From: Escherichia phage P1
Sequence record: MH445380.1
DNA length: 64,000 nucleotides
Direction: 5' to 3' (one strand)
Shown: one piece after another, positions 1 through 64,000 of the stretch
How the letters are laid out: the number at the start of each line of letters is the position of its first letter
How positions within the stretch are numbered: the first letter of the stretch is position 1
The notes under the pieces: model-generated
Databases searched by the model: none
Seen by the model: the letters and a program-made list of their open reading frames with translations, nothing else
Told to the model about the DNA's origin: nothing
Translations under genes and position numbers: made by a program

Positions 1-726
1 GCCGCGCGCGCTATGTTGCGTCGGTCCGGGGCCGATGTTCTGGAAACCACTCTTCTGGAAAAGTCTCTTTCTCATCTCCTTATGCTGGAGAACGCCAGGG
101 ATACGTGTATTCGCCTAGTGCAGGAAATGCGCGATCAGCAAAAAGACGATGATGAAGGTACTCCGCCTGAATACCGTATCGCGAGCATGCTAAACAGCTG
201 TTCCGCGCAGATAAGCAGCCTGATCAACACCATTTACAGCATCCGGAATAACTATCGAAAAGAAAGCCGGGAGGCGGAAAAGCACGCTTTATCTATGGGG
301 CAAGCTGGCATTGTTAAGCTGGCATACGAACGAAAGCGTGAAAATAACTGGTCAGTGCTGGAAGCGGCTGAATTCATCGAGGCGCATGGAGGAAAAGTGC
401 CTCCCCTGATGCTGGAGCAAATCAAAGCCGATCTGCGTGCTCCTAAGACCAATACCGATGATGAGGAAAACCAAACAGCATCTGGCGCTCCATCACTTGA
501 AGATCTGGATAAAATCGCGCGAGAACGGGCCGCCAGCCGCCGCGCTGATGCCGCATTGTGGATTGAGCATCGTAGAGAAGAAATTGCCGATATCGTCGAT
601 ACAGGTGGTTATGGTGATGTCGATGCGGAAGGCATATCAAACGAAGCATGGCTTGAACAGGATCTGGACGAAGACGAGGAGGAAGACGAAGAAGTTACCC
701 GCAAACTGTACGGGGATGATGATTAA
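1..726 (+). CDS. pacA: Terminase small subunit PacA, C-terminal part (5-prime end lies outside window)
   Basis: Frame open from nt 1 (track ORF 13..726); acidic C-terminus; stop overlaps pacB ATG; pacA-pacB-c1 synteny as in phage P1. Confidence 0.7.
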
Positions 727-2210
727 TGGCCAGAAGTTGCGTAACGGACCCACGTTGGCGCGAGCTTGTGGCGCTATATCGTTATGACTGGATTGCGGCC
801 GCTGATGTGTTGTTTGGGAAGACACCAACCTGGCAGCAGGATGAGATCATTGAGTCCACGCAGCAGGACGGCAGTTGGACAAGTGTGACCTCCGGCCATG
901 GTACTGGTAAATCGGATATGACGAGTATCATTGCAATACTCTTCATCATGTTTTTCCCCGGCGCTCGCGTCATTCTGGTCGCTAACAAAAGACAGCAAGT
1001 CCTTGATGGTATTTTCAAATACATAAAGAGCAATTGGGCTACTGCTGTTAGCAGATTCCCGTGGTTGTCAAAGTATTTCATTCTTACAGAAACGTCTTTT
1101 TTTGAGGTGACTGGCAAGGGTGTTTGGACAATATTGATAAAGTCCTGTCGCCCCGGGAATGAGGAGGCGTTGGCTGGTGAACACGCCGATCATCTCTTGT
1201 ATATCATCGACGAAGCGTCGGGTGTGAGTGATAAAGCATTCAGTGTGATAACAGGTGCGCTGACCGGTAAGGATAACCGTATTCTGCTTCTTTCCCAGCC
1301 TACGCGACCTTCAGGCTATTTCTACGATTCACACCACAGACTAGCTATTCGCCCGGGAAATCCTGATGGATTGTTTACTGCGATAATACTGAATAGTGAA
1401 GAATCTCCGCTTGTAGATGCAAAATTTATACGAGCAAAACTTGCGGAGTATGGCGGTCGTGATAACCCCATGTACATGATCAAAGTACGTGGTGAATTTC
1501 CCAAATCTCAAGATGGCTTTCTTCTTGGTCGTGATGAGGTTGAGCGGGCGACGCGGCGAAAGGTCAAGATTGCCAAAGGATGGGGCTGGGTTGCATGTGT
1601 TGACGTTGCTGGTGGCACAGGACGAGATAAGTCCGTTATTAATATCATGATGGTGTCCGGCCAGCGAAATAAACGCCGTGTAATCAACTATCGTATGCTG
1701 GAATACACAGACGTTACAGAAACGCAGTTAGCCGCCAAGATTTTCGCAGAATGTAACCCAGAACGGTTCCCGAACATAACCATAGCTATTGATGGCGATG
1801 GCTTGGGGAAATCGACGGCTGATCTAATGTACGAACGCTATGGCATTACCGTCCAGCGTATCCGCTGGGGTAAAAAGATGCACAGCCGTGAAGATAAAAG
1901 CCTTTATTTCGATATGCGCGCTTTCGCGAATATTCAGGCGGCAGAAGCTGTAAAATCAGGGCGTATGAGGCTTGATAAGGGGGCTGCGACTATAGAGGAA
2001 GCATCAAAGATACCGGTAGGGATAAATTCCGCAGGTCAATGGAAGGTGATGTCAAAGGAAGATATGAAGAAAAAACTCAACCTGCACTCACCGGACCATT
2101 GGGATACATATTGTTTCGCTATGTTGGCGAACTATGTTCCCCAGGATGAAGTGCTTAGCGTCGAAGACGAAGCGCAGGTTGATGAAGCTCTGGCATGGCT
2201 TAATGAATAA
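726..2210 (+). CDS. pacB: Terminase large subunit PacB (494 aa)
   Basis: 494-aa ORF with GHGTGKS P-loop and DEAS Walker B-like segment; length and position match P1 PacB. Confidence 0.9.
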
Positions 2211-2234
2211 CTCATTAACCATGCCGGATAGAAA

Positions 2235-3086
2235 CTATTGCGCGCTTTCGGGGTTGTCGTTTACTGGCTGCCCCTTCTTAGTTTTACGGCTGCGCGTAAC
2301 TGATGCGGCTGATTTGACCTTTTTCTCTTCGCGAGTGATGGCAATTTGTTTTTTTACATTTTCAATATCTGCCAGGCGATATATTTTTGCCTGCGGCCAG
2401 CGGTCGCAGATGATCGGTTCTATAGAGTCATAAAGGCTAAATTTTGCTTTCTCGAATTCACCGTTGATGATGATTCCATCACGGAGAGTTTCATCGCAGA
2501 TAAACACACCACACAGCGGCACATGGTAACTAACTGATTTACCATCATTGTAGTTAGGGCTACTGGAAATGTAATGGACGCGCAGCATTGTTTCGCTAAA
2601 GCCGTGTACACGCATACGGAATTTTTCATCCTCCGGGTACTGCTTCATTAGCTCTTTTGTTGCTTCCAGGTTCTCTATGTATTTCGCACTGTGCTCATTG
2701 ATCCCCGCGCTTTTCTGGATGCGAATGTCCTTATCAATCAGATGAATAATGCGGCCAGCGGTCATGTTGACGCTGTTCACAGCTTCTGTCTGATAAGTTG
2801 TAACCTTACGCACACCGCGAAGGATGTTAGGCACTGGATATAAAATAGTCTTTGGGATATTGAGGTCTGGGTACTGTTCCAGTTCTCGCGCCATTAAAGT
2901 CCATTTATCAATTTCAGCCTGAATGCTGTCCGTTTCTTTGAACGGCAGAACGACAACCGGGCGTACAGGACGACCGTCGCTGGCGGCATCAACGTGTTGG
3001 GCGCGTGCAACAGCTTTTTTTAGAAAGAGATCCCTGAAGCTGACGAACTCCTGGTACAGTTGTTCGCCGTAGACATAATTTATCAT
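2235..3086 (-). CDS. c1: P1 C1 repressor of lytic functions (283 aa)
   Basis: 283-aa ORF convergent with pacB, followed upstream by coi and operator-like motifs; matches P1 immC organisation. Confidence 0.9.
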   Translation of the reverse strand: MINYVYGEQLYQEFVSFRDLFLKKAVARAQHVDAASDGRPVRPVVVLPFKETDSIQAEIDKWTLMARELEQYPDLNIPKTILYPVPNILRGVRKVTTYQTEAVNSVNMTAGRIIHLIDKDIRIQKSAGINEHSAKYIENLEATKELMKQYPEDEKFRMRVHGFSETMLRVHYISSSPNYNDGKSVSYHVPLCGVFICDETLRDGIIINGEFEKAKFSLYDSIEPIICDRWPQAKIYRLADIENVKKQIAITREEKKVKSAASVTRSRKTKKGQPVNDNPESAQ

Positions 3087-3175
3087 TGATCCTCCTCCAG
3101 AATTGACATGGCCAACAACTCACAGCGGATTACACTGGGAGTTGTTGGCCACCATTATAGAAGGATCCAACGAAA

Positions 3176-3192
3176 ATAATAGATTTATTAGT
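3176..3192. promoter_or_regulatory. C1 operator-like motif in c1-coi intergenic region (Op99-type)
   Basis: Sequence tagatttattagtgcat resembles the asymmetric C1 operator consensus ATTGCTCTAATAAATTT (reverse orientation, degenerate). Confidence 0.45.
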
Positions 3193-3196
3193 GCAT

Positions 3197-3406
3197 TTAT
3201 TGTGAGTCTGGCTGGTTAGTGGCCATGAGATATTCGATTGTGTCAGTGAGATCATCCAGGTCGTCTTGGGTGATGCGGTACTCCTGATTGGATATCTTTG
3301 AGTAGTGTTCAGCAATGGCGCGGGCAGCGTCGGTTTCGGCAGGGTCTACAGATAAAGCGTTAGAGCAATGTCTAACGTCGTCGATGGTTGGTGGAATGAA
3401 AGCCAT
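3197..3406 (-). CDS. coi: C1 inactivator Coi (69 aa)
   Basis: 69-aa ORF immediately upstream of c1 on the same strand, as in P1. Confidence 0.8.
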   Translation of the reverse strand: MAFIPPTIDDVRHCSNALSVDPAETDAARAIAEHYSKISNQEYRITQDDLDDLTDTIEYLMATNQPDSQ

Positions 3407-3645
3407 AATTATGCCTCACTGTATTGACAACACAGAGCCTGAAGCTCTGACCTACTGTTTCACCCATGATCCATGCTGGGGTAATCTAACAACATTGCGC
3501 TGTGTGTAAGATGAGCAATGCATAGCTGTAATGCCGTTGTATAAGGTTTCCCTGTTTGCTCATTTCCTTCTGAGCCGCTCTACAACGCTGAAGACACATT
3601 AAATAGTGAATCCAAAGTCGTATTACGAAACGGCGGCAAAACTAT

Positions 3646-3661
3646 AATTTATTAGAGCAAT
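3646..3661. promoter_or_regulatory. C1 operator (reverse orientation)
   Basis: aatttattagagcaat is the reverse complement of ATTGCTCTAATAAATT. Confidence 0.6.
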
Positions 3662-3727
3662 TGTCAAACAACAATGAAAAACAATCCAGTTTTTGGCTGG
3701 TGGAGTGGGATTTTTCTCTCAAAATTT

Positions 3728-3744
3728 ATTGCTCTAATAATTCT
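3728..3744. promoter_or_regulatory. C1 operator
   Basis: attgctctaataattct matches the 17-bp C1 operator consensus at 15 of 17 positions. Confidence 0.6.
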
Positions 3745-3787
3745 TGATTTTTATGCACAGCTGGACGTAAACTCCTCTTCGGACCTA

Positions 3788-3821
3788 ATAACTTCGTATA
3801 GCATACATTATACGAAGTTAT
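3788..3821. other. loxP: loxP site-specific recombination site (34 bp)
   Basis: Exact ATAACTTCGTATA-GCATACAT-TATACGAAGTTAT read directly in the sequence. Confidence 0.98.
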
Positions 3822-3838
3822 CTTAAGGGTTATTGAAC

Positions 3839-3980
3839 ATGATCAATTTACCTGTAAATCCATACAGTTCAATACCTTATCAGGTTAAATAGTGATCACT
3901 TGATCATTTGATCAAGGTTGCGCTACGTAAAATCTGCGAAATGTTGGCAGTGTTAGTGCTCCAGATTTCGCGTAGCGCAC
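3839..3980. promoter_or_regulatory. cra/cre upstream control region with GATC cluster and imperfect inverted repeat
   Basis: GATC at 3839 and a tight cluster gtgatcacttgatcatttgatcaagg (approx 3895..3925); arms gcgctacgtaaaatctgcgaaa and ccagatttcgcgtagcgcac form an inverted repeat. Confidence 0.5.
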
Positions 3981-4010
3981 TTAGCACCACCAATCAATCA
4001 GAGGTGAAAA

Positions 4011-4232
4011 ATGGGATATTCAGCTGCTAAAGTGTCCACTCATCTTGAGCTTGAGAAAAACCGTGGTTACTGGCGGGCAAAAGGGTTTGATCGTGATAGT
4101 TGCCAACTGTCATTATCGCGCGGTGAAGAGAAAATAGAACGCACGCGCGGTCGCTGGCGTTTCTATGACGAGAACCATAAACAGGTAAAGGCAGAGCCAA
4201 TCCTGTACACTTTACTTAAAACTATTATCTGA
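4011..4232 (+). CDS. cra: Small protein upstream of cre (Cra-like, 73 aa)
   Basis: 73-aa ORF between loxP and cre, ends 8 nt before cre start; name assigned from P1 synteny. Confidence 0.55.
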   Translation: MGYSAAKVSTHLELEKNRGYWRAKGFDRDSCQLSLSRGEEKIERTRGRWRFYDENHKQVKAEPILYTLLKTII

Positions 4233-4239
4233 GTGTTAA

Positions 4240-5271
4240 ATGTCCAATTTACTGACCGTACACCAAAATTTGCCTGCATTACCGGTCGATGCAACGAGTG
4301 ATGAGGTTCGCAAGAACCTGATGGACATGTTCAGGGATCGCCAGGCGTTTTCTGAGCATACCTGGAAAATGCTTCTGTCCGTTTGCCGGTCGTGGGCGGC
4401 ATGGTGCAAGTTGAATAACCGGAAATGGTTTCCCGCAGAACCTGAAGATGTTCGCGATTATCTTCTATATCTTCAGGCGCGCGGTCTGGCAGTAAAAACT
4501 ATCCAGCAACATTTGGGCCAGCTAAACATGCTTCATCGTCGGTCCGGGCTGCCACGACCAAGTGACAGCAATGCTGTTTCACTGGTTATGCGGCGGATCC
4601 GAAAAGAAAACGTTGATGCCGGTGAACGTGCAAAACAGGCTCTAGCGTTCGAACGCACTGATTTCGACCAGGTTCGTTCACTCATGGAAAATAGCGATCG
4701 CTGCCAGGATATACGTAATCTGGCATTTCTGGGGATTGCTTATAACACCCTGTTACGTATAGCCGAAATTGCCAGGATCAGGGTTAAAGATATCTCACGT
4801 ACTGACGGTGGGAGAATGTTAATCCATATTGGCAGAACGAAAACGCTGGTTAGTACCGCAGGTGTAGAGAAGGCACTTAGCCTGGGGGTAACTAAACTGG
4901 TCGAGCGATGGATTTCCGTCTCTGGTGTAGCTGATGATCCGAATAACTACCTGTTTTGCCGGGTCAGAAAAAATGGTGTTGCCGCGCCATCATCCACCAG
5001 CCAGCTATCAACTCGCGCCTTGGAAGGGATTTTTGAAGCAACTCACCGATTGATTTACGGGGCAAAAGATGACTCTGGTCAGCGATACCTGGCCTGGTCT
5101 GGACATAGTGCCCGTGTCGGTGCCGCGCGAGATATGGCCCGCGCCGGAGTTTCAATACCGGAGATCATGCAAGCTGGTGGCTGGACCAACGTAAATATTG
5201 TCATGAACTACATTCGTAACCTGGATAGTGAAACGGGGGCAATGGTGCGTCTGCTGGAAGATGGCGACTAG
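4240..5271 (+). CDS. cre: Cre tyrosine recombinase (343 aa)
   Basis: 343-aa ORF starting MSNLLTVHQNLPALPVDATSDEVRKNLMDMFRDRQAFSEHTWKMLLSVCRSWAAWCKLNNRKWFPAEPEDVRDYLLYLQARGLAVKTIQQHLGQLNMLHRRSGLPRPSDSNAVSLVMRRIRKENVDAGERAKQALAFERTDFDQVRSLMENSDRCQDIRNLAFLGIAYNTLLRIAEIARIRVKDISRTDGGRMLIHIGRTKTLVSTAGVEKALSLGVTKLVERWISVSGVADDPNNYLFCRVRKNGVAAPSATSQLSTRALEGIFEATHRLIYGAKDDSGQRYLAWSGHSARVGAARDMARAGVSIPEIMQAGGWTNVNIVMNYIRNLDSETGAMVRLLEDGD-type Cre, adjacent to loxP. Confidence 0.97.
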   Translation: MSNLLTVHQNLPALPVDATSDEVRKNLMDMFRDRQAFSEHTWKMLLSVCRSWAAWCKLNNRKWFPAEPEDVRDYLLYLQARGLAVKTIQQHLGQLNMLHRRSGLPRPSDSNAVSLVMRRIRKENVDAGERAKQALAFERTDFDQVRSLMENSDRCQDIRNLAFLGIAYNTLLRIAEIARIRVKDISRTDGGRMLIHIGRTKTLVSTAGVEKALSLGVTKLVERWISVSGVADDPNNYLFCRVRKNGVAAPSSTSQLSTRALEGIFEATHRLIYGAKDDSGQRYLAWSGHSARVGAARDMARAGVSIPEIMQAGGWTNVNIVMNYIRNLDSETGAMVRLLEDGD

Positions 5272-5288
5272 CCGTTTATTTACGCTTG

Positions 5289-5305
5289 ATTGCTCTAATT
5301 ATTTG
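5289..5305. promoter_or_regulatory. C1 operator-like motif upstream of c8-position ORF
   Basis: attgctctaattatttg. Confidence 0.5.
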
Positions 5306-5321
5306 ATATTTATGGTGACAC

Positions 5322-5613
5322 ATGCGGAAGGATTTCAAAATAGACGGAAAATATGTGGTGCTGTCTGTAAGCTCTCAAATTCAGTCACCATCTGTCATTG
5401 TCACCGTAAAGTTGAGCGATAGGATGCCTGATATCGACTCGATATCTGTTGCGTTCCCCGTTAAAAGCATGCGGAGTGCTGAACATTTTGTGATGAATGC
5501 AACGGAGGAGGAAGCGCGGCGCGGGCTTACTAGAGTGATGGCGGAATTTGGCGAACTCCTGGGTAAGGTAAACAATGCCCTTTCAATCAGTTCAGCAAGA
5601 TCCAAAGCGTTAA
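5322..5613 (+). pseudogene. c8: c8-position ORF of P1-like backbone, 3-prime end displaced by transposon insertion
   Basis: Frame runs into the Tn21 IR at 5614; joining 5613 to 38752 restores a 103-codon ORF ending TASMMK-stop. Confidence 0.5.
5609..5613. repeat. Left copy of 5-bp target-site duplication GTTAA
   Basis: gttaa immediately outside the Tn21 IR; identical gttaa at 38747..38751 outside the Tn1721 IR. Confidence 0.75.
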
Positions 5614-5651
5614 GGGGTCGTCTCAGAAAACGGAAAATAAAGCACGCTAAG
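5614..5651. repeat. Tn21-type 38-bp terminal inverted repeat (tnp end)
   Basis: GGGGTCGTCTCAGAAAACGGAAAATAAAGCACGCTAAG. Confidence 0.9.
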
Positions 5652-8613
5652 CCGGTTGCAGAGGCCGTAGCGGCCTGAACTTCCCCGCGCCGATCTTGGC
5701 GCTGCTGCGCCATAGGTAATCACCGGTCAGGTTGATGTGCTCCCAGCCGAGTGGCGACAGGTACTGCAATAGCGAGTCATCGACGGCATGACCATTGCCG
5801 CGCAACGCATGCGCCGCACGCTCCAGGTAGACCGTGTTCCACAGCACGATGGCCGCCGTCACCAGGTTGAGGCCGCTGGCCCGGTAGCGCTGCTGCTCGA
5901 AACTGCGGTCACGGATTTCACCAAGGCGGTTGAAGAACACGGCACGGGCCAGCGCATTGCGCGCCTCGCCCTTGTTCAGCCCGGCATGCACGCGGCGGCG
6001 TAGCTCGACGCTTTGCAGCCAGTCGAGGATGAACAGCGTGCGCTCGATGCGGCCCAACTCGCGCAGCGCGACGGCCAAGCCGTTCTGGCGCGGGTAGCTG
6101 CCGAGTTTCCTGAGCATCAGCGAGGCCGTCACCGTGCCCTGCTTGATCGAGGTGGCCAGCCGCAGGATTTCGTCCCAATGGGCGCGGACGTGCTTGATGT
6201 TGAGCGTGCCGCCGATCATCGGCTTGAGCGCGTCATAGGCGGCATCGCCCTTCGGGATGTAGAGCTTGGTGTCGCCCAGGTCGCGGATGCGCGGCGCGAA
6301 GCGGAAGCCCAAGAGGTGCATCAGGGCGAAGACGTGATCGGTGAAGCCCGCCGTGTCGGTGTAGTGCTCCTCGATCCGCAGGTCGGATTCGTGGTACAGC
6401 AGGCCGTCGAGCACGTAGGTTGAGTCGCGCAGGCCGACATTGACCACCTTGGTGTGGAATGGCGCGTATTGGTCGGAGATGTGGGTGTAGAAAGTCCGTC
6501 CTGGGCTGCTGCCATATTTTGGGTTGATGTGCCCCGTGCTCTTTGCCTTGCTAGCGGTTCGGAAATTCTGTCCGTCCGATGATGATGTGGTGCCATCGCC
6601 CCAGTGCCCGGCAAAGGGATGCCGAAACTGAGCGTTGACCAGTTCAGCCAACGCTGTCGAGTACGTTTCGTCGCGGGTATGCCAGGCTTGCAGCCAAGCG
6701 AGCTTCGCGTAGGTCGTGCCGGGGCAGGACTCGGCCATCTTGGTCAGGCCCAGGTTGATCGCGTCGGCCAGGATCGTGGTCAACAACAGGTTCTTGTCCT
6801 TGGCCAGATCGCCCGATTTCAAGTGCGTGAAGTGCCGGGTGAAGCCCGTCCACTCATCGACTTCGAGCAGCAGTTCGGTGATCTTGACGTGCGGCAGGAC
6901 CATGGCTGTCTGGTCTATCAGCGCCTGCGCGGTGTCGGGCACCGCCGCATCCAGCGGCGTGATCTTCAAGCCCGACTCGGTGATGATGGCATCCGGCAGG
7001 TCGTTGGCTGCCGCCATGCGGTTGACGGTGGCAAGTTGTGCTTCCAGCAGCGTCAGCCGCTCATGCAGATATTGTTCGCAGTCGGTGGCCACGGCCAGCG
7101 GCAATTCGCTGGACTGCTTGAGGCTGGTGAACTTCTCGGGCGGTACCAGGTAGTCCTCGAAGTCCTTGAACTGGCGTGAACCCTGCACCCAGATGTCGCC
7201 CGAGCGCAGGGAGTTCTTCAACTCGGACAGCGCGCACAGTTCGTAGTAGCGCCGGTCGATGCCGGCGTCGGTCATCACCAGTTTCTGCCAGCGCGGCTTG
7301 ATGAAGCCGGTCGGTGCATCGGCTGGCAGCTTGCGGGCGTTGTCGGTGTTCATGCCGCGCAGCACCTCAATGGCATCAAGCACGTTTTTGGCGGCGGGCG
7401 CGGCCCGCAGCTTGAGCACGGCAAGGAATTCCGGTGCATAGCGGCGCAGGGTGGCGTAGCTCTCGCCGATGCGATGCAGGAAATCGAAGTCATCGGGTTG
7501 CGCGAGCTTCTGCGCCTCGGTGACGCTCTCGGCAAAGGAATCCCAGGACATGACGGCCTCGATGGCGGCAAACGCATCGCGGCCTGATTGCTTGGCGTCG
7601 ATCAGCGCCTGACCGATGCGCCCGTACAGACGTACCTTGGCGTTGATGGCCTTGCCTGACGCCTGGAACTGCTGCTGATGCTTATTCTTGGCAGCGTTAA
7701 ACAGCTTACCCAGGATGCGGTCGTGCAGGTCGATGATTTCGTCGGTGACGGTGGCCATGCCCTCGGTGGCCAGCGCCACGAGAGTGGCGTAGCGCCGTTG
7801 CGGCTCGAATTTGGCCAGGTCGGCGGGTGTCATCTGGCCGCCCTCGCGGGCAATCTTGAGCAGGCGGTTCTGGTGAACCAGCCGCTCGATGCCGGTAGGC
7901 AGATCGAGTGCCTGCCATGCCTTGAGGCGTTCGATGTGTTCCAGCATATGCCGCGAATTTGGCTTGGCCGGAGACTGGCGCAACCAAGCCAACCAGGTCG
8001 TCTTGCCGTTGTCCCGGCGCTTGAGCAGATCGTCGAGGCGGCGGCGATGCGCGTCCGCCAGTGGTTCGGCCAAGGCGTCGTAGATGCGCCGGTTAGCACG
8101 GGTGATCGCCTCGGCACTCGCCCGCTCGACGGCGTTGAGGGCGGGCAGAATGACCGACTGCCGCCGCAGGTGCCCGATCAAGGCGCTGGCCAGCACGATG
8201 CCTTTGTCGGTTTGCATCGCCAGCTCGGTCAGCATCTGGACGGCCTGCCGGTAATGGCTCATGGTGAAGGGCCGGAAACCGAACACGGTTTGCAGCTCGC
8301 TCAGGTGCTCGCGCCGGGTCTGCTCCCGCTGGCCGTACTCGTTCCAGCTTTCGACGCCGACCTTGAGCTGGTCGGCGACCAGCTTCAACAAGGGCGGGAA
8401 CGGTAGTTCATCGACGCCCAGGATGACGCCGGGAAAGCGCAGGTAACAGAGCTGCACCGCGAAGCCCAGCCGATTGGCTGGCCCGCGCCGCTGTCGGATG
8501 ATCGAGAGGTCGGTATCGTTGAATGTGTAATGTCGGATCAGGTCGTCCTTGGAGTCCGGCAACGCCAGCAGGCTTTCCCGCTCGGCGGCGGACAGGATGG
8601 AACGACGTGGCAT
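5647..8613 (-). CDS. tnpA: Tn21-type transposase TnpA (988 aa)
   Basis: 988-aa Tn3-family transposase ORF ending inside the IR; followed by tnpR. Confidence 0.95.
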
Positions 8614-8615
8614 AT

Positions 8616-9176
8616 TTACTGATCCGTTCTCAAGTATTGATACAGGGTTTCGCGACTGATTCCGAATTCACGAGCAAGCTTGGTCTTTTGCTCGCCAGCC
8701 TCGACACGTTGGCGCAGTTCGGCAATACGCTCAGACGACAGGGATTTCTTCCTGCCACGGTAAGCCCCGCGTTGCTTGGCGAGCGCAATACCCTCGCGCT
8801 GACGCTCGCGGATCAGGGCGCGCTCGAACTCGGCGAACGCGCCCATCACCGAGAGCATCAGGTTCGCCATCGGAGAGTCTTCGCCAGTAAAACTGAGGTG
8901 TTCCTTGACGAATTCGATATGCACGCCGCGTTGTGTCAGCGTTTGCACGATCCGGCGCAAATCATCGAGATTGCGCGCCAGGCGATCCATGCTATGCACC
9001 ACCACGGTGTCGCCGGTGCGGGCGAAGCTTATCAGCGCTTCCAGTTGCGGACGCTTGACATCCTTGCCGGATGCCTTGTCGCTAAAAGCGCGATCAACCT
9101 TGACGCCTTCCAGTTGCCGTTCCGGGTTCTGGTCGAAGGTGCTGACCCTGATATACCCAATGCGCTGTCCAGTCAT
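8616..9176 (-). CDS. tnpR: Tn21-type resolvase TnpR (186 aa)
   Basis: Serine recombinase [19 protein letters not shown]...; 186 aa. Confidence 0.95.
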
Positions 9177-9295
9177 GGAATTCCCTGCAAAATGTCAGGG
9201 AAGACTCTATGACCTTCAACGAGATATGTCAATAAATTCAAAATTCAATCCTATCCTGACGCAATTTACACATGGCATCTGACATCAGGTTAGGG
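9177..9295. promoter_or_regulatory. Tn21 res region (partial), truncated by IS26
   Basis: Sequence upstream of tnpR is identical to the second copy at 23432..23548 and ends abruptly at the IS26 IR. Confidence 0.6.
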
Positions 9296-10115
9296 GGCAC
9301 TGTTGCAAAGTTAGCGATGAGGCAGCCTTTTGTCTTATTCAAAGGCCTTACATTTCAAAAACTCTGCTTACCAGGCGCATTTCGCCCAGGGGATCACCAT
9401 AATAAAATGCTGAGGCCTGGCCTTTGCGTAGTGCACGCATCACCTCAATACCTTTGATGGTGGCGTAAGCCGTCTTCATGGATTTAAATCCCAGCGTGGC
9501 GCCGATTATCCGTTTCAGTTTGCCATGATCGCATTCAATCACGTTGTTCCGGTACTTAATCTGTCGGTGTTCAACGTCAGACGGGCACCGGCCTTCGCGT
9601 TTGAGCAGAGCAAGCGCGCGACCATAGGCGGGCGCTTTATCCGTGTTGATGAATCGCGGGATCTGCCACTTCTTCACGTTGTTGAGGATTTTACCCAGAA
9701 ACCGGTATGCAGCTTTGCTGTTACGACGGGAGGAGAGATAAAAATCGACAGTGCGGCCCCGGCTGTCGACGGCCCGGTACAGATACGCCCAGCGGCCATT
9801 GACCTTCACGTAGGTTTCATCCATGTGCCACGGGCAAAGATCGGAAGGGTTACGCCAGTACCAGCGCAGCCGTTTTTCCATTTCAGGCGCATAACGCTGA
9901 ACCCAGCGGTAAATCGTGGAGTGATCGACATTCACTCCGCGTTCAGCCAGCATCTCCTGCAGCTCACGGTAACTGATGCCGTATTTGCAGTACCAGCGTA
10001 CGGCCCACAGAATGATGTCACGCTGAAAATGCCGGCCTTTGAATGGGTTCATGTGCAGCTCCATCAGCAAAAGGGGATGATAAGTTTATCACCACCGACT
10101 ATTTGCAACAGTGCC
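9296..10115 (-). mobile_element. IS26 (820 bp), copy 1
   Basis: 14-bp IRs GGCACTGTTGCAAA at 9296 and its complement ending 10115; Tnp26 CDS 9348..10052 on minus strand; no 8-bp flanking duplication. Confidence 0.97.
9348..10052 (-). CDS. tnp26: IS26 transposase Tnp26 (234 aa)
   Basis: [42 protein letters not shown]...; track ORF is extended 6 codons upstream. Confidence 0.95.
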   Translation of the reverse strand: MNPFKGRHFQRDIILWAVRWYCKYGISYRELQEMLAERGVNVDHSTIYRWVQRYAPEMEKRLRWYWRNPSDLCPWHMDETYVKVNGRWAYLYRAVDSRGRTVDFYLSSRRNSKAAYRFLGKILNNVKKWQIPRFINTDKAPAYGRALALLKREGRCPSDVEHRQIKYRNNVIECDHGKLKRIIGATLGFKSMKTAYATIKGIEVMRALRKGQASAFYYGDPLGEMRLVSRVFEM

Positions 10116-10500
10116 ATATCAAGCGACTTCTCCTATCCCCTGGGAACACATCAATCTCACCGGAGAATATCGCTGGCCAAAGCCTTAGCGTAGGATTCCG
10201 CCCCTTCCCGCAAACGACCCCAAACAGGAAACGCAGCTGAAACGGGAAGCTCAACACCCACTGACGCATGGGTTGTTCAGGCAGTACTTCATCAACCAGC
10301 AAGGCGGCACTTTCGGCCATCCGCCGCGCCCCACAGCTCGGGCAGAAACCGCGACGCTTACAGCTGAAAGCGACCAGGTGCTCGGCGTGGCAAGACTCGC
10401 AGCGAACCCGTAGAAAGCCATGCTCCAGCCGCCCGCATTGGAGAAATTCTTCAAATTCCCGTTGCACATAGCCCGGCAATTCCTTTCCCTGCTCTGCCAT
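10116..10500 (-). pseudogene. IS91-family-like transposase N-terminal fragment (zinc-ribbon CxxC...CxxC), truncated by IS26
   Basis: First ~128 codons MAEQGKELPGYVQREFEEFLQCGRLEHGFLRVRCESCHAEHLVAFSCKRRGFCPSCGARRM; frame continues artefactually into IS26. Confidence 0.45.
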
Positions 10501-10502
10501 AA

Positions 10503-10540
10503 GGGGTCTGACGCTCAGTGGAACGAAAACTCACGTTAAG
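10503..10540. repeat. Tn2/Tn3-type 38-bp inverted repeat (bla end)
   Basis: GGGGTCTGACGCTCAGTGGAACGAAAACTCACGTTAAG. Confidence 0.85.
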
Positions 10541-10649
10541 GGATTTTGGTCATGAGATTATCAAAAAGGATCTTCACCTAGATCCTTTTAAATTAAAAAT
10601 GAAGTTTTAAATCAATCTAAAGTATATATGAGTAAACTTGGTCTGACAG

Positions 10650-11522
<873 letters not shown>

Positions 11523-11692
11523 TCAATATTATTGAAGCATTTACCAGGGTTATTGTCTCATGAGCGGATACATATTTGAATGTATTTAGAAAAATAAACA
11601 AATAGGGGTTCCGCGCACATTTCCCCGAAAAGTGCCACCTGACGTCTAAGATACCATTATTATCATGACATTAACCTATAAAAATAGGCGTA

Positions 11693-12851
<1,159 letters not shown>

Positions 12852-13111
12852 CATTTATGAATGTTCCTGTTATGGCTTATGTTCAAGAAAGCATTGCCCC
12901 TGAAATGATGGGCAAGGTGTTTTCCCTTTTGATGACCGCCATGACTCTTTCTATGCCGATAGGCTTACTTGTTGCAGGTCCGGTTGTTGAGGTTATAGGT
13001 GTTAATACATGGTTTTTCTGGTCTGGTGTTGCGTTGATAGTAAACGCTGTTCTCTGCCGCATTCTGACACGACGCTATGACAAAGTAACAATGAAACCGC
13101 AAGTGGACTGA
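12852..13111 (+). pseudogene. mef(B): MFS efflux gene 3-prime remnant (260 bp), consistent with the mef(B) remnant reported beside sul3
   Basis: C-terminal MFS transmembrane segment ...PIGLLVAGPVVEVIGVNTWFFWSGVALIVNAVL...; begins at the IS26 boundary. Confidence 0.55.
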
Positions 13112-13256
13112 AAAAAGGACCGGGTTGATGATAATTTGTAGTGGTGAGCTTCTGGGAGTACAAAACAAAGTGCTCAAAATTGTCGGGCTCATGGCGTTTA
13201 ACGGTATTAATTTCGCTTATAATAATCTTTCTATAATAGCCTAAAGGAGAATATCT

Positions 13257-14120
13257 ATGATACCTAATAGCGAAAATAAAAGAGTATGGTTTATTACCGG
13301 AGCAAGCAAGGGGCTTGGCTATGCTTTTACATGCGCCGCCTTGAAAGCCGGGGATAAAGTTGTTGCAGTTGCAAGGACTATCGATAATTTGGCGAAGCTA
13401 GAAGAAACATATCAAGAGAGCTTACTGCCATTAAACCTCGATGTTACAGATAGGGAGGCTGTTTTTTCTACGGTTGAAACAGCAGTTAAACATTTCGGTA
13501 GGCTTGATATTGTTGTTAATAATGCGGGTATCATGACTATGGGTATGATTGAAGAACTAAACGAATCCGATGCTCGGAAACTAATGGACACAAACTTTTT
13601 TGGAGCTCTTTGGGTTTGTCAGGCAGTGATGCCCTATTTGAGGTCGCAGCGTTCTGGACATATCATACAGATTACAAGCATTGGCGCTATTATCTCGGGT
13701 CCGATGTCTGGTATTTACAGTGCAAGTAAATTTGCGCTGGAAGGAATGAGTGAAGCCTTAGCAAAAGAAGCGGAACATTTCGGAGTGAAACTCACTATGG
13801 TGGAACCAGGAGGATATTGGACAGATTTATACACTTCGATGAGTTACAGCAATCCATTAGATTCATACGGTACACTGCGCGATGAGCTGGCGAAACAGTA
13901 TTCCGAAGATTCGGTCGATAGTGATCCTTCCTTGGCAGCGGAAGCCCTTATGAAATTAGTAGCCAGCAATAATCCGCCTTTGAGGCTTATCCTTGGCAGC
14001 ATGGTATACGATTTGGCGATGGATACCTTAAAAGCACGGATGGCTACCTGGGAAGAATGGGAAGCTGTTAGCCGTGCATCAGAAAAGGCTATTCCTGCAC
14101 CGGAGAGATATGGAGTATAA
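13257..14120 (+). CDS. Short-chain dehydrogenase/reductase (SDR) family oxidoreductase
   Basis: N-terminal TGASKGLGYA Rossmann motif, NNAG motif, YSASK catalytic motif. Confidence 0.8.
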   Translation: MIPNSENKRVWFITGASKGLGYAFTCAALKAGDKVVAVARTIDNLAKLEETYQESLLPLNLDVTDREAVFSTVETAVKHFGRLDIVVNNAGIMTMGMIEELNESDARKLMDTNFFGALWVCQAVMPYLRSQRSGHIIQITSIGAIISGPMSGIYSASKFALEGMSEALAKEAEHFGVKLTMVEPGGYWTDLYTSMSYSNPLDSYGTLRDELAKQYSEDSVDSDPSLAAEALMKLVASNNPPLRLILGSMVYDLAMDTLKARMATWEEWEAVSRASEKAIPAPERYGV

Positions 14121-14157
14121 TACCAAACATGGTTTTTGAGGCAAGGACGAAACTATC

Positions 14158-14403
14158 ATGAAAATTGAAATTATGGAATATAACCCGGATTGGACAAAGA
14201 ATTTTGAAGAAGAGAAAATAAAATTGCTCCATTTTTTCGGTTCTCATGCCGTAGCCATTGAACATATCGGAAGCACGGCGATACCCAATCAACGGGCGAA
14301 ACCGGTTATAGATATATTTATTGGCGTTTCGCCTTTTGCTGAACTACCTTTTATCAGCGCATTTTTAATGCAAAGGAGTATCACCACACTCCGACAGATA
14401 TGA
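14158..14403 (+). pseudogene. GrpB-family protein N-terminal fragment
   Basis: MKIEIMEYNPDWTKNFEEEKIKLL...IEHIGSTAIPNQRAKPVIDI...; too short for a full GrpB protein. Confidence 0.4.
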
Positions 14404-14871
14404 CAGGCAGATATTTGTTTGCAAAATATACAAATGAAGTTTGGACCCATAATCTTCTTGCTTTGGTGTAGGTATAATACCCAAAAACGAAGTTTATGCG
14501 GAACAGGATAACACCTCGAAATCGGAGTTTATATGGCTTCGTGGGGGAGTTATGTGTTTGAGCTTTGTCGCATTAACGCGAATCAGGGGTTGACGGCAGA
14601 AATAGACTGGAATTACACTTCTTGGAGTCGGCGTTGCCGGAAAATTCTGATTGGATTAGTTGTTCGGGGTGCGAAAACAGTCGTAGTTCGGGGAAAAAAC
14701 CGAATTTTGACCCAAAACCGCGAAAAACTCGAAATGACAGTTCCTATCAGTTTTCATAATGAATTAAAACAAAAAAATTAGGCTGCAAAGATAGGGAAAA
14801 TGTGTCAATTTGCGTAAGTGATAATTAGTCAATTAAGATAAATGCTACTTTTGTAATCAAAGCAAAATGAT

Positions 14872-15663
14872 ATGAGCAAGATTTTTGGAATCGTAAATAT
14901 AACCACCGATAGTTTTTCCGATGGAGGACTTTATTTAGATACAGATAAGGCAATTGAGCATGCTCTGCATTTGGTTGAAGATGGAGCAGATGTGATTGAT
15001 TTGGGAGCCGCTTCCAGTAATCCTGATACAACTGAAGTGGGCGTTGTGGAAGAAATCAAAAGACTCAAACCTGTCATTAAGGCTTTAAAAGAAAAAGGCA
15101 TTTCTATTTCTGTTGATACATTTAAACCTGAGGTTCAGAGTTTTTGCATAGAACAAAAGGTTGATTTTATTAATGATATTCAAGGTTTTCCTTATCCTGA
15201 GATTTATTCAGGCTTGGCAAAGTCAGATTGCAAACTTGTGTTGATGCACTCCGTTCAGCGAATTGGTGCAGCTACTAAAGTTGAAACGAATCCGGAAGAG
15301 GTTTTTACTTCCATGATGGAATTTTTTAAAGAAAGAATTGCTGCTTTAGTTGAGGCTGGTGTAAAGCGTGAACGAATTATTCTTGATCCGGGTATGGGCT
15401 TCTTTTTAGGCTCTAATCCAGAAACATCTATTCTTGTTTTGAAGCGTTTCCCTGAAATTCAAGAAGCTTTTAATTTGCAAGTAATGATTGCAGTGTCACG
15501 GAAATCATTCTTAGGTAAAATAACTGGAACCGATGTGAAATCTCGTTTAGCACCAACTCTTGCAGCAGAAATGTATGCATACAAAAAAGGTGCAGATTAT
15601 CTCCGCACCCATGATGTTAAGTCTTTATCAGATGCCTTGAAAATATCCAAAGCCCTAGGTTAG
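14872..15663 (+). CDS. sul3: Sulfonamide-resistant dihydropteroate synthase Sul3 (263 aa)
   Basis: 263-aa DHPS-like ORF in the qacH-IS-sul3 context typical of sul3 integrons. Confidence 0.88.
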   Translation: MSKIFGIVNITTDSFSDGGLYLDTDKAIEHALHLVEDGADVIDLGAASSNPDTTEVGVVEEIKRLKPVIKALKEKGISISVDTFKPEVQSFCIEQKVDFINDIQGFPYPEIYSGLAKSDCKLVLMHSVQRIGAATKVETNPEEVFTSMMEFFKERIAALVEAGVKRERIILDPGMGFFLGSNPETSILVLKRFPEIQEAFNLQVMIAVSRKSFLGKITGTDVKSRLAPTLAAEMYAYKKGADYLRTHDVKSLSDALKISKALG

Positions 15664-15665
15664 TT

Positions 15666-15941
15666 TTATTTTTTTAGCTTTCTAAATGAATATGCTATAC
15701 TTGCTCTGAAGTTGTGTTGGCGTACTTGACTTAGGTCTGGATCTTTCGAACTGTTACTAAGAGGGTAATCATAGCCAAACATAAACTGGAAATGTCCTAA
15801 TTCTAAACCTGTTCCAATACCTACACTATAATCAAGAGGACTTAAACTTCCATCACTTCCAAAAGGTTTTGTGTACTTCTCTTGAGTTTTCGTAGCTAAA
15901 TAGTAGTGTTTGTTGGTAAATCCAAATAATCCAATATTCAA
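15666..15941 (-). pseudogene. Outer-membrane beta-barrel protein C-terminal fragment
   Basis: Ends ...RASIAYSF-RKLKK with alternating hydrophobic pattern; only ~90 codons, no start context. Confidence 0.3.
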
Positions 15942-16596
15942 TCTTGCGACCGGGAAAGTCCTCTTGAAAGTACCACAAGTTCGCGGGATGGAGTTTTATC
16001 CCAGCTGCATCGAGAAAGGCATGCGCAGTGAGCGTGCTCTCAAGCTCGCCATCGCCGAAATGTATGTCAAAGGAGTAAGTACCCGCAGGGTCTCGGATAT
16101 CGTCGAAATTCTTTGTGGCACCGAAGTCAGCTCGTCCCAGGTCAGCAGGCTGGCAAAGGAGCTCGATGAAGAGATTACGTCTTGGAAGGCGCAGCCTGTC
16201 GGACAGATTCAATACTTGGTACTTGATGCGACCTATGAATCGGTTCGCGTCGGTTCCCATGTGGTCAAGCAGGCGCTTCTAGTGGCTATTGGCGTTGATT
16301 ACAGCGGGAATCGGCATATTCTTGACGCCGAAGTCGCGAACAGTGAGGCAGAGGTAAACTGGCGTTCCTTTCTCGAGGGTCTCGTACGACGAGGGATGCA
16401 CGGCCTGCGAATGATCACCAGTGATGACCACTCAGGACTGCGCGCGGCAATCGATGCTGTCTTCCCTGGAATTCTGTGGCAACGCTGCCAGTTTCATCTG
16501 CAGCAGAATGCCCACTCCTACGTCACGAAAAAAGATGAGATCCCGCTGATAGCCGCTGATATTCGGAAGGTGTTCAATCGGAATATGTCAAGATAG
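15910..16596 (+). pseudogene. IS256-family (IS440-like) transposase, internal fragment
   Basis: Aligns to the central DDE region of IS256-type transposases (...EMYVKGVSTRRVSDIVEILCG...WQRCQFHLQQN...); both termini missing. Confidence 0.7.
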
Positions 16597-16772
16597 TTTA
16601 TGCCAGATTTTTGAGAGGTTTGCATCAAGCAGCCTTCGAAAGAGGACGGCATGACATTGAGACCGGCAAGGCGTCGTAGATACGCACTTTCCCAGTACGC
16701 CACCGTAAGGGGTTTTTCTCTTTGGCAGCAAGAATGGTTTGGTTTCTTTTTTCCTCGGCGCCGTAGGCGTCC

Positions 16773-16832
16773 GACTAACACCTGAATTAAGCCGCGCCGC
16801 GAAGCGGCGTCGGCTTGAATGAACTGTTAGAT
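16773..16832 (-). other. attC recombination site of the qacH cassette
   Basis: ctaacacctgaattaagccgcgccgcgaagcggcgtcggcttgaatgaactgttagatg, imperfect palindrome with core sites. Confidence 0.6.
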
Positions 16833-16842
16833 GCCAGCCCGA

Positions 16843-17181
16843 TCAATGTGCGCTGACCTTGGATAGCAGATTTAGAACGGCGACGCCACTAACGATAAGT
16901 CCCATGCCAACGAACGCCCACAAGTCTAGTTTCTGGCCATGGAAGATCCAAGCGATAGCTGCCACAAGTACGATGCCGAGGCCAGCCCAAACAGCATAAG
17001 CAATGCCGACCGGGATGGACTTGAGTGCGAGAGAGAGGAAATAGAACGCAAGCCCGTAGCCAGCCACAACTACAACAGAAGGAACTAACTTGGTGAATCC
17101 ATGGCTGGACTTCAGTGCGGAAGTTGCGACGACCTCACCAAATATTGCAATAGCCAGAAAGAGCCAGTTCTTCACGTGCAA
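16843..17181 (-). CDS. qacH: SMR-family quaternary ammonium efflux protein QacH/QacL-type
   Basis: 112-aa four-TM SMR ORF with conserved membrane glutamate; cassette position after aadA1. Confidence 0.85.
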
Positions 17182-17283
17182 TCTCCTCTACGGTATGAAG
17201 GATAAATAGTGGTGGCTATGAGTTGCCAAAAACAGTCTTGCGGCTGTCGATTTTCTGTGAGCATACGCAACGCCAAATCTGGC

Positions 17284-17343
17284 ATCTAACGCTTGAGTTA
17301 AGCCGCGCCGCGAAGCGGCGTCGGCTTGAACGAATTGTTAGAC
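17284..17343 (-). other. attC site of the aadA1 cassette
   Basis: Reverse complement reads gtctaacaattcgttcaagccgacgccgcttcgcggcgcggcttaactcaagcgttagatg. Confidence 0.75.
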
Positions 17344-17344
17344 A

Positions 17345-18136
17345 TTATTTGCCGACTACCTTGGTGATCTCGCCTTTCACGTAGTGAACAAATTCTTCCA
17401 ACTGATCTGCGCGGGAGGCCAAGCGATCTTCTTCTTGTCCAAGATAAGCCTGTCTAGCTTCAAGTATGACGGGCTGATACTGGGCCGGCAGGCGCTCCAT
17501 TGCCCAGTCGGCAGCGACATCCTTCGGCGCGATTTTGCCGGTTACTGCGCTGTACCAAATGCGGGACAACGTAAGCACTACATTTCGCTCATCGCCAGCC
17601 CAGTCGGGCGGCGAGTTCCATAGCGTTAAGGTTTCATTTAGCGCCTCAAATAGATCCTGTTCAGGAACCGGATCAAAGAGTTCCTCCGCCGCTGGACCTA
17701 CCAAGGCAACGCTATGTTCTCTTGCTTTTGTCAGCAAGATAGCCAGATCAATGTCGATCGTGGCTGGCTCGAAGATACCTGCAAGAATGTCATTGCGCTG
17801 CCATTCTCCAAATTGCAGTTCGCGCTTAGCTGGATAACGCCACGGAATGATGTCGTCGTGCACAACAATGGTGACTTCTACAGCGCGGAGAATCTCGCTC
17901 TCTCCAGGGGAAGCCGAAGTTTCCAAAAGGTCGTTGATCAAAGCTCGCCGCGTTGTTTCATCAAGCCTTACGGTCACCGTAACCAGCAAATCAATATCAC
18001 TGTGTGGCTTCAGGCCGCCATCCACTGCGGAGCCGTACAAATGTACGGCCAGCAACGTCGGTTCGAGATGGCGCTCGATGACGCCAACTACCTCTGATAG
18101 TTGAGTCGATACTTCGGCGATCACCGCTTCCCTCAT
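17345..18136 (-). CDS. aadA1: Aminoglycoside 3''-adenylyltransferase AadA1 (263 aa)
   Basis: ORF MREAVIAEVSTQLSEVVGVIERHLEPTLLAVHLYGSAVDGGLKPHSDIDLLVTV... Confidence 0.95.
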   Translation of the reverse strand: MREAVIAEVSTQLSEVVGVIERHLEPTLLAVHLYGSAVDGGLKPHSDIDLLVTVTVRLDETTRRALINDLLETSASPGESEILRAVEVTIVVHDDIIPWRYPAKRELQFGEWQRNDILAGIFEPATIDIDLAILLTKAREHSVALVGPAAEELFDPVPEQDLFEALNETLTLWNSPPDWAGDERNVVLTLSRIWYSAVTGKIAPKDVAADWAMERLPAQYQPVILEARQAYLGQEEDRLASRADQLEEFVHYVKGEITKVVGK

Positions 18137-18228
18137 GATGTTTAACGCCTGAGCTCAGCCGACCGAAACCGCGTAGCGGTTTTGGGTCGGCTGCAGCGAT
18201 TTGTTGGGCGATAGCTTGCCACATTCTC

Positions 18229-19488
18229 TCAACGATTGGGATTTGATGTACTTTCCGCACTTTGTAGCGCGACCACATCATGCTCCCCCTGGCCGCGAGA
18301 GCCCTTCACTCGGGAAACACAAGACAGACCGAGCACGACTGTTGCAAGGGTCAAACAGTACACGACAACCGGCCAAGCCGTGTTGCGCGGCAACAGCGAA
18401 ATGATCAACGTTCCGATGCTTCCTAGCAGTACACCGCCCAAGCAGAAGTAGACTGCCGTGACCGTTCCAGCAACATGGTCGAATCCTCGAAGAGCGCCAT
18501 TGGGCGCCACAGATACCGCTGTGGCGACACCAATACCCACTAGCCACATTGGAGCAATAAAGCCTAACACGGACTGCAAAGCCCATATTTCGGTGATGGC
18601 AAGCAATACTGCTCCAGCTATCAGGCATCCCATTCCCATTCGCAAGACACTTGGGCTGCCCCACTTGGGTATCACACGCCCCATAAAACGAGCCGTAAAC
18701 ACCATGGCAATTGCCACTGTGGCGAACAGCAGGCTGAAGCCAAGCTGAGACACACCTTGCCTGCCCATCATTAGTCCGGGCGCAATGGAGAAAAAGACGA
18801 AGAAGCTACCCATTCCAGCGGCGTAACACAACGTGTACAACCAGAAGTTCAGGCACTTAACGGGGAGTAGCAGCTGCGACCATTGCAAGCCCGCAACTCG
18901 TTGCACCCGGGTTTCAGGCCAGAATCGCCACGCTGCTGCAGATGCAGCGATCATGCCCAAACCTAGAAACGCAAAGATAGCCCGCCACCCAAGCCACATG
19001 TCGACGAGCGCTCCGAGCAATGGGCCTACCGCCGGGACCATGGCCAGCATGGATCCGAGTATGCCGTAAATGACATTACTTTCCTCGCGACCTGCGTAAA
19101 TGTCACGTACTGTTGCAAATGTGGAAACAAGGCACGCCGAGGCACCACAAGCCTGAAGAATCCGAAGCCCCAGAAAGACTTCAGCCGATGACGTAAGAGC
19201 GAGGCCCATTGACGCCACAACGTAGGCGAGGCCACCTCCCAGTAGAACGGGGCGGCGCCCCAGTCGGTCCGATAGCGGTCCAAACAAGAGCTGACCGGCA
19301 CCAATCATGACCAAGTACGTTGTCAGCGTAAGCTGAATTGTGCTCGCTGTCGTACCAAGCGCGTTTGGCATAAACGGCACTGCTGGCAAGTACATGTCCA
19401 TGCCGAGTGATGCCAATAAATCGAACGGTGATAACAACAACACCGTGGCGGCAAGGGAGTACCGCCAACTAAAGTTTTTTGAGCTCAC
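18229..19488 (-). CDS. cmlA1: Chloramphenicol efflux MFS transporter CmlA1 (419 aa, GTG start inferred)
   Basis: 12-TM MFS ORF; track ORF extends 16 codons upstream of the VSSKNFSWRY start; long 5-prime leader before the aadA2 attC. Confidence 0.9.
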   Translation of the reverse strand: MSSKNFSWRYSLAATVLLLSPFDLLASLGMDMYLPAVPFMPNALGTTASTIQLTLTTYLVMIGAGQLLFGPLSDRLGRRPVLLGGGLAYVVASMGLALTSSAEVFLGLRILQACGASACLVSTFATVRDIYAGREESNVIYGILGSMLAMVPAVGPLLGALVDMWLGWRAIFAFLGLGMIAASAAAWRFWPETRVQRVAGLQWSQLLLPVKCLNFWLYTLCYAAGMGSFFVFFSIAPGLMMGRQGVSQLGFSLLFATVAIAMVFTARFMGRVIPKWGSPSVLRMGMGCLIAGAVLLAITEIWALQSVLGFIAPMWLVGIGVATAVSVAPNGALRGFDHVAGTVTAVYFCLGGVLLGSIGTLIISLLPRNTAWPVVVYCLTLATVVLGLSCVSRVKGSRGQGEHDVVALQSAESTSNPNR

Positions 19489-19688
19489 GAAACCATCTCC
19501 TTGAACAAAGGATTTGGCGGCGCTCCCGTAGAGCAAAAGGATTCATGAGAACGCCGCAACAACCGAAAAATGAAGGTTGCTGCGGCTTACTTGTCTGCGT
19601 TCTTGGAAGTGCTCATCTGCTGACTATCTCATGATTGAATTTGAATCGTAACAACTTTCAAGCAACTCTGCAAGGAGCCTTATTGTGC

Positions 19689-19748
19689 GCCCAACGCCGG
19701 AGTTAAGCCGCCGCGCGTAGCGCGGTCGGCTTGAACGAATTGTTAGAC
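19689..19748 (-). other. attC site of the aadA2 cassette
   Basis: gagttaagccgccgcgcgtagcgcggtcggcttgaacgaattgttagac. Confidence 0.65.
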
Positions 19749-19749
19749 A

Positions 19750-20541
19750 TCATTTACCAACTGACTTGATGATCTCGCCTTTCACAAAGCGAATAAATTC
19801 TTCCAAGTGATCTGCGCGTGAGGCCAAGTGATCTTCTTTTTGTCCCAGATAAGCTTGCTTAGCTTCAAGTAAGACGGGCTGATACTGGGCAGGTAGGCGT
19901 TTTATTGCCCAGTCGGCAGCGACATCCTTCGGCGCGATTTTGCCGGTTATTGCGCTGTACCAAATGCGGGACAACGTAAGCACTACATTTCGCTCATCGC
20001 CGGCCCAGTCGGGCTGCGAGTTCCATAGCTTCAAGGTTTCCCTCAGCGCCTCGAATAGATCCTGTTCAGGAACCGGGTCAAAGAATTCCTCCGCTGCCGG
20101 ACCTACCAAGGCAACGCTATGTTCTCTTGCTTTTGTAAGCAGGATAGCTAGATCAATGTCGATCATGGCTGGCTCGAAGATACCCGCAAGAATGTCATTG
20201 CGCTGCCATTCTCCAAATTGCAGCTCGCGCTTAGCCGGATAACGCCACGGGATGATGTCGTCATGCACGACAAGGGTGACTTCTATAGCGCGGAGCGTCT
20301 CGCTCTCGCCAGGGAAAGCCGAAGCCTCCATAAGGTCATTGAGCAATGCTCGCCGCGTCGTTTCATCAAGCTTTACGGCCACAGTAACCAACAAATCAAT
20401 ATCGCTGTATGGCTTCAGGCCGCCATCCACTGCGGAGCCGTACAAATGCACGGCCAGCAACGTTGATTCCAGATGGCGCTCAATGACGCTTAGCACCTCT
20501 GATAGTTGGTTCGAAATTTCGATGGTCACCGCTACCCTCAT
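19750..20541 (-). CDS. aadA2: Aminoglycoside 3''-adenylyltransferase AadA2
   Basis: ORF MRVAVTIEISNQLSEVLSVIERHLESTLLAVHLYGSAVDGGLKPYSDIDLLVTV...; paralog of aadA1. Confidence 0.9.
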   Translation of the reverse strand: MRVAVTIEISNQLSEVLSVIERHLESTLLAVHLYGSAVDGGLKPYSDIDLLVTVAVKLDETTRRALLNDLMEASAFPGESETLRAIEVTLVVHDDIIPWRYPAKRELQFGEWQRNDILAGIFEPAMIDIDLAILLTKAREHSVALVGPAAEEFFDPVPEQDLFEALRETLKLWNSQPDWAGDERNVVLTLSRIWYSAITGKIAPKDVAADWAIKRLPAQYQPVLLEAKQAYLGQKEDHLASRADHLEEFIRFVKGEIIKSVGK

Positions 20542-20598
20542 GATGTCTAACACCAGAATTAAGCCGCGCCGCGAAGCGGCGTCGGCTTGAATGACTTG

Positions 20599-21207
20599 TT
20601 AGCGCCCACCTGCGACGCCAACCTCTTGCCACTGATAGTACTGCTTAGTAGCAATGGCCAGCATATCCAGGTCCTCCGGCGTGTCTCCGTACGCGTAGAT
20701 GGTCGGATATGTCGCCAGGTCGTAGCGCTCACGGACCAAGCGAGCCTTCTCCGTCAAGACGCACTGCCGCCCTTCATAGCGGCCCGTTAGGATTCCGTCC
20801 GACTGTTGCAAGGAAGAACAGATGAGCTCAACGCCGTGCGAGTCGCACCACGGCTCCAAGTAAGCCTCAAGTCCGCCGGAAACAACGACAACCTTGTGCC
20901 CCTGCGCTTTGTGCCATGCGATGCGCTGCATTGCCTCGCCGCGGAGGGTATTGGGCAGGTAGCTCTGAGCGAAGTCACGACCTTGGGCCTCCAGGACCGA
21001 GGCCGGGATGCCGCTGTAAGCGAAGCGAACGATGACGCGACGGATCAGGGTGCCAGACAAGATCCCAATCTTATACCCAAGCACGAGCGGCGCCAGAAGC
21101 AGTTGTCCCACAAGCAGTCGACGTCGGCTCACGGACCGCCGCACAAAATCCGGCATCGTCTCGCGAGTGGTAATTGTGCCATCGAAGTCAAAGAGTGCGA
21201 GAGACAT
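20599..21207 (-). CDS. psp: HAD-family hydrolase, putative phosphoserine phosphatase cassette (psp)
   Basis: N-terminal FDFDGT HAD motif; position between estX and aadA2 as in estX-psp-aadA2-cmlA1-aadA1-qacH arrays. Confidence 0.75.
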   Translation of the reverse strand: MSLALFDFDGTITTRETMPDFVRRSVSRRRLLVGQLLLAPLVLGYKIGILSGTLIRRVIVRFAYSGIPASVLEAQGRDFAQSYLPNTLRGEAMQRIAWHKAQGHKVVVVSGGLEAYLEPWCDSHGVELICSSLQQSDGILTGRYEGRQCVLTEKARLVRERYDLATYPTIYAYGDTPEDLDMLAIATKQYYQWQEVGVAGGR

Positions 21208-21302
21208 GCGTTGTGGGCGCTAACGCCTTGCTCACCGGAAAATTGCGAGCGCAGCGAGTAATTTTTCCGGTGCAGCAACTTGTTGTACGGTGCAACCGAT
21301 AG

Positions 21303-22145
21303 CTATGACGTTTGCCCCTTAATCGCCTGGATAATCCTCGGCCAGTCTTCATGATGCAACTCATGTCCCGTGCCTTCGAGTGTCAGCATTTTTGAACCAC
21401 GAATCGCATCTTTCAGTGCCAACCCATGCACATAAGGAAGTACAGGATCCTCCGTGCCGTGAATGATCAAAGTTGGTACAGCTATCTCATTTAATCTCCC
21501 GAGCCATCTCTCGCCACCACCTAAAGTAGTGTGGTTGAATGTTGTCAGGATATTCGGAGTGCGATCAAAATTTAACTCAGCGATGTTTTGTATCTTCTCA
21601 GCGTCAAAAGCATGCGCAGTACCTGAGTTGATTCGCCACGCTCCGACCTGATACGCGACGACAGCATCTCTATCAGACCAATCCAGCGATTCCGCCCGTT
21701 GGTGATACTCAATGATGGCAGGATCAAAAGCGGGCATATCCGGATCTGCATCTGCAAGCCGTTCTGAAGCAATCAGCGTCAAGCTCTTCACACGTTTCGG
21801 ATACTTGAGAGCTACAAGCTGGGAAAGAAATCCCCCCAAAGACATGCCGACTAAATGAGCAGCTTCCAGACCATAACCATCAATGACGCGAACCACATCA
21901 TCTGCTAATTCTTCAACGGAATATGGAGCCTGACCTGGCTCATAGCTTGTTGATTTCCCGGTATCACGGTGGTCGTACCGGATCACATAGCGACCCATTT
22001 TGGCAAGTTGGGAACAAAACTCATCAGGCCACCACACCGCAGACGACATTGCCCCCATGATCAGAATAATGGGTTCATGGGCCGGGTCGCCGAATGATTC
22101 GGTATAGAGTGAAATCGCTTTATCAACAACTACCTTTTCTTTCAT
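21303..22145 (-). CDS. estX: Alpha/beta-hydrolase esterase cassette EstX (280 aa)
   Basis: GMSLGG nucleophile elbow; ATG at 22145 (MKEKVVVDK); track ORF extends into attI1. Confidence 0.8.
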
Positions 22146-22311
22146 ACTTAAATTGCCTTCGAGTTCTACGTACAACTTTGTTTTAGGGCGACTGCCCTGC
22201 TGCGTAACATCGTTGCTGCTCCATAACATCAAACATCGACCCACGGCGTAACGCGCTTGCTGCTTGGATGCTCGAGGCATAGACTGTACAAAAAAACAGT
22301 CATAACAAGCC
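22146..22311. other. attI1 integron recombination region (first integron)
   Basis: Sequence between the intI1 start and the first cassette; mirrored at 25124..25269 in the second integron. Confidence 0.6.
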
Positions 22312-23040
22312 ATGAAAACCGCCACTGCGCCGTTACCACCGCTGCGTTCGGTCAAGGTTCTGGACCAGTTGCGTGAGCGCATACGCTACTTGCATTACAG
22401 TTTACGAACCGAACAGGCTTATGTCCACTGGGTTCGTGCCTTCATCCGTTTCCACGGTGTGCGTCACCCGGCAACCTTGGGCAGCAGCGAAGTCGAGGCA
22501 TTTCTGTCCTGGCTGGCGAACGAGCGCAAGGTTTCGGTCTCCACGCATCGTCAGGCATTGGCGGCCTTGCTGTTCTTCTACGGCAAGGTGCTGTGCACGG
22601 ATCTGCCCTGGCTTCAGGAGATCGGAAGACCTCGGCCGTCGCGGCGCTTGCCGGTGGTGCTGACCCCGGATGAAGTGGTTCGCATCCTCGGTTTTCTGGA
22701 AGGCGAGCATCGTTTGTTCGCCCAGCTTCTGTATGGAACGGGCATGCGGATCAGTGAGGGTTTGCAACTGCGGGTCAAGGATCTGGATTTCGATCACGGC
22801 ACGATCATCGTGCGGGAGGGCAAGGGCTCCAAGGATCGGGCCTTGATGTTACCCGAGAGCTTGGCACCCAGCCTGCGCGAGCAGCTGTCGCGTGCTGTCG
22901 CGTGCACGGGCATGGTGGCTGAAGGACCAGGCCGAGGGCCGCAGCGGCGTTGCGCTTCCCGACGCCCTTGAGCGGAAGTATCCGCGCGCCGGGCATTCCT
23001 GGCCGTGGTTCTGGGTTTTTGCGCAGCACACGCATTCGAC
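22312..23040 (+). pseudogene. intI1: intI1 pseudogene: 10-bp tandem duplication frameshift plus 3-prime truncation
   Basis: Identical to the intact intI1 (24110..25123) up to codon ~196; then ctgtcgcgtg duplicated at ~22885..22904; frame lost; junction with tnpR sequence at 23040/23041. Confidence 0.85.
22399..22427 (-). promoter_or_regulatory. Integron Pc promoter (TGGACA-17 bp-TAAACT)
   Basis: Hexamers read on the cassette (minus) strand inside the intI1 5-prime region. Confidence 0.6.
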
Positions 23041-23431
23041 CAATACCCTCGCGCTGACGCTCGCGGATCAGGGCGCGCTCGAACTCGGCGAACGCGCCCA
23101 TCACCGAGAGCATCAGGTTCGCCATCGGAGAGTCTTCGCCAGTAAAACTGAGGTGTTCCTTGACGAATTCGATATGCACGCCGCGTTGTGTCAGCGTTTG
23201 CACGATCCGGCGCAAATCATCGAGATTGCGCGCCAGGCGATCCATGCTATGCACCACCACGGTGTCGCCGGTGCGGGCGAAGCTTATCAGCGCTTCCAGT
23301 TGCGGACGCTTGACATCCTTGCCGGATGCCTTGTCGCTAAAAGCGCGATCAACCTTGACGCCTTCCAGTTGCCGTTCCGGGTTCTGGTCGAAGGTGCTGA
23401 CCCTGATATACCCAATGCGCTGTCCAGTCAT
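23041..23431 (-). pseudogene. tnpR: Tn21-type tnpR, 5-prime ~130 codons only (3-prime end deleted at junction with intI1)
   Basis: Identical to 8786..9176; the 208-aa track ORF is a read-through into intI1 antisense. Confidence 0.85.
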
Positions 23432-23556
23432 GGAATTCCCTGCAAAATGTCAGGGAAGACTCTATGACCTTCAACGAGATATGTCAATAAATTCAAAATT
23501 CAATCCTATCCTGACGCAATTTACACATGGCATCTGACATCAGGTTAGGGTATGCC
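23432..23556. promoter_or_regulatory. Tn21 res region (second copy)
   Basis: Direct repeat of 9177..9295, here continuing into tnpM. Confidence 0.6.
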
Positions 23557-23907
23557 TCAACCTGACGGCGGCGAATCACAAGCGTCCGGTTTGACGCTGG
23601 TTTCGGTCGCAGTGCTGGCCCGCGCCTGGAAGCGCTGATAGCACTCCAGCCCGCAGAAATGCTCCACGTACTCGGCCCCTTCCGGCGTGAAGGCGGCATC
23701 GAGCGGGATTTCCTTGCAGCACACGCAGCAACTGGTGCTCGGTTCATTGGCGTTCATGGTGGTGTTCCTCCATTGGTTGACGAAGCCGACGAAGGCCGCC
23801 GCCGGCATCGGCCTGGCGAACAGGAAACCCTGCACCGTGTCGCAACCCGCCTGCCGCAACCACGCAAGGCAGTCGGGTGTTTCCACACCCTCGGCTACCA
23901 CCTCCAT
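23557..23907 (-). CDS. tnpM: Tn21 TnpM-like ORF (116 aa)
   Basis: ATG lies at the inner edge of IRi (23905..23907), as expected for the Tn21 urf2M arrangement; the longer track ORF crosses IRi. Confidence 0.65.
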
Positions 23908-23932
23908 TGTCGTTTTCAGAAGACGGCTGCAC
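23908..23932. repeat. Class 1 integron IRi (25 bp)
   Basis: TGTCGTTTTCAGAAGACGGCTGCAC. Confidence 0.85.
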
Positions 23933-24109
23933 TGAACGTCAGAAGCCGACTGCACTATAGCAGCGGAGGGGTTGGATCCATCAGGCAACGACGGGCTGCT
24001 GCCGGCCATCAGCGGACGCAGGGAGGACTTTCCGCAACCGGCCGTTCGATGCGGCACCGATGGCCTTCGCGCAGGGGTAGTGAATCCGCCAGGATTGACT
24101 TGCGCTGCC

Positions 24110-25123
24110 CTACCTCTCACTAGTGAGGGGCGGCAGCGCATCAAGCGGTGAGCGCACTCCGGCACCGCCAACTTTCAGCACATGCGTGTAAATCATCGTC
24201 GTAGAGACGTCGGAATGGCCGAGCAGATCCTGCACGGTTCGAATGTCGTAACCGCTGCGGAGCAAGGCCGTCGCGAACGAGTGGCGGAGGGTGTGCGGTG
24301 TGGCGGGCTTCGTGATGCCTGCTTGTTCTACGGCACGTTTGAAGGCGCGCTGAAAGGTCTGGTCATACATGTGATGGCGACGCACGACACCGCTCCGTGG
24401 ATCGGTCGAATGCGTGTGCTGCGCAAAAACCCAGAACCACGGCCAGGAATGCCCGGCGCGCGGATACTTCCGCTCAAGGGCGTCGGGAAGCGCAACGCCG
24501 CTGCGGCCCTCGGCCTGGTCCTTCAGCCACCATGCCCGTGCACGCGACAGCTGCTCGCGCAGGCTGGGTGCCAAGCTCTCGGGTAACATCAAGGCCCGAT
24601 CCTTGGAGCCCTTGCCCTCCCGCACGATGATCGTGCCGTGATCGAAATCCAGATCCTTGACCCGCAGTTGCAAACCCTCACTGATCCGCATGCCCGTTCC
24701 ATACAGAAGCTGGGCGAACAAACGATGCTCGCCTTCCAGAAAACCGAGGATGCGAACCACTTCATCCGGGGTCAGCACCACCGGCAAGCGCCGCGACGGC
24801 CGAGGTCTTCCGATCTCCTGAAGCCAGGGCAGATCCGTGCACAGCACCTTGCCGTAGAAGAACAGCAAGGCCGCCAATGCCTGACGATGCGTGGAGACCG
24901 AAACCTTGCGCTCGTTCGCCAGCCAGGACAGAAATGCCTCGACTTCGCTGCTGCCCAAGGTTGCCGGGTGACGCACACCGTGGAAACGGATGAAGGCACG
25001 AACCCAGTGGACATAAGCCTGTTCGGTTCGTAAACTGTAATGCAAGTAGCGTATGCGCTCACGCAACTGGTCCAGAACCTTGACCGAACGCAGCGGTGGT
25101 AACGGCGCAGTGGCGGTTTTCAT
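24110..25123 (-). CDS. intI1: Class 1 integron integrase IntI1 (337 aa, intact)
   Basis: 337-aa tyrosine recombinase ORF ending ...[24 protein letters not shown]. Confidence 0.95.
25008..25036 (+). promoter_or_regulatory. Integron Pc promoter (TGGACA-17 bp-TAAACT) of second integron
   Basis: tggaca at 25008..25013 and taaact at 25031..25036. Confidence 0.6.
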
Positions 25124-25269
25124 GGCTTGTTATGACTGTTTTTTTGTACAGTCTATGCCTCGGGCATCCAAGCAGCAAGCGCGTTACGCCGTGGGTCGAT
25201 GTTTGATGTTATGGAGCAGCAACGATGTTACGCAGCAGGGCAGTTGCCCTAAAACAAAGTTAACCCAGG

Positions 25270-25752
25270 ATGAGAACCTTGAAAGTATCATTGATGGCTG
25301 CGAAAGCGAAAAACGGCGTGATTGGTTGCGGTCCAGACATACCCTGGTCCGCGAAAGGGGAGCAGCTACTTTTTAAAGCATTGACCTACAATCAGTGGCT
25401 TCTGGTGGGTCGCAAGACGTTTGAATCTATGGGCGCACTCCCCAATAGGAAATACGCGGTCGTTACCCGCTCAGGTTGGACATCAAATGATGACAATGTA
25501 GTTGTATTTCAGTCAATCGAAGAGGCCATGGACAGGCTAGCTGAATTCACCGGTCACGTTATAGTGTCTGGTGGCGGAGAAATTTACCGAGAAACATTAC
25601 CCATGGCCTCTACGCTCCACTTATCGACGATCGACATCGAGCCAGAGGGGGATGTTTTCTTCCCGAGTATTCCAAATACCTTCGAAGTTGTTTTTGAGCA
25701 ACACTTTACTTCAAACATTAACTATTGCTATCAAATTTGGAAAAAGGGTTAA
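25270..25752 (+). CDS. dfrA14: Trimethoprim-resistant dihydrofolate reductase, DfrA5/DfrA14 group
   Basis: DHFR ORF ...[18 protein letters not shown]...[12 protein letters not shown]; likely TTG start at 25279 giving 157 aa; allele not resolvable by eye. Confidence 0.8.
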
Positions 25753-25963
25753 CAAAGCTATGCAATCGACGGCAAAAAGCTTCGTTCGCTTCGCGCACTA
25801 CGCCTTTTCCGCGATTGATAGCGACGTTATGTGAATATTGAAATGAGCATTCCAAAGAAAGGAAGTAGAAAAATTATCGTGGGCGAAAATGAGTTTTTGT
25901 GGCTCATTAGGTCAAAACTCACATATTCGCAGGACTGTTTAGGTACAGAAATGACTGCGGTCG

Positions 25964-26239
25964 TTGAACCGGATGCCGGTCCTCACTGATGAAGAAGTGA
26001 ACACCGTACGGGAATCGTGCCGGCAGCTTGGAGCTATCGGCCGGAACCTCAACCAGGTGGCCAGGGCCTTGAACATCGAGTTCAGGGAAAGTGACAAGCT
26101 CAAGCAAGAGGCCATCGAAAAACTGGCCGAACGGATCGACCAGCATTTGGACCATGTGTCTGAGCTGTTCGATAAGACCTGGAGCCGGTGGCACGATTGT
26201 CATTTTCAGAAGACGACTGCACCAGTTGATTGGGCGTAA
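25964..26239 (+). pseudogene. MobC-like mobilisation protein fragment
   Basis: 91-codon ORF MNRMPVLTDEEVNTVRESCRQLGAIGRNLNQVARALN...; 3-prime end overlaps the IRt-like repeat. Confidence 0.4.
26198..26222. repeat. Class 1 integron IRt-like 25-bp repeat next to IS6100
   Basis: TGTCATTTTCAGAAGACGACTGCAC, same orientation as IRi. Confidence 0.75.
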
Positions 26240-26320
26240 TGGCTGTTGTGCAGCCAGCTCCTGACAGTTCAATATCAGAAGTGATCTGCACCAATCTCGA
26301 CTATGCTCAATACTCGTGTG

Positions 26321-27200
26321 GGCTCTGTTGCAAAAATCGTGAAGCTTGAGCATGCTTGGCGGAGATTGGACGGACGGAACGATGACGGATTTCAAGTGGC
26401 GCCATTTCCAGGGTGATGTGATCCTGTGGGCGGTGCGCTGGTATTGTCGCTATCCGATCAGCTATCGCGACCTTGAGGAAATGCTGGCGGAACGCGGCAT
26501 TTCGGTCGACCATACGACGATCTATCGCTGGGTCCAGTGCTACGCCCCGGAGATGGAGAAGCGGCTGCGCTGGTTCTGGCGGCGTGGCTTTGATCCGAGC
26601 TGGCGCCTGGATGAAACCTACGTCAAGGTGCGGGGCAAGTGGACCTACCTGTACCGGGCAGTCGACAAGCGGGGCGACACGATCGATTTCTACCTGTCGC
26701 CGACCCGCAGCGCCAAGGCAGCGAAGCGGTTCCTGGGCAAGGCCCTGCGAGGCCTGAAGCACTGGGAAAAGCCTGCCACGCTCAATACCGACAAAGCGCC
26801 GAGCTATGGTGCAGCGATCACCGAATTGAAGCGCGAAGGAAAGCTGGACCGGGAGACGGCCCACCGGCAGGTGAAGTATCTCAATAACGTGATCGAGGCC
26901 GATCACGGAAAGCTCAAGATACTGATCAAGCCGGTGCGCGGTTTCAAATCGATCCCCACGGCCTATGCCACGATCAAGGGATTCGAAGTCATGCGAGCCC
27001 TGCGCAAAGGACAGGCTCGCCCCTGGTGCCTGCAGCCCGGCATCAGGGGCGAGGTGCGCCTTGTGGAGAGAGCTTTTGGCATTGGGCCCTCGGCGCTGAC
27101 GGAGGCCATGGGCATGCTCAACCACCATTTCGCAGCAGCCGCCTGATCGGCGCAGAGCGACAGCCTACCTCTGACTGCCGCCAATCTTTGCAACAGAGCC
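26321..27200 (+). mobile_element. IS6100 (880 bp)
   Basis: 14-bp IRs GGCTCTGTTGCAAA at 26321 and complement ending 27200; IS6-family transposase CDS 26382..27146. Confidence 0.95.
26382..27146 (+). CDS. IS6100 transposase (254 aa)
   Basis: [39 protein letters not shown]... Confidence 0.93.
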   Translation: MTDFKWRHFQGDVILWAVRWYCRYPISYRDLEEMLAERGISVDHTTIYRWVQCYAPEMEKRLRWFWRRGFDPSWRLDETYVKVRGKWTYLYRAVDKRGDTIDFYLSPTRSAKAAKRFLGKALRGLKHWEKPATLNTDKAPSYGAAITELKREGKLDRETAHRQVKYLNNVIEADHGKLKILIKPVRGFKSIPTAYATIKGFEVMRALRKGQARPWCLQPGIRGEVRLVERAFGIGPSALTEAMGMLNHHFAAAA

Positions 27201-27638
27201 CGCCGTGCTAGTCTGCTCGGTGATGGTGGAGTGAAGCCAACCCGCAATCGGGTTATGAATCTGCATCGCGATTCGCAATCAGCTGTCTCTTGAGCATGTC
27301 GAACTCCTGCGATGTTATCTCGCCGTGCTCGTGCTGCTACACCAACTTGTCCAACTCATCCGCCACACCGCTCCCCACCACCTGCGATGGCCAGGTTGTT
27401 TGCTGGGCGCATTGGCGGAGTATCGTCTCGACCCGGGACACCCACACCGGCACAACCTTACGGGAGTGATTCACTGTCAAAGAATCGGCCCAGTGCTCTG
27501 ACGCAAGTATCGGGATGGTCACCATTTGTAAGCCGTAGACCTGAGTGGTGATCAAGACTTCGATACCACCGACCGTACCGGTACTAATCGACGACGGTCG
27601 TGTTCGTCGCCTGCCGCAGGGACTCTGCACACCTCCGT

Positions 27639-28223
27639 TTACGCATGTGCCTGGAGGAGTTGGAAATCGTCGTGTTCGGGAAACATTAAACACAGGATGG
27701 CAGCGATCTGAGCCAGCACATGATCAGCTAGCTCACCATCCGGATCGACGGCCCACTGCATCGTCGCGCCAGCGATGACCGAGTGCAGGAGCAACTCAGC
27801 TGCCGCAGGAGCACCTGGGGGCAGTCGCTTGCGGATCCCCTCCACCACCGCGCGGTTCCGCTGGATCGCAAGCGTGCGTAGCTCCGGCACCTGGAGCTCG
27901 TACCAGGAGATGAGATAGTTCACCGAGAAGTCGTTGCGAGTGTTCATGCTCCGAACGAGCACCTGCAAAAATTCCCAGAGCCCTTGCGGCCCTGCGCCTA
28001 TCGGTATCGCATTCAGGTAATGCCGCACCTGCTCGACGCCGCGCTCCATCATCCTCACCAGCAGCGTATCGCGGTTGGTGAAGCGCTGGATTAACGCTGC
28101 GCGGGAGAGCCCCACCTCCTTTGCTACTCCGCTGAGCGTGAACTCTATGGGACCGCAACGCTTCAGCACTACGGTGGCGGCCTCGAGTACCTCGTCATCG
28201 GACTTGAGCTTGGGGCGGGGCAT
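27639..28223 (-). CDS. mphR(A): TetR-family repressor MphR(A) (194 aa)
   Basis: 194-aa TetR-type ORF at the end of the mph(A)-mrx-mphR operon. Confidence 0.9.
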   Translation of the reverse strand: MPRPKLKSDDEVLEAATVVLKRCGPIEFTLSGVAKEVGLSRAALIQRFTNRDTLLVRMMERGVEQVRHYLNAIPIGAGPQGLWEFLQVLVRSMNTRNDFSVNYLISWYELQVPELRTLAIQRNRAVVEGIRKRLPPGAPAAAELLLHSVIAGATMQWAVDPDGELADHVLAQIAAILCLMFPEHDDFQLLQAHA

Positions 28224-29461
28224 CAGTGTTCACCTTCTGTATGGGTTGGGGCGGAGGCTGTGGCTGCCGCCGCCATTGTAGCAAATTGAAGACGGAGCGA
28301 GAGTAGAGCCACGAGCCCCGCAAACACGGCCGATACAACGAGGCCAGGGAGCGGACCAGCAAGGTCGACAAACGCGCCGGCCGCAAGCATAACCATGGGC
28401 GAGGCTGACAGCATCACCGCCGAGACCGTGCCGAGTACCCGGCCGAGAAGTTCTGGCGGCGTGCGGTTGTAGATGGCAGCGTTGAGAATGGGAGAGACTG
28501 AGCCGGTCAGCAGTCCCACGAGCGCGCCCAACAACATCAGCACCGGCACGCCTGGCAACTGTGAAAGCAGAAGCGAGCCCACCGCAGAGCCACAAAATGC
28601 CACCGCCAGCCAGTTCTGCGCTGATATCCGGGCGCCGACCGACGCATGAATGGCAATGCCAAGGAGACCACCAGCCCCCATCATTGAGGAGAACAGCCCG
28701 AGCTCTGCTACTTGGCGTCCTGCATCTACAAACAGCGCAGGCATGATGACGCTGCCGTTGGCGCCAACGATGCCCACGAAGATCATCACTATACCAAAGA
28801 GAGGGCGCAGCAGGGGTTCGCTCCAGAGAAAAGCGACGCCGGCGCGCATGGAGAGAGTCGCCGTCGTGGTCATCGTCCGAGCGGCACGCGCGGGAAGCAC
28901 CCACGCGCCGAGCAGACCTGCAAGGACGGAGCAGAACGCCGTCAGCCCGAGCGTTGGCGCAGCGCCAAGCAGGCCGATTGCGGCCCCCCCAAGGGCCGGG
29001 CCACCTAGAATCGCGACGTTCCCGATCACCGCTTTCAGTGACGAGACGCGCTCAACGGAGAGCCCGGCGACGTGGCCGAGTTTGGGCAGCTCACTGTCCT
29101 GCGCGGCCATACCGGGTGCGTCGAACGCGGCACCGAGCACCACGCAAGCGATCAGCCCAGTGTTCGAGAGGGCGCCAACGGCATCGAGCAGTGGGATGCT
29201 CGCCATGGCCACGCCGCCCACCACACCCGAGATCAATGCGACGGGCGCGCGCCCGAACCGATCGACGAGGCCACCACCAACCCACGCGCCGATGATGGTC
29301 GCGATGACGCTGCTAGCGGCCGTGGCGCCCGCCCAGGCCGCGCTCTTTGTATGAGACAGGACGAACCATGGAAGCGCGAGGGCCGCCACCGCGTTGCCGA
29401 TCCGGAAGAGAAAGGTCGCCGCGAACAGCGTCGCGAGCGGGCTATATCGACGTTCGCTCAT
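28223..29461 (-). CDS. mrx: MFS membrane protein Mrx (412 aa)
   Basis: 412-aa multi-TM ORF between mph(A) and mphR(A). Confidence 0.9.
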   Translation of the reverse strand: MSERRYSPLATLFAATFLFRIGNAVAALALPWFVLSHTKSAAWAGATAASSVIATIIGAWVGGGLVDRFGRAPVALISGVVGGVAMASIPLLDAVGALSNTGLIACVVLGAAFDAPGMAAQDSELPKLGHVAGLSVERVSSLKAVIGNVAILGGPALGGAAIGLLGAAPTLGLTAFCSVLAGLLGAWVLPARAARTMTTTATLSMRAGVAFLWSEPLLRPLFGIVMIFVGIVGANGSVIMPALFVDAGRQVAELGLFSSMMGAGGLLGIAIHASVGARISAQNWLAVAFCGSAVGSLLLSQLPGVPVLMLLGALVGLLTGSVSPILNAAIYNRTPPELLGRVLGTVSAVMLSASPMVMLAAGAFVDLAGPLPGLVVSAVFAGLVALLSLRLQFATMAAAATASAPTHTEGEH

Positions 29462-30363
29462 TCCGCTGCGGCGAGCTGCGCCTTCGCCGCAGCGAGGTAC
29501 TCTTCGTTACCCGAGTCGAGGGCGAAGAGTGCGTAGGTGACCGCCCCGAACGCAAGGCGCTCCGCGATGTGGTGGGCGAGCCGCGGCCACACCCGGCCAC
29601 CGGCCGCTTCATACGTGAGGAGGAGCTTCGCGAGCCCCTCTTCACCAAAGACCATAAGGTGCGCGGCCATGTCGATGGCAGGGTCATCAACGCGGGCCTC
29701 GCTCCAGTCGATCATCCCGCTGACGCGCTCCGTGTTGTCGATGAGCACATGGCCCACGTAGAGATCGCCATGCACCACCACGGAGAAATCTGGCCACGAC
29801 GAATCGTCGTCGAGCCAGCGCTGCCACCGGTGGAGGCGCTTGTCGTTCACCACGAACTCGCGTCGGACGCGGTCAACGTCGTCGGCCACCTTCTGACGGG
29901 CCTGCGTCGGTGTACGGATGAGCATCCCCGCATCCACGGCGGCGGAAATGGGGACGGCATGCAGGGCGGCGAGCGCGGTCGCGAAGCTCTCCGCGAAGAC
30001 CTCCGAGTCCTGCGGCACGACCCAGTCGGGCGTGGACGAACCAGGCTGGATGACCATCGCAGTCGAGTCTTCGAGCATGGGATAGGCAACGAGCTCGGCG
30101 TTGGCCACGCGCCAGTCCGGCACCGCGAACGGCAGGCGATTCTTGAGCATTGCCAGCACCCGCGCCTCTGGTTCGACCTTCGCGCTTACCTCGGCTCGGC
30201 GCGGGATGCGCAGCACCCACCGACGTCCATCGTCGACGGTGGCGATCACGATCCTATAGTCGAGCCCAAGCTCATTGACAGTCAGCGGGCCATGGAGCTT
30301 GAGCCCATGTCGGGCTGCAAGTGCGTACAGTTGGGAGGTATCGGCGGTCGTGACTACGGTCAT
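29458..30363 (-). CDS. mph(A): Macrolide 2'-phosphotransferase Mph(A) (301 aa)
   Basis: 301-aa APH-like kinase ORF with HGDLYVGHVLID catalytic segment. Confidence 0.93.
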   Translation of the reverse strand: MTVVTTADTSQLYALAARHGLKLHGPLTVNELGLDYRIVIATVDDGRRWVLRIPRRAEVSAKVEPEARVLAMLKNRLPFAVPDWRVANAELVAYPMLEDSTAMVIQPGSSTPDWVVPQDSEVFAESFATALAALHAVPISAAVDAGMLIRTPTQARQKVADDVDRVRREFVVNDKRLHRWQRWLDDDSSWPDFSVVVHGDLYVGHVLIDNTERVSGMIDWSEARVDDPAIDMAAHLMVFGEEGLAKLLLTYEAAGGRVWPRLAHHIAERLAFGAVTYALFALDSGNEEYLAAAKAQLAAAE

Positions 30364-30432
30364 GATTCACTCCTGAGGGCTTGACGGGTTTAGCCACCTA
30401 AATGTAACAGTCACGTCGGTTATATTCAATCC

Positions 30433-31252
30433 GGCACTGTTGCAAAGTTAGCGATGAGGCAGCCTTTTGTCTTATTCAAAGGCCTTACATTTCAAAAACT
30501 CTGCTTACCAGGCGCATTTCGCCCAGGGGATCACCATAATAAAATGCTGAGGCCTGGCCTTTGCGTAGTGCACGCATCACCTCAATACCTTTGATGGTGG
30601 CGTAAGCCGTCTTCATGGATTTAAATCCCAGCGTGGCGCCGATTATCCGTTTCAGTTTGCCATGATCGCATTCAATCACGTTGTTCCGGTACTTAATCTG
30701 TCGGTGTTCAACGTCAGACGGGCACCGGCCTTCGCGTTTGAGCAGAGCAAGCGCGCGACCATAGGCGGGCGCTTTATCCGTGTTGATGAATCGCGGGATC
30801 TGCCACTTCTTCACGTTGTTGAGGATTTTACCCAGAAACCGGTATGCAGCTTTGCTGTTACGACGGGAGGAGAGATAAAAATCGACAGTGCGGCCCCGGC
30901 TGTCGACGGCCCGGTACAGATACGCCCAGCGGCCATTGACCTTCACGTAGGTTTCATCCATGTGCCACGGGCAAAGATCGGAAGGGTTACGCCAGTACCA
31001 GCGCAGCCGTTTTTCCATTTCAGGCGCATAACGCTGAACCCAGCGGTAAATCGTGGAGTGATCGACATTCACTCCGCGTTCAGCCAGCATCTCCTGCAGC
31101 TCACGGTAACTGATGCCGTATTTGCAGTACCAGCGTACGGCCCACAGAATGATGTCACGCTGAAAATGCCGGCCTTTGAATGGGTTCATGTGCAGCTCCA
31201 TCAGCAAAAGGGGATGATAAGTTTATCACCACCGACTATTTGCAACAGTGCC
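30433..31252 (-). mobile_element. IS26 (820 bp), copy 3, same orientation as copy 1
   Basis: IRs at 30433..30446 and 31239..31252; Tnp26 CDS 30485..31189 minus strand. Confidence 0.97.
30485..31189 (-). CDS. tnp26: IS26 transposase Tnp26
   Basis: Identical to other copies. Confidence 0.95.
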   Translation of the reverse strand: MNPFKGRHFQRDIILWAVRWYCKYGISYRELQEMLAERGVNVDHSTIYRWVQRYAPEMEKRLRWYWRNPSDLCPWHMDETYVKVNGRWAYLYRAVDSRGRTVDFYLSSRRNSKAAYRFLGKILNNVKKWQIPRFINTDKAPAYGRALALLKREGRCPSDVEHRQIKYRNNVIECDHGKLKRIIGATLGFKSMKTAYATIKGIEVMRALRKGQASAFYYGDPLGEMRLVSRVFEM

Positions 31253-31325
31253 AACGCCGGGTTATTCTTATTTGTCGCTTCTTTACTCGCCTTTATCGGC
31301 CTTCACTCAAGGATGTATTGTGGTT

Positions 31326-32186
31326 ATGCGTTATATTCGCCTGTGTATTATCTCCCTGTTAGCCACCCTGCCGCTGGCGGTACACGCCAGCCCGCAGCCG
31401 CTTGAGCAAATTAAACAAAGCGAAAGCCAGCTGTCGGGCCGCGTAGGCATGATAGAAATGGATCTGGCCAGCGGCCGCACGCTGACCGCCTGGCGCGCCG
31501 ATGAACGCTTTCCCATGATGAGCACCTTTAAAGTAGTGCTCTGCGGCGCAGTGCTGGCGCGGGTGGATGCCGGTGACGAACAGCTGGAGCGAAAGATCCA
31601 CTATCGCCAGCAGGATCTGGTGGACTACTCGCCGGTCAGCGAAAAACACCTTGCCGACGGCATGACGGTCGGCGAACTCTGCGCCGCCGCCATTACCATG
31701 AGCGATAACAGCGCCGCCAATCTGCTGCTGGCCACCGTCGGCGGCCCCGCAGGATTGACTGCCTTTTTGCGCCAGATCGGCGACAACGTCACCCGCCTTG
31801 ACCGCTGGGAAACGGAACTGAATGAGGCGCTTCCCGGCGACGCCCGCGACACCACTACCCCGGCCAGCATGGCCGCGACCCTGCGCAAGCTGCTGACCAG
31901 CCAGCGTCTGAGCGCCCGTTCGCAACGGCAGCTGCTGCAGTGGATGGTGGACGATCGGGTCGCCGGACCGTTGATCCGCTCCGTGCTGCCGGCGGGCTGG
32001 TTTATCGCCGATAAGACCGGAGCTAGCAAGCGGGGTGCGCGCGGGATTGTCGCCCTGCTTGGCCCGAATAACAAAGCAGAGCGCATTGTGGTGATTTATC
32101 TGCGGGATACGCCGGCGAGCATGGCCGAGCGAAATCAGCAAATCGCCGGGATCGGCGCGGCGCTGATCGAGCACTGGCAACGCTAA
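31326..32186 (+). CDS. blaSHV-12: SHV-type class A beta-lactamase with Q35, S238, K240 (SHV-12-like ESBL), 286 aa
   Basis: [38 protein letters not shown]...[12 protein letters not shown]...; substitutions relative to SHV-1 as I recall it; track ORF has a 26-codon artefactual extension. Confidence 0.88.
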
Positions 32187-32206
32187 CCCGGCGGTGGCCG
32201 CGCGCG

Positions 32207-32968
32207 TTATCCGGCCCGCAGCACCTCGCAGGCGTGCCGGGCGATATGACTGGCGGCGGCATCGGAAAGATGCCGGTCGGTAATGATGGTGGTGAACCGG
32301 GTCAAAGGTAACGCCATAAACGTGGCCACCTGATTGTATTTCGAACTGTCGCACAGCAGGATGCTTCTCGCGCTGACCTGGCTGACGGTCTCCTTGACGG
32401 TAACCTTGTTCTCATCAGGGGTGAATATCCCGCGACTGTCCCAGCCGCTGGCGGAGATAAAGGCCGTATCGATAGCCAGGTGGCGTAACGTACGCGCCGC
32501 CGATTCGCCCACGCAGGAGCGGTTCTCCCGGCACAGAGTGCCGCCGGTGTGGATCACGCCGCACTGGCTGGCATCGATCAGCAGCTGGGTTATCTCAAAA
32601 TCATTGGTGACCACCTGGAGATCGTTCCGGTCGAGGATCGCCCGCGCCAGCGCCAGGGTGGTAGTCCCGGCATCCAGATAGATGCAACTGTTTTTAGCGA
32701 TATGACTCGCCGCCAGCGCGCCGATCGCCTGTTTCTCCTCACTCTGCAGCGTGCTTTTCACCAGATGACTGGGTTCCGCGGCCAGCCGGCTGACGGCGCG
32801 TACGCCGCCCGAGACGCTGACCAGCAGCCCCTGCTCCTCCAGTTTACTGACGTCCCGACGGATGGTCATATGGGACACGCCGAGGATCTCCGTCAGCTCG
32901 TTAATGCTTACCGCCCCACGCTGCTCCACCAGGGCTAAAATACGCTGATGTCGTTCTATTGGAATCAC
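32207..32968 (-). CDS. DeoR-family transcriptional regulator (chromosome-derived passenger)
   Basis: N-terminal HTH (RHQRILALVEQRGAVSINELTEILGVSHMTIRRDVSKLEEQGLL) plus sugar-binding-like C-domain. Confidence 0.8.
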   Translation of the reverse strand: MIPIERHQRILALVEQRGAVSINELTEILGVSHMTIRRDVSKLEEQGLLVSVSGGVRAVSRLAAEPSHLVKSTLQSEEKQAIGALAASHIAKNSCIYLDAGTTTLALARAILDRNDLQVVTNDFEITQLLIDASQCGVIHTGGTLCRENRSCVGESAARTLRHLAIDTAFISASGWDSRGIFTPDENKVTVKETVSQVSARSILLCDSSKYNQVATFMALPLTRFTTIITDRHLSDAAASHIARHACEVLRAG

Positions 32969-33106
32969 CGCTCTCCCCTTACCATTTTTTCACACCAGGC
33001 GTCACCACCCAGGCTACGGCCCTGGCGACACCCGGTGTTGTTATCGCGCTTTGCCGCTGTTTTTTACGCTATTTTAGGGCAAGAATCGCCGCTGTGCAGC
33101 CTCTTT

Positions 33107-33144
33107 GGGGGAACCGCAGAATTCGGAAAAAATCGTACGCTAAG
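33107..33144. repeat. Tn1721-type 38-bp IR (left)
   Basis: GGGGGAACCGCAGAATTCGGAAAAAATCGTACGCTAAG. Confidence 0.88.
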
Positions 33145-33295
33145 CTAACGGTGTTCTCGTGACAGCTCTTTGACTAGGCTTTCTAAGGCCATTCTGATAG
33201 CCCTGACTTCCTGAAAAGCCATGGCTAAAATTTGTGCGGCTAAAAGGGATAACCGATGGTAAAGTAAGTTATCCCTGTCGAGATACTGAAAAGCG

Positions 33296-34873
33296 TTATC
33301 CTCGTTTTTCCCAAAACTGTTTTGCCAGTTCGCTCAGAGCGCTAGTTAACTGAGCGACAGATTTCGCACTTTGCAAATTATTCTGCCCGGTCTGTACATT
33401 GGTATCAGCAGCATCGCGTATATTGATAATACTGCGGTTTATGTCTTCACTTACTGCTCCCTGCTGCTCGACCGCAGTCGCTATTTGCGCGTTCATGTCG
33501 GTAATTTCGTTAACGCGTTGGCCAATTCCATCAAGAGCTGTAGCTGCTTCCTCTGCGTGAGCTACACTCGTGTGCGCTTGCCGACTACTTTGCTCCATGA
33601 CTGTAACAGCGGATTGCGCTCGCTCTTGTAGAGCGCTGATCATGCTTTGAATATCCGTTGTCGATTGCTGTGTGCGAGCAGCAAGACTGCGAACCTCATC
33701 GGCGACAACAGCAAAACCACGCCCCTGCTCACCAGCACGCGCGGCCTCAATTGCTGCGTTGAGTGCCAACAAATTCGTTTGCTCGGCGATCCCTCGTATA
33801 ACGTCAAGAACTTTTGATATCTCGTTACTTTGACCTTCAAGCTCATGAATAACCTGAGTGGCTTGCCTAATTTCACCTTCAAGGGCAGTGATTGACTGGC
33901 TTGTGTGGGCTACCAGACGCTGGCCAGATGCCGTCTCAGTGTCTGCTCTTCCGGCCGCATCTGCAGCATGCTGTGCATTGCTCGCAACCTCTTGAATGCT
34001 TGCCACCATTTGGTTTACTGCCGTTGCTATTTGATCTGTCTCTGCCTGCTGCTCAACTGTAAGTACATTGCTTGACTCAATATCCTTTAGTAGGCCTCGG
34101 GTGTGTTCGCTAAGCCGATTTGATGCATCACCTATGCGACCTACTATGGCGCCTGTTTCAGCTTGCATCATTCGTAAAGCAAACTCTATTTGGCCAAACT
34201 CATCGGTGCGCCCAGTGTAGAGGGATTGACTTAATGGGTTATTGGAAATATTCCTGGCTCTTTCAACCAGTCTTCCAAGAGGAGAGAGAATAGCCAAAAC
34301 ACTAACAGAGCTTAAGCTTCCTGACATTAAAGTGGCTAACAATAAGCTGCTTATTGATGTATCAGTAAGCATGCCGGCAGCCATTGCGCTTGATATAATA
34401 CTACCCCATATGAGCAAGAGTATTTTCACGGAAAAGCTAGCAGCCAATTTCGGCCTCGCGGCCTTCCCGCTTCTCAATTGAGCATATAATTTTTCCGCAG
34501 CCAAAACCTGCTCAGGTTCAGGCTTGGTCCTTACAGACTGGTATTCAACAATCGAACCATTCTTAGCTATTGGCGTTACATAAGCACTTACCCAATAGTG
34601 GTCGCCATTTTTACAGCGATTTTTTACTAGCCCCATCCATGAGCGGCCAGATTTTAATGTACTCCACATATGCTCAAATGCAGCAGGCGGCATATCTGGG
34701 TGTCTTACGATGTTGTGAGGCTGGCCTAATAGTTCTTCCTCAGTGAAACCACTGATTTTAATGAAGTCAGGATTAACGTACGTGATATGGCTTTGAGGGG
34801 AGGTAGTCGAAAGAATATTGGCATCTTTTGGGAGTTCTAAGTTTCGACCCGTCACTGGTAAATTCTGGCGCAT
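33296..34873 (-). CDS. mcp: PAS-domain methyl-accepting chemotaxis-like protein of Tn1721 (orfI)
   Basis: 525-aa ORF: N-terminal PAS-like segment, TM region, highly conserved MCP signalling domain (...[31 protein letters not shown]...). Confidence 0.85.
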
Positions 34874-35182
34874 AAGAACCTCAAGGGTTGGCTGTTTTAT
34901 TTTATTGTTTTCGGCATTAAGCCCAATTTCTTGAGCGTTACGATAAAGCTAGCATGGAAACGATAGGTGCAAGCAAGTTAAGGGTTGCATCGCGCATGTC
35001 AATCTAGGCTATACCCTAACTTGATGTCAGGCAGGGCCGCGCCGCTTCGTCAGAATAGAGTCTGCTTTCCCATTTTTTGACACATGCCCGCGAAGGTTAT
35101 AGATTTCAGCCTGACAGAAATGGGCTTTGAGGCACAACGGAACAGAAAGTGCACTTAAGCCGCCTTCAACCAAGGAGACATC
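34874..35182. promoter_or_regulatory. Tn1721 res / divergent promoter region
   Basis: Intergenic region between divergent mcp and tnpR. Confidence 0.5.
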
Positions 35183-35743
35183 GTGCAGGGGCACCGCATC
35201 GGCTACGTCCGGGTCAGCAGCTTTGACCAGAACCCGGAACGCCAGCTGGAACAAACCCAGGTGAGCAAGGTGTTCACCGACAAGGCATCGGGCAAGGACA
35301 CCCAGCGCCCCCAGCTCGAAGCGCTGCTGAGCTTCGTCCGCGAAGGCGATACAGTGGTGGTGCACAGCATGGATCGGCTGGCCCGCAACCTCGATGACCT
35401 GCGTCGCTTGGTACAGAAGCTGACTCAGCGCGGCGTGCGCATCGAGTTCCTGAAGGAGGGCCTGGTGTTCACTGGCGAGGACTCGCCGATGGCCAACCTG
35501 ATGCTGTCGGTGATGGGGGCCTTCGCTGAGTTCGAGCGCGCCCTGATCCGCGAGCGGCAGCGTGAGGGCATCGCCTTGGCCAAGCAGCGTGGCGCGTACC
35601 GGGGCCGCAAGAAAGCCCTGTCCGATGAGCAGGCTGCTACCCTGCGGCAGCGAGCGACGGCCGGCGAGCCCAAGGCGCAGCTTGCCCGCGAGTTCAACAT
35701 CAGCCGGGAAACCCTCTACCAGTACCTCCGCACGGACGACTGA
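35183..35743 (+). CDS. tnpR: Tn1721-type resolvase TnpR (186 aa)
   Basis: [21 protein letters not shown]...; distinct sequence from the Tn21 copy. Confidence 0.95.
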   Translation: MQGHRIGYVRVSSFDQNPERQLEQTQVSKVFTDKASGKDTQRPQLEALLSFVREGDTVVVHSMDRLARNLDDLRRLVQKLTQRGVRIEFLKEGLVFTGEDSPMANLMLSVMGAFAEFERALIRERQREGIALAKQRGAYRGRKKALSDEQAATLRQRATAGEPKAQLAREFNISRETLYQYLRTDD

Positions 35744-35746
35744 CAC

Positions 35747-38713
35747 ATGCCGCGTCGCTTGATCCTCTCGGCCACGGAGCGGGACACCCTGCTTGCGCTG
35801 CCGGAAAGCCAGGATGACCTGATCCGCTACTACACCTTCAACGACTCCGACCTGTCGCTGATCCGCCAGCGACGCGGCGACGCCAACCGCCTCGGCTTCG
35901 CCGTGCAGCTCTGCCTGCTGCGCTACCCCGGTTACGCGCTGGGAACCGACAGCGAGCTGCCCGAGCCGGTCATCCTGTGGGTGGCGAAGCAAGTCCAGGC
36001 CGAGCCGGCGAGCTGGGCAAAGTACGGCGAGCGCGACGTGACCCGTCGCGAGCATGCCCAGGAACTGCGCACCTACCTGCAACTGGCCCCGTTCGGCCTG
36101 TCCGACTTCCGCGCCCTGGTGCGCGAGCTAACCGAGCTGGCCCAGCAGACCGACAAAGGCTTGCTGCTGGCCGGTCAGGCCCTGGAGAGCCTACGGCAGA
36201 AACGACGCATCCTGCCGGCGCTGAGCGTGATTGACCGGGCCTGCTCGGAAGCCATTGCGCGAGCCAATCGGCGGGTCTACCGCGCCCTGGTCGAACCACT
36301 CACGGACTCGCATCGGGCCAAGCTGGACGAGCTGTTGAAGCTCAAGGCCGGCAGCAGCATCACCTGGTTGACCTGGCTGCGCCAGGCACCGCTGAAACCC
36401 AACTCTCGGCACATGCTGGAACACATCGAGCGGCTGAAGACATTTCAGTTGGTGGACTTGCCCGAAGGCCTGGGCCGGCACATCCACCAGAACCGCCTGC
36501 TCAAGCTGGCCCGCGAGGGTGGGCAGATGACGCCCAAAGACCTCGGTAAGTTCGAGCCGCAGCGCCGCTACGCGACCCTGGCCGCCGTGGTGCTGGAGAG
36601 CACCGCGACCGTGATCGATGAGCTGGTCGATCTGCATGACCGCATCCTGGTCAAGCTGTTCAGCGGCGCGAAGCACAAGCATCAGCAGCAGTTCCAGAAG
36701 CAGGGCAAGGCGATCAACGACAAGGTGCGCCTGTACTCCAGGATCGGCCAGGCGCTGCTGGAAGCGAAGGAAAGCGGCAGCGACCCCTATGCCGCCATCG
36801 AGGCGGTGATTCCCTGGGACGAGTTCACCGAGAGCGTCAGCGAGGCCGAGCTGCTGGCCCGGCCGGAAGGCTTCGACCACCTGCACCTGGTCGGCGAGAA
36901 CTTCGCCACCCTGCGCCGTTACACGCCGGCCTTGCTGGAGGTGCTGGAACTGCGCGCCGCGCCGGCCGCGCAAGGCGTGCTGGCAGCCGTGCAGACCCTG
37001 CGTGAGATGAACGCCGACAACCTGCGCAAGGTGCCGGCCGATGCACCCACGGCCTTCATCAAGCCGCGCTGGAAGCCGCTGGTGATCACCCCGGAAGGCC
37101 TCGACCGGAAATTCTACGAAATCTGCGCCCTGTCCGAGCTGAAGAACGCCCTGCGCTCCGGCGACATCTGGGTCAAGGGCTCGCGGCAGTTCCGCGACTT
37201 CGACGACTACCTGCTGCCGGCCGAGAAGTTCGCCGCACTCAAGCGCGAGCAGGCCCTGCCCCTGGCGATCAACCCGAACAGCGACCAGTACCTGGAAGAG
37301 CGTTTGCAGCTGCTGGACGAGCAGTTGGCCACCGTCACCCGCCTGGCCAAGGACAACGAGCTGCCCGATGCCATCCTCACCGAGTCAGGGCTGAAAATCA
37401 CCCCGCTGGATGCGGCGGTGCCGGATCGGGCGCAGGCGCTGATCGACCAAACCAGCCAGTTACTGCCGCGCATCAAGATCACCGAATTGCTGATGGACGT
37501 GGACGACTGGACGGGCTTCAGCCGCCACTTCACCCACTTGAAGGACGGGGCCGAGGCCAAAGACAGGACGTTGCTGCTGTCCGCAATCCTCGGTGATGCG
37601 ATCAACCTCGGGCTGACCAAGATGGCCGAGTCGAGCCCCGGCCTGACCTACGCCAAGCTGTCCTGGCTGCAAGCCTGGCACATCCGCGACGAAACCTATT
37701 CGGCGGCCTTGGCCGAGCTGGTCAACCACCAGTATCGCCACGCCTTTGCCGCCCACTGGGGCGACGGCACGACCTCATCCTCCGATGGCCAGCGCTTCCG
37801 CGCGGGTGGCCGGGGCGAGAGCACCGGGCACGTCAACCCGAAGTACGGTAGCGAGCCGGGACGGCTGTTCTATACCCACATCTCCGACCAATACGCGCCA
37901 TTCCACACCAAGGTGGTCAATGTCGGCCTGCGCGACTCAACCTACGTGCTCGACGGCCTGCTGTACCACGAGTCCGACCTGCGGATCGAGGAGCACTACA
38001 CCGACACGGCCGGCTTCACCGATCACGTCTTTGCCCTGATGCACCTGCTAGGCTTCCGCTTCGCGCCGCGCATCCGCGACCTCGGCGAAACCAAGCTGTA
38101 CGTGCCGCAGGGCGTGCAAGCCTACCCGACGTTGCGCCCGCTGATCGGCGGCACCCTGAACATCAAGCACGTGCGTGCCCACTGGGACGACATCCTGCGC
38201 CTGGCCAGCTCGATCAAGCAGGGCACCGTCACCGCCTCGCTGATGCTGCGCAAGCTCGGCAGCTACCCGCGCCAGAACGGACTGGCCGTGGCCCTGCGCG
38301 AGCTGGGCCGGATCGAGCGCACGCTGTTCATCCTGGACTGGCTGCAAAGTGTTGAACTGCGCCGCCGCGTGCATGCCGGCCTGAACAAAGGTGAGGCGCG
38401 CAACTCGCTGGCCAGGGCGGTGTTCTTCAACCGCCTTGGGGAAATCAGGGATCGGAGCTTCGAGCAGCAGCGCTACCGGGCCAGCGGCCTCAACCTGGTG
38501 ACGGCGGCTATCGTGCTGTGGAACACGGTGTACCTGGAACGCGCCACCCAGGGGTTGGTCGAGGCCGGCAAGCCGGTGGACGGCGAGCTGCTGCAATTCC
38601 TGTCGCCGCTGGGCTGGGAGCACATCAACCTAACCGGCGATTACGTCTGGCGGCAGAGCCGCAGACTGGAAGACGGGAAGTTTCGGCCCTTACGGATGCC
38701 CGGAAAACCTTAG
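35747..38713 (+). CDS. tnpA: Tn1721-type transposase TnpA (988 aa)
   Basis: 988-aa Tn3-family transposase, diverged from the Tn21 TnpA at 5647..8613. Confidence 0.95.
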
Positions 38714-38746
38714 CGTACGATTTTTTCCGAATTCTGCGGGCTCCCC
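38709..38746. repeat. Tn1721-type 38-bp IR (right, tnpA end)
   Basis: Reverse complement GGGGAGCCCGCAGAATTCGGAAAAAATCGTACGCTAAG. Confidence 0.9.
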
Positions 38747-38751
38747 GTTAA
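38747..38751. repeat. Right copy of 5-bp target-site duplication GTTAA
   Basis: gttaa directly abutting the IR. Confidence 0.75.
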
Positions 38752-38902
38752 CAGCTTCCATGATGAAATAAAAAAGCCTGGCAAGGAGCCAGGCTGCACA
38801 AAAGAGCGGGTTTGTATTCCGCATCCAATCAATCAAGAAGGAGTATAGCACACAGGTACTGAAGTGAAAAAATGTGATTCGCGATAAATAAAATATCTAC
38901 CA

Positions 38903-38919
38903 TTGCTCTAATTGATTGC
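38903..38919. promoter_or_regulatory. C1 operator-like motif overlapping a TATAAT -10 element upstream of ref
   Basis: attgctctaattgattg followed by ctataat at 38919..38925. Confidence 0.55.
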
Positions 38920-39016
38920 TATAATTGAGCCGCAGTTTTTGTCAACTACGAAGACGTTGCCATTACTTCACTCCTTGACATCATTGGCGGCCATTAGGCC
39001 GCCTTTTTTTTGCCAT

Positions 39017-39577
39017 ATGAAAACAATCGAACAAAAACTTGAACAGCGCCGCGAGTGGCAGAAGGCAGCCAGAGAACGAGCGATCGCTCGGCAACGGGAA
39101 AAGTTGGCTGACCCCGCCTGGCGAGAATCGCAATATCAGAAAATGCGGGATTCTATCGACCGCCGTATCGCTAAACAGAAAGAGCGCCCACCAGCCAGCA
39201 AAACGCGGAAAAGTGCGGTAAAAATAAAATCTCGTGGCTTGAAGGGACGAACACCGACGGCGGAGGAACGGCGTATAGCCAATGCTCTTGGCGCTCTCCC
39301 CTGCATTGCCTGCTATATGCATGGAGTAATATCTGAAGAGGTGTCTCTGCACCATATCTCCGGTCGTACCGCGCCGGGTTGTCACAAAAAGCAGTTGCCA
39401 CTTTGTAGATGGCACCACCAGCATGCAGCACCGGCTGAAGTAAGAGAAAAATACCCCTGGCTGGTCCCTGTTCATGCCGATGGTGTGGTTGGAGGCAAGA
39501 AAGAATTCACCTTGCTGAACAAGTCAGAGATGGAGTTACTGGCTGACGCCTATGAGATGGCAAACATCATGCACTAA
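39017..39577 (+). CDS. ref: Ref (recombination enhancement function) HNH-type endonuclease, 186 aa
   Basis: ATG at 39017 (MKTIEQKLEQRREWQ...); cysteine/histidine cluster CIACYMHG...CHKKQLPLCRWHHQH; position after c8 as in P1. Confidence 0.8.
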   Translation: MKTIEQKLEQRREWQKAARERAIARQREKLADPAWRESQYQKMRDSIDRRIAKQKERPPASKTRKSAVKIKSRGLKGRTPTAEERRIANALGALPCIACYMHGVISEEVSLHHISGRTAPGCHKKQLPLCRWHHQHAAPAEVREKYPWLVPVHADGVVGGKKEFTLLNKSEMELLADAYEMANIMH

Positions 39578-39766
39578 TAAATATATTATTTTTAATGATA
39601 AATGATTGACAACTGACAAGTGACTTCAGTCAGAATCATCACACGCCCGGTACGGATGGATCCCTTTTCAAATATTCCATGGACGGCACAGTCTGAGTAC
39701 CGGGCGCTACCTTCAGTTGTATTGCTAAGCCGCCGCTGGTGGCTTTTCTTTTTTGTAGGGGGCGCT

Positions 39767-40408
39767 ATGGATAAGAAAATATGCGTTGTTTCGATGAGCG
39801 TCGGCAAACCGGCGTCAATGACTGCTGCATGGATCAATAACGAGCTGATAATGGCTGAGCGGACCAGCTACCCTGAACGCCGCCGCGATATGGAACTCCA
39901 GCTGCTGCGCGAATTGCGAGAAAAAGAGGAAAAGGGTTTTATCGTGCTGGTGGAAGAGGAAAACAGCTTTATTACTGGTCGAGTTGGCCAGCGTGTAAGG
40001 TTGCGCGATCCCTTCATGAACGGCAGGCCGGTACTGATTGAAGCAATGCAGATTTACAAGGAGCTGGAACGCCAGAAAGCGATCAAGTTACCGCGCAAGG
40101 AATCCGGCAAATACATCCTCCACCAAAGCATCTTCGATTCCGAACACGATAAAAAAGGCGATGAATTTTTCAACATCAACTGGAGCGAAATAACGACAGA
40201 GCATGTTCTGACGTTACTATGTTGCTTTGCGACGGAATACAACAACGTTGCCAGCGCCGAGTACATCAGGGCAATGGCTTCTGAAGTGGATAGTCGTGAT
40301 GACTCATCGCTGATAGCGTCATATATAAACATCATCAAGAAAACTCAAATTATGGGATGCGCTAGAGTTCCTCAAGGAATACTCACCGGAAAGAATAATA
40401 TTCTATAA
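39767..40408 (+). CDS. mat: Hypothetical protein in P1 mat position (213 aa from ATG 39767); AT-rich 3-prime end
   Basis: ATG preceded by GGGGG Shine-Dalgarno; track ORF 39620..40408 starts at an upstream alternative codon; name from synteny only. Confidence 0.45.
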   Translation: MDKKICVVSMSVGKPASMTAAWINNELIMAERTSYPERRRDMELQLLRELREKEEKGFIVLVEEENSFITGRVGQRVRLRDPFMNGRPVLIEAMQIYKELERQKAIKLPRKESGKYILHQSIFDSEHDKKGDEFFNINWSEITTEHVLTLLCCFATEYNNVASAEYIRAMASEVDSRDDSSLIASYINIIKKTQIMGCARVPQGILTGKNNIL

Positions 40409-40453
40409 CCTACGAAGGTTATTTGTTACTTTCTGCGTAAACCCACAACTAAC

Positions 40454-40473
40454 CTTCCTAAGTTAAGGAAGGT
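40454..40473. terminator. Bidirectional hairpin between convergent genes
   Basis: ccttcc-taagttaa-ggaagg stem-loop followed by tattt. Confidence 0.5.
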
Positions 40474-40505
40474 ATTTATCATGAAGTGTAGACATAAGCG
40501 TATTA

Positions 40506-41546
40506 TTACATGGGCTTAACCACAACCTTTCCGTATATATCAAGTTTTGATTGTAATACGTTGACGTGAGACAATTCTTTATTCGAACTAACTTTATCTA
40601 AAATTATATTTTTATCTTTTTCAGTCATGTTATACCCTAAGGTAATTTGCTTGAATGCAGAAAAAGGAATTTTCTTTAAGTTAATTTCATGATAGTCATG
40701 AAAAACATCAGGATACTCATTCAATAGGCAATCATCAATCGATGGAGAGACAATGCTTCCTATTTTTCTCTCGCAATCAGCCAATGGAAAAATAATTCTA
40801 CTTTCATTTTCAGGAAGCCACTCTTCACCTTTTGTATAAAGAAGCCTATTAATAAAAAGCTCGCGAACTGGATCTCGATTTAAGATCCCATGCAATGTAT
40901 TATCTTTATTCTTTATATCTATATTCCTCGATGGCGCAGGATAGCCATTAAATCGCACAGCGCCTTTATAATAGGTTACAGATGCTCTATCTTCTGGATT
41001 ATAACTAACATCACACGGCCGATATATTTTAAAAAAATCGTGTGTTTCATCGAAAACTACAGCAAACCCCTTTCCTATCGATGCATAATGAGTCCACATG
41101 TGTAGATTGCAATCACTTTTTGATAGAGAGAATACACCAAGATGACAGCTTACGGCTTCTACTAAATAATCGTTAAGGTACGTTACTATTTCTTGGAGTT
41201 TAGATTCATCATATGAATCCATTGAGGTAAAACCTTCATTGATTAACAAGTGTGGAAAATCCTCTCCGTATCGTTTCCCGCAAGGTTTTAAATAATACTC
41301 TAACTCTTGTATAGATGGGACATAAGATGGATCTCGTTGCATTTTCTTAAATTCATTTCTAGCCCATGCGTAATCGGCTGGTGAAAATTTATTAAAAAAT
41401 GGAAGAAGTCGCGACTCACTCGACGGATCATTAAGATACTTTGGTTGCGTTGCTCTAAAGAAACCATCCTCCAGACAAGATGTTCTAATGTGCATGCCCG
41501 GCCAAGGTTTTTCCATATAACTCTCGCCTATATATTTAACTAACAC
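40506..41546 (-). CDS. AT-rich hypothetical protein (346 aa from GTG 41546; ATG alternative at 41516) occupying the P1 res-mod position; candidate defence gene, DUF2971-like motif
   Basis: Single long ORF, ~35% GC by eye against ~50% flanks; motif LHMWTHYASIGKGFAVVFDETHDF; AGGA 10 nt upstream of GTG. Confidence 0.6.
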   Translation of the reverse strand: MLVKYIGESYMEKPWPGMHIRTSCLEDGFFRATQPKYLNDPSSESRLLPFFNKFSPADYAWARNEFKKMQRDPSYVPSIQELEYYLKPCGKRYGEDFPHLLINEGFTSMDSYDESKLQEIVTYLNDYLVEAVSCHLGVFSLSKSDCNLHMWTHYASIGKGFAVVFDETHDFFKIYRPCDVSYNPEDRASVTYYKGAVRFNGYPAPSRNIDIKNKDNTLHGILNRDPVRELFINRLLYTKGEEWLPENESRIIFPLADCERKIGSIVSPSIDDCLLNEYPDVFHDYHEINLKKIPFSAFKQITLGYNMTEKDKNIILDKVSSNKELSHVNVLQSKLDIYGKVVVKPM

Positions 41547-41569
41547 TGTATATCGATCCTGTTGTTTAA

Positions 41570-41586
41570 GCCCATATCATATGGGC
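41570..41586. other. Perfect 17-bp palindrome between lxc stop and the candidate gene start
   Basis: gcccatatcatatgggc. Confidence 0.6.
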
Positions 41587-41598
41587 TTTAAATGATTA

Positions 41599-41847
41599 TT
41601 AATCAGCGTTCAGAAGCAATGCGTTATCTATGATGATCTGCTCCCATTCTTCGAATGCCCGGTCGCGGACGCCCTGGGGAACACTGTTAGTTTTGAAATC
41701 GACGACCGTCCGCCATTTTCCGTCAGGACGGTACATGCGCAGAGCTTTACTTCCCCCTTCCCTGCGCACCTCAACGTTATGCTTATCAGCAAACTCTTGC
41801 AATGCTCGTAGCGTCCCATGCTTTACTGTGTAGTATCGCTTCTTCAA
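41599..41847 (-). CDS. lxc: Small protein in P1 lxc (bof) position, 82 aa
   Basis: 82-aa basic ORF downstream of ulx and darB; assigned from synteny. Confidence 0.55.
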   Translation of the reverse strand: MKKRYYTVKHGTLRALQEFADKHNVEVRREGGSKALRMYRPDGKWRTVVDFKTNSVPQGVRDRAFEEWEQIIIDNALLLNAD

Positions 41848-42284
41848 GTTTTCTCTCCAGCCTGTGCCAAGGCTTCAACTTCCAAATCGTAAGACTCAAA
41901 CTCATAGTCCTGGTCGTCAACCTCTTCAGGCACTGGCAGTAAATGCCAGGCTGAGTATATCTGACCATTATCAAAACGCTCCTGGCTGTAGAGCGTCGCA
42001 GCTATGAGCGTCAGCGCCGGGCGGTCATAACGGTAAATTTTGCGAACGTCACGGTCAACGAGACGACCGAAATTACCATAACCGCGCTCCAGTAATAATT
42101 TTTTAATTTCCGGCCAGTATGGGCCATAGCTGCGGTACAGGCGGGGATTTTTCAGTAATCGCCCGCGTAGCCCTGACAGGAAGAAATCAACGTATTCGTC
42201 TTCTGTCTTTCCTAACAACGCTGTACGGAGTACCGCCTCAAGATATGTTTTATTCGGTTTTATTGTATCAGATAGTGTGGCCAT
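41844..42284 (-). CDS. ulx: Ulx-like protein (146 aa)
   Basis: ORF immediately downstream of darB, overlapping lxc start by 4 nt. Confidence 0.55.
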   Translation of the reverse strand: MATLSDTIKPNKTYLEAVLRTALLGKTEDEYVDFFLSGLRGRLLKNPRLYRSYGPYWPEIKKLLLERGYGNFGRLVDRDVRKIYRYDRPALTLIAATLYSQERFDNGQIYSAWHLLPVPEEVDDQDYEFESYDLEVEALAQAGEKT

Positions 42285-42317
42285 ATTATGCGACGCCCGG
42301 CGAACCGGGCGCTCCTG

Positions 42318-45300
42318 TTATGCGTATTGTTGGATGACGGCCAGAACGTCCGCCACGTTGTGTTTTGTCTCGATAATCCACCAGTTACCCGGGAAATCGC
42401 TGTTCTTCGCCTTCGCTGGCAGCCAGCGAGCGCCGAATTTCGCCTTGATTGCGTCTTTCGCACGGAAAAGAACGCCTTTCATGCCTGAGGCTTCCTGAAG
42501 CCCAAATACCTCGCCAGCGGCGAATTTTGGTGCGTACATCATCTTCAGGTCGGCGGTGGATACGCGATAATTCAGACCAAGAGACTGAGCTATGCTGGTG
42601 GCATCACCCTGTATTGATGATAACTCTTCTTGTTTCTCGTTTCTGGCGGCAATCTCTTCCTCCGTGATGTTGCCAAGGGCCAGGTTTATCCGATCAGCGT
42701 CGGCCTGTTTCTCTTCATCGGTGCGCCCGGCAAGAACCGTGTTAATTCTCTGCAATATCTCCACATGATTCTTGCGCATGCTGAGCAATTCCGGCGTAAC
42801 CTCGTTAAGATCCACCAGCCCAAGGATGGCAAGGTCGGAAAACATTGATACCAGGTTGTAGGTCATGCGATAGCTGAGTTGACCATAGGCTGATGGCAAC
42901 TGCACCGCATCCATTTTATAGGCATCCATAAATTTAGAGCCGTCGTTTACGACATCCGCAATTGCCGGTGTGATTTTTCCTGTGGTGGCGGCCTCCCTGA
43001 TTGCTGTTACCCACGATTGAGTCAGCGCGGAAACTGCATGATTCAGATTGGCTTTGCGTTCTGCTGCAATGCGCGCGCTTGCAGCGTCCATTGACTGTTT
43101 GATCTCGTCTTTATTGCTGTAAATGCCAATGGTGCCAAACTGTGCTGTGGTGATCTCATAATCTGACGCCCGGAACTCATTGGTACCGAAAATGGCATTG
43201 GTGACTTCAAGTTCAGAATCCCCGTTACGAGTAGCCCCCTGGCTTGTTTTTTCCGGCATTCTGGCGATCGCATCCGCTATTTTCTCCTGAATTGCTTCAG
43301 GGGATAGCGTATCTCCGTATGACGCGATTACATCGCCATAATTGGAGCCAAACAGTTCAACCAGGAATGTTTCTGCCGAACGGATCTGGCGGTTATTCCC
43401 TTCCGACATCATACCAAGCACCCATTTTGCAATTGACGACTTCAGCGCGCCGTCACGGCGATCCGGGTAAACCGCATGCTTCAGTGGGTCCGAATAGGTA
43501 CCAACAAAATCGATGCTATAGCCTGACTCTGTAGTCTGAACGCCGTATGAGTCAGTGATTTTGATCATGCCGCGCTGCTGGAAACGGTAGAAATCGTCAC
43601 AGGAAATGATGTCGTTAATCCCGGCGATGGAGACGCCACCACTGATTTTCTGCATAACAGCATCTTCATCGGGAGTTACATCAACCTGTTTATCCAGCGT
43701 CTTCACATCCCAGTTACCCGATTTGGTACCTTTGAAGGTAAAGATAATCTCCACGTCTGCGCGCTGGCTGTCGAAGTCCAGCGACTTAATGCGAACGATA
43801 TCACCGGCACAATCGTAGTATTGGCCTACACGCCATGAGCGATCGCCGATAACAAGGAACTCACTCGCATGGTTAACCAGGTCAGGATCAACATCCAGAA
43901 TGCCTTTATTTATTGCATCCTCCACCAGCGGGCGCAGGCGTTTGATATCCGTCGCGGCCTTCTGAGTACGGTTCAATAATTTCTCATAGCGGGAGATGGC
44001 TTGAGAGATATTAGCCTTGCGCTGAATGGCGCTTTTCAACGACGCGCGATACTGTGCTAACAACGTACGGTCTGTGTGATGGACGCTACCCCAGCGGGCT
44101 TTCCAGTCTGCGTTATCAGCTGCTTTGGCCATTACCGCCTGTTTGAATTTAGCTACCTCGGCGGTGGTCTTTTCAAGTTCCGCTTTGCTTCGCTCTAATT
44201 CAGCGGTAAGTACCTCCACATCCTCGCCAGCTGCGTGCTGCGCCTTGATGTAGTTCTGAAGGTCGATAGTAGCCTGTTCTTTCTGGCGAGCGCGTTGCGC
44301 GGCTTTCGCCTTATCCATTTGAACCTGCATCATTGCCAGACGTTCGCCATCATCCTTAGCGGTATACATCTGCATTTCGATCATATCGTTGGCGTCGGCG
44401 TTCTCCATTTCTGACTTATCTGAACGGAGGATATCGGAGATCCAGCCTGCTTTACGCTTCAGCGTCTTCAGTCGGTATTCATCGAAAGAACCCTTGCCGC
44501 AGTAGTAGTGAACGCGAACGCTTGCACGGTTGGAGCCAACTCGGGCACCGCGACCGTTACGCTGTGCGATACTGGCTGGTGTCCATGGCAACGTCAGATG
44601 ATGGATGTCAGTCGTTCCTCGATGCAGGTTGATACCCACCTCTGCCTTTTTGTTGCAGATGATGATCGGAGTCCGGCCCTCCTGGAAGTCGGCTGCAATC
44701 TTTTCCAGACCGCCCAACGACATTTCATTCTGCTGCGCGATATAGGCGTCATACAGAGCCATTTGCTCGTTGTATTTCGCTATCTGTGCATCTGTTGGTT
44801 CATCCGGTAACTCTTTCGGCGGTTTAACCGCTTTCAGTTTCTTACCGGTTTTACCTGCCTCGGCAACCGTCTGAGCATTCAGGATCCCCACCTTTGAAGG
44901 TTCAAGGTTAAGAGCATTGCAGATAATGCGCTTGAGCTTCTGGTGCTGCGTTTTTTCGTCCGTGAAGATGATTTGCTTACCTTCCGGGAAAAACTCCTTC
45001 AGCGTGGCGATCAGCTTCACGTATTTGGGCGTAACGGGGTGAGTTACGGTCTGTTCGTCAATGCCAAACTTGGCCAGGCGCTTATTCACTTCCTGCTCGA
45101 ACGCTTCCGGAACCTGCAACTGAATAAACTCGCCCTTATCTATCAGGGAGTATTGCGATTGCTGCGTGATTGAATCATCACTGTCGTCGTCTTCGCTGGT
45201 GGCTTGTTTAGGCAAACTGTCCGCCAGCTGCTGCACCGCATCGGCGTACTCCGGCAGGAAACGATAGGTGATCCGGCGATAGTACAGGTCCATGTCAGTA

Positions 45301-48300
45301 CATACGCGGTCCATATCCCTGATTATTGAGAAGATCGGACGGGCTTTCTCGTGCTCAATCACGCCGTCTTCATTAACCGAGGTCGTTACGCCATTGTTGG
45401 CTTTTGCTGCCGCTTCCGCCTGTTGACGCAATTCTTCATACGCCGCCAGTTGTTCTTCAGTAAGTGGTGCATCCTGCTGGTGTTCGTCCAGTTCCGGGAT
45501 CTCCACGGTATCCTTAACGTCTTCCGCCGTTTTAAGCGTTGTCCAGCGATGGAATATGCCGCGCAGCGCATCAAGGTTTTCAAAGCCCACCAGCGCCATT
45601 TTTTCTTCAACTTCACCGCTGATTTTCTGTACCGTTTCCAGCCTGGTCTTGCCGAAGAATTTAACGAAGTCATCAGGACCGTAGATCCCCATCTTCTGCC
45701 AGTATTCCTTCGGCAGAACATGAGAAAGCATGTTGTATGCATCGATCGGGGTGTTAACGACTGGCGTTGCAGTCAGGAGAACCGGTCCACGCCCACCATT
45801 CTTTTTCATCAGGTACGCGTTTTTGATTGCCATATCTCGCGCCGATTGCGCCACCGCGCTGGTGGGCAGATAGGCCAGCTGTGACGCTTCGCGACCATTT
45901 TTATAGCTATTGCGGTAGTTGTGGCCTTCGTCAGCAATCACGCTGTCGAAGCCCATATCCTCAAAGTACGGATACTTCTCTGCTTTTTCGGTACCGGTAT
46001 CTGAATACTCCGACAATACCCGGCGACGCGCCGCCTCTTTGCGATGGGAATCGGAGTCCATTGCGCTGGCCACACGCCCGGCAGCAACGAAGTCATAAAG
46101 CATGTCTTGTGCATGCTCATCTACGGTGTCATCACGTAGCGGAATGCGGGCGTATTGTTCTTTGGTAAACACGACTGCACGGTAGTTTGAGTGCGGGATC
46201 GCGTTCATCCGCGCCGTGATAGTGGCTTCATCTGCCAGCTTAAGGGCATCGCGCATAACGGGAGTGCCATCTGCACCAACGACAGGTTTACCGTTCTCAT
46301 CGAGCACCGGCACCTGGCGAATCTGATCGCCATCCATCAGCACATCAAGACCGACGAACAGGTAGTTACTGAATGCCTCTTCACTCAGAAACTCTTTTGC
46401 TTCGTAATACCAGTTTTCCAGCACTGATTTAGGCACTACATACGCAGTACGGGTGGAACGACCGTTCTCATAGTTGAACGCCTCAAGCGCCAGCGCGGTC
46501 GTGGTTTTACCCAGCCCGGTACCGAAGCCCAGGATGCCGCGCCCATCTTCGGACAGTCGGCGCACCTCGCTATTCTGGTAATCAAATGGCTGTCGCTTAC
46601 CGCTTAATCCCTTCAACCCAAGCGGATCGCCAGAGTGTTCATACGGGATATTGCTATTGAAAACATCGTTGTATTTGGCAACCAGCTCATCGTAGCGATC
46701 GTGCGTCTTGATCCACTTATTGAACTGGTCCTCAAGCAGTGCCATCTGCTCGCGGTAGCCGTTCGCCGTCGCGCTATCTTTGCCACCGATACGCGCACCA
46801 TTGAGATACTTTTCCAGCTGTGCCGGGAACCCGGTCGCGTTTTCACCTGATTTACGGTCCCACTCGTAGCGGATCTCGCCTGTTTCTTTATCCTTGCGCT
46901 GGACGACACCGTATCGGTGCCCGACGAACAGACCATCACCACCGTGATAGGTGTCAGAAACCATTTCGTCGCCTTCAAGCTGCACTGACTGCACATAGCG
47001 CAGATCCGGATAGCCGTCTTCCTGCAAAAATTCCAGAATGACGGAACGGTCGAACCAACGGCTATTGAGCTTAAACCGGATATTCTCTGCTGGCGTCTTG
47101 ATGCGCTTCTCTTCGATCGCTGCCAGCTGATTAAGGACGTTGTTCTTTACTGGACCGTCGGGGAGCGTGGCGAGGAATTCCTGTTTTGGAGCCACTATCT
47201 CGTTAATGTCGCCGCTGGTGGCGCGGGCGAACGGAACAATCCCGCCATACGGTGAAACCGCAATACCAGGGGTGCTGGCCAATAAATTAAGCAACTCTTC
47301 ATCACTGGCTGGCAGTTCGCCGGTAAACGCAAGGCGGAAATCATCGAGCTGGATTGGATCGCGAGTGAGATCACTGTAGAGATAACGCAGGGTGTCCTGA
47401 TAGCTGGTGGAGTCATAACTGGCGCTGGAATCATGCGTAACCAGTTTTCCTGTCAGCTCGTCAGAAATAGTGCCATCCAGCTTAATTGCACCACGGAAAG
47501 CAAACCAGGCGCGCGCACCGCTCCCCGATAATTTCGCTATCGGACCGCGACCGGGGTTACCAAAACGGTCAATCTCTGCCTGCAAACGGGATACCAGAGA
47601 AAGGCGCTGCTGTTCGATTTGTTCAGCACTATGCCCGGCGGCCTTCATGTCCTGATATTCAATTAACATCCGGCCAATCATCGCCCCGCGATACAAGCGT
47701 TCACGGTATTTTTCAGGCTGGCTGTTAATCCAGTCCACCAGCTGCACCATATCGTCGCTGATTGATGTGGTGTACTTATCGCGGACATTTGCCATCTGGG
47801 TAAATGTCATGCCGAGACGGCCTTCTGTTGTAGTCAGGTTACGCTGAAGAGCCTCCCAGCTATCCGCGCCATAACTGGCAGCATCGATCTTAAGTTCCTT
47901 CCCTGCATCAGCTTCAATCCAGCGACCACCAGCATATTTTTGCCATACGCCATTAATCAGGCGCATTTCCCCTTCACCAACAACGTCTGCGGTCGGTGAC
48001 GGTTCAGCCATATCGAGCAAAGACCAGTCGATACGGCTTTCGAAACGATGAATCAGCTTCGCTTTAAGAGCCTGGTTATCAATCTGACCGTCGGCACGAA
48101 CCTCAATACGCCCCTGGAAGCCCTTTTCCTGGGTGCCATGAACAAACCGGCGGCCATCCTTTTCAAACCACTTGCCAGAAATAAACGTTGACCAAAGCAC
48201 ATTTGCCGATTCGAGAGTGCTTTCATCCACCAGGGGGATTTTCTCAGCCATCTCTGCCGGATGTTTGCGCATCAGCACCACATCTACGACCGTACTGGTC

Positions 48301-49085
48301 CCGTTAGCGTCAAAAGTACCGGTAGGCAAGCGGTGGGCACCAAGAAATTCAGCTTTCCGTGATAGGCGCAGGCGTAACCGCTTCATGTTTGAACCTGAAA
48401 CAATGGACGGCGGCACAATCACGCACATGAATCCGCCTAGCTTTATCTTGTCCAGCATGCGGAGCATGAAGTAAGAACCCATGTCCGTTTCTTCTGCGTA
48501 AGGCTTATCGATGTTGCGTGTGTTATCACGACCACCGAACGGAACGTTACCCACAACATGGTCGAATGAATCGTTAGGCGTGCTTACAGCCAGTTGTTCG
48601 AACGGAGAAATCTGTACGCTGTCTTCCGGGTGCAACAGCTGGTTTATACGACCGGAAACACTGCTGATCTCAGTCGCGGTCATCACCGTACCAACCGGTT
48701 TTGTCTCATTAAAAACGCCGGTTCCCGCCGATGGTTCCAGAGTGTTACCTACGTCCGCGCCGTAGAGCTTCATGATCTCCCAGACACCTTCAGCGATCGG
48801 CTTTGGTGTGTAATATTCGGAGACGGACCCGCCAATGCCGCCTTCGCCGGTGTACCCAGCCAGGATCTGGCGCTGTTCATCTGTCAGTGTCGCGCCGTCC
48901 ACCAGCGAATTAAGCAAATCTATCGCCTTCTGATTCGCCTCCCGGCGTAGTCGGTCATAGCTTTTGCCTTCCACCTTTTCCACGCCGTATCTAATCGGCG
49001 CTCGGTGAGATGTTATTGCCCTAATGTATTTCAATATTTCGCTGACACTTGAACAGCGAAACACCCCTATAGATAGCTTGTTCAT
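42318..49085 (-). CDS. darB: DarB antirestriction protein (2255 aa; methyltransferase and helicase domains)
   Basis: 2255-aa ORF, same length as P1 DarB; helicase motifs (e.g. GTGLGKT, DEGH) visible. Confidence 0.88.
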   Translation of the reverse strand: MNKLSIGVFRCSSVSEILKYIRAITSHRAPIRYGVEKVEGKSYDRLRREANQKAIDLLNSLVDGATLTDEQRQILAGYTGEGGIGGSVSEYYTPKPIAEGVWEIMKLYGADVGNTLEPSAGTGVFNETKPVGTVMTATEISSVSGRINQLLHPEDSVQISPFEQLAVSTPNDSFDHVVGNVPFGGRDNTRNIDKPYAEETDMGSYFMLRMLDKIKLGGFMCVIVPPSIVSGSNMKRLRLRLSRKAEFLGAHRLPTGTFDANGTSTVVDVVLMRKHPAEMAEKIPLVDESTLESANVLWSTFISGKWFEKDGRRFVHGTQEKGFQGRIEVRADGQIDNQALKAKLIHRFESRIDWSLLDMAEPSPTADVVGEGEMRLINGVWQKYAGGRWIEADAGKELKIDAASYGADSWEALQRNLTTTEGRLGMTFTQMANVRDKYTTSISDDMVQLVDWINSQPEKYRERLYRGAMIGRMLIEYQDMKAAGHSAEQIEQQRLSLVSRLQAEIDRFGNPGRGPIAKLSGSGARAWFAFRGAIKLDGTISDELTGKLVTHDSSASYDSTSYQDTLRYLYSDLTRDPIQLDDFRLAFTGELPASDEELLNLLASTPGIAVSPYGGIVPFARATSGDINEIVAPKQEFLATLPDGPVKNNVLNQLAAIEEKRIKTPAENIRFKLNSRWFDRSVILEFLQEDGYPDLRYVQSVQLEGDEMVSDTYHGGDGLFVGHRYGVVQRKDKETGEIRYEWDRKSGENATGFPAQLEKYLNGARIGGKDSATANGYREQMALLEDQFNKWIKTHDRYDELVAKYNDVFNSNIPYEHSGDPLGLKGLSGKRQPFDYQNSEVRRLSEDGRGILGFGTGLGKTTTALALEAFNYENGRSTRTAYVVPKSVLENWYYEAKEFLSEEAFSNYLFVGLDVLMDGDQIRQVPVLDENGKPVVGADGTPVMRDALKLADEATITARMNAIPHSNYRAVVFTKEQYARIPLRDDTVDEHAQDMLYDFVAAGRVASAMDSDSHRKEAARRRVLSEYSDTGTEKAEKYPYFEDMGFDSVIADEGHNYRNSYKNGREASQLAYLPTSAVAQSARDMAIKNAYLMKKNGGRGPVLLTATPVVNTPIDAYNMLSHVLPKEYWQKMGIYGPDDFVKFFGKTRLETVQKISGEVEEKMALVGFENLDALRGIFHRWTTLKTAEDVKDTVEIPELDEHQQDAPLTEEQLAAYEELRQQAEAAAKANNGVTTSVNEDGVIEHEKARPIFSIIRDMDRVCTDMDLYYRRITYRFLPEYADAVQQLADSLPKQATSEDDDSDDSITQQSQYSLIDKGEFIQLQVPEAFEQEVNKRLAKFGIDEQTVTHPVTPKYVKLIATLKEFFPEGKQIIFTDEKTQHQKLKRIICNALNLEPSKVGILNAQTVAEAGKTGKKLKAVKPPKELPDEPTDAQIAKYNEQMALYDAYIAQQNEMSLGGLEKIAADFQEGRTPIIICNKKAEVGINLHRGTTDIHHLTLPWTPASIAQRNGRGARVGSNRASVRVHYYCGKGSFDEYRLKTLKRKAGWISDILRSDKSEMENADANDMIEMQMYTAKDDGERLAMMQVQMDKAKAAQRARQKEQATIDLQNYIKAQHAAGEDVEVLTAELERSKAELEKTTAEVAKFKQAVMAKAADNADWKARWGSVHHTDRTLLAQYRASLKSAIQRKANISQAISRYEKLLNRTQKAATDIKRLRPLVEDAINKGILDVDPDLVNHASEFLVIGDRSWRVGQYYDCAGDIVRIKSLDFDSQRADVEIIFTFKGTKSGNWDVKTLDKQVDVTPDEDAVMQKISGGVSIAGINDIISCDDFYRFQQRGMIKITDSYGVQTTESGYSIDFVGTYSDPLKHAVYPDRRDGALKSSIAKWVLGMMSEGNNRQIRSAETFLVELFGSNYGDVIASYGDTLSPEAIQEKIADAIARMPEKTSQGATRNGDSELEVTNAIFGTNEFRASDYEITTAQFGTIGIYSNKDEIKQSMDAASARIAAERKANLNHAVSALTQSWVTAIREAATTGKITPAIADVVNDGSKFMDAYKMDAVQLPSAYGQLSYRMTYNLVSMFSDLAILGLVDLNEVTPELLSMRKNHVEILQRINTVLAGRTDEEKQADADRINLALGNITEEEIAARNEKQEELSSIQGDATSIAQSLGLNYRVSTADLKMMYAPKFAAGEVFGLQEASGMKGVLFRAKDAIKAKFGARWLPAKAKNSDFPGNWWIIETKHNVADVLAVIQQYA

Positions 49086-49151
49086 TGGTAATCCTTAACA
49101 AGTGACTAGTGTTAAATTCCGTTCAAACACGATGCGAATTATTCTAATTAA

Positions 49152-51882
<2,731 letters not shown>

Positions 51883-51896
51883 CCACCAAAAATAAC

Positions 51897-51914
51897 CCCG
51901 GCAGCTGCCGGGGT
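51897..51914. terminator. Rho-independent terminator-like hairpin after pro
   Basis: Perfect palindrome ccccggcagctgccgggg followed by ttctcgtt. Confidence 0.65.
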
Positions 51915-51929
51915 TCTCGTTAACTATTA

Positions 51930-52187
51930 TCACCTTCGCCTGCGTGCCATATATTTGCGCACCGCGCGGCCTGGACAATCTGAAGCTGTTTCTTTCTGCT
52001 GCATCAATCTCGCAGCCATGCTCAAAAATGTCAGGCACAGCCGAAGCCCGGCATACAATAGCGGTTCCAGTGGCCACGTCTCATTGAGCACATATACCGC
52101 CATGAAAATCGAGTCAAAAACTATCGCCGCCAGCGATAACTTCATTGTCGAAAGTCGGCGGAGCTGCCGGAGTTTATTCATTGACAA
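51930..52187 (-). CDS. Small membrane protein downstream of lyz (85 aa), possible lysis accessory protein
   Basis: One hydrophobic segment LSLAAIVFDSIFMAVYVL and basic C-terminus; 14-nt overlap with lyz end. Confidence 0.3.
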   Translation of the reverse strand: MSMNKLRQLRRLSTMKLSLAAIVFDSIFMAVYVLNETWPLEPLLYAGLRLCLTFLSMAARLMQQKETASDCPGRAVRKYMARRRR

Positions 52188-52731
52188 GCCCCGTCAGGCA
52201 AAGCTGGCGTTCTTTTTCACGGCGAATCTTTAAACCTCGCAGGGGCACGCCGTTACTGTTCACGAAATCAGGGAGATGGTTACACATATTCACCCATTCC
52301 CCTTTCTGCGCCCACTTGTGGATGGACGTTTCTACTCGCATGCCTCGCGCTTTGCTGTAGTAGGTCCGTAAGCTATTGCATCCCATATTGAATGCCGCGC
52401 TTGTCATTGCACTGAAGGCATTATCGGGCATGTCTTTGCCCCGGAAGTGCTGATTAATACAGCGTTCAGCGATCAGGATATTCTTTTCCCAATCAGCGGC
52501 GATTTGCTGGTCGGTTTTTCGCACACCCGGCGTTACCCCGTGTGTATTACCGATCCCGTCAGTCCATACCCCCGCCGGGCACATGTATGGATCACGTCGG
52601 CAACCTTCAGCGTTACCAATCAGCTCAAGCCCCGCCTGGTTGGTTCGCACATTGCCATTACCCATCACGATGGTAATCATCACCGCGATAGCGCAAATTG
52701 CACCGCCTCCTGCGGCTGTTTTTCCCTTCAT
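52174..52731 (-). CDS. lyz: SAR-type endolysin Lyz (185 aa)
   Basis: N-terminal signal-anchor-release segment MKGKTAAGGGAICAIAVMITIV; T4-lysozyme-like catalytic region; track ORF extended 14 codons. Confidence 0.85.
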   Translation of the reverse strand: MKGKTAAGGGAICAIAVMITIVMGNGNVRTNQAGLELIGNAEGCRRDPYMCPAGVWTDGIGNTHGVTPGVRKTDQQIAADWEKNILIAERCINQHFRGKDMPDNAFSAMTSAAFNMGCNSLRTYYSKARGMRVETSIHKWAQKGEWVNMCNHLPDFVNSNGVPLRGLKIRREKERQLCLTGLVNE

Positions 52732-52864
52732 AAAGACCTCATAAGCGAATTTTTTACGCTCCAGGACAAACACTCATTCACAGCCAATACCGACTGACTC
52801 GATCCCTTTAGAAGGCACAGGATAATGCAAATCACTTGTTAGCCACGTTTCAAAGATATACATT

Positions 52865-52881
52865 ATTGCTCTAATTAATTT
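52865..52881. promoter_or_regulatory. C1 operator-like motif in lyz-ssb divergent intergenic region
   Basis: attgctctaattaattt. Confidence 0.5.
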
Positions 52882-52900
52882 ATTTTATTAGGTAAGAAAA

Positions 52901-53389
52901 GTGGCACAACGCGGTGTAAACAAAGTCATCCTGATTGGTACCCTGGGGCAAGACCCGGAGATCAGGTATATACCAAATGGCGGAGCGGTCGGAAGACTCA
53001 GCATCGCAACGAATGAATCATGGCGCGACAAGCAAACGGGCCAACAGAAAGAGCAAACAGAATGGCATAAAGTAGTTTTGTTCGGAAAACTTGCTGAAAT
53101 TGCGAGTGAATATTTACGAAAAGGTTCTCAGGTCTACATCGAAGGGAAACTTAAAACCCGTAAGTGGACAGATGACGCCGGTGTAGAACGTTACACGACG
53201 GAAATTATCGTCAGCCAGGGCGGCACCATGCAAATGATCGGCGCTCGCCGTGACGATTCACAGTCCTCAAATGGCTGGGGGCAATCAAACCAACCTCAAA
53301 ACCACCAGCAATACAGTGGTGGCGGTAAACCTCAGAGCAACGCCAATAACGAACCTCCAATGGACTTTGACGACGATATTCCGTTTTGA
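52901..53389 (+). CDS. ssb: Single-stranded DNA-binding protein Ssb (162 aa)
   Basis: OB-fold N-terminus ([23 protein letters not shown]...), Gly/Gln-rich linker, acidic tail DFDDDIPF. Confidence 0.92.
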
Positions 53390-53586
53390 ATGTGTAAAAA
53401 ACGACTGAAAGAAAAGCGGTGGTCCAGACGCCGACAAAAGCACGAACTCGCTCAAAAACGCCAAAGTTGGCAATGGCACGCGCTTTTAACGAATAGAACA
53501 CCCCGAGATATTGCTTTCGCTGGTGGGAAAACATTCCTAACCAACCTGAAGGCGCAATACATCAGTTTTTAAGCAGAGAAAAGACT

Positions 53587-54381
53587 ATGACAGCACAAAA
53601 TACTAAAACCATTCAATACCGCCTACGTAATGGCCAGAGTGTCGAAGTGACCATCAATAACGATGGAGTGCCAGGCGAAAAGGTTTCTATCTCTGATCTG
53701 GCTATCGAAAAAACCATCATGTGCCACCTTGGCTTTACTGAAGAAGTGAGCAAAAAGCATGGTGTAGCTATCTGGCGCACAATGGATACTGGAATGCGCA
53801 GATTCATTACTGCTCGTACCCCTGGTATGACCATGATGGACCTCATGCAGATTGCGCCGCTGTTTGAGTGTGAACCTCTGGATGTATTCAGTAATCCAGT
53901 TATCTGCCAGCAGTTATATGGTGAGATGAAACTCGCGGTTACCCCCATCGTGCTGCATGAAGGATCGCTTGCTGGCGTATGGAAAGTAGAGCGAATTTCA
54001 AGCTACATGCCCTTCCACGTCCATGTCAACGGCGTAATCACAGGTGAAAATCAACCTGTTTCAGTTACAAAGTCAGACCTCAAGCGTGCAATTCTTGAAG
54101 CAAGTTGTCGAGTTATCGGCCTGGGCAAACAGTCTTATGTTTGCTTCCCCGCAGGCCCAGAAGGCCAGGCTGAAATACTGGCGATGGATGCCGATCTGCT
54201 CTGGCAAATAGAGTTTATGATAGGGAAAAGCATCATCCGAGCTGAAGAACTCGATCAGTACATTACCTGCACAATGACGGATGAGGTAAAAAGTGTGGCT
54301 ATAGCCAAAGCCCGGAACCTGTGTCGTGCTGCATTAACAGAACTGCGAGAAAACACCACGGAAGAGGTGGAAAGTGATTAA
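53587..54381 (+). CDS. Hypothetical P1-backbone protein (264 aa)
   Basis: ORF with Shine-Dalgarno-like GAGAAAAG upstream; 8-nt overlap with next gene. Confidence 0.5.
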   Translation: MTAQNTKTIQYRLRNGQSVEVTINNDGVPGEKVSISDLAIEKTIMCHLGFTEEVSKKHGVAIWRTMDTGMRRFITARTPGMTMMDLMQIAPLFECEPLDVFSNPVICQQLYGEMKLAVTPIVLHEGSLAGVWKVERISSYMPFHVHVNGVITGENQPVSVTKSDLKRAILEASCRVIGLGKQSYVCFPAGPEGQAEILAMDADLLWQIEFMIGKSIIRAEELDQYITCTMTDEVKSVAIAKARNLCRAALTELRENTTEEVESD

Positions 54382-55468
54382 TCGTATACAGAATGAATCT
54401 GCCTGGTTAGCACTGATAGAACAGTATAAAGACAATTGGGAACTGGCAGCGAAAGAGTTGCTTGATATTGAGTTAACACCTCATCAAGCAAAAATTATTA
54501 ACGCGATAAAGAACACCGGAGCCAAAGTCACTGCCACCACACCACATGGTATTGGGGAAACCTCTATTGTGGCAGTGATTAGCATCCTGCAAACAATACT
54601 GTATTCGTGTTCCCGTACAGTGGTTGTTTCTCCTGCTATTAACGATAGTCGAAAAACAATAATTGACTATATGTTCCGTTATTGGGAGCGAGTTACCCAA
54701 AAACACCCTTTTCTTGGCAATCATTTCAGAATGCACCCTGACAAAGGGTTGGTGCATATCAGTGAAACATGGGGATGCGTCTATATAACCTATTGTCTGA
54801 ATAACGAAGTGTCTCTGGCTGGTTTTACTGGACCGCACGATCTTTTCATCGTTATTAACTCGGCGGAAATCAGCGATCGCGCTCATGCAGTGATAACTGG
54901 CAATTTAACCAATTATGACTCGCGCCTGCTGTTGCTGTCGAAACCATCGGAACGCGAGAAAGGGTACTTTTATGATTCGCATCACCGGTTGGCCCATAGT
55001 AAAAACAATCCTGCTGGTTTTTTCACGGCGATAACTCTAAACACAGAGGATTCGCCTCTCGTTTCTGAAGCATATCTTGAATTCAAAGCCAAAGAGTTTG
55101 GTGGGCGCAATAGCGATGAATATCGCCGATTGATCTTGGGGAAATTTCCCGGGATTCGGGAGTTGATGGAAAAGTCATCTGTTCCCCGTAATATGCACTT
55201 CACAATGACTGACGGTAGTAAATGGGTAGTGCCTACGATCGTGATCGCCAAACACCATGCGAAACATCACGCTCAAAAACACAACTCCAGCACATTAGAC
55301 TGGCTGAAGGCCTATACAATACCGTTATTCTCGGCAAACCATAACGCTATAGCTGAATGGGCTAAACAAATCCCCTGGCAGGATGTGGCTGAAGAGGCAT
55401 TTGTCGAAAAACCTCCGAGAGATTTGCACGAGCACTGTTGGCTGACATCAGAAAAGAGCTTCTCGTGA
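54374..55468 (+). CDS. PacB-like paralog: terminase-large-subunit N-domain homolog with degenerate Walker motifs (364 aa)
   Basis: Aligns to PacB: TPHGIGETSIV vs [11 protein letters not shown]; LFIVINSAEISD vs [13 protein letters not shown]; [23 protein letters not shown] vs [22 protein letters not shown]. Confidence 0.6.
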   Translation: MINRIQNESAWLALIEQYKDNWELAAKELLDIELTPHQAKIINAIKNTGAKVTATTPHGIGETSIVAVISILQTILYSCSRTVVVSPAINDSRKTIIDYMFRYWERVTQKHPFLGNHFRMHPDKGLVHISETWGCVYITYCLNNEVSLAGFTGPHDLFIVINSAEISDRAHAVITGNLTNYDSRLLLLSKPSEREKGYFYDSHHRLAHSKNNPAGFFTAITLNTEDSPLVSEAYLEFKAKEFGGRNSDEYRRLILGKFPGIRELMEKSSVPRNMHFTMTDGSKWVVPTIVIAKHHAKHHAQKHNSSTLDWLKAYTIPLFSANHNAIAEWAKQIPWQDVAEEAFVEKPPRDLHEHCWLTSEKSFS

Positions 55469-55472
55469 GGTA

Positions 55473-55498
55473 AAAATCCCGCCGATTGGCGGGATTTC
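55473..55498. terminator. Bidirectional rho-independent terminator
   Basis: aaaatcccgcc-gatt-ggcgggatttc hairpin between convergent genes. Confidence 0.7.
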
Positions 55499-55499
55499 T

Positions 55500-55808
55500 T
55501 TAATATATGATCTGGTCTATATGATCACCAAAATCATCGTCGTCGTCCTCATCGCCACCATCTACTGCTGGCCAATCAACAAACCAGCCAGCGTAAAGAT
55601 ACAGCGTTCGGAGAACATCACTTGCGGGAGCATCAAGGGTGTTAACGAATCCCATATAGCTATTGGGATTTGCTCCAGCTATGGCTTCAGCGATCATGTC
55701 CTCGGTAATGTCACCGGAGATAATGCTTAAACGCCCGGAAACTTCTTCATTATCATCAAATTCGATAATGGCATCTCCGCCTAATGGCGCTGCGATTTTA
55801 ATCTGCAT
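55500..55808 (-). CDS. Small acidic protein downstream of ddrB (102 aa, iddB position)
   Basis: Last gene of the darA operon; acidic C-terminal DGGDEDDDDDFGD. Confidence 0.4.
   Translation of the reverse strand: MQIKIAAPLGGDAIIEFDDNEEVSGRLSIISGDITEDMIAEAIAGANPNSYMGFVNTLDAPASDVLRTLYLYAGWFVDWPAVDGGDEDDDDDFGDHIDQIIY

Positions 55809-64000: not shown

Follow-up and report, generated by a model that had tools for sequence, protein, structure and literature searches.

The locus considered here raises a simple question: does the sul3-type class 1 integron of a P1-like phage-plasmid still encode an integrase of its own and, if it does not, how was the gene lost and could another copy take its place? 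An earlier note, made by reading the letters of this DNA alone, had proposed that the intI1 gene of the integron was inactivated by a 10-bp tandem duplication and by fusion to a truncated tnpR. The analysis described below largely upholds that reading, corrects two of its positions by a single codon and a single base pair, respectively, and adds a proposal for the origin of the fusion.

The phage-plasmid and its resistance region

The window (the whole stretch analysed, 64,000 nucleotides) belongs to a P1-like (IncY) phage-plasmid. It shares 100% identity with pRHB13-C03_3 (CP057845.1) over positions 39001-64000 and encodes a C1 repressor, Cre and a 2,255-aa DarB-like methylase. Between c8 and ref lies a resistance region of 33.1 kb (5614-38746), which ends on the left in a Tn21 tnp-end inverted repeat and on the right in an inverted repeat of the Tn1721 type, with an intact 988-aa tnpA reading outward at each terminus (5609-5651 and 38709-38751). 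A 5-bp direct duplication, GTTAA, flanks the region, and the corresponding site is empty in pRHB13-C03_3. This arrangement suggests that a hybrid element was inserted into the P1 plasmid as a single unit by means of its mismatched ends.

The left part of the region is made of Tn21 tnpA and tnpR, a res cut by IS26, blaTEM between two IS26 copies, the sul3 integron and the joint that ends it. To the right of the joint follow res, tnpM, IRi, intI1, dfrA14, mobC, IS6100 and mphR-mrx-mph(A), and the right end carries IS26, blaSHV-12, ygbI and a complete Tn1722-like element. The features on both sides of the joint, together with the second tnpR copy, are the following:

8616-9176, minus strand: full-length second Tn21 tnpR, 186 aa, followed by a res cut by IS26 at 9295
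22174-22311, minus strand: 5'-conserved-segment DNA from the first cassette to the start of intI1, with attI1 (alignment)
22312-23041, plus strand: defective intI1, nt 1-719/720 of 1014 plus a 10-bp insertion (alignment, table of open reading frames)
22399-22427, minus strand: cassette promoter Pc, with -35 TGGACA at 22422-22427, a 17-nt spacer and -10 TAAACT at 22399-22404
22885-22894 and 22895-22904, plus strand: tandem duplication of CTGTCGCGTG, 2 x 10 bp (alignment)
23040-23042: novel joint between intI1 (nt 719/720) and tnpR (nt 391/390) (three-way base comparison)
23041-23431, minus strand: truncated Tn21 tnpR, codons 1-130 of 186, ATG at 23431, 100% identical to 8786-9176 and to R100
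23432-23568: complete Tn21 res, with the centre of site I placed at about 23551-23552 (alignment with Tn1721-type res and with a natural Tn21/Tn1721 hybrid)
23557-23907, minus strand: tnpM (urf2 remnant) of the dfrA14 integron (table of open reading frames)
23908-23932, minus strand: IRi of the dfrA14 integron (exact 25-bp match)
24110-25123, minus strand: intact intI1 of the dfrA14-mobC-IS6100 integron, 337 aa, R32/H39
25279-25752: dfrA14 (NCBIfam and identity to an annotated region of NZ_CP082979.1)

Platform, promoter and cassette array of the sul3 integron

The cargo of the integron, read from attI1, was assigned by NCBIfam matches above cut-off or by annotation transferred from NZ_CP082979.1:

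12032-22173, minus strand: whole cargo of the sul3 integron
21303-22130, minus strand: estX (NCBIfam EstX above cut-off)
20599-21207, minus strand: psp (annotation transfer)
19750-20553, minus strand: aadA2 (NCBIfam AadA above cut-off)
18229-19536, minus strand: cmlA1 (NCBIfam CmlA above cut-off)
17345-18136, minus strand: aadA1 (NCBIfam AadA above cut-off)
between aadA1 and the IS440 remnant, minus strand: qacL/qacH (annotation transfer)
15910-16596, minus strand: IS440 remnant (annotation transfer)
14872-15663, minus strand: sul3 (NCBIfam Sul3 above cut-off)
13257-14120, minus strand: open reading frame for an SDR protein (annotation transfer)
between the SDR frame and IS26, minus strand: delta-mefB (annotation transfer)
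12032-12851: IS26, at the far end of the cargo

An IS256-family transposase within the cargo also gave an NCBIfam match above cut-off. This content, with estX-psp-aadA2-cmlA1-aadA1 as the array and qacH/L-IS440-sul3 in place of the qacEdelta1-sul1 3'-conserved segment, is that of the sul3-associated atypical class 1 integrons.

The 138 bp of 22174-22311 show 2 mismatches to the equivalent segment beside the intact intI1 (25124-25261) and are identical to those of NZ_CP082979.1, an integron with an intact intI1. The attI1 site thus lies next to intI1 in the sul3 integron. Read against the published features of the 5'-conserved segment, the same stretch presumably contains an inactive P2 (TTGTTA-14 nt-TACAGT) and, at 22284-22299, a LexA-box-like palindrome, CTGTACAAAAAAACAG. 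The Pc promoter, which the earlier note had described as retained, was indeed found, inside intI1 and, as far as the sequence tells, reading into the cassettes; the same Pc sequence is present in the intact intI1 copy. With TGGACA and TAAACT separated by 17 nt, we take it to be the variant PcH1, paired with an R32/H39 integrase. What the sul3 integron lacks is IRi, the outer end of the 5'-conserved segment: the integron stops at nt 720 of intI1, and the sole IRi in the window belongs to the dfrA14 integron.

Alignment of 12029-23041 with positions 2001-13003 of the compared plasmid segment of NZ_CP082979.1 gave 0 mismatches over 11,003 aligned bases, the only gap being the 10-bp duplication. 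To judge from this comparison, the array appears unaltered whether its own integrase is alive or dead, and the loss of the integrase has left no visible trace in it. The cassettes are expected to be transcribed still from the intact PcH1, with the resistance phenotype unchanged.

Two lesions in the intI1 gene

The pairwise alignment that the earlier note had suggested, of the defective gene with the reverse complement of 24110-25123, confirmed the tandem duplication at 22885-22904. Positions 22312-22883 match nt 1-572 of the intact gene with 0 mismatches and, after an insertion of 10 nt, positions 22894-23041 match nt 573-720, again with 0 mismatches. The sequence CTGTCGCGTG is single in the intact gene (24541-24550, minus strand) and has no further occurrence in the window. 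Written in the register GCTGTCGCGT, the duplication is followed by GC, that is, by 2 bp of microhomology. Replication slippage at this GC would be the most likely source of the duplication, and hence of the frameshift.

The readable open reading frame (22312-22971) encodes 219 aa, namely 195 native IntI1 residues and a 24-aa out-of-frame tail, with the stop at 22969-22971. The frame is therefore lost after codon 195; the shift had been recognized before, with its position estimated at about codon 196. With residues counted on the translation of the intact copy, the frameshifted product keeps only R146 and K171 and lacks H277, R280, H303 and Y312; we take these six, from the tyrosine recombinase literature, to be the RKHRHY residues of IntI1, with Y312 as the nucleophile. 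The sul3 copy is accordingly not a complete intI1 carrying all six. Either lesion alone, the duplication or the truncation at the joint, would cost four of the six catalytic residues, including the nucleophile, and removal of the extra 10 bp would not repair the gene, since the DNA for H277, R280, H303 and Y312 is physically gone. The sul3 integron consequently has no integrase of its own, in line with the earlier note, and would depend for any cassette movement on a source other than itself. Because the flanks are perfect both against the intact copy and against NZ_CP082979.1, the lesions are considered recent.

The joint between intI1 and tnpR

Base-by-base comparison showed that the C at 23041 is ambiguous, as it fits nt 720 of intI1 as well as nt 391 of tnpR, while the neighbouring bases on both sides are unambiguous. 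The junction previously set at 23040/23041 is thus correctly located to within 1 bp, and the refinement consists of a microhomology of 1 bp, the shared C. From 23041 onward, nt 391-1 of tnpR are present on the strand opposite to the defective intI1, so that the two genes converge and their truncated 3' ends abut; as had been stated, the partner is an internal point of a Tn21 tnpR deprived of its 3' end. No insertion-sequence end, transposon inverted repeat or GTT core was found at 23041 in this comparison. Taken together, the bases at this point indicate an illegitimate join.

Two more specific mechanisms were considered and set aside. Truncation of intI1 by IS26 was rejected, as IS26 ends (GGCACTGTTGCAAA) occur only at 9296, 10115, 12032, 12851, 30433 and 31252. 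Recombination by IntI1 at a secondary site is unsupported, as neither partner sequence has a GTT core at the joint.

The stretch 23041-23550 (tnpR and res) is 100% identical to the Tn21 sequence of R100 (NC_002134.1) and of many other plasmids. Its tnpR reads through antisense intI1 as a fusion open reading frame of 208 aa (22805-23431), in which the catalytic domain is kept and the C-terminal helix-turn-helix domain is gone, unlike the full-domain resolvase (serine recombinase, 186 aa) of the Tn21 subgroup. Because the DNA-binding domain is absent, the truncated TnpR should be non-functional.

The same part of Tn21 occurs twice in the region. Self-BLAST and a comparison of the ends identified 8786-9295 and 23041-23550 as a perfect 510-bp direct repeat of the 5' part of tnpR plus res, which implies at least one further recombination step in the region. 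The boundaries of the res subsites were deduced from a natural Tn21/Tn1721 hybrid res, whose switch point falls at the centre of site I. At 9295, which corresponds to 23550, the left res copy breaks off 1-2 bp from that centre, and its distal half-site is missing. Excision of the intervening block by TnpR through directly repeated res sites was also considered; it looks unlikely, given a left res without its distal half-site. Judging from these sequences, the resolvase probably cannot excise the 14.26-kb block, while RecA could.

A related exchange is visible in NZ_CP082979.1: at 13850-13873 of the compared segment, a hybrid res connects the Tn21 tnpM of the sul3 integron with a Tn1721-like tnpR/tnpA, the outcome of a natural res x res exchange involving the Tn21 and Tn1721 types.

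Occurrence of the two lesions in other sequences

Among the matches listed for 72,556 PLSDB plasmids, where full-length matches would rank first, no record covered at least 80% of 22700-23500, the interval that includes the intI1/tnpR joint, and neither did any of 5,426 complete E. coli genomes or of 50,697 phage records. A 120-nt probe for the duplication reached at best 91.7% full-length identity, which corresponds to the 10 bases being absent, in the PLSDB matches listed and in the E. coli genomes; one PLSDB record at 95% proved to carry a different small indel. The database search proposed in the earlier note for the same duplication in other sul3 integrons therefore yielded none in the collections searched. 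An exact 37-mer across the duplication and an exact 44-mer across the joint each gave 0 matches in GTDB representative genomes and JGI metagenomes. Both aberrant products (219 aa and 208 aa) were absent from an exact-sequence index of 153 billion gene positions, and a literature search for a 10-bp duplication in intI1 returned nothing relevant. The sequence comparisons confirm both lesions, which together define an allele, not recorded before, of a well-known type of decay.

Origin of the joint

In our judgement it is highly probable that the gene became a pseudogene recently through two independent lesions, a slippage duplication and an illegitimate joint, the latter arising most economically by a deletion between head-to-head modules. 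According to this proposal, two Tn21-type modules would have stood head to head, and a single deletion would have had its end points at intI1 nt 721 in the first module and at tnpR nt 392 in the second. This illegitimate event, which shows 1 bp of microhomology and involves no end of a mobile element, would have removed nt 721-1014 of intI1, IRi and the DNA beyond, and would have fused the remnant of intI1 tail to tail to codon 130 of a tnpR from the backbone of the adjacent, oppositely pointing dfrA14 integron. This model is favoured because a single event is enough and because long inverted repeats are prone to asymmetric deletion. In related plasmids, the usual layout is a sul3 integron followed by IRi-tnpM-res-tnpR-tnpA, and the dfrA14 integron occurs with the same backbone. 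In plasmid pPSJ-14_1, a sul3 integron faces another class 1 integron head to head, with Tn21 tnpR and Tn2 sequence between them, and in p1-BD-13 a dfrA14-mobC-IS6100 integron with Tn21 tnpM-res occurs separately. No precursor combining precisely these two modules in head-to-head order was found, and the joint may have formed on another replicon.

Other histories can be written for the same DNA. The joint could have been made by an inversion within a single Tn21::sul3-integron, with end points at tnpR nt 391 and intI1 nt 720, the dfrA14 side being exchanged later. An inversion in the normal order tnpA-tnpR-res-tnpM-IRi-intI1-attI1-cassettes gives exactly this convergent joint of the 5' parts of intI1 and tnpR, and the region is otherwise rearranged, with three IS26 copies and the 510-bp repeat. 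However, the reciprocal junction is absent from the window, where self-BLAST detected no extra 3' fragment of intI1, and from PLSDB, and an extra homologous exchange would be needed to explain the complete intI1 on the right, so we regard an inversion as unlikely. A history for which we hold a higher expectation, still short of an even chance, is that the 14.26-kb block 8786-23040 (in order, the 5' part of tnpR, the cut res, IS26, blaTEM, IS26, the sul3 integron and the truncated intI1) entered as a circle by a single crossover in tnpR-res, the joint being older and made elsewhere. Such a circle would have integrated into an ordinary Tn21 (tnpA-tnpR-res-tnpM-In dfrA14) that the P1 plasmid already carried. 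The perfect 510-bp direct repeat brackets the block, and taking out one repeat and the block leaves the canonical Tn21 layout; yet no independent record has the joint, hence no donor is known. Entry as a circle accounts for the repeat and not for the formation of the joint, and it complements the deletion between head-to-head modules rather than replacing it.

That the duplication, the junction or both should be artefacts of assembly or polishing was raised by the repeat-rich context, with two copies each of intI1 and tnpR, and by the fact that neither feature was present in any other public sequence searched. Misassembly of repeats, however, switches inside shared sequence, and at the joint intI1 and tnpR have just 1 bp in common; sequencing errors do not typically take the form of a clean 10-bp tandem duplication, polishing tends to equalise repeat copies, and the flanks are error-free over 11 kb. 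We therefore hold an artefact to be very improbable. Scarcely credible, finally, is the idea that the decay produced something useful, an N-terminal IntI1 fragment competing for attI1 or a TnpR catalytic-domain fragment acting as a dominant-negative partner. Both open reading frames do retain a native start, the upstream region and the first domain, and the full-length TnpR encoded at 8616-9176 is identical over the shared part. But the products occur in no other record of the exact-sequence index, there is no sign of conservation or spread, and their tails are out-of-frame or antisense read-through.

The neighbouring integron as a possible source of integrase

The integrase missing from the sul3 integron is encoded close by. 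The second intI1 had been described as intact, and it is: it lies 1.07 kb from the defective copy, in inverted orientation, and it encodes 337 aa, the very sequence annotated as WP_000845048.1 for the intI1 products of NZ_CP082979.1. The attI1 site and the array of the sul3 integron are intact as well. IntI1 supplied from another replicon is able to excise and integrate cassettes, as is well established in integron biology. It is thus a reasonable inference, consistent with the intact attI1 and array and already made in the earlier note, that the neighbouring IntI1 could act on the sul3 array in trans. Cassettes of the sul3 integron would be excised or gained only via IntI1 made elsewhere, for which the intact copy is the candidate source.

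The arrangement of the two genes allows a further thought. The 5' part of intI1 and attI1 form inverted repeats of 871 bp (22174-23044 and 24401-25261) that are 98.5% identical, and the 1.36-kb spacer between them carries the truncated tnpR, res, tnpM, IRi and the 3' end of intI1. The two head-to-head integrons might then act as one unit that shares a single integrase through inversion, an idea to which we attach little probability. If it were true, a RecA-dependent inversion with its crossover in nt 1-572 would place the intact 3' half of intI1 and IRi beside the sul3 array, the broken gene being left to the dfrA14 array, so that ownership of the live integrase would be reversible and both isomers would be present in the population. 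Such a swap of the live end of the integrase gene is plausible as chemistry, with no sign of importance.

On the far side of the dfrA14-mobC-IS6100 integron, immediately before IS6100, a 25-mer resembling IRt (26198-26222) has 2 mismatches to IRi and is oriented as IRi; it is an inverted IRt fragment of the type seen beside IS6100 in other integrons.

Comparison with known integrons

The closest relatives are the sul3 integrons of p1-BD-13 (K. pneumoniae, NZ_CP082979.1), pPSJ-14_1 (E. coli, NZ_AP027627.1) and pUR2632 (PMC12179637), whose array is estX-psp-aadA2-cmlA1-aadA1-qacH/L-IS440-sul3-orf-delta-mefB260-IS26. They sit in a backbone derived from Tn21/Tn1721 and share the delta-mefB/IS26 end found here; p1-BD-13 shows no mismatch in the 11,003 bp that extend from IS26 to nt 720 of intI1. 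In these three plasmids, a complete intI1 is followed by IRi-tnpM-res-tnpR, whereas the present gene has the duplication, stops at nt 720 and is followed by no IRi.

Truncated or frameshifted intI1 genes are common, also among sul3 integrons, and the present case differs in detail. In the P1-like plasmid pTZ20_1P, the sul3 integron carries IS26-delta-intI1(509), in which 509 bp are left (PMC6906374), and in the porcine E. coli sul3 integron (j) a 197-bp remnant of intI1 is truncated by IS26 (PMC5761274). Both resemble the present integron in being of the sul3 type and in having lost the 3' part of intI1 while keeping Pc and cassette expression. They differ from it in that no IS26 lies at the breakpoint here, where tnpR is joined directly through 1 bp of microhomology and an additional frameshift is present; moreover, the array of pTZ20_1P is a different one, dfrA12-gcuF-aadA2-cmlA-aadA1-qacI.

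Selection against the cost of an active integrase has been shown to favour frameshifted intI1 pseudogenes (Starikova et al. 2012, PMC3510236). Those alleles share with the present one a small frameshift and a premature stop in an otherwise intact integron. In contrast, their mutations lie near the start of the gene and arose in a host devoid of LexA, whereas here a 10-bp duplication is found at codon 196, in a P1-like backbone of the kind usual in E. coli and Salmonella, with a second lesion and an intact intI1 adjacent. Relief from the cost of the integrase is doubtful as an explanation in this case, because an intact intI1 lies next door. As regards the Tn21 module of R100/NR1, its canonical order tnpR-res-tnpM-IRi-intI1 is preserved here, with 23041-23550 100% identical; the differences are a tnpR without codons 131-186, no tnpA on this side, and dfrA14-mobC-IS6100 instead of the In2 array.

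The locus thus adds a further example of integrase loss in an integron of the clinical type with an unchanged cassette array, and it indicates that such a loss is possible without any insertion sequence. It raises no new question about integron function. The duplication and the joint may serve as specific markers for tracking the resistance region and its P1-like phage-plasmid host.

Other observations on the resistance region

The beta-lactamase encoded at 31329-32186 differs from SHV-1 by L35Q, G238S and E240K, the extended-spectrum pattern of SHV-12, and its gene adjoins IS26 and ygbI/deoR. The association of blaSHV-12 with this sul3 integron and with parts of Tn21/Tn1721 is known from other replicons (PMC12179637).

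If pRHB13-C03_3 (95.2 kb) is a guide to the size of the backbone, the phage-plasmid with its 33-kb insert measures about 128 kb. This is probably above the capacity of the P1 head when terminal redundancy is counted, and an oversized phage-plasmid of this kind may persist in the plasmid state alone.

Tn21-family insertions are also present in several other P1-like plasmids of PLSDB, no more than about 100-200 bp away from the same place, in the c8 (lysogeny establishment) region (5414-5813 and 38547-38946 in the window). The insertions near c8 are at differing positions, and this region may be a recurrent target.

Follow-up and report, generated by a model that had tools for sequence, protein, structure and literature searches.

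A blaSHV-12 module on a P1-like phage-plasmid probably arrived within a Tn21-derived multiresistance island

We analysed a 64,000-nucleotide stretch of a P1-like phage-plasmid (the window), in which blaSHV-12 and a deoR gene lie between IS26 and Tn1722. A preliminary description had proposed that this gene pair was captured on the phage-plasmid itself. Our results point to a different course of events: with a probability of about 85%, the Klebsiella-derived SHV-12 module was not assembled on the P1-like replicon, and came inside a 33.1-kb Tn21-derived multiresistance island by transposition that duplicated GTTAA (Table 1). Our model suggests that a ready-made island already carrying blaSHV-12 would have moved from an IncI1-type source into the cre-ref region of the phage-plasmid. 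What had been described at 31253..33106 was confirmed at those coordinates, and chance does not account for it. Gene and genetic context are both familiar; what is out of the ordinary is the carrier alone.

Table 1 Features located in the 64-kb window
Feature	Position	Strand	Remarks
Left P1-like backbone	1..5613		100% to MH422554.1, match running to 6056; PHROG terminase and integrase
Left backbone genes	pacA (partial); pacB 726..2210; cre 4240..5271; 'lysogeny establishment' ORF from 5322		annotation of matching record
c1	2235..3086	-	left backbone
Left GTTAA target duplication copy	5609..5613		5 bp
Tn21-family (TnAs3-type) transposition end	5614..9176	-	Tn3-family transposase model
IRtnp	5614..5651		38/38 match to Tn21 IR
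Tn21-family tnpA; tnpR	5647..8613; 8616..9176	-	
IS26	9296..10115		IRs
Tn2/Tn3 IR	10503..10540		
blaTEM-1	10650..11510	-	TEM family model; 285/285 to TEM-1 WP_000027057.1
Inverted IS26	12032..12851		
sul3-type class 1 integron segment	12852..23041		NCBIfam matches; SDR gene, sul3, IS256-family remnant, aadA1, cmlA, aadA2-type gene, HAD hydrolase (psp), estX, truncated intI1
Second integron piece, IS6100-like region and mph(A) cluster	23908..30363		
IRi; IRt	23908..23932; 26198..26222		second integron piece
intI1	24110..25123	-	second integron piece
dfrA1-family cassette	25270..25752		
mphR(A); mrx(A); mph(A)	27639..28223; 28223..29461; 29458..30363	-	
IS26 copy 3	30433..31252	-	directly upstream of the blaSHV-12 segment
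Candidate IS26 hybrid promoter	31240..31268	+	-35 TTGCAA 31240..31245, -10 TATTCT 31263..31268, spacer 17 nt; read from sequence
K. pneumoniae chromosome-derived segment (blaSHV and ygbI/deoR)	31253..33106		1,854 bp, 61% G+C
blaSHV-12	31326..32186	+	ATG start, 286 aa
ygbI-type DeoR/GlpR regulator ('deoR')	32207..32968	-	intact, 253 aa
Tn1722 (transposition part of Tn1721)	33107..38746	+	5,640 bp
Tn1722 IRL	33107..33144		38 bp, 38/38 match
Methyl-accepting chemotaxis gene of Tn1722	33296..34873	-	
Tn1722 tnpR; tnpA	35183..35743; 35747..38713		
Tn1722 IRR	38709..38746		3 positions differ from IRL
Right GTTAA target duplication copy	38747..38751		5 bp
Right P1-like backbone	38752..64000		100% to MH422554.1; PHROG matches; genes include ref, mat, pro, ddrB
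darB	42318..49085	-	right backbone
Portal gene	49161..50870		right backbone
Lysozyme gene	52174..52773	-	right backbone
darA	59160..61079	-	right backbone

The beta-lactamase gene had been called SHV-12-like from Q35, S238 and K240, and comparison with a beta-lactamase reference made the call exact: the protein matches WP_002904004.1, named 'extended-spectrum class A beta-lactamase SHV-12' in RefSeq, at all 286 positions (286/286). The NCBIfam SHV model NF000285 scored 666.4 bits, above the cut-off of 640, and the 1903 bases of 31208..33110 have 100% nucleotide identity to many records annotated with blaSHV-12. Compared with the chromosomal blaSHV of K. pneumoniae ATCC 13883, the only coding changes are L31Q, G234S and E235K; these precursor codons (31, 234 and 235) are Ambler positions 35, 238 and 240, giving Q35, S238 and K240 in what is otherwise SHV-1. 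From this exact allele identity, SHV-12 should be expected to confer resistance to oxyimino-cephalosporins (ceftazidime, cefotaxime) and aztreonam. The program-made open reading frame for blaSHV opens upstream, at a GTG at 31248, whereas the true start is the ATG at 31326.

This ATG lies 73 bp downstream of the IS26 end. A candidate hybrid promoter spans the junction, its -35 box within the IS26 IR and its -10 box within Klebsiella DNA. With 8 of the 12 consensus positions matched, it was not among the promoters listed by a consensus scan. We kept it solely as a candidate because of literature precedent, an IS26 hybrid promoter having been demonstrated for blaSHV-2a (PMC7986276); as read from the sequence, it would most likely drive the transcription of blaSHV-12.

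The Klebsiella chromosomal origin proposed earlier for deoR holds for the whole 1,854-bp segment. It is collinear with the chromosome of K. pneumoniae ATCC 13883 (a 5.28-Mb scaffold), intergenic DNA included, with 99.08% identity over 1,852 alignment columns. The homology breaks off to the base at both borders, on one side where IS26 ends (31252) and on the other where the left IR of Tn1722 begins (33107), and the segment fills the space described for it, 31253 being the first base past IS26 and 33106 the last before IRL. The DeoR/GlpR protein is 100% identical to the chromosomal ygbI homologue of the same strain, and its best NCBIfam match is YgbI (379.6 bits, slightly under the 400-bit cut-off). 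IS26 truncates the segment on its left side, and its right limit is set by Tn1722, which is inserted between ygbI and ygbJ.

The adjacent IS26 is 820 bp long, with 14-bp terminal IRs (GGCACTGTTGCAAA) and a single transposase gene; matching records annotate an IS26-family transposase, and the copy is identical to the two other IS26 copies of the island, all three being without target duplications. No 8-bp duplication flanks it (TTCAATCC versus AACGCCGG), which is compatible with its identity and expected, as this is usual for copies after cointegrate or recombination events. Tn1722 shows the features of Tn1722/Tn1721 (Tn3 family, TnAs1 type), namely 38-bp IRs, the order mcp-tnpR-tnpA and a length of ~5.6 kb. 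As noted before, the segment abuts its left IR without a target duplication: Tn1722 has no 5-bp duplication of its own (left flank TCTTT, right flank GTTAA), and its two ends are now in different contexts.

These junctions are widespread on other replicons. The IS26-blaSHV and deoR-Tn1722 junctions are base-for-base identical in plasmids of Klebsiella, Enterobacter, Serratia, Citrobacter, Aeromonas, Shewanella and E. coli. An 801-bp query spanning the deoR-Tn1722 junction matched 81 PLSDB plasmids with at least 80% coverage; identity was 100% in 40/40 among the matches listed, which come from at least nine genera. The arrangement IS26-SHV-12-deoR-Tn1722 is also present in 23 complete E. coli genomes. 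Upstream, an IncF plasmid carries mphA-IS26-blaSHV-2a-deoR, with IS6100-mphR-mrx-mphA-IS26-blaSHV in the same order as in the island. Because the junctions are identical across so many unrelated plasmids, they were formed elsewhere, and the capture did not take place on the P1-like element.

The module lies within an island of 33,133 bp (5614..38746), whose ends are a Tn21-type IR and the right IR of Tn1722 and which is flanked by its own 5-bp duplication. NZ_CP023961.1 has the corresponding unoccupied site, where GTTAA occurs once (76877..76881), with 100% flank identity, and so do other P1-like plasmids. The island is thereby shown to have inserted between cre and ref through Tn3-family transposition, with duplication of GTTAA. 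The Tn1722 insertions of two other P1-like plasmids, CP057799.1 and pZ1323CEC0001-2, were considered as the ancestral insertion and rejected, as they lie at other positions. Both island-P1 junctions are shared only by MH422554.1: neither was found in PLSDB or complete E. coli genomes, and exact-match scans for both found none in IMG/VR or JGI metagenomes.

The island behaves like a Tn21-family transposon, yet it is not a canonical member, since IRtnp, tnpA and tnpR are present and IRmer is absent: the 64-kb window holds no second Tn21-type IR that could serve as the cognate end, and on the right the island ends in the Tn1722 IRR, which is identical to the Tn21 IR at 27 of 38 positions. The insertion would have paired the Tn21 IRtnp with this non-cognate right IR. 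We infer the pairing of the two ends by one transposase from the GTTAA duplication and from the donor structure described below, in which the Tn1722 IRR is oriented like the cognate IRmer; our search found no documented precedent for one transposase pairing a Tn21 IR with a Tn1722 IR.

This donor-type structure is found on the IncI1-type plasmid p1 of E. coli EC23 (human gut, Spain), which reads IRmer...tetA-Tn1722-deoR-SHV-12-IS26-sul3 integron-tnpR-tnpA-IRtnp and has its own duplication, TGGCT. Segments of the window match it at 99.8-100% identity: 30576..26894 of EC23 p1 is 100% identical to the tnpA-tnpR end of the island, 15041..26040 is 99.89% identical to the sul3 integron segment, which is inverted in the island, and the IS26-SHV-12-deoR-Tn1722 blocks are 99.8% identical. 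Unlike EC23 p1, the island has an 11-kb inversion, duplications (intI1 and tnpR fragments) and two extra IS26-linked modules; it lacks the tet(A) part, and its right end is formed by the Tn1722 IRR where EC23 p1 has the Tn21 IRmer. Regions that combine a Tn21-derived sul3 integron with IS26-blaSHV-12 and Tn1721 have been described on IncI1 and IncHI2 plasmids (PMC9319951; PMC12179637), examples of the Tn21-derived sul3-integron region being pCAZ590 and pCE1867-A (PMC9319951) and pUR2632 (PMC12179637). The island is derived from a Tn21-derived resistance region of this kind, as carried by IncI1, IncHI2 and IncF plasmids.

The P1-like nature of the carrier stands as first described. Over 40000..64000 the sequence agrees with MH422554.1 ('Punavirus P1') at 100% identity; against phage P1, identity is 98.2% and the match covers 88% of these 24 kb. 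PHROG matches in the window include terminase, portal, endolysin, a DarA-type protein and Ref. An IncY plasmid replicon (repA, parAB) and a lytic replicon are presumed, from MH422554.1, to be present outside the 64-kb window. The claims made for mobility fared less well. Movement by conjugation was not borne out, as no transfer genes occur in the window or in the P1 backbone record and related P1-like plasmids are typed as IncY and non-mobilizable. The case for transfer by lysogenisation is weaker than first suggested, on account of size: by reconstruction, the whole element is estimated at 129,422 bp, assuming that MH422554.1 is the same element outside the window. The genome of phage P1 is 94.8 kb. 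A P1 headful holds roughly 105-115 kb. An element of ~129 kb would probably not fit into a single P1 head, which makes its straightforward transfer by lysogenisation doubtful. A sudden large genome enlargement is expected to block the packaging of complete genomes (PMC9600943). On the other side, pTZ20_1P, a multidrug-resistant P1-like plasmid with ~46 kb of inserted DNA, has been reported to lysogenise one strain (PMC6906374), so size alone is not decisive. Because the carrier is non-conjugative and probably oversize, phage spread of the intact element would be possible only via inefficient routes. The gene blaSHV-12 could move with the whole island, by IS26 cointegration, or when IS26 or Tn1722 recombines homologously with copies on other plasmids. 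As a tentative proposal, to which we give somewhat less than even odds, a working hybrid Tn21 IRtnp/Tn1722 IRR transposon, using its non-cognate inner end, moved blaSHV-12 and about ten other resistance genes from IncI1-type plasmids to a P1 phage-plasmid, and the resulting overshoot of ~15-25 kb past the headful in effect turned the phage into a plasmid that is not transmitted, or is transmitted only cooperatively.

How the island was assembled can be read in other ways. Stepwise build-up, in which a smaller element reaching from the Tn21 IRtnp to the Tn1722 IRR inserted first and SHV-12 and other modules were swapped in afterwards, Tn1722, IS26 or the Tn21 tnp genes recombining homologously with a co-resident plasmid, would account for the extensive rearrangement relative to EC23 p1, with its three identical IS26 copies, inversion and duplicated fragments, and simpler Tn1722 or Tn21-like insertions do occur near cre-ref in other P1-like plasmids. 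We nevertheless consider it unlikely: the order from IRtnp through IS26-SHV-12-deoR to the Tn1722 IRR is contiguous on an IncI1-type plasmid, and searches of PLSDB, E. coli genomes, IMG/VR and metagenomes turned up no P1-like relative with an intermediate at precisely this GTTAA position. As the full order pre-exists on that plasmid, arrival in one piece takes fewer events.

Far less probable is the course first proposed, in which IS26 brought blaSHV-deoR to Tn1722 on the phage-plasmid, which then spread as a functional phage and by conjugation. The position of the segment between IS26 and the Tn1722 IRL and the missing Tn1722 duplication would fit such a capture, and the backbone does carry packaging, portal and lysis genes; P1-like elements with CTX-M-55 (PMC9600943) or a multidrug-resistance region (PMC6906374) have been shown to lysogenise. 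Against it speak the two junctions that recur on unrelated plasmids, the same contiguous arrangement on EC23 p1 and the target duplication around the entire 33-kb island, which itself corresponds to a resistance region present on an IncI1-type plasmid; the lack of transfer genes and the typing of its relatives as non-mobilizable argue against conjugation, and an estimated 129 kb exceeds a P1 headful (PMC9600943). We regard an assembly artefact, that is, a misjoining of the island to a P1-like contig through repeats, as highly improbable. MH422554.1, the closest public record, breaks inside both tnpA genes and is without the island interior, which marks the region as hard to assemble; however, the same record holds the same two junctions, and ends that meet P1 DNA at terminal IRs, with a perfect GTTAA duplication and an empty site in relatives, would not result from a misjoin.

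ESBL genes on phage-plasmids are watched since spread without cell contact is conceivable. The present element adds SHV-12 to the ESBLs found on P1-like elements; no earlier report of SHV-12 on a P1-like element, an IncY plasmid or a phage-plasmid was found in the papers and collections searched. Four SHV-12 plasmids in the size range of P1-like elements (pGF47-B, EC19 p3, pLR-71-1_1 and pSECR25-9519-1) were considered and none is P1-like, and an SHV-12 contig listed as viral in IMG/VR is actually an Aeromonas hydrophila plasmid. Our reading also names a route into the cre-ref region, starting from a Tn21-derived resistance transposon that IncI1, IncHI2 and IncF plasmids of E. coli from poultry and humans commonly carry. 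A gene on a P1-like element need not be phage-transmissible, and transmissibility is not to be assumed here, since with the insertion the genome is probably too big to be packaged. For surveillance, the case is an ordinary one: gene and context are already known, and the replicon is non-conjugative.

In the classical environment, found on IncX3, IncI1, IncHI2, IncF and KPC plasmids, IS26-blaSHV-12-deoR(ygbI) is truncated by Tn1721/Tn1722. It is identical to our sequence over 31208..33110, with the same deoR-Tn1722 junction and the same IS26 distance of 73 bp before the ATG; here, in contrast, mph(A) precedes IS26 and the replicon is P1-like. Relative to the Tn21-derived sul3 regions of IncI1-type plasmids, the island adds the TEM-1 and dfrA-IS6100-mph(A) modules, and its target is a phage-plasmid. 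Escherichia phage RCS47 (FO818745; 115 kb) is P1-like too and carries the ESBL-type blaSHV-2 with Klebsiella ygbI, 99.5% identical over the shared 1.85 kb. Its genes lie in a longer IS26 composite, lacY'-recF-kdpC-blaSHV-2-ygbI-J-K-L-M', at the isaA/IS1 locus, without Tn1722 and without the Tn21 island; the RCS47 acquisition is independent and involves another allele. SJ46 (CTX-M-27), the P1-like CTX-M-55 element, which was shown to lysogenise (PMC9600943), and pTZ20_1P (PMC6906374) likewise combine a P1 backbone with resistance genes gained via IS26 or Tn3-family elements, and Tn1722 and sul3 integrons recur among them, whereas their genes and insertion sites differ from those of the present island.

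The segment at 31253..33106, in which the preliminary description placed an SHV-12-like gene and a deoR gene, is exactly the DNA between IS26 and Tn1722, and both of its limits were correct to the base. The blaSHV product scored above the cut-off of the curated SHV family model (666.4 versus 640 bits) and matched WP_002904004.1, named SHV-12 in RefSeq, at 286/286 residues, so the exact allele check upheld the SHV-12 type. In addition, 1,903 bases around the gene were 100% identical to many plasmid records, where the AMRFinder call is blaSHV-12.

The origin of the regulator was sought by scanning one genome per species. A regulator 100% identical in protein lies on the chromosome of K. pneumoniae ATCC 13883 (a scaffold of 5.28 Mb), and the segment is collinear with this locus at 99.08% identity over 1,852 alignment columns, the homology breaking off precisely where IS26 ends on one side and where the Tn1722 left inverted repeat (IRL) begins on the other. 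This bears out the Klebsiella chromosomal origin proposed for the segment, deoR included. Relative to the ATCC 13883 gene, blaSHV has two silent changes and three coding changes, at precursor codons 31 (CTA to CAA), 234 (GGC to AGC) and 235 (GAA to AAG), which are Ambler L35Q, G238S and E240K by standard numbering. Within 32025..32030, E240K requires two substitutions from the ATCC 13883 codon. Given this two-nucleotide step, the plasmid-borne lineage descends from another chromosomal allele, in which this codon is GAG, and not from the type-strain allele.

Tn1722 itself has different pentamers on its two sides, in agreement with the lack of a target duplication noted earlier. A duplication is present at a larger scale: GTTAA precedes the Tn21-type inverted repeat at 5614, and the same five bases follow the Tn1722 right inverted repeat (IRR; repeat span 5609..38751). 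In NZ_CP023961.1 and other related P1-like plasmids the two flanks, 100% identical to those here, adjoin each other and GTTAA is present once. Therefore, the 33,133-bp stretch at 5614..38746 is one insertion with the 5-bp target duplication of the Tn3 family. Its G+C content is 55.5%, versus 48.9% for the backbone, and its ends come from two different transposons, the left one being Tn21 IRtnp and the right one Tn1722 IRR. The dfrA cassette presumably resembles dfrA5. The island holds three IS26 copies that are identical to each other, none of which (0/3) has an 8-bp target duplication, and relative to plasmid p1 of E. coli EC23 parts of both intI1 and the tnpR/res region are duplicated within 12032..25261. 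Together with an inversion, these features point to several IS26-mediated rearrangements.

Features of the resistance island and stretches shared with EC23 p1
Feature	Position	Strand	Details
Tn21-type inverted repeat (IRtnp)	5614..5651		perfect; Tn21-family tnpA and tnpR next
blaTEM-1	10650..11510		identical to WP_000027057.1
sul3	14872..15663		sul3-type integron
aadA1, cmlA, aadA2-type gene, psp, estX	17345..22382		other integron genes; range holds the resistance genes among these
dfrA cassette with intI1	25270..25752		range is the cassette; dfrA1-family, 66% identical to DfrA17
mphR-mrx-mph(A)	27639..30363		
IS6100-like region			on the island
IS26 upstream of blaSHV-12	30433..31252		14-bp terminal repeats
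blaSHV-12	31326..32186		ATG start, 286 codons; GTG start at 31248 in the mechanical ORF list
deoR (YgbI-type DeoR/GlpR regulator)	32207..32968	-	intact, 253 aa, downstream of blaSHV
Tn1722 IRL	starts 33107		38/38 match
Tn1722	33107..38746		5,640 bp; flanks TCTTT (left), GTTAA (right)
EC23 p1 match	5613..9295		100%
EC23 p1 match	12032..23041		99.89%; 11-kb sul3-integron segment inverted
EC23 p1 match	23041..25261		99.87%
EC23 p1 match	30433..38746		99.82%

The preliminary description had the segment captured on the phage-plasmid itself, but the deoR-Tn1722 junction is held by many other replicons. Using an 801-bp junction query, we found 81 PLSDB plasmids covering at least 80% of it, with 100% identity in all 40 records listed, whose hosts are Klebsiella, Enterobacter, Serratia, Citrobacter, Aeromonas, Shewanella, Raoultella, Leclercia and E. 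coli; IS26-SHV-12-deoR-Tn1722 is also present in 23 complete E. coli genomes. The mph(A)-IS26-blaSHV left context likewise occurs elsewhere; one IncF plasmid, for example, has it with SHV-2a, and its Klebsiella segment continues into ygbJ-ygbK. IS26-blaSHV-12-deoR has been labelled the 'classical' environment and reported as part of Tn21-derived transposons that also carry a Tn1721 remnant and an atypical sul3 integron, the host plasmids being IncI1, IncHI2 and IncF (PMC12179637; PMC9319951). On these comparisons, both the IS26-blaSHV and the deoR-Tn1722 junctions were formed elsewhere, not on the P1-like element.

A likely source is a structure like EC23 p1, from the human gut in Spain, which bears repA, yacAB and a colicin Ia gene, a set typical of IncI1-type plasmids. 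It holds a 26,951-bp Tn21 derivative, with its own duplication TGGCT, in the order IRmer, tet(A)/Tn1721 part, Tn1722, deoR, SHV-12, IS26, SDR, sul3 integron, intI1, tnpR, tnpA and IRtnp. Because the Tn1722 IRR is oriented there as IRmer and lies nearer to IRtnp, at 23,029 bp, the pairing of unlike ends in such a donor is the simplest account of the window. Our model suggests that the transposase would pair IRtnp with this nearer, non-cognate end, and that the resulting unit would then insert into the P1-like plasmid; the TEM-1 module, the dfrA-mph(A) module and the inversion would come from IS26 activity, before or after insertion. We infer the pairing of both ends by one transposase; the Tn21 and Tn1722 repeats are identical at 27/38 positions, and partial cross-complementation among Tn21-subgroup transposases offers a lead.

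The carrier is 100% identical at 40000..64000 to MH422554.1 ('Punavirus P1', infant faeces, Spain; 97,213 bp, labelled circular and complete) and 98.2% identical to phage P1; 1..6056 is identical to MH422554.1 too. The matches extend over 1..6159, where 13/13 mismatches fall within the last 100 bases of MH422554.1, inside tnpA, and over 38369..64000, the first base of MH422554.1 being 38369, inside the other tnpA. Similarity between the tnpA genes, which stand in inverted orientation at the island ends, is ~83%. MH422554.1 is therefore the same backbone with both island junctions, as a contig interrupted within the two tnpA genes; the label of circular and complete is open to doubt, since a break at the island seems more likely than a true 97-kb circle. 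With the island interior added, we estimate the whole element at 129,422 bp. Phage functions lie on either side of the island (terminase, c1, cre, Ref, portal, lysozyme, DarA), and a 103-codon ORF that related records annotate with 'lysogeny establishment' (5322..5678) loses only its final 6 codons to the insertion, with 21 codons supplied by the Tn21 end in their place. Other P1-like IncY plasmids (CP057799.1; NZ_CP148508.1 22230..22420) have Tn1722 or Tn21-like (TnAs3) insertions, one of them in the cre-ref region ~110 bp from the island site (compared with 5500..5613 and 38747..39400) and others at different backbone positions. Tn3-family elements may thus target the cre-ref region repeatedly.

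Spread by conjugation, also raised in the preliminary description, is unsupported, since no transfer genes were seen in the window and related P1-like plasmids are typed IncY and non-mobilizable. Phage P1 packages by headful from pac, taking ~105-115 kb versus a genome of 94.8 kb. A headful is typically 102-110% of the phage genome (PMC9006064), and according to Pfeifer and colleagues a sudden large growth in size precludes genome packaging (PMC9600943). For an element of ~129 kb, each particle should carry a molecule that is incomplete and lacks redundancy. If the direction of packaging is from pac towards lox and cre, as for phage P1, the island is in the first headful and the ESBL gene could still be delivered, needing rescue by co-infection, by transposition or by recombination with a P1-like plasmid already in the cell. 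Two precedents caution against over-reading the size limit: pTZ20_1P, a multidrug-resistant P1-like plasmid with ~46 kb of inserted DNA, was reported to lysogenise 1/3 strains (PMC6906374), and the complete phage cycle has been demonstrated for a P1-like element with CTX-M-55 (PMC9600943).

The literature searched yielded no paper on SHV-12 on a P1-like element, and PLSDB, complete E. coli genomes, IMG/VR and JGI metagenomes gave no sequence with the island-P1 junctions besides MH422554.1. The IMG/VR 'viral' contig IMGVR_UViG_2847832212_000004 has the identical IS26-SHV-12-deoR-Tn1722 module, with the chemotaxis gene bearing an insertion, and encodes a second class A beta-lactamase (294 aa); it corresponds to NZ_CP016381.1, a plasmid of 143 kb from Aeromonas hydrophila. 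It is matched less well by two further plasmids, one from Aeromonas (79.6% identity) and one from Leclercia, which have a terminase-annotated gene within the matching stretch. The contig may represent another type of phage-plasmid that carries SHV-12. Every component of the present element is already known, as are ESBL genes on P1-like phage-plasmids in general; new are the pairing of SHV-12 with a P1-like element, the hybrid-ended island and, likely, the oversize. Among 50,697 phage records, blaSHV occurs only in the P1-like phage RCS47, the closest phage precedent, where, unlike the module here, blaSHV-2 lies at the isaA/IS1 locus in an IS26 composite of greater length (lacY'-recF-kdpC-blaSHV-2-ygbI-J-K-L-M'); RCS47 and the present element acquired blaSHV independently.

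Follow-up and report, generated by a model that had tools for sequence, protein, structure and literature searches.

A DUF2971 gene in the exchangeable mat-lxc slot of a P1-like phage-plasmid as a plausible stand-alone anti-phage effector

In the P1 reference genome the interval between mat and lxc contains the restriction-modification (R-M) genes res and mod, with an IS5 element within mod. In the window analyzed here, i.e. the whole 64,000-nucleotide stretch of Escherichia phage P1 from record MH445380.1, the same interval contains a single gene, and the question raised by this locus is what that gene does. A previous reading of the sequence alone had proposed that one gene replaces res-mod at this position and serves an anti-phage, abortive-infection or superinfection-exclusion function; the comparison with the P1 reference bears out the replacement. 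The order of the genes is mat (+), the DUF2971 ORF (-), lxc (-), ulx (-) and darB (-), supported by matches to annotated P1-like records (coordinates in Table 1). The neighboring genes ulx and darB are counter-defense genes rather than defense genes.

Table 1. Features of the mat-lxc slot and of the DUF2971 gene (window coordinates).
Feature	Position	Strand	Description
mat conserved core	39767..40279	+	Left anchor of the slot; PGAP mat start is 39767, longest ORF from 39620
Exchangeable segment	40280..41598		Cargo class c1; starts within the 3' part of mat and stops one base short of the lxc stop codon
Hairpin next to mat	40452..40473		8-bp stem, 6-nt loop; lies where mat and the DUF2971 gene converge, between their 3' ends
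DUF2971 gene	40506..41546	minus	346 aa; GTG start, TAA stop included; ORF list and PGAP
E246-R250 (ENESR)	40797..40811	minus	Proposed catalytic ExE motif III
M150-A155 (MWTHYA)	41082..41099	minus	Start of the Pfam DUF2971 match; Y154 is the proposed motif II tyrosine
F30-D40 (FRATQPKYLND)	41427..41459	minus	Proposed ART motif I region
Hairpin next to lxc	41565..41591		13-nt arms (92% complementary); in the spacer from the GTG (41546) to the lxc stop (41599)
lxc (bof)	41599..41847	minus	82 aa; conserved right anchor; ORF list and annotated matches

Between mat and lxc the DUF2971 ORF stands alone, with no other credible gene in the cassette. Positions 40409-41598 contain a stop-free run of up to 356 codons, against an average of 76 and at most 158 in shuffled sequences (n=2000), and the PGAP annotation contains an identical CDS, the DUF2971 protein WP_029401522.1 (346 aa). 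The ORF list, PGAP and the shuffles thus confirm the ORF of the sequence-only reading. The GTG start is favored because the N-terminus that it encodes, MLVKY, is nearly invariant across 46 homologs and PGAP gives the same product; the alternative ATG at 41516 was rejected. An antisense ORF at 40890..41105 (71 aa) is unsupported and was treated as spurious. As had been estimated by eye, the gene is AT-rich in comparison with its surroundings: its GC content is 0.354 (GC3 0.283), against 0.493 for ref and the mat core, 0.490 for lxc and ulx, and 0.520 for darB (GC3 0.577). A degraded R-M remnant, a transposase or a resistance gene was rejected as the identity of the ORF, as none of these has support in Pfam, NCBIfam or PADLOC, which agrees with the earlier failure to recognize such signatures.

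We surveyed the slot in 80 Lxc-anchored IMG/VR loci, of which 73 were resolved; 77 loci, anchored by blastn and clustered, fell into 14 cargo classes, confirming that cargo is swapped across P1-like mat-lxc intervals. The exchange that the sequence-only reading had supposed is therefore real, but the unit exchanged is not the intergenic interval: it also takes in the last 129 nt of mat, and mat differs from one cargo class to the next over its final 42 codons. The DUF2971 class is always 1319 bp. The other contents include type III res/mod, CapRel, SIR2-like, PIN, JukA, GNAT and EAL proteins, and 8 of the 73 resolved loci are empty. Among the other cargoes the commonest has a SIR2_2 domain and is a relative of ThsA and PDC-S25. 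Elsewhere the slot contains PIN/PDC-S34 or JukA proteins, type III res/mod is found again in a further class (c4), and in SJ46 the CapRel-SJ46 gene lies at exactly the mat-lxc position (full-length match to PDB 7ZTB). The same slot holds validated defense systems in sister elements, and the suggestion that this locus carries immunity functions is thereby borne out. Slot position alone is nevertheless no proof of defense, because GNAT, EAL and lipoprotein-like cargoes have no known defense role; the further cargoes comprise a YaaC-like protein with a deoxyribosyltransferase-like protein, an EAL protein with a 170-aa protein, and a 135-aa lipoprotein-like protein. The EcoP1I res/mod cargo shares with the DUF2971 gene its slot, its composition (0.36) and its orientation in the direction of lxc, but as an R-M system of two genes and 5.2 kb it has a wholly different mechanism. 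In the literature that we searched, published surveys of P1-like elements report defense content rather than the mat-lxc slot or the DUF2971 gene, and we found no prior description of the hotspot in them.

The spacers that flank the DUF2971 gene (97 nt and 52 nt) are taken up by hairpins, which had been taken to insulate the gene. Both hairpins are real by their folding energies and z-scores: the one next to mat has a dG of -11.9 and a z of -2.8 and is terminator-like on the + strand, and the one next to lxc has a predicted 9-bp RNA stem with a dG of -12.1 and a z of -3.9. They are not, however, a special insulator of this gene, as all 14 cargo classes have a hairpin directly after the lxc stop codon, each with its own, different sequence. 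Because each class has its own hairpin there, the element next to lxc is probably the lxc terminator or an attenuator/boundary element, and the DUF2971 transcript must either cross it or start within it. A promoter scan found no sigma-70-like promoter for the DUF2971 gene, and expression in lysogens is for that reason assumed. A lysogen would make the protein at a low level, probably by read-through across this hairpin from the constitutively used lxc promoters or, alternatively, from a weak promoter overlapping the 3' end of lxc, like P2mod of P1.

Profile searches place the protein in a family with links to defense. It matches Pfam PF11185 (DUF2971) with 27.3 bits against a gathering cut-off of 22 (E 9.3e-06; aa 150-251, profile positions 1-89 of 89), and PF11185 matches all 46 of the 46 aligned homologs (E-value up to 10; best 1.9e-09). 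The resemblance to DUF2971 proteins that had been noted in the segment LHMWTHYASIGKGFAVVFDETHDF, which is present in the protein, is thereby substantiated, and the Pfam match starts exactly at M150-W151. Four HMMs of the PADLOC defense-candidate family PDC-S31 also match (PDLC04994, 2.1e-16; PDLC04990, 1.6e-14; PDLC04991, 9.4e-11; PDLC04992, 7.2e-06), although coverage is partial, with PDLC04990 aligning aa 118-332 to model positions 92-243 of 259 and the PADLOC coverage rules left aside. The phage family phrog_1762 matches at 1.3e-71, and a search of NCBIfam matched no family. To call the gene undescribed, as the sequence-only reading had done, was too strong, since PGAP annotates its product as a DUF2971 protein in 90 plasmids of PLSDB, PDC-S31 has been published as a candidate family, and Aristaios is a validated Abi-like DUF2971 protein. 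Our literature search on PDC-S31 and PF11185 returned nothing beyond the DUF2971 papers.

The cassette is present in 90 of 699 P1-like plasmids in PLSDB (about 13%), and the gene is a horizontally exchanged single-gene cargo whose homologs likewise stand alone, at moron sites of other prophages. AT-rich morons of unassigned role are common, and the gene could be an inert or selfish passenger of this kind, or a secreted or toxic effector directed against other cells, that is kept by its linkage to the P1 backbone. For the effector variant, a Legionella survey predicted ~18% of DUF2971 proteins to be effectors (PMC12522546). We consider both variants unlikely. All 12 of the gene copies examined are intact, with substitutions that are mostly synonymous and none at an invariant site, and 29 residues, a catalytic-looking ExE among them, are invariant across homologs at 36-53% identity. 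The gene has also entered temperate phages more than once, in variable slots of three unrelated backbones: one solitary homolog lies in a P2-like prophage between the tail genes S and V, and another at the end of a Serratia prophage. A Klebsiella homolog adjoins an AAA_15/21 ATPase in a non-prophage chromosomal islet. None of these three other genomic contexts showed a conserved neighbor, secretion-associated or otherwise, which argues against a secreted effector as far as neighbor genes alone can tell.

The account that we favor, with moderate confidence, is that the gene encodes a stand-alone, Abi-type DUF2971 anti-phage effector, one of many interchangeable cargoes in a defense slot of P1-like elements. 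An anti-phage, Abi-type function is the best hypothesis because of the DUF2971 and PDC-S31 matches, the exchange of the gene as a single-gene cargo, and the defense content of the slot. By these sequence criteria the gene is a plausible single-gene anti-phage system, and its family already has one validated member. This is Aristaios, a single-gene system whose 316-aa DUF2971 protein has an ART-like model and is encoded by the Lactococcus plasmid pUCCL641_199 (Grafakou et al. 2024, PMC11381338). Aristaios has an Abi-like phenotype in which phage transcription and protein production are blocked (PMC11381338). Aristaios and the P1 protein are alike in being the product of a single gene and in having a DUF2971 domain and an ART-like predicted fold, and are related at the level of the Pfam family. 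They differ in that Aristaios comes from another host phylum and its Abi-like phenotype has been demonstrated, and at the sequence level they are probably barely similar; among PLSDB plasmids, a tblastn search with the P1 protein hit none from Lactococcus. PDC-S31 is, like the P1 gene, a single-gene candidate (E-values from 2e-16 to 7e-6 for the four HMMs), and is an untested prediction, the PDC families having been derived from genes that lie within loci for BREX, DISARM and type I R-M (Payne et al. 2024, 10.1101/2024.01.29.577857). The P1 gene, in contrast, lies outside such loci, in a phage cargo slot. Its product is a larger relative of PDC-S31, because the models of that family, at 208-273 positions, are shorter and cover no more than its core (about aa 118-332).

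The main mechanistic lead is the predicted fold, which the sequence-only reading did not include. The core of the protein is predicted to adopt an ADP-ribosyltransferase (ART)-like fold that is closest to DarT and Tpt1, whereas the closest structural match of Aristaios was 5ZJ5 (PMC11381338). Three stretches of conserved residues are candidates for the ART motifs. T33, P35, L38, N39 and D40 are invariant among the 46 homologs and F30, R31 and Q34 are at least 90% conserved; the predicted model has a strand at residues 29-31, so that, with this region assigned to motif I, R31 would replace the usual His/Arg that ends strand beta-1. M150, W151 and Y154 are also invariant in the 46 homologs, as are E246, E248 and R250, the last of these groups lying at a predicted strand (residues 248-254). 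In the published description of the DUF2971 family, motif II contains a strictly conserved Tyr and motif III is a conserved ExE, and profile-profile similarity to a characterized ART family has been reported for it (PMC12522546); from their position inside the Pfam match, we infer that Y154 and E246/E248 are the motif II and III residues of the family. In our own searches no sequence-level homology to a characterized ART family was found among PDB chains, PADLOC or Pfam, where DUF2971 is the only match: HMMER found no match among all PDB chain sequences with either the single sequence or a 46-sequence profile (E up to 10), and the DarT models in PADLOC did not match the protein (E up to 10). 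Foldseek gave no match at E <= 0.001 against PDB or BFVD. Its best matches were weak ones to subunits of tRNA-splicing endonuclease (probability 0.44, ~54 columns), and we gave them no weight.

With such a core, the stand-alone effector could work as follows. The protein would be kept inactive in the lysogen by its helical insert (aa 56-135) and/or its C-terminal alpha/beta region (aa 255-346), until infection by another phage supplied a phage-derived cue that freed the candidate catalytic site (R31, Y154 and E246-x-E248). With NAD+ as the donor, the enzyme would then ADP-ribosylate either nucleic acid or part of the machinery of gene expression; this would halt the transcription and protein synthesis of the phage and abort the infection, so that the population of P1 lysogens would be protected and competitors of P1 excluded.

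The same family and positional evidence for defense would fit equally well an anti-phage effector that hydrolyzes NAD+, depleting it rather than transferring ADP-ribose to a macromolecule. ART-fold enzymes commonly have NAD+ glycohydrolase activity, and SIR2 and TIR defense effectors destroy NAD+. As the SIR2_2 protein is the most frequent other cargo, NAD+-directed effectors would therefore seem to be selected in the mat-lxc slot. However, the closest structures, DarT and Tpt1, are DNA/RNA transferases and not NADases, and Aristaios was reported to affect phage transcription and protein production, with DNA replication not flagged, which makes depletion of NAD+ decidedly unlikely as the primary activity.

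Modification of host proteins by phage-encoded ARTs is well established, and the third alternative is a host-takeover or counter-defense ART that serves the infection by P1 itself, in the manner of T4 Alt, ModA and ModB; the proximity of lxc, ulx and darB (regulation and anti-restriction) and the match to phrog_1762, which shows that the family is common in phage genomes, fit this reading, but it is very improbable given that the gene alternates with bona fide defense systems (R-M, CapRel), that the empty slots make the cargo dispensable for P1, that one relative lies beside an ATPase outside any prophage and the PDC-S31 relatives are embedded in BREX and R-M loci, and that Aristaios, the sole DUF2971 protein tested, is plasmid-borne and protects its host.

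Comparison with known toxins suggests how the favored anti-phage effector might be controlled. DarT, the toxin of the DarTG toxin-antitoxin and defense systems, has about 210 aa and resembles the predicted core of the P1 protein, with no similarity to the P1 protein that HMMER could find in the DarT models, and the P1 protein adds large helical and C-terminal parts that are absent from DarT. The DUF2971 gene has no partner gene, i.e. with one gene only the cassette has neither a DarG-like macrodomain antitoxin nor any other partner. CapRel-SJ46, an experimentally validated fused toxin-antitoxin (PDB 7ZTB; PMC9712102), is likewise a single AT-rich gene, of about the same size (373 aa), in the mat-lxc slot of a sister P1-like phage, and combines effector and sensor in one polypeptide, the regulatory logic that we propose for the P1 protein too; it differs in its strand, which is opposite, and in its unrelated fold and chemistry (RelA/SpoT tRNA pyrophosphokinase). 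A broader reading, which we put forward only tentatively, combines these points: the protein may be a self-regulated, antitoxin-free relative of DarT that senses a phage component through its helical insert or C-terminal domain and shuts off phage gene expression by ADP-ribosylating DNA, mRNA or tRNA, the mat-lxc slot may be a P1 hotspot comparable to those of P2 and P4, and its unannotated cargoes (the GNAT protein, the YaaC-like pair, the EAL pair and the lipoprotein-like protein) may be new anti-phage systems.

Should the gene protect E. coli, its product would be the first DUF2971 defense protein from enterobacteria in a tractable host-phage system, and the trigger and substrate of a family spread over thousands of species would become identifiable; if the DarT-like reading is true, it would define a mechanism for this very large family. 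Protection would also explain the roughly 1 in 8 P1-like phage-plasmids that lack classical EcoP1I, as these would have another immunity gene instead. The mat-lxc hotspot is a more useful by-product of the analysis than the DUF2971 gene itself, which is a member of an already known family: the slot, whose anchors are conserved and whose alternative cargoes number at least 14, is a place to seek new defense genes. Many of the P1-like phage-plasmids with the DUF2971 cassette, the present element included, carry resistance genes.

A single gene occupies the mat-lxc interval, which in the P1 reference is filled by res and mod (mod carrying an IS5), within the mat, cargo, lxc, ulx and darB order of annotated P1-like records. 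As the sequence-only reading had proposed, it is the only substantial ORF there, and the AT-richness judged by eye was borne out by composition: GC is 0.354 in the ORF and 0.353 across 40409-41598, against 0.493 (ref and mat core), 0.490 (lxc and ulx) and 0.520 (darB) in the flanks, and GC3 is 0.283 against 0.577 in darB. The stop-free run of 356 codons is far above chance expectation in AT-rich DNA (2000 shuffles: mean 76, maximum 158). An ATG at 41516 was considered as an alternative start; the GTG is preferred because forty-five homologs (36-53% identity) share the MLVKY N-terminus and because the PGAP annotation gives the identical 346-aa product.

Features of the window
Feature	Position	Strand	Remark
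cre	4240..5271		neighbour of resistance region
Resistance region	5647-38713		about 33 kb, inserted between cre and ref
Tn3-family (Tn1721-like) transposase	5647..8613	-	988 aa, inverted boundary copy
blaTEM	10650..11510		resistance region
sul3	14872..15663		resistance region
aadA1	17345..18136		resistance region
cmlA	18229..19536		resistance region
Second aadA	19750..20553		resistance region
estX	21303..22382		resistance region
intI1	24110..25123		resistance region
Tn1721-type chemotaxis-protein-like gene	33296..34873		resistance region
Tn3-family (Tn1721-like) transposase	35747..38713	+	988 aa, inverted boundary copy
mat	ends 40408	+	left neighbour of DUF2971 ORF
Hairpin	40452-40473		8-bp stem, terminator-like on plus strand; dG -11.9, z -2.8
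DUF2971 ORF	40506..41546	-	346 aa, GTG start
Hairpin	41565-41591		13-nt arms, 92% complementarity; RNA-fold stem 9-bp; dG -12.1, z -3.9
lxc	41599..41847	-	right neighbour of DUF2971 ORF

Profile searches placed the product in DUF2971 (PF11185, 27.3 bits over aa 150-251; Pfam cut-off 22 bits), with a match that begins exactly at the MW-x-HYA segment that the sequence-only reading had likened to this family. Four PADLOC models of PDC-S31, one of 145 'guilt-by-embedding' candidate families, also match (best E 2.1e-16), as does phrog_1762 of PHROGs (E 1.3e-71, function not assigned); an NCBIfam search gave no family match. The gene therefore joins a known family and is not the undescribed kind of module that had been suggested, although the PDC-S31 match and a slot shared with CapRel and restriction-modification (R-M) genes uphold it as a defence candidate. 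A search of a large protein database returned 96 clusters, all of about 345-350 aa, with source-given names that are all DUF2971 and named sources that are mostly Enterobacterales, Vibrio and Shewanella; the closest relative beyond P1-like elements shares only about 50% identity. The homolog alignment has 29 invariant positions, including T33, P35 and L38-N39-D40 (preceded by the nearly invariant F30-R31), G137, S140, M150-W151 and Y154, and W243, E246, E248 and R250.

An AlphaFold2 model built from this alignment was confident (mean pLDDT 92.1, pTM 0.87) and resembled ADP-ribosyltransferases (ARTs), but a Foldseek search of PDB and BFVD gave no significant match. Since the structural ART-like match spans only about 125 residues and HMMER found no relative among solved structures, the assignment is a remote one. 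The ART-like reading of the predicted fold agrees with an independent analysis that placed DUF2971 in the ART superfamily beside DarT and AbiGi; its account of the family gives motif I as poorly conserved and a Tyr as strictly conserved, alongside an ExE motif and large inserts of helical structure (PMC12522546). By position and conservation, without superposition, R31, Y154 and E246-x-E248 would correspond to motifs I, II and III respectively. We consider it very probable that the protein is DUF2971/ART-like. The sole functional precedent for a DUF2971 protein is Aristaios, whose 316 aa include a DUF2971 domain and whose model is ART-like; this protein, from a lactococcal plasmid, gives an abortive infection (Abi)-like phenotype in which both transcription and protein production of the phage are blocked (PMC11381338, PMC13064643, PMC12967558).

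For the full mechanism we lean towards a single-gene Abi system acting via ART-type chemistry. Lysogens would make a small amount of the protein, which its non-catalytic parts (helical insert aa 56-135, C-terminal region aa 255-346) would keep inactive; infection by a phage would supply the cue that switches it on, and it would then use NAD+ to ADP-ribosylate either a nucleic acid or part of the expression machinery, with the infection being aborted as a result. This proposed mode of action is like that of DarTG, to which the protein does not belong: the partner gene is absent here and no similarity was detected by HMMER. The first rival reading is that the ART-like protein acts as an NADase and not as a transferase.

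A second rival, i.e. that the protein is a phage-serving ART used for takeover or counter-defence, has to be set beside the contents of the slot. Anchoring on Lxc, we retrieved 80 IMG/VR loci, and 73 of these yielded the segment from the lxc stop to the conserved mat core. Adding three annotated records and the window gives 77 loci, which form 14 cargo classes (counts as clustered). All cargoes except the empty class are AT-rich (GC 0.32-0.43).

Cargo classes of the mat-lxc slot, with example loci in their own coordinates
Class	Cargo	Members	Example
c1	DUF2971, always 1319 bp	12 (9 IMG/VR loci, two annotated records, window)	
c2 / c14	SIR2_2 protein matching PDC-S25, ThsA and LmuA models	11 + 1	L005:732-2263 (short); L012:10250-11788 (long)
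c3	empty, 158-168 bp	8	
c4	type III Res + Mod, 5.2 kb	8	
c5 / c10	two CapRel-type RelA/SpoT proteins	7 (6 IMG/VR loci + SJ46) + 3	
c6	PIN_12 protein, C-terminus PDC-S34-like	6	
c7 / c8	two GNAT acetyltransferase variants, about 201 aa	5 + 4	L030:10055-11055; L042:10248-11265
c9	JukA + HTH + antirepressor block, 3.7 kb	4	
c11	YaaC-like 346-aa protein + 169-aa weakly nucleoside-deoxyribosyltransferase-like protein	3	L025:10250-12076
c12	EAL-domain 229-aa protein + 170-aa protein without Pfam family match	3	L006:10246-12113
c13	135-aa lipoprotein-like protein	2	L056:10250-10959

The slot protein of phage SJ46 matches PDB 7ZTB across all 373 residues, which identifies it as CapRel-SJ46, a fused toxin-antitoxin with validated anti-phage activity (PMC9712102) that is like the DUF2971 gene only in slot position and single-polypeptide logic. 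Because the slot holds proven defence (EcoP1I-type R-M, CapRel) together with several defence-type domains, the position of the DUF2971 cargo strongly supports a role in defence, and the slot appears to behave as a defence hotspot of the sort known from P2 and P4. A DefenseFinder-based survey of P1/D6 phage-plasmids from 2025, which lists type III R-M, CapRel, dGTPase and PrrC, mentions neither the DUF2971 gene nor the mat-lxc hotspot, and our literature search found no paper on either. The slot is the more useful by-product, several of its cargoes being without known defence annotation. No such annotation was recognised for the GNAT, YaaC-like pair, EAL pair and lipoprotein-like cargoes, which are candidate defence or exclusion genes by position. 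SIR2_2 is the commonest non-DUF2971 cargo, and its 338-aa form (11 loci) is without the C-terminal ~100 residues of the 435-aa form (1 locus), which could reflect truncation or a distinct variant.

The last rival, an inert passenger, meets a gene whose 12 extracted copies are all intact: these represent six alleles, and comparison with the window allele gives synonymous:non-synonymous counts of 4:4, 10:2, 4:3, 7:2 and 5:5, with no difference at a family-invariant residue. What is maintained intact in the defence slot is a single gene with an ART-like core. The cassette is present in 90 of the 699 PLSDB plasmids with the lxc-ulx backbone (13%; E. coli 70, Salmonella 14, Shigella 4, Klebsiella 2) and in 63 of 5426 complete E. 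coli genomes, where 64 of 65 places are plasmid-borne; among deposited phage genomes it occurs only in MH422554 (Punavirus P1, infant faeces). Outside P1-like elements, other temperate elements have homologs in variable sites, each as a solitary gene. The Salmonella homolog (L092:8001-9050, 47% identical) sits by itself in a P2-like prophage, on the opposite strand and flanked by tail genes S and V, presumably at the 'orf30' variable site of P2; the Serratia homolog (L088:8001-9053, 51% identical) is at a prophage end adjoining smpB, and the Klebsiella homolog is in a chromosomal islet beside an AAA_15/AAA_21 ATPase. No conserved partner gene was found in these three contexts, so the system is a single gene without a DarG-like antitoxin. 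A distant 252-aa DUF2971 gene (L095:5001-5759, about 26% identity) is carried by non-mobilizable plasmids of about 105-128 kb in Klebsiella, Enterobacter, Citrobacter and Salmonella (IncFIB in one record inspected); in the L095 record a small AAA ATPase and a 118-aa gene precede it.

The exchangeable unit is larger than the 40409-41598 interval of the sequence-only reading, as it also takes in the last 129 nt of mat (40280-40408). The C-terminal 42 residues of Mat diverge by cargo class while keeping the motif ..SLL.P.INII.GTQ...VPQG.LTGK.N.., which places recombination (cassette exchange) breakpoints inside mat; the Mat C-terminus thus seems to hitch-hike with the cargo. Both hairpins described as insulating the gene exist, but a GC-rich hairpin directly follows the lxc stop in all 14 classes (first ~40 nt, L001-L083), with a different sequence in each, several being GCCCGG-loop-CCGGGC variants. 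The post-lxc hairpin is conserved by position and not by sequence, so 41565-41591 is the local version of this element, most simply the lxc terminator, and we rejected it as an insulator special to the DUF2971 gene. Only 18 nt separate it from the GTG, and a transcript must therefore pass through, or begin within, the hairpin. A promoter scan found no sigma-70-like promoter for the gene, making its expression route uncertain. P1 itself has P2mod, a mod promoter, overlapping the lxc 3' end and P1mod some 70 bp within the cargo, with three lxc promoters upstream, and by analogy read-through or a junction promoter is plausible.

Elsewhere in the window, the resistance region represents a class 1 integron of the sul3 type, here carried by a P1-like phage-plasmid. 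In SJ46 the darB region (L001:5299-7781) is annotated with two separate methyltransferase CDSs (2091 nt and 4482 nt) where the window has a single 6.8-kb darB, which suggests that SJ46 darB is split or frameshifted.

Follow-up and report, generated by a model that had tools for sequence, protein, structure and literature searches.

lydD, a pinholin gene overlapping the SAR endolysin gene lyz in a P1-type phage, and its link to the DUF7940 family

The lyz-lydD operon and the lysis genes of the window

The window, i.e., the whole stretch of 64,000 nucleotides of Escherichia phage P1 that was analysed (sequence record MH445380.1), carries on its minus strand a short open reading frame (ORF) that overlaps the 3' end of lyz, which codes for the SAR endolysin. 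This ORF is almost certainly lydD, which comes second and last in the late lyz operon of a P1-type phage and encodes an inner-membrane pinholin of 83 amino acids. It is a real gene, its name and experimental function are already known, and no finding speaks against the identification. The features of the operon, together with the remaining lysis genes of the window and the gene cin, were as follows:

52819..52837, minus strand: late promoter LPlyz, 19 nt (exact match to LPlyz of P1 AF234172; function as given in the P1 annotation)
52174..52731, minus strand: lyz, SAR endolysin, 185 amino acids from its ATG (Pfam, PHROG, N-terminus and the P1 annotation Lyz)
51930..52181, minus strand: lydD, pinholin (match to P1 LydD, PHROG 21930, dN/dS, invariant ATG and published experiments)
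51930..51971, minus strand: variable tail of LydD, residues 71-83 (allele comparison)
51894..51915, minus strand: intrinsic terminator of the lyz-lydD operon, 14 nt past the lydD stop
51862..52077, minus strand: lydE, 71 amino acids, 'putative antiholin' in P1, overlapping lydD in its 3' half and the convergent gene pro at its end
61670-62113, minus strand: lydB (blastn against NC_005856)
62110-62439, minus strand: lydA (blastn against NC_005856)
62507-62788, minus strand: lydC (blastn against NC_005856)
62916-63476: cin (blastn against P1)

The gene order around lydD was prt, pro (plus strand), lyz (minus strand) and ssb (plus strand), and the layout, with lydD second in the lyz operon and the convergent pro downstream, was that of AF234172. 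The lyz product matched the Pfam family Phage_lysozyme (2e-22) and the endolysin family PHROG 7 (7e-69); its basic N-terminus is followed by a Gly/Ala-rich hydrophobic segment, MKGKTAAGGGAICAIAVMITIVMG, and the protein carries C13, E42, C44, C51, and T57. By its place beside lyz in one operon, lydD shows the linkage to a SAR endolysin expected of a pinholin. The terminator is composed of a 9-bp stem (7 G-C pairs), a 4-nt loop, and the tail ATTTTTGGTG on the minus strand, with a centroid fold of -18.6 kcal/mol (z = -2.5). Since LPlyz is located upstream and this strong terminator lies just downstream, lydD is the last gene of a two-gene late transcript.

The other lysis genes of P1 are situated elsewhere in the window. 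lydB, lydA, and lydC were found at full length with 98.9-99.7% identity to the genes of P1 NC_005856 (98.8-99.7% when cin is included; blastn), and because all three are present, the P1 holin/antiholin set is complete in the window. Two of the products, LydA and LydC, are canonical holins, and the third, LydB, is an antiholin (PMC9025707). Like LydD, for which two transmembrane domains (TMDs) are predicted, both LydA and LydC are small two-TMD lysis proteins, encoded by the same phage and in the same window. They differ from LydD in being unrelated to it in sequence, in lying about 10 kb away, and in supporting the endolysin R, which makes them large-hole holins (PMC9025707).

With regard to the identity of the ORF, identity over the 401-nt region around it was complete with Punavirus P1 MH422554 (100%), 97.8% with reference P1, and 96-99% with P1, P7, SJ46, RCS47, and other Punavirus genomes. 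The reference P1 genome (AF234172/NC_005856) annotates the ORF as lydD, 'putative holin', with its start at an ATG and an 8-nt overlap with the end of lyz; this annotation of P1 lydD (AAQ13988.1) reportedly goes back to Lobocka and colleagues in 2004. The protein also matched PHROG 21930 'holin' (3.6e-58) over positions 1-83 of 84. Compared with P1 LydD, 82 of the 83 residues of the window protein were alike. The single substitution is R71G, and a TGA replaces the fifth terminal Arg codon, giving 83 instead of 84 amino acids. Over residues 1-70 the window protein is 99-100% identical to LydD of P1 and P7, and the position of the gene, its overlap with lyz, the late promoter, and the terminator context are shared; the P1 protein differs in having R71 and five terminal arginines where the window allele has G71 and four, leaving the latter with two fewer positive charges in the tail. 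The allele with G71 and 83 amino acids was common to MH422554, SJ46, and some plasmids, and an additional deletion of 6 nt in the lydD tail was observed in 673R5. Such allele changes in the tail could shift the timing of lysis.

In divergent P1-like plasmid prophages (L003, L005-L011, and L018, comprising Salmonella, K. aerogenes, JK004, and related contigs), ssb and the lyz-lydD module were retained. The divergent P1-like plasmids carry a ProQ-domain gene and repL as the flanks of lyz-lydD in place of pro and prt. As the pair persists with changed neighbours, lyz-lydD appears to move as a unit across genome arrangements.

Gene start, coding signal, and competing reading frames

The ORF was originally predicted as 85 codons starting from a TTG (51930..52187, minus strand), with an overlap of 14 nt with lyz. 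An ORF of this extent is present in the ORF listing, and the overlap is indeed on the same strand and 14 nt long when counted from the TTG, but it comes to only 8 nt from the conserved ATG. The TTG start was rejected, as the codon is not conserved, not even in P1: it reads CTG in P1, P7, RCS47, and SJ46, and relatives farther away have CTC or TTA. The ATG at position 52181, two codons past the TTG, was invariant among the homologues compared, and the gene is therefore assigned to 51930..52181 on the minus strand, with 83 codons and an 8-nt overlap with lyz. The overlap between the lydD ATG and the lyz stop reads ATGAATAA and is conserved, taking the form ATGA in the Salmonella lineage; based on this stop/start arrangement, lydD is probably translationally coupled to lyz.

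A protein search identified homologues of 84 amino acids with 76-84% protein identity in Salmonella, Klebsiella aerogenes, Cronobacter phage JK004, and a faeces metagenome. The four divergent homologues, with a DNA identity of 73-80%, all keep 84 codons without a single indel. Differences were concentrated at third codon positions, with a distribution over the three positions of, for example, 10:6:33 in the first 210 nt of lydD, and the Nei-Gojobori dN/dS was 0.06-0.18 in every informative pair. In the last 45 nt of the gene the sequence constraint was weaker, with the basic character kept. The lydD frame was the only one of the six to stay open in all relatives, the other two sense frames and the three antisense frames being interrupted by stops in at least one of them. 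Loss of the reading frame in related phages had been named in the original prediction as grounds for discarding the ORF; the frame was intact at 84 codons in every P1-like relative examined, within the same range of dN/dS, and lydD is under purifying selection. A 92-amino-acid antisense ORF (51955..52233, plus strand) could mimic this substitution pattern, because its codons and those of lydD have their third positions in common. This shadow ORF is open in P1-type sequences, but it was rejected as a candidate, since stops break it in JK004, in K. aerogenes, and at the faeces-metagenome locus.

The gene was present in 495 PLSDB plasmids and in 489 of 5426 complete RefSeq E. coli genomes (~9%), where 480 of the 491 matches were on plasmids. 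When the annotation under the match was inspected in 40 evenly spaced RefSeq records, 32 had the lysozyme only, seven a 'hypothetical protein', and one a 'holin'. In one record with a 100% identical sequence, the whole 290-nt interval was unannotated; the gene calls of two other records began at the ATG (as hypothetical) and at Met13 (as 'holin'), respectively. An example of the locus in a RefSeq plasmid is found at positions 709-999 of L025 (NZ_CP062890.1). No match for LydD or LydE was obtained in NCBIfam.

These gaps in annotation, namely that RefSeq/PGAP gives no lydD in most P1-like plasmids and that NCBIfam has no model, speak for an ORF that is open by chance within the 3' untranslated region of lyz, as does the fact that ORFs this long are common by chance in the region. 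Non-genic ORFs of 80-148 amino acids are numerous in the same 3-kb stretch, and the length of the ORF alone is therefore uninformative. We consider the probability of such a spurious ORF negligible, given the dN/dS of 0.06-0.18 and the 84 codons kept free of indels at 73-80% DNA identity, a homologous protein family that reaches down to 26% identity, the conserved synteny with SAR lysozymes, and the published genetic and expression experiments on lydD (PMC9025707). There is likewise very little chance that lydE, rather than lydD, is the real gene in this interval. P1 and several close relatives have its frame open, and AF234172, MH422554, and OR339795 annotate it; MH422554 and phi456 annotate lydE in place of lydD. 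Against this, the lydE frame is interrupted by stops in each of the four divergent homologues, a W codon has become a stop that truncates it in P7 and RCS47, and at the variable sites of the overlap among seven close relatives, one synonymous and eight non-synonymous changes were counted for lydE versus seven and two for lydD. Furthermore, the lydE frame extends across the terminator hairpin and covers 21 nt of the convergent pro, searches of PHROG, Pfam, and NCBIfam gave no match to it, and it can be removed with lysis unaffected (PMC9025707). lydE is probably spurious and not a gene. The position of the lydD start within its own frame leaves a further alternative, which we regard as unlikely though less so than the preceding two: that the functional start is the internal Met13 (ATG at 52145, 71 amino acids), or that both starts form a pair in which the long form is an antipinholin. 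The models for the latter are S21-71 versus S21-68 and lambda S107 versus S105, the long form of LydD having four extra positive charges at its N-terminus. M13-K14 is invariant in all P1-like homologues, PGAP begins the gene at M13 in one RefSeq record, and the family representatives P0012 and P0018 begin here; moreover, N-terminal positive charges convert the phage 21 pinholin to an inhibitor, and the unusual +4 N-terminus of LydD has been remarked upon (PMC9025707). However, a purine-rich Shine-Dalgarno-like sequence preceded M13 in none of the homologues examined, and at position 13 most of the distant family members have L, I, or V, which means that a second start is no feature of the family. 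A start at Met13 only is also at odds with the invariance of M1, N2, K3, R5, Q6, L7, R9, L10, and S11; purifying selection acts on the N-terminal 12 codons too, which shows that the long form is translated.

A side observation concerns three single-member database proteins from P1-like contigs (P0004, P0006, and P0008), in each of which a frameshift joins the N-terminal part of LydD to a different reading frame, the one of lydE in the case of P0006 and P0008. These fusions could be sequencing errors or natural frameshift variants.

Lysis function and predicted membrane topology of LydD

LydD had been predicted to have one transmembrane segment, but two hydrophobic segments were found on the Kyte-Doolittle scale. 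TMD1 spans approximately residues 13-33, with a maximum of 1.89 over 19 residues, and TMD2 approximately residues 38-60, with a weaker maximum of 1.42; the latter carries the invariant residues R47 and R58. The lower count can be explained by the score of TMD2, which falls below the classical cut-off of 1.6. TMD2 is amphipathic, with a hydrophobic moment of 1.31 compared with 0.68 for TMD1. On its helical wheel, the conserved residues Y43, R47, T51, S54, R58, and Q61 fell within an arc of ~80 degrees, and by this polar face TMD2 would line a pore. The strongly basic C-terminus, which had also been predicted, was confirmed: the protein ends in ...RAVRKYMARRRR, with a net charge of +5 over the last 20 residues. 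We infer that this basic tail tunes the timing of lysis. LydD has a net charge of +4 over its 12-residue N-terminus, -2 across the loop NETWPLE, and +5 over the C-tail; by the positive-inside rule, the topology would be N-in/C-in. AlphaFold2, run on a shallow alignment, returned a helix-turn-helix with an additional helix in the tail (helices 3-35, 40-67, and 70-82) with low confidence (pLDDT 64.5, pTM 0.31), and a hairpin of two TMDs is the likely fold as modelled. A search of PDB sequences with the profile of the LydD family gave no match at E<=10.

The experimental evidence comes from P1/P7 LydD, 99-100% identical to the LydD of the window over residues 1-70. Expression of a cloned lyz-lydD(-lydE) operon caused lysis that was faster and more complete than that with lyz alone, lydD mutants lysed late in liquid culture, and a P1 lydA lydD double mutant formed no plaques (PMC9025707). 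In liquid E. coli culture LydD is accessory and, without LydA, unable to lyse the cells; its induction alone kills cells and lowers viable counts (PMC9025707). Lysis by the canonical lambda R endolysin was not supported by LydD, either in P1 delta-lyz::R or in a two-plasmid system, and was supported by LydA and LydC (PMC9025707). Bednarek et al. (2022) concluded that LydD and the SAR endolysin Lyz form a pair in which LydD is the pinholin (PMC9025707), and a later methods paper lists lydD as 'pinholin' (PMC10067587). The suggestion in the original prediction that the ORF might encode a lysis accessory protein is thus supported, the gene being lydD and its product a pinholin with an accessory role in liquid culture (PMC9025707).

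A canonical large-hole holin would share with LydD the small size, the two TMDs predicted for it, and the basic C-terminus, as in class II holins, and 'holin' is the annotation in P1, SJ46, JL22, and PHROG 21930. That LydD acts in this way is nonetheless highly improbable: unlike LydA and LydC, it did not support the cytoplasmic lambda R endolysin (PMC9025707), and its family is linked to SAR-type endolysins, for which large holes are unnecessary. In the pinholin mechanism proposed here, LPlyz would transcribe lydD together with lyz, and LydD would insert into the membrane as an N-in/C-in helical hairpin. At a critical level of LydD, small pores would form and depolarise the membrane, and the loss of the proton motive force would release the membrane-tethered SAR domain of Lyz, which would thereby become active and degrade the wall. 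LydA and LydC, the canonical holins, and the antiholin LydB, whose genes lie ~10 kb away in the same window, would act in parallel.

Relationship to DUF7940 and comparison with the phage 21 pinholin

Searching 1.84 billion cluster representatives exhaustively with an HMMER profile returned a small family of only 14 proteins at E<=1e-3. P0009-P0020 were found by the LydD profile at E = 8e-18 to 4e-4, and the distant members were 54-82 amino acids long and 26-45% identical to LydD. Six of these proteins (P0009, P0010, P0011, P0013, P0014, and P0015) carry precomputed matches to PF25612. LydD itself scored 22.9 bits against this Pfam family, DUF7940 (E = 1.4e-4, profile positions 7-63 of 63), which is below the gathering threshold of 27 bits; the P1-like homologues scored 19-23 bits, and gp03 of Aeromonas phage 56 scored 42 bits. 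A19, D23, Y43, R47, T51, A57, and R58 were invariant family-wide.

In five of seven distant contexts, the lydD homologue overlapped the 3' end of a PF00959 lysozyme gene, namely in Aeromonas phage vB_AsaM-56 and in the contigs with P0009, P0010, P0011, and P0014. DUF7940 members downstream of lysozyme genes were located at the following positions:

L004, 2489-2701: DUF7940 member downstream of a lysozyme gene
L018, 2501-2749: DUF7940 member downstream of a lysozyme gene
L019, 904-1122: DUF7940 member downstream of a lysozyme gene
L021, 2501-2725: DUF7940 member downstream of a lysozyme gene
L023, 2501-2719: DUF7940 member downstream of a lysozyme gene

All the upstream lysozymes had a short basic N-terminus followed by a hydrophobic segment rich in Gly, Ala, and Ser, an arrangement that is the hallmark of SAR endolysins. 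In Aeromonas phage 56, annotated Rz-like spanins come after the lydD homologue, and in two other contexts it is followed by genes of DUF2570 or DUF2514, which we take to be spanin-type families. The DUF7940 proteins, such as the 'holin' gp03 of Aeromonas phage vB_AsaM-56, resemble LydD in length, predicted two-helix layout, invariant core, and overlap with a lysozyme gene. In contrast, the long basic tail is specific to the P1 clade, several DUF7940 members ending in acidic tails, and spanin-like genes follow in other phages, whereas lydD is the last gene of its operon in P1. Because the lysozymes of the distant contexts are SAR-like and the lyz-lydD pair persists in divergent P1-like plasmids with changed neighbours, linkage to SAR endolysins is regarded as a property of the family; this family-wide linkage fits a pinholin role, and DUF7940 is probably a pinholin family, as judged from sequence and gene context.

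When compared to S21-68, the pinholin of the lambdoid phage 21, LydD is likewise a small membrane protein, with two predicted helices and a basic C-terminus, that is encoded beside a SAR endolysin, and like S21-68 it does not release canonical endolysins (PMC9025707). The two proteins nevertheless differ in several respects. The gene order is reversed, with lydD downstream of the endolysin gene and the pinholin gene of phage 21 upstream. S21-68 has a weakly hydrophobic, externalisable TMD1 after a short and nearly uncharged N-terminus, whereas TMD1 of LydD is the more hydrophobic of its two helices and is preceded by four positive charges, so that its externalisation in the manner of S21-68 is unlikely. 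S21-68 has a glycine zipper in TMD2; TMD2 of LydD (LEPLLYAGLRLCLTFLSMAARLM) contains one Gly and no zipper of the GxxxG type, by direct reading and likewise according to PMC9025707. Bednarek et al. (2022) had noted the two predicted TMDs, the five terminal arginines, the +4 N-terminus of 12 residues, and the lack of a glycine zipper, and given these features they stated that the mechanism of LydD may differ from that of S21-68 (PMC9025707). At the sequence level, S21-68 scored 122 bits on PF04971 (Phage_holin_2_1), which validates the query sequence used. LydD had no match to PF04971 at E<=1, and hhalign of the LydD family profile against S21-68 gave a probability of 0.1%, i.e., no relationship. 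LydD works like a pinholin without belonging to the S21 family.

Taken together with DUF7940, LydD may represent a second, evolutionarily independent class of pinholins, a proposal that we put forward tentatively and with slightly more doubt than belief. In such a class, the protein would form a non-externalising N-in/C-in hairpin without a glycine zipper, in which the pore would be built or gated by invariant charged residues within the membrane, namely D23 of helix 1 together with R47 and R58, which share one conserved polar face in helix 2, possibly with Met1 and Met13 products as an inhibitor/effector pair. What our analysis adds to the published work on LydD is its relationship to DUF7940, a D/R/R core without variation in the family, and the synteny with SAR endolysins across the family. 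For annotation, it means that a characterised lysis gene is unannotated in most RefSeq P1-like plasmids and that its Pfam relatives are still labelled DUF7940. For the biology of the family, the invariant membrane-embedded Asp and Arg residues offer a lead to how pores are formed by a pinholin unrelated to S21-68.

Follow-up and report, generated by a model that had tools for sequence, protein, structure and literature searches.

The window analyzed here, a 64,000-nt stretch of Escherichia phage P1 (MH445380.1), contains on the + strand an open reading frame (ORF) at positions 54374-55468 that begins with GTG and encodes 364 aa (window ORF list). We named this ORF terL*. The sequence-only reading had placed a degenerate terminase gene at these coordinates, between ssb and the dar operon, and the ORF list and gene order agreed exactly: ssb (52901-53389) is followed by an isaA-like gene (53587-54381), terL*, hxr (55500-55808, − strand), and ddrB (55798-58785, − strand). 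The features of the locus, together with the active terminase gene of the window, are the following.

726-2210, + strand: pacB, the active large terminase gene and closest catalytically intact relative of terL* (GTGKS, IIDEAS, and the nuclease half intact).
52865-52881, + strand: C1 repressor operator of the Ossb/Op21 type before ssb, with 1 mismatch to the consensus (pattern search).
52901-53389, + strand: ssb, first gene of a putative operon (ORF list, annotation).
53587-54381, + strand: isaA-like gene, 264 aa, the upstream partner of terL* (ORF list, phrog_2326).
54364-54370, + strand: Shine-Dalgarno-like GAGGTGG, 3 nt before the GTG of terL* (read from the sequence).
54374-55468, + strand: terL*, a very probable pseudo-terminase made of a degenerate TerL/PacB-type ATPase domain and an SD domain (ORF list, BLASTP, PHROG).
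54374-55159, + strand: TerL-type ATPase-fold domain, aa 1-262, catalytically degenerate (AlphaFold2, Foldseek).
54382-55471, + strand: cassette of 1,090 bp relative to the empty-site allele, from the isaA stop codon to the terminator (BLASTN, P1 alignment).
54539-54562, + strand: Walker A remnant TPHGIGET, aa 56-63, with Lys62 replaced by Glu and Gly57 by Pro (column counts, 60 active homologues).
54842-54868, + strand: Walker B remnant LFIVINSAE, aa 157-165, with Asp161 replaced by Ile and the catalytic Glu162 by Asn (column counts, 60 active homologues).
55181-55453, + strand: SD domain, aa ~270-360 (~95 aa), at the place of the PacB nuclease domain.
55474-55497: strong hairpin terminator with a 10-bp stem (6 G-C pairs), common to terL* and the convergent hxr.

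The protein matched phrog_5902 over its full length (E 5e-184) and phrog_2, the terminase large subunit family, at E 1.2e-7. No match to the whole protein was found in Pfam, NCBIfam, or PADLOC, and a PDB sequence search returned nothing. The PADLOC defense-system models gave 0 matches for terL*, isaA, hxr, and P1 IsaB at E values up to 0.01. The gene is annotated as "terminase large subunit" in MH422554.1 and as "hypothetical protein" in other records. In the span compared, window positions 53400-55900, the sequence was 100% identical to MH422554.1; a large resistance region of the window is absent from that record. The published work that we found describes only the isaA-IS1-isaB variable region, and none of it treats the terL* protein.

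Similarity to the N-terminal ATPase domain of PacB (window 726-2210, 494 aa), as claimed in the sequence-only reading, proved significant, with the match to phrog_2 in agreement. BLASTP found 96 identities in 284 positions (34%, E 2e-50), aligning aa 11-285 of TerL* with aa 11-289 of PacB, and the alignment included the block quoted in that reading (23 letters of TerL* against 21 of PacB). The catalytic motifs were lost as described there (GIGETS, INSAE), in columns that are invariant or nearly so in 60 active homologues. In Walker A, TPHGIGETS stands against SGHGTGKSD of PacB (Lys to Glu at 62); column 62 was Lys in 60/60 active homologues of the alignment and column 57 was Gly in 60/60. In Walker B, LFIVINSAE stands against LYIIDEASG (Asp to Ile at 161, catalytic Glu to Asn at 162); column 161 was Asp in 57/60 and Glu in 3/60, and column 162 was Glu in 60/60. 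Intact Walker motifs were searched for elsewhere in the TerL* protein, and neither an alternative GK[ST] nor an hhhhDE motif was found.

The fold itself appears to be kept. The AlphaFold2 model had pLDDT values >90 over aa 10-260, and its best Foldseek matches in the PDB were the TerL ATPase domains of Sf6 gp2, HK97, P74-26, and T4 gp17 (E 3e-9 to 1e-6). In every lineage, conservation with PacB was seen at the N-terminus, over ~30 residues (W..L...Y..(D/N)W..A), and in the last third of the ATPase domain (LLLS.P... and the 15 letters that follow). There was no RNase H-like nuclease domain, and nothing in TerL* aligned to aa 290-494 of PacB. As judged from its sequence, the product should be able neither to hydrolyze ATP by the canonical mechanism nor to cut DNA.

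The catalytic residues were replaced in every relative found, and by differing residues. The remnants read GIGRP/IVDSA in P0002, GIGHKS/IVMDAA in P0393, and GSGTGTT/IVPKAT in P0392. Across lineages, the replacements were Glu, Arg, His, or Thr at 62; Ile, Val, Met, or Pro at 161; and Asn, Asp, or Lys at 162. The Q38 motif and the P-loop residues H58, G59, and G61 were kept in the window, D6-like, and MAG alleles; a permuted Klebsiella protein kept Q38, G59, and G61, with Ser in place of H58. A Lys lies one position farther downstream in P0393, and one Asp remains at 162 both there and in P0002. The product of terL* is thus almost certainly a TerL-derived pseudoenzyme. The description of an inactive terminase-like protein in the sequence-only reading is borne out by the sequence, the predicted fold, and the equal degeneracy of all relatives found, whereas the regulator or decoy role suggested there is a guess; the loss of the nuclease domain and the presence of the SD domain had been overlooked.

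The SD domain is a module of a beta-hairpin and helices, and belongs to a different domain family from the PacB nuclease. It has no Pfam family. Its profile match was the C-terminus of phrog_17928 against aa 262-364 of TerL* (E 8.7e-15), and phmmer with the domain found 151 representative clusters at E values up to 1e-3. The signature M.DGS.W.VP..IA..(R/H)A...A...T.PLF......WA....W.DV is present in TerL*; conserved columns were D19, W23, P26, I30, A31, A35, T54, P56, F58, W68, W74, and W95 (numbering of the 103-aa domain query, TerL* aa 262-364). The domain occurred in at least 848 clusters, mainly as stand-alone proteins that temperate phages encode in their early regions. Such a gene comes after DnaB/P replication genes in lambdoid prophages and after a DnaB-type helicase gene in the P1-like phage JK004; Xanthomonas phages have SD joined to a DUF1351-like coiled-coil protein, with recombinase, exonuclease, and SSB genes alongside. 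The Klebsiella protein carries the same two domains as TerL* in reverse order, and the fusion therefore exists both as TerL-N*-SD and as SD-TerL-N*. No second copy of SD was present in the window, and searches with the domain revealed neither a DNA-binding motif nor a known fold. The only PDB match of the SD profile, 3ic3 (E 0.086), was marginal, and a weak match of the JK004 SD protein to DUF5076, in line with that hint, was likewise not considered significant.

To define the limits of the cassette, the window was compared by BLASTN with p12579_1, a plasmid with the empty site, with plasmids of the isaB type, and with laboratory P1. The slot between isaA and hxr is a known variable region of P1-like elements, described as RD-2 (PMC6906374) and as region 2 (PMC9603915). 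It is empty in some plasmids, where the hairpin terminator comes directly after isaA. Laboratory P1 lacks terL* because IS1 and isaB fill the slot; in the DNA alignment, homology between the window and P1 ends three codons into terL* and restarts at hxr. IsaB/IS1 of laboratory P1 thus occupy the same position as terL* but have zero sequence similarity to its cassette. That P1 isaB might be an IS1-truncated C-terminal remnant of terL* was ruled out by the lack of homology in the DNA alignment. Overall, terL* behaves as a mobile accessory cassette, missing from laboratory P1.

The genes isaA and terL* overlap by 8 nt, with the terL* start codon inside the isaA 3′ end, and may therefore be translationally coupled; the corresponding D6-like pair has a comparable 14-nt overlap. 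The C1 operator pattern matched at 8 sites in the window, where chance would give 0.17, and the P1 record AF234172 has an annotated equivalent of the operator at 52865-52881. Terminator prediction on the + strand found none from ssb to terL*. On these sequence signals, the operator is the probable control point of an early ssb-isaA-terL* transcript. In D6-like plasmids, a 46%-identical isaA homologue again directly precedes terL*. The isaA product had no Pfam, NCBIfam, PADLOC, or PDB match; it was also compared with PacA, the small terminase, and showed no similarity.

Beyond the window, other P1-like phages had been named in the sequence-only reading as a place to look, and terL* was found in many natural P1-like phage-plasmids and in 100 of 5,426 complete E. 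coli genomes (~2%). Plasmids bearing isaA numbered 336. Among PLSDB plasmids matching the isaA-like gene, over a third carried terL* and about two thirds lacked it. Of 120 plasmid matches, 119 had the complete ORF, as did every one of the 100 carrier E. coli genomes. In one phage record, terL* is frameshifted close to its 3′ end. Most carriers were P1-like or D6-like elements with a PacA/PacB terminase. Relatives with 43-53% identity were found as intact ORFs in D6-like plasmids, where terL* occupies a different locus, and in one non-P1 phage, giving three phage lineages. The non-P1 phage has a lambda-P-type replication gene, a TerL of its own that is 24% identical to PacB, and a small terminase subunit of the Terminase_2 type; its terL* comes after the lambda-P-like replication gene. 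A 202-aa gene upstream of terL* in this phage was considered as a possible isaA and is not homologous.

The dN/dS ratio of terL* was 0.30 (31.7 synonymous vs. 36.3 nonsynonymous changes), with 0.35 in the ATPase-like part and 0.16 in SD; the most divergent pair in this test differed by 68 substitutions. By these substitution counts, the gene is kept by purifying selection and not decaying. Between the P1-like and D6-like lineages, the ATPase-like domain of TerL* was 43% identical, whereas the PacB ATPase domains were 59% identical. Identity of TerL* to PacB, of its own or of the other lineage, was 33-37% in all combinations. The TerL* clade belongs as an old, faster-evolving sister to the PacB clade: homology to PacB, implied when the gene was first called a paralog, holds, and a recent local duplication of pacB does not. 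In the neighbor-joining tree, the grouping of the remaining TerL* proteins with the permuted one from Klebsiella had weak support (28%). The gene lies near the dar anti-restriction operon in the window, near dUTPase and Tad2-like genes in D6-like plasmids, and near AbiH, GmrSD_N, RecA-dependent nuclease, and Tad2-like genes in Klebsiella.

Compared with known systems, TerL* resembles PacB and other TerL proteins in its Q motif, P-loop glycines, LLLS.P strand, GYFYDSHH block, and lid region ending G.FP, but it lacks the Walker A lysine, the Walker B aspartate, the catalytic glutamate, and the RNase H-like nuclease domain. Its gene is separated from pacA-pacB by 52 kb in the window and adjoins neither pacA nor the portal gene; no small-terminase gene was found beside terL* in any related locus. 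By its sequence signals, terL* apparently belongs to an early C1-repressed operon and not to a late promoter, and it is accessory, whereas pacB is essential. The packaging ATPase gp16 of phi29 also has no nuclease domain, but its Walker motifs are intact and it drives packaging; TerL* shares the packaging-type ASCE ATPase domain and the missing nuclease, and differs in having lost the Walker motifs and gained an unrelated domain. SaPI Ppi and PICI Rpp are satellite proteins that bind the small terminase subunit of the helper phage and are not TerL homologues. Interference with terminase assembly by binding is a possible likeness; TerL*, in contrast, is a TerL homologue that the phages themselves carry. 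Inactive clamp-loader subunits and trypanosomatid "prozymes" (PMC10211241) are examples of pseudoenzymes that regulate or mimic active relatives. As in those proteins, an enzyme fold is under purifying selection after the loss of catalytic residues, and the function is therefore presumably exerted by binding; theirs are fixed beside the active relative, whereas terL* is horizontally mobile.

Several explanations of this pattern were weighed. A functionless relic, that is, a pacB duplicate decaying toward loss, would fit the missing catalytic residues and nuclease domain, the absence of terL* from many P1-like genomes including laboratory P1, and the frameshifted record. This reading is already largely refuted, and we regard it as very improbable: dN/dS is ~0.3 and not ~1 (68 substitutions separate the most divergent pair), three phage lineages still have intact ORFs at 43-53% identity, the fold is modeled with high confidence, the SD fusion was built in both orders, and precise cassette boundaries and a ribosome-binding site are kept. 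It is just as improbable that TerL* is still an active NTPase that uses noncanonical residues, for example the shifted Lys of GIGHKS or the single Asp of the D6-like allele. The P-loop glycines and Q38 motif of the window, D6-like, and MAG alleles, their counterparts in the Klebsiella protein, and the Lys and Asp residues of P0393 and P0002 would be expected under it; the window allele, however, has Glu at the Lys position and nothing acidic at 161 or 162. Because the substitutions at 62, 161, and 162 differ between lineages, the pattern is one of relaxed constraint and not of a new catalytic solution.

Two readings in which the dead domain acts by binding deserve more weight. In one, TerL* is a packaging modulator or poison subunit that keeps the PacB surfaces for PacA, portal, or PacB, and either restrains the terminase of P1 itself until heads are ready or sabotages packaging by competing P1/D6-type phages; we consider this possible but rather unlikely. 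Dead subunits in ring ATPases often act as regulators or poisons, PacB is the closest active relative, the two regions conserved with PacB are conserved in all lineages, and most carriers have PacA/PacB. However, a role as regulator of its own terminase is weakened by the occurrence of the gene in the non-P1 phage, which has a Terminase_2-type small subunit and a TerL sharing only 24% identity with PacB; the uniform 33-37% identity gives no sign of coevolution with its own PacB; packaging is normal in laboratory P1, which lacks terL*, and the gene is therefore dispensable; and self-poisoning would require an unexplained immunity. The other reading, which we judge unlikely, is that TerL* is a co-opted DNA-metabolism factor: its dead ATPase domain would bind DNA or protein as a scaffold, SD would link this scaffold to replication or recombination proteins (SSB, a DnaB-type helicase, or a recombinase), and the protein would act with IsaA early in the lytic cycle. 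The position of terL* downstream of ssb, its position after the lambda-P-like gene in the non-P1 phage, and the replication and recombination neighbors of SD genes in lambdoid prophages, JK004, and Xanthomonas phages all agree with it. On the other side, SD has no detected DNA-binding motif or known fold, and the nin and exo-xis regions are classic dumping grounds for unrelated accessory genes.

We tentatively favor a role of terL* in binding or mimicry during phage-host or phage-phage conflict. The loss of both the catalytic residues and the nuclease half makes binding, and not DNA packaging, the probable mode of action. The protein would probably be made early, from the putative C1-repressed ssb-isaA-terL* transcript, and would probably act stoichiometrically: by mimicking the structure of the terminase ATPase domain, it would occupy a factor that recognizes such a domain, and SD would give a second contact. 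A target outside its own packaging machine is favored because terL* moves among phages with unrelated terminases, lies at sites rich in accessory and anti-defense genes, and evolves faster than PacB. The likeliest target would be a host immune sensor of large terminases (Avs1-3 type), followed by the terminase partners of a rival phage.

That terL* is specifically an anti-defense decoy is in our view possible but rather unlikely. Its most detailed form is unlikely: TerL* with its SD domain, made ahead of the real terminase, would be a decoy of the most conserved "pathogen pattern" of the phage and would occupy or misassemble the host immune receptors that sense terminases (Avs1-3-like STAND NTPases or other TerL-triggered systems). 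In the Avs3-terminase structure, the sensor reportedly touches the active sites of both ATPase and nuclease; TerL* has neither, and the sensor might not bind it at all, which counts against a decoy. It is equally conceivable that a TerL-like protein made early would set off these sensors instead of blocking them. The neighborhood evidence is weak because the loci are general accessory hot spots, and for stand-alone SD genes beside replication and recombination genes, a role in DNA metabolism fits at least as well.

P1 is among the best-studied phages, yet its laboratory strain lacks terL*. The database labels "terminase large subunit" and "DNA packaging protein" given to terL* are misleading (the third label in use is "hypothetical protein"); with them, genomes can appear to have two terminases and terminase-based phage classification can be confused. 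That a mobile pseudoenzyme derived from terminase is kept by selection, and is fused in either order to a widespread early-phage domain, points to a nonpackaging use of the terminase fold that is so far unexplored. If its function is immune evasion or competition between phages, terL* would offer a testable entry point and would tie the SD family (at least 848 clusters) to a function for the first time. If the decoy reading is true, TerL* would be the first pseudoenzyme-type anti-defense decoy derived from a core virion-assembly protein, and the stand-alone SD proteins would by implication form a large unrecognized anti-defense family.

The open reading frame of terL*, the pseudo-terminase gene, lies exactly where the sequence-only reading had placed it, and the real large terminase gene is in the same window.

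54374-55468, + strand, terL* (GTG start, 364 aa)
726-2210, pacB, the real large terminase gene (494 aa)

When TerL* was aligned with PacB by BLASTP, 96 of 284 positions were identical (34%, E 2e-50), from residue 11 in both proteins to residue 285 of TerL* and 289 of PacB. No alignment with the nuclease half of PacB was found past residue ~285. Among PHROG families, TerL* matched the terminase large subunit (PHROG 2, E 1.2e-7) as well as the unannotated phrog_5902, the latter along the whole protein. An AlphaFold2 model (input of 64 sequences) had pLDDT >90 at residues 10-260, and its closest PDB matches were the large-terminase ATPase domains of Sf6, HK97, P74-26 and T4 (E 3e-9 to 1e-6).

Catalytic columns in the alignment of TerL*, PacB and 60 active homologues
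Walker A Lys (62): K in 60/60 active homologues; Glu in TerL*
Walker B Asp (161): D in 57/60, E in 3/60; Ile in TerL*
Catalytic Glu (162): E in 60/60; Asn in TerL*
G57: 60/60; Pro in TerL*
H152: 60/60; Thr in TerL*
N190: 60/60; Lys in TerL*

These counts bear out the loss of the Walker A lysine and of the Walker B acidic pair, as claimed from the sequence alone, and neither a substitute nor an intact Walker motif was found in the rest of TerL*. A separate domain, here named SD, spans residues ~270-360. TerL* is a terminase ATPase fold that lacks the catalytic residues and the nuclease domain and is fused to SD.

An exhaustive search with the last 103 residues of TerL* against 1.84 billion representative proteins returned 151 clusters at E <=1e-3, most of them ~100-aa proteins, and a profile search returned at least 848 clusters, chiefly ~100-aa stand-alone proteins. 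SD is a large unannotated protein family (signature M.DGS.W.VP..IA..RA..YA...SL.EDT.PLF...I.DWA.NNM.W.DV), for which neither a Pfam family nor a fold match was found. One of its matches is a 98-aa stand-alone protein whose gene directly follows a DnaB-type helicase gene in the P1-like Cronobacter phage JK004. Others are Xanthomonas phage proteins of 471 aa, matched at the C-terminus, whose genes adjoin recombinase, exonuclease and SSB genes. In lambdoid prophages, stand-alone SD genes occupy the nin region 3′ of the replication genes or the exo-xis region before int, both classic early accessory regions. The fusion partners of SD are a DUF1351-like coiled coil, an unknown 'IWEK..Y.NEG.NG' domain and the dead TerL ATPase domain.

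55181-55453 (window), SD of TerL*
L004:4010-4306, L005:1885-3300 and L006-L011, SD loci in the compared elements

The last of these fusions occurs in both domain orders. In P0392 (Klebsiella michiganensis, 366 aa), SD comes first, at the N-terminus, and a PacB-like ATPase domain second; the latter is likewise degenerate (GSGTGTT, IVPKAT) and stops at the G.FP motif, with no nuclease domain. Fusion in either order is strong evidence that SD and the dead ATPase domain act as a functional unit. Neighbour joining placed the three proteins with the degenerate ATPase domain followed by SD in a single clade and the PacBs in a separate one (100% support each); the permuted P0392 grouped weakly with the TerL* side (28% support).

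The sequence-only reading had proposed looking for the gene in other P1-like phages; it is absent from laboratory P1, and the window's allele is present in 120 PLSDB plasmids of Escherichia, Salmonella, Klebsiella and Shigella (at least 80% of terL* covered in 119 of the 120), out of 336 that match the isaA-like gene. Among 5,426 complete E. coli genomes, 100 carried terL*, always at full length and on plasmids except in two places. The two alleles that diverged most (93.9% DNA identity) showed 31.7 synonymous and 36.3 non-synonymous differences, a synonymous excess ~5 standard deviations off the neutral expectation by a rough, hand-made binomial estimate. The dN/dS of terL* was 0.30 (ATPase-like part, 0.35; SD, 0.16), compared with 0.14 for the neighbouring isaA. 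By this substitution pattern, terL* shows maintenance under purifying selection, not decay. More distant relatives were P0002/P0409 of a non-P1 phage (53% identical to TerL*) and the 366-aa P0393 (49% over the whole protein, 43% when the ATPase-like domain is taken alone). P0393 occurs in E. coli, Shigella and Salmonella on contigs of ~92-96 kb, and the PacB of these elements shares 94% identity with the phage D6 protein. The catalytic positions are degenerate in all relatives, with differing residues (GIGRP/IVDSA, GIGHKS/IVMDAA), as expected if an old loss of catalysis was followed by relaxed constraint at those positions. The comparison indicates that catalysis was lost long ago and that the fold outside the lost sites remained constrained.

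In the record of phage vB_EcoM-813R1 (ON470617.2, L003:2969-4063), terL* is frameshifted by 1 nt close to its 3′ end (annotated CDS, 356 aa). This reflects an error in sequencing or a natural loss of the last ~10 residues.

The gene occupies a variable slot between isaA and hxr. The window is homologous to P1 (AF234172) as far as the third codon of terL* and again from hxr onwards; laboratory P1 has IS1 and isaB there, the latter unrelated to terL*. Four slot states were observed in P1-like plasmids: empty, isaB alone, IS1 plus isaB, and terL*. In the empty slot (p12579_1), a terminator directly follows the isaA TAA and GCG replaces the terL* GTG; measured against this site, 1,090 bp (window 54382-55471) have been inserted. 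The GTG, preceded by GAGGTGG, sits within the isaA 3′ end (8-nt overlap). Variability of the isaA-IS1-isaB segment among P1-like elements has been described (PMC6906374, PMC9603915), with the TerL* protein unmentioned there. The terL* start and first codons (GTG ATT AAT) survive in laboratory P1 and isaB-type plasmids, where a stop comes after five codons (window 54374-54382; L002:2975-2995; L021:4270-4282); this apparent scar suggests that the isaB-type state replaced the terL*-type state. The interval between ssb and isaA is a second variable slot, a 197-bp spacer in the window and laboratory P1 and the site of a DUF2829-domain gene in some P1-like plasmids (window 53390-53586; L012:813-1490; L021:2813-3490; L030:1-205).

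52865-52881, C1 repressor operator just upstream of ssb (1 mismatch to consensus; annotated likewise in P1)
53587-54381, isaA (264 aa)
55474-55497, strong hairpin terminator 3′ of terL*

No + strand terminator was predicted from ssb to the end of terL*. From this, the operator and the isaA overlap, we infer that ssb, isaA and terL* would form one early, C1-repressed transcript.

Elsewhere in the window, a multidrug-resistance region interrupts the P1-like backbone (approximately 5647-39000), so the window is not colinear with MH422554.1, although 53400-55900 is identical. Its 100%-identical repeats measure 305-510 bp.

5647-8613 (-) and 35747-38713 (+), Tn3-family transposase genes, 79% identical
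10650-11510, blaTEM
14872-15663, sul3
17345-18136, aadA1
18229-19536, cmlA
19750-20553, second aadA
21303-22382, estX
8786-9295 = 23041-23550, repeat
9295-9600 = 12547-12852 = 30433-30737, repeat

In D6-like elements, terL* stands at a different locus (cre - dUTPase - Tad2-like - isaA-like - terL* - doc/phd - humD - hot). An IsaA homologue (46% identity; L017:5208-6014) again directly precedes it, with a 14-nt overlap, so the two genes may form a module; IsaA is also found alone, and it is absent from the non-P1 phage carrying terL*. No family, fold relative or similarity to PacA was detected for IsaA. The non-P1 phage provides a third context, in which terL* follows the replication genes; its replication gene is of lambda-P type, its small terminase subunit of the Terminase_2 type, and its TerL only 24% identical to PacB. 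The Klebsiella gene is surrounded by genes for AbiH, a RecA-dependent nuclease, GmrSD_N and dUTPase/Tad2-like proteins. Both the D6-like and the Klebsiella elements have Tad2-like genes of the anti-Thoeris family close to their terL* homologues (L023:336-911 and 8551-9201; L016:15418-16332), and one of these genes is fused to dUTPase. Such regions may serve phage-plasmids as anti-defence islands. Across these contexts, terL* is an accessory, horizontally mobile gene placed in early or accessory regions.

TerL* probably works through binding, without catalysis; that it is a non-canonical active NTPase is very improbable, and so is a relic. The earlier idea that it tunes the phage's own terminase is weakened because a phage whose terminase is unrelated carries terL* too, TerL* and cognate PacB do not co-vary (33-37% identity in all combinations), and laboratory P1 packages normally without it. 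Packaging interference is doubtful. The reading we tentatively prefer is that TerL* would act by mimicry in phage-host or phage-phage conflict. Its most specific version, an early decoy for terminase-sensing host immunity, is doubtful to unlikely. Avs3 reads active sites, the very sites missing in TerL*, which counts against a decoy, as does the position of stand-alone SD genes beside replication and recombination genes. That position would fit a role in DNA metabolism, itself unlikely, about as well as the decoy.

TerL* belongs to the TerL superfamily by descent but lacks four of the testable features that define a functional TerL: the Walker A Lys, the Walker B Asp with the catalytic Glu, the nuclease domain and a packaging-module context. 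Judged by these features, 'terminase' is not a suitable annotation for terL*. The searchable literature yielded no account of SD or of any pseudoenzyme derived from a terminase. At the sequence level the finding is solid, and TerL* fits the general category of pseudoenzymes.
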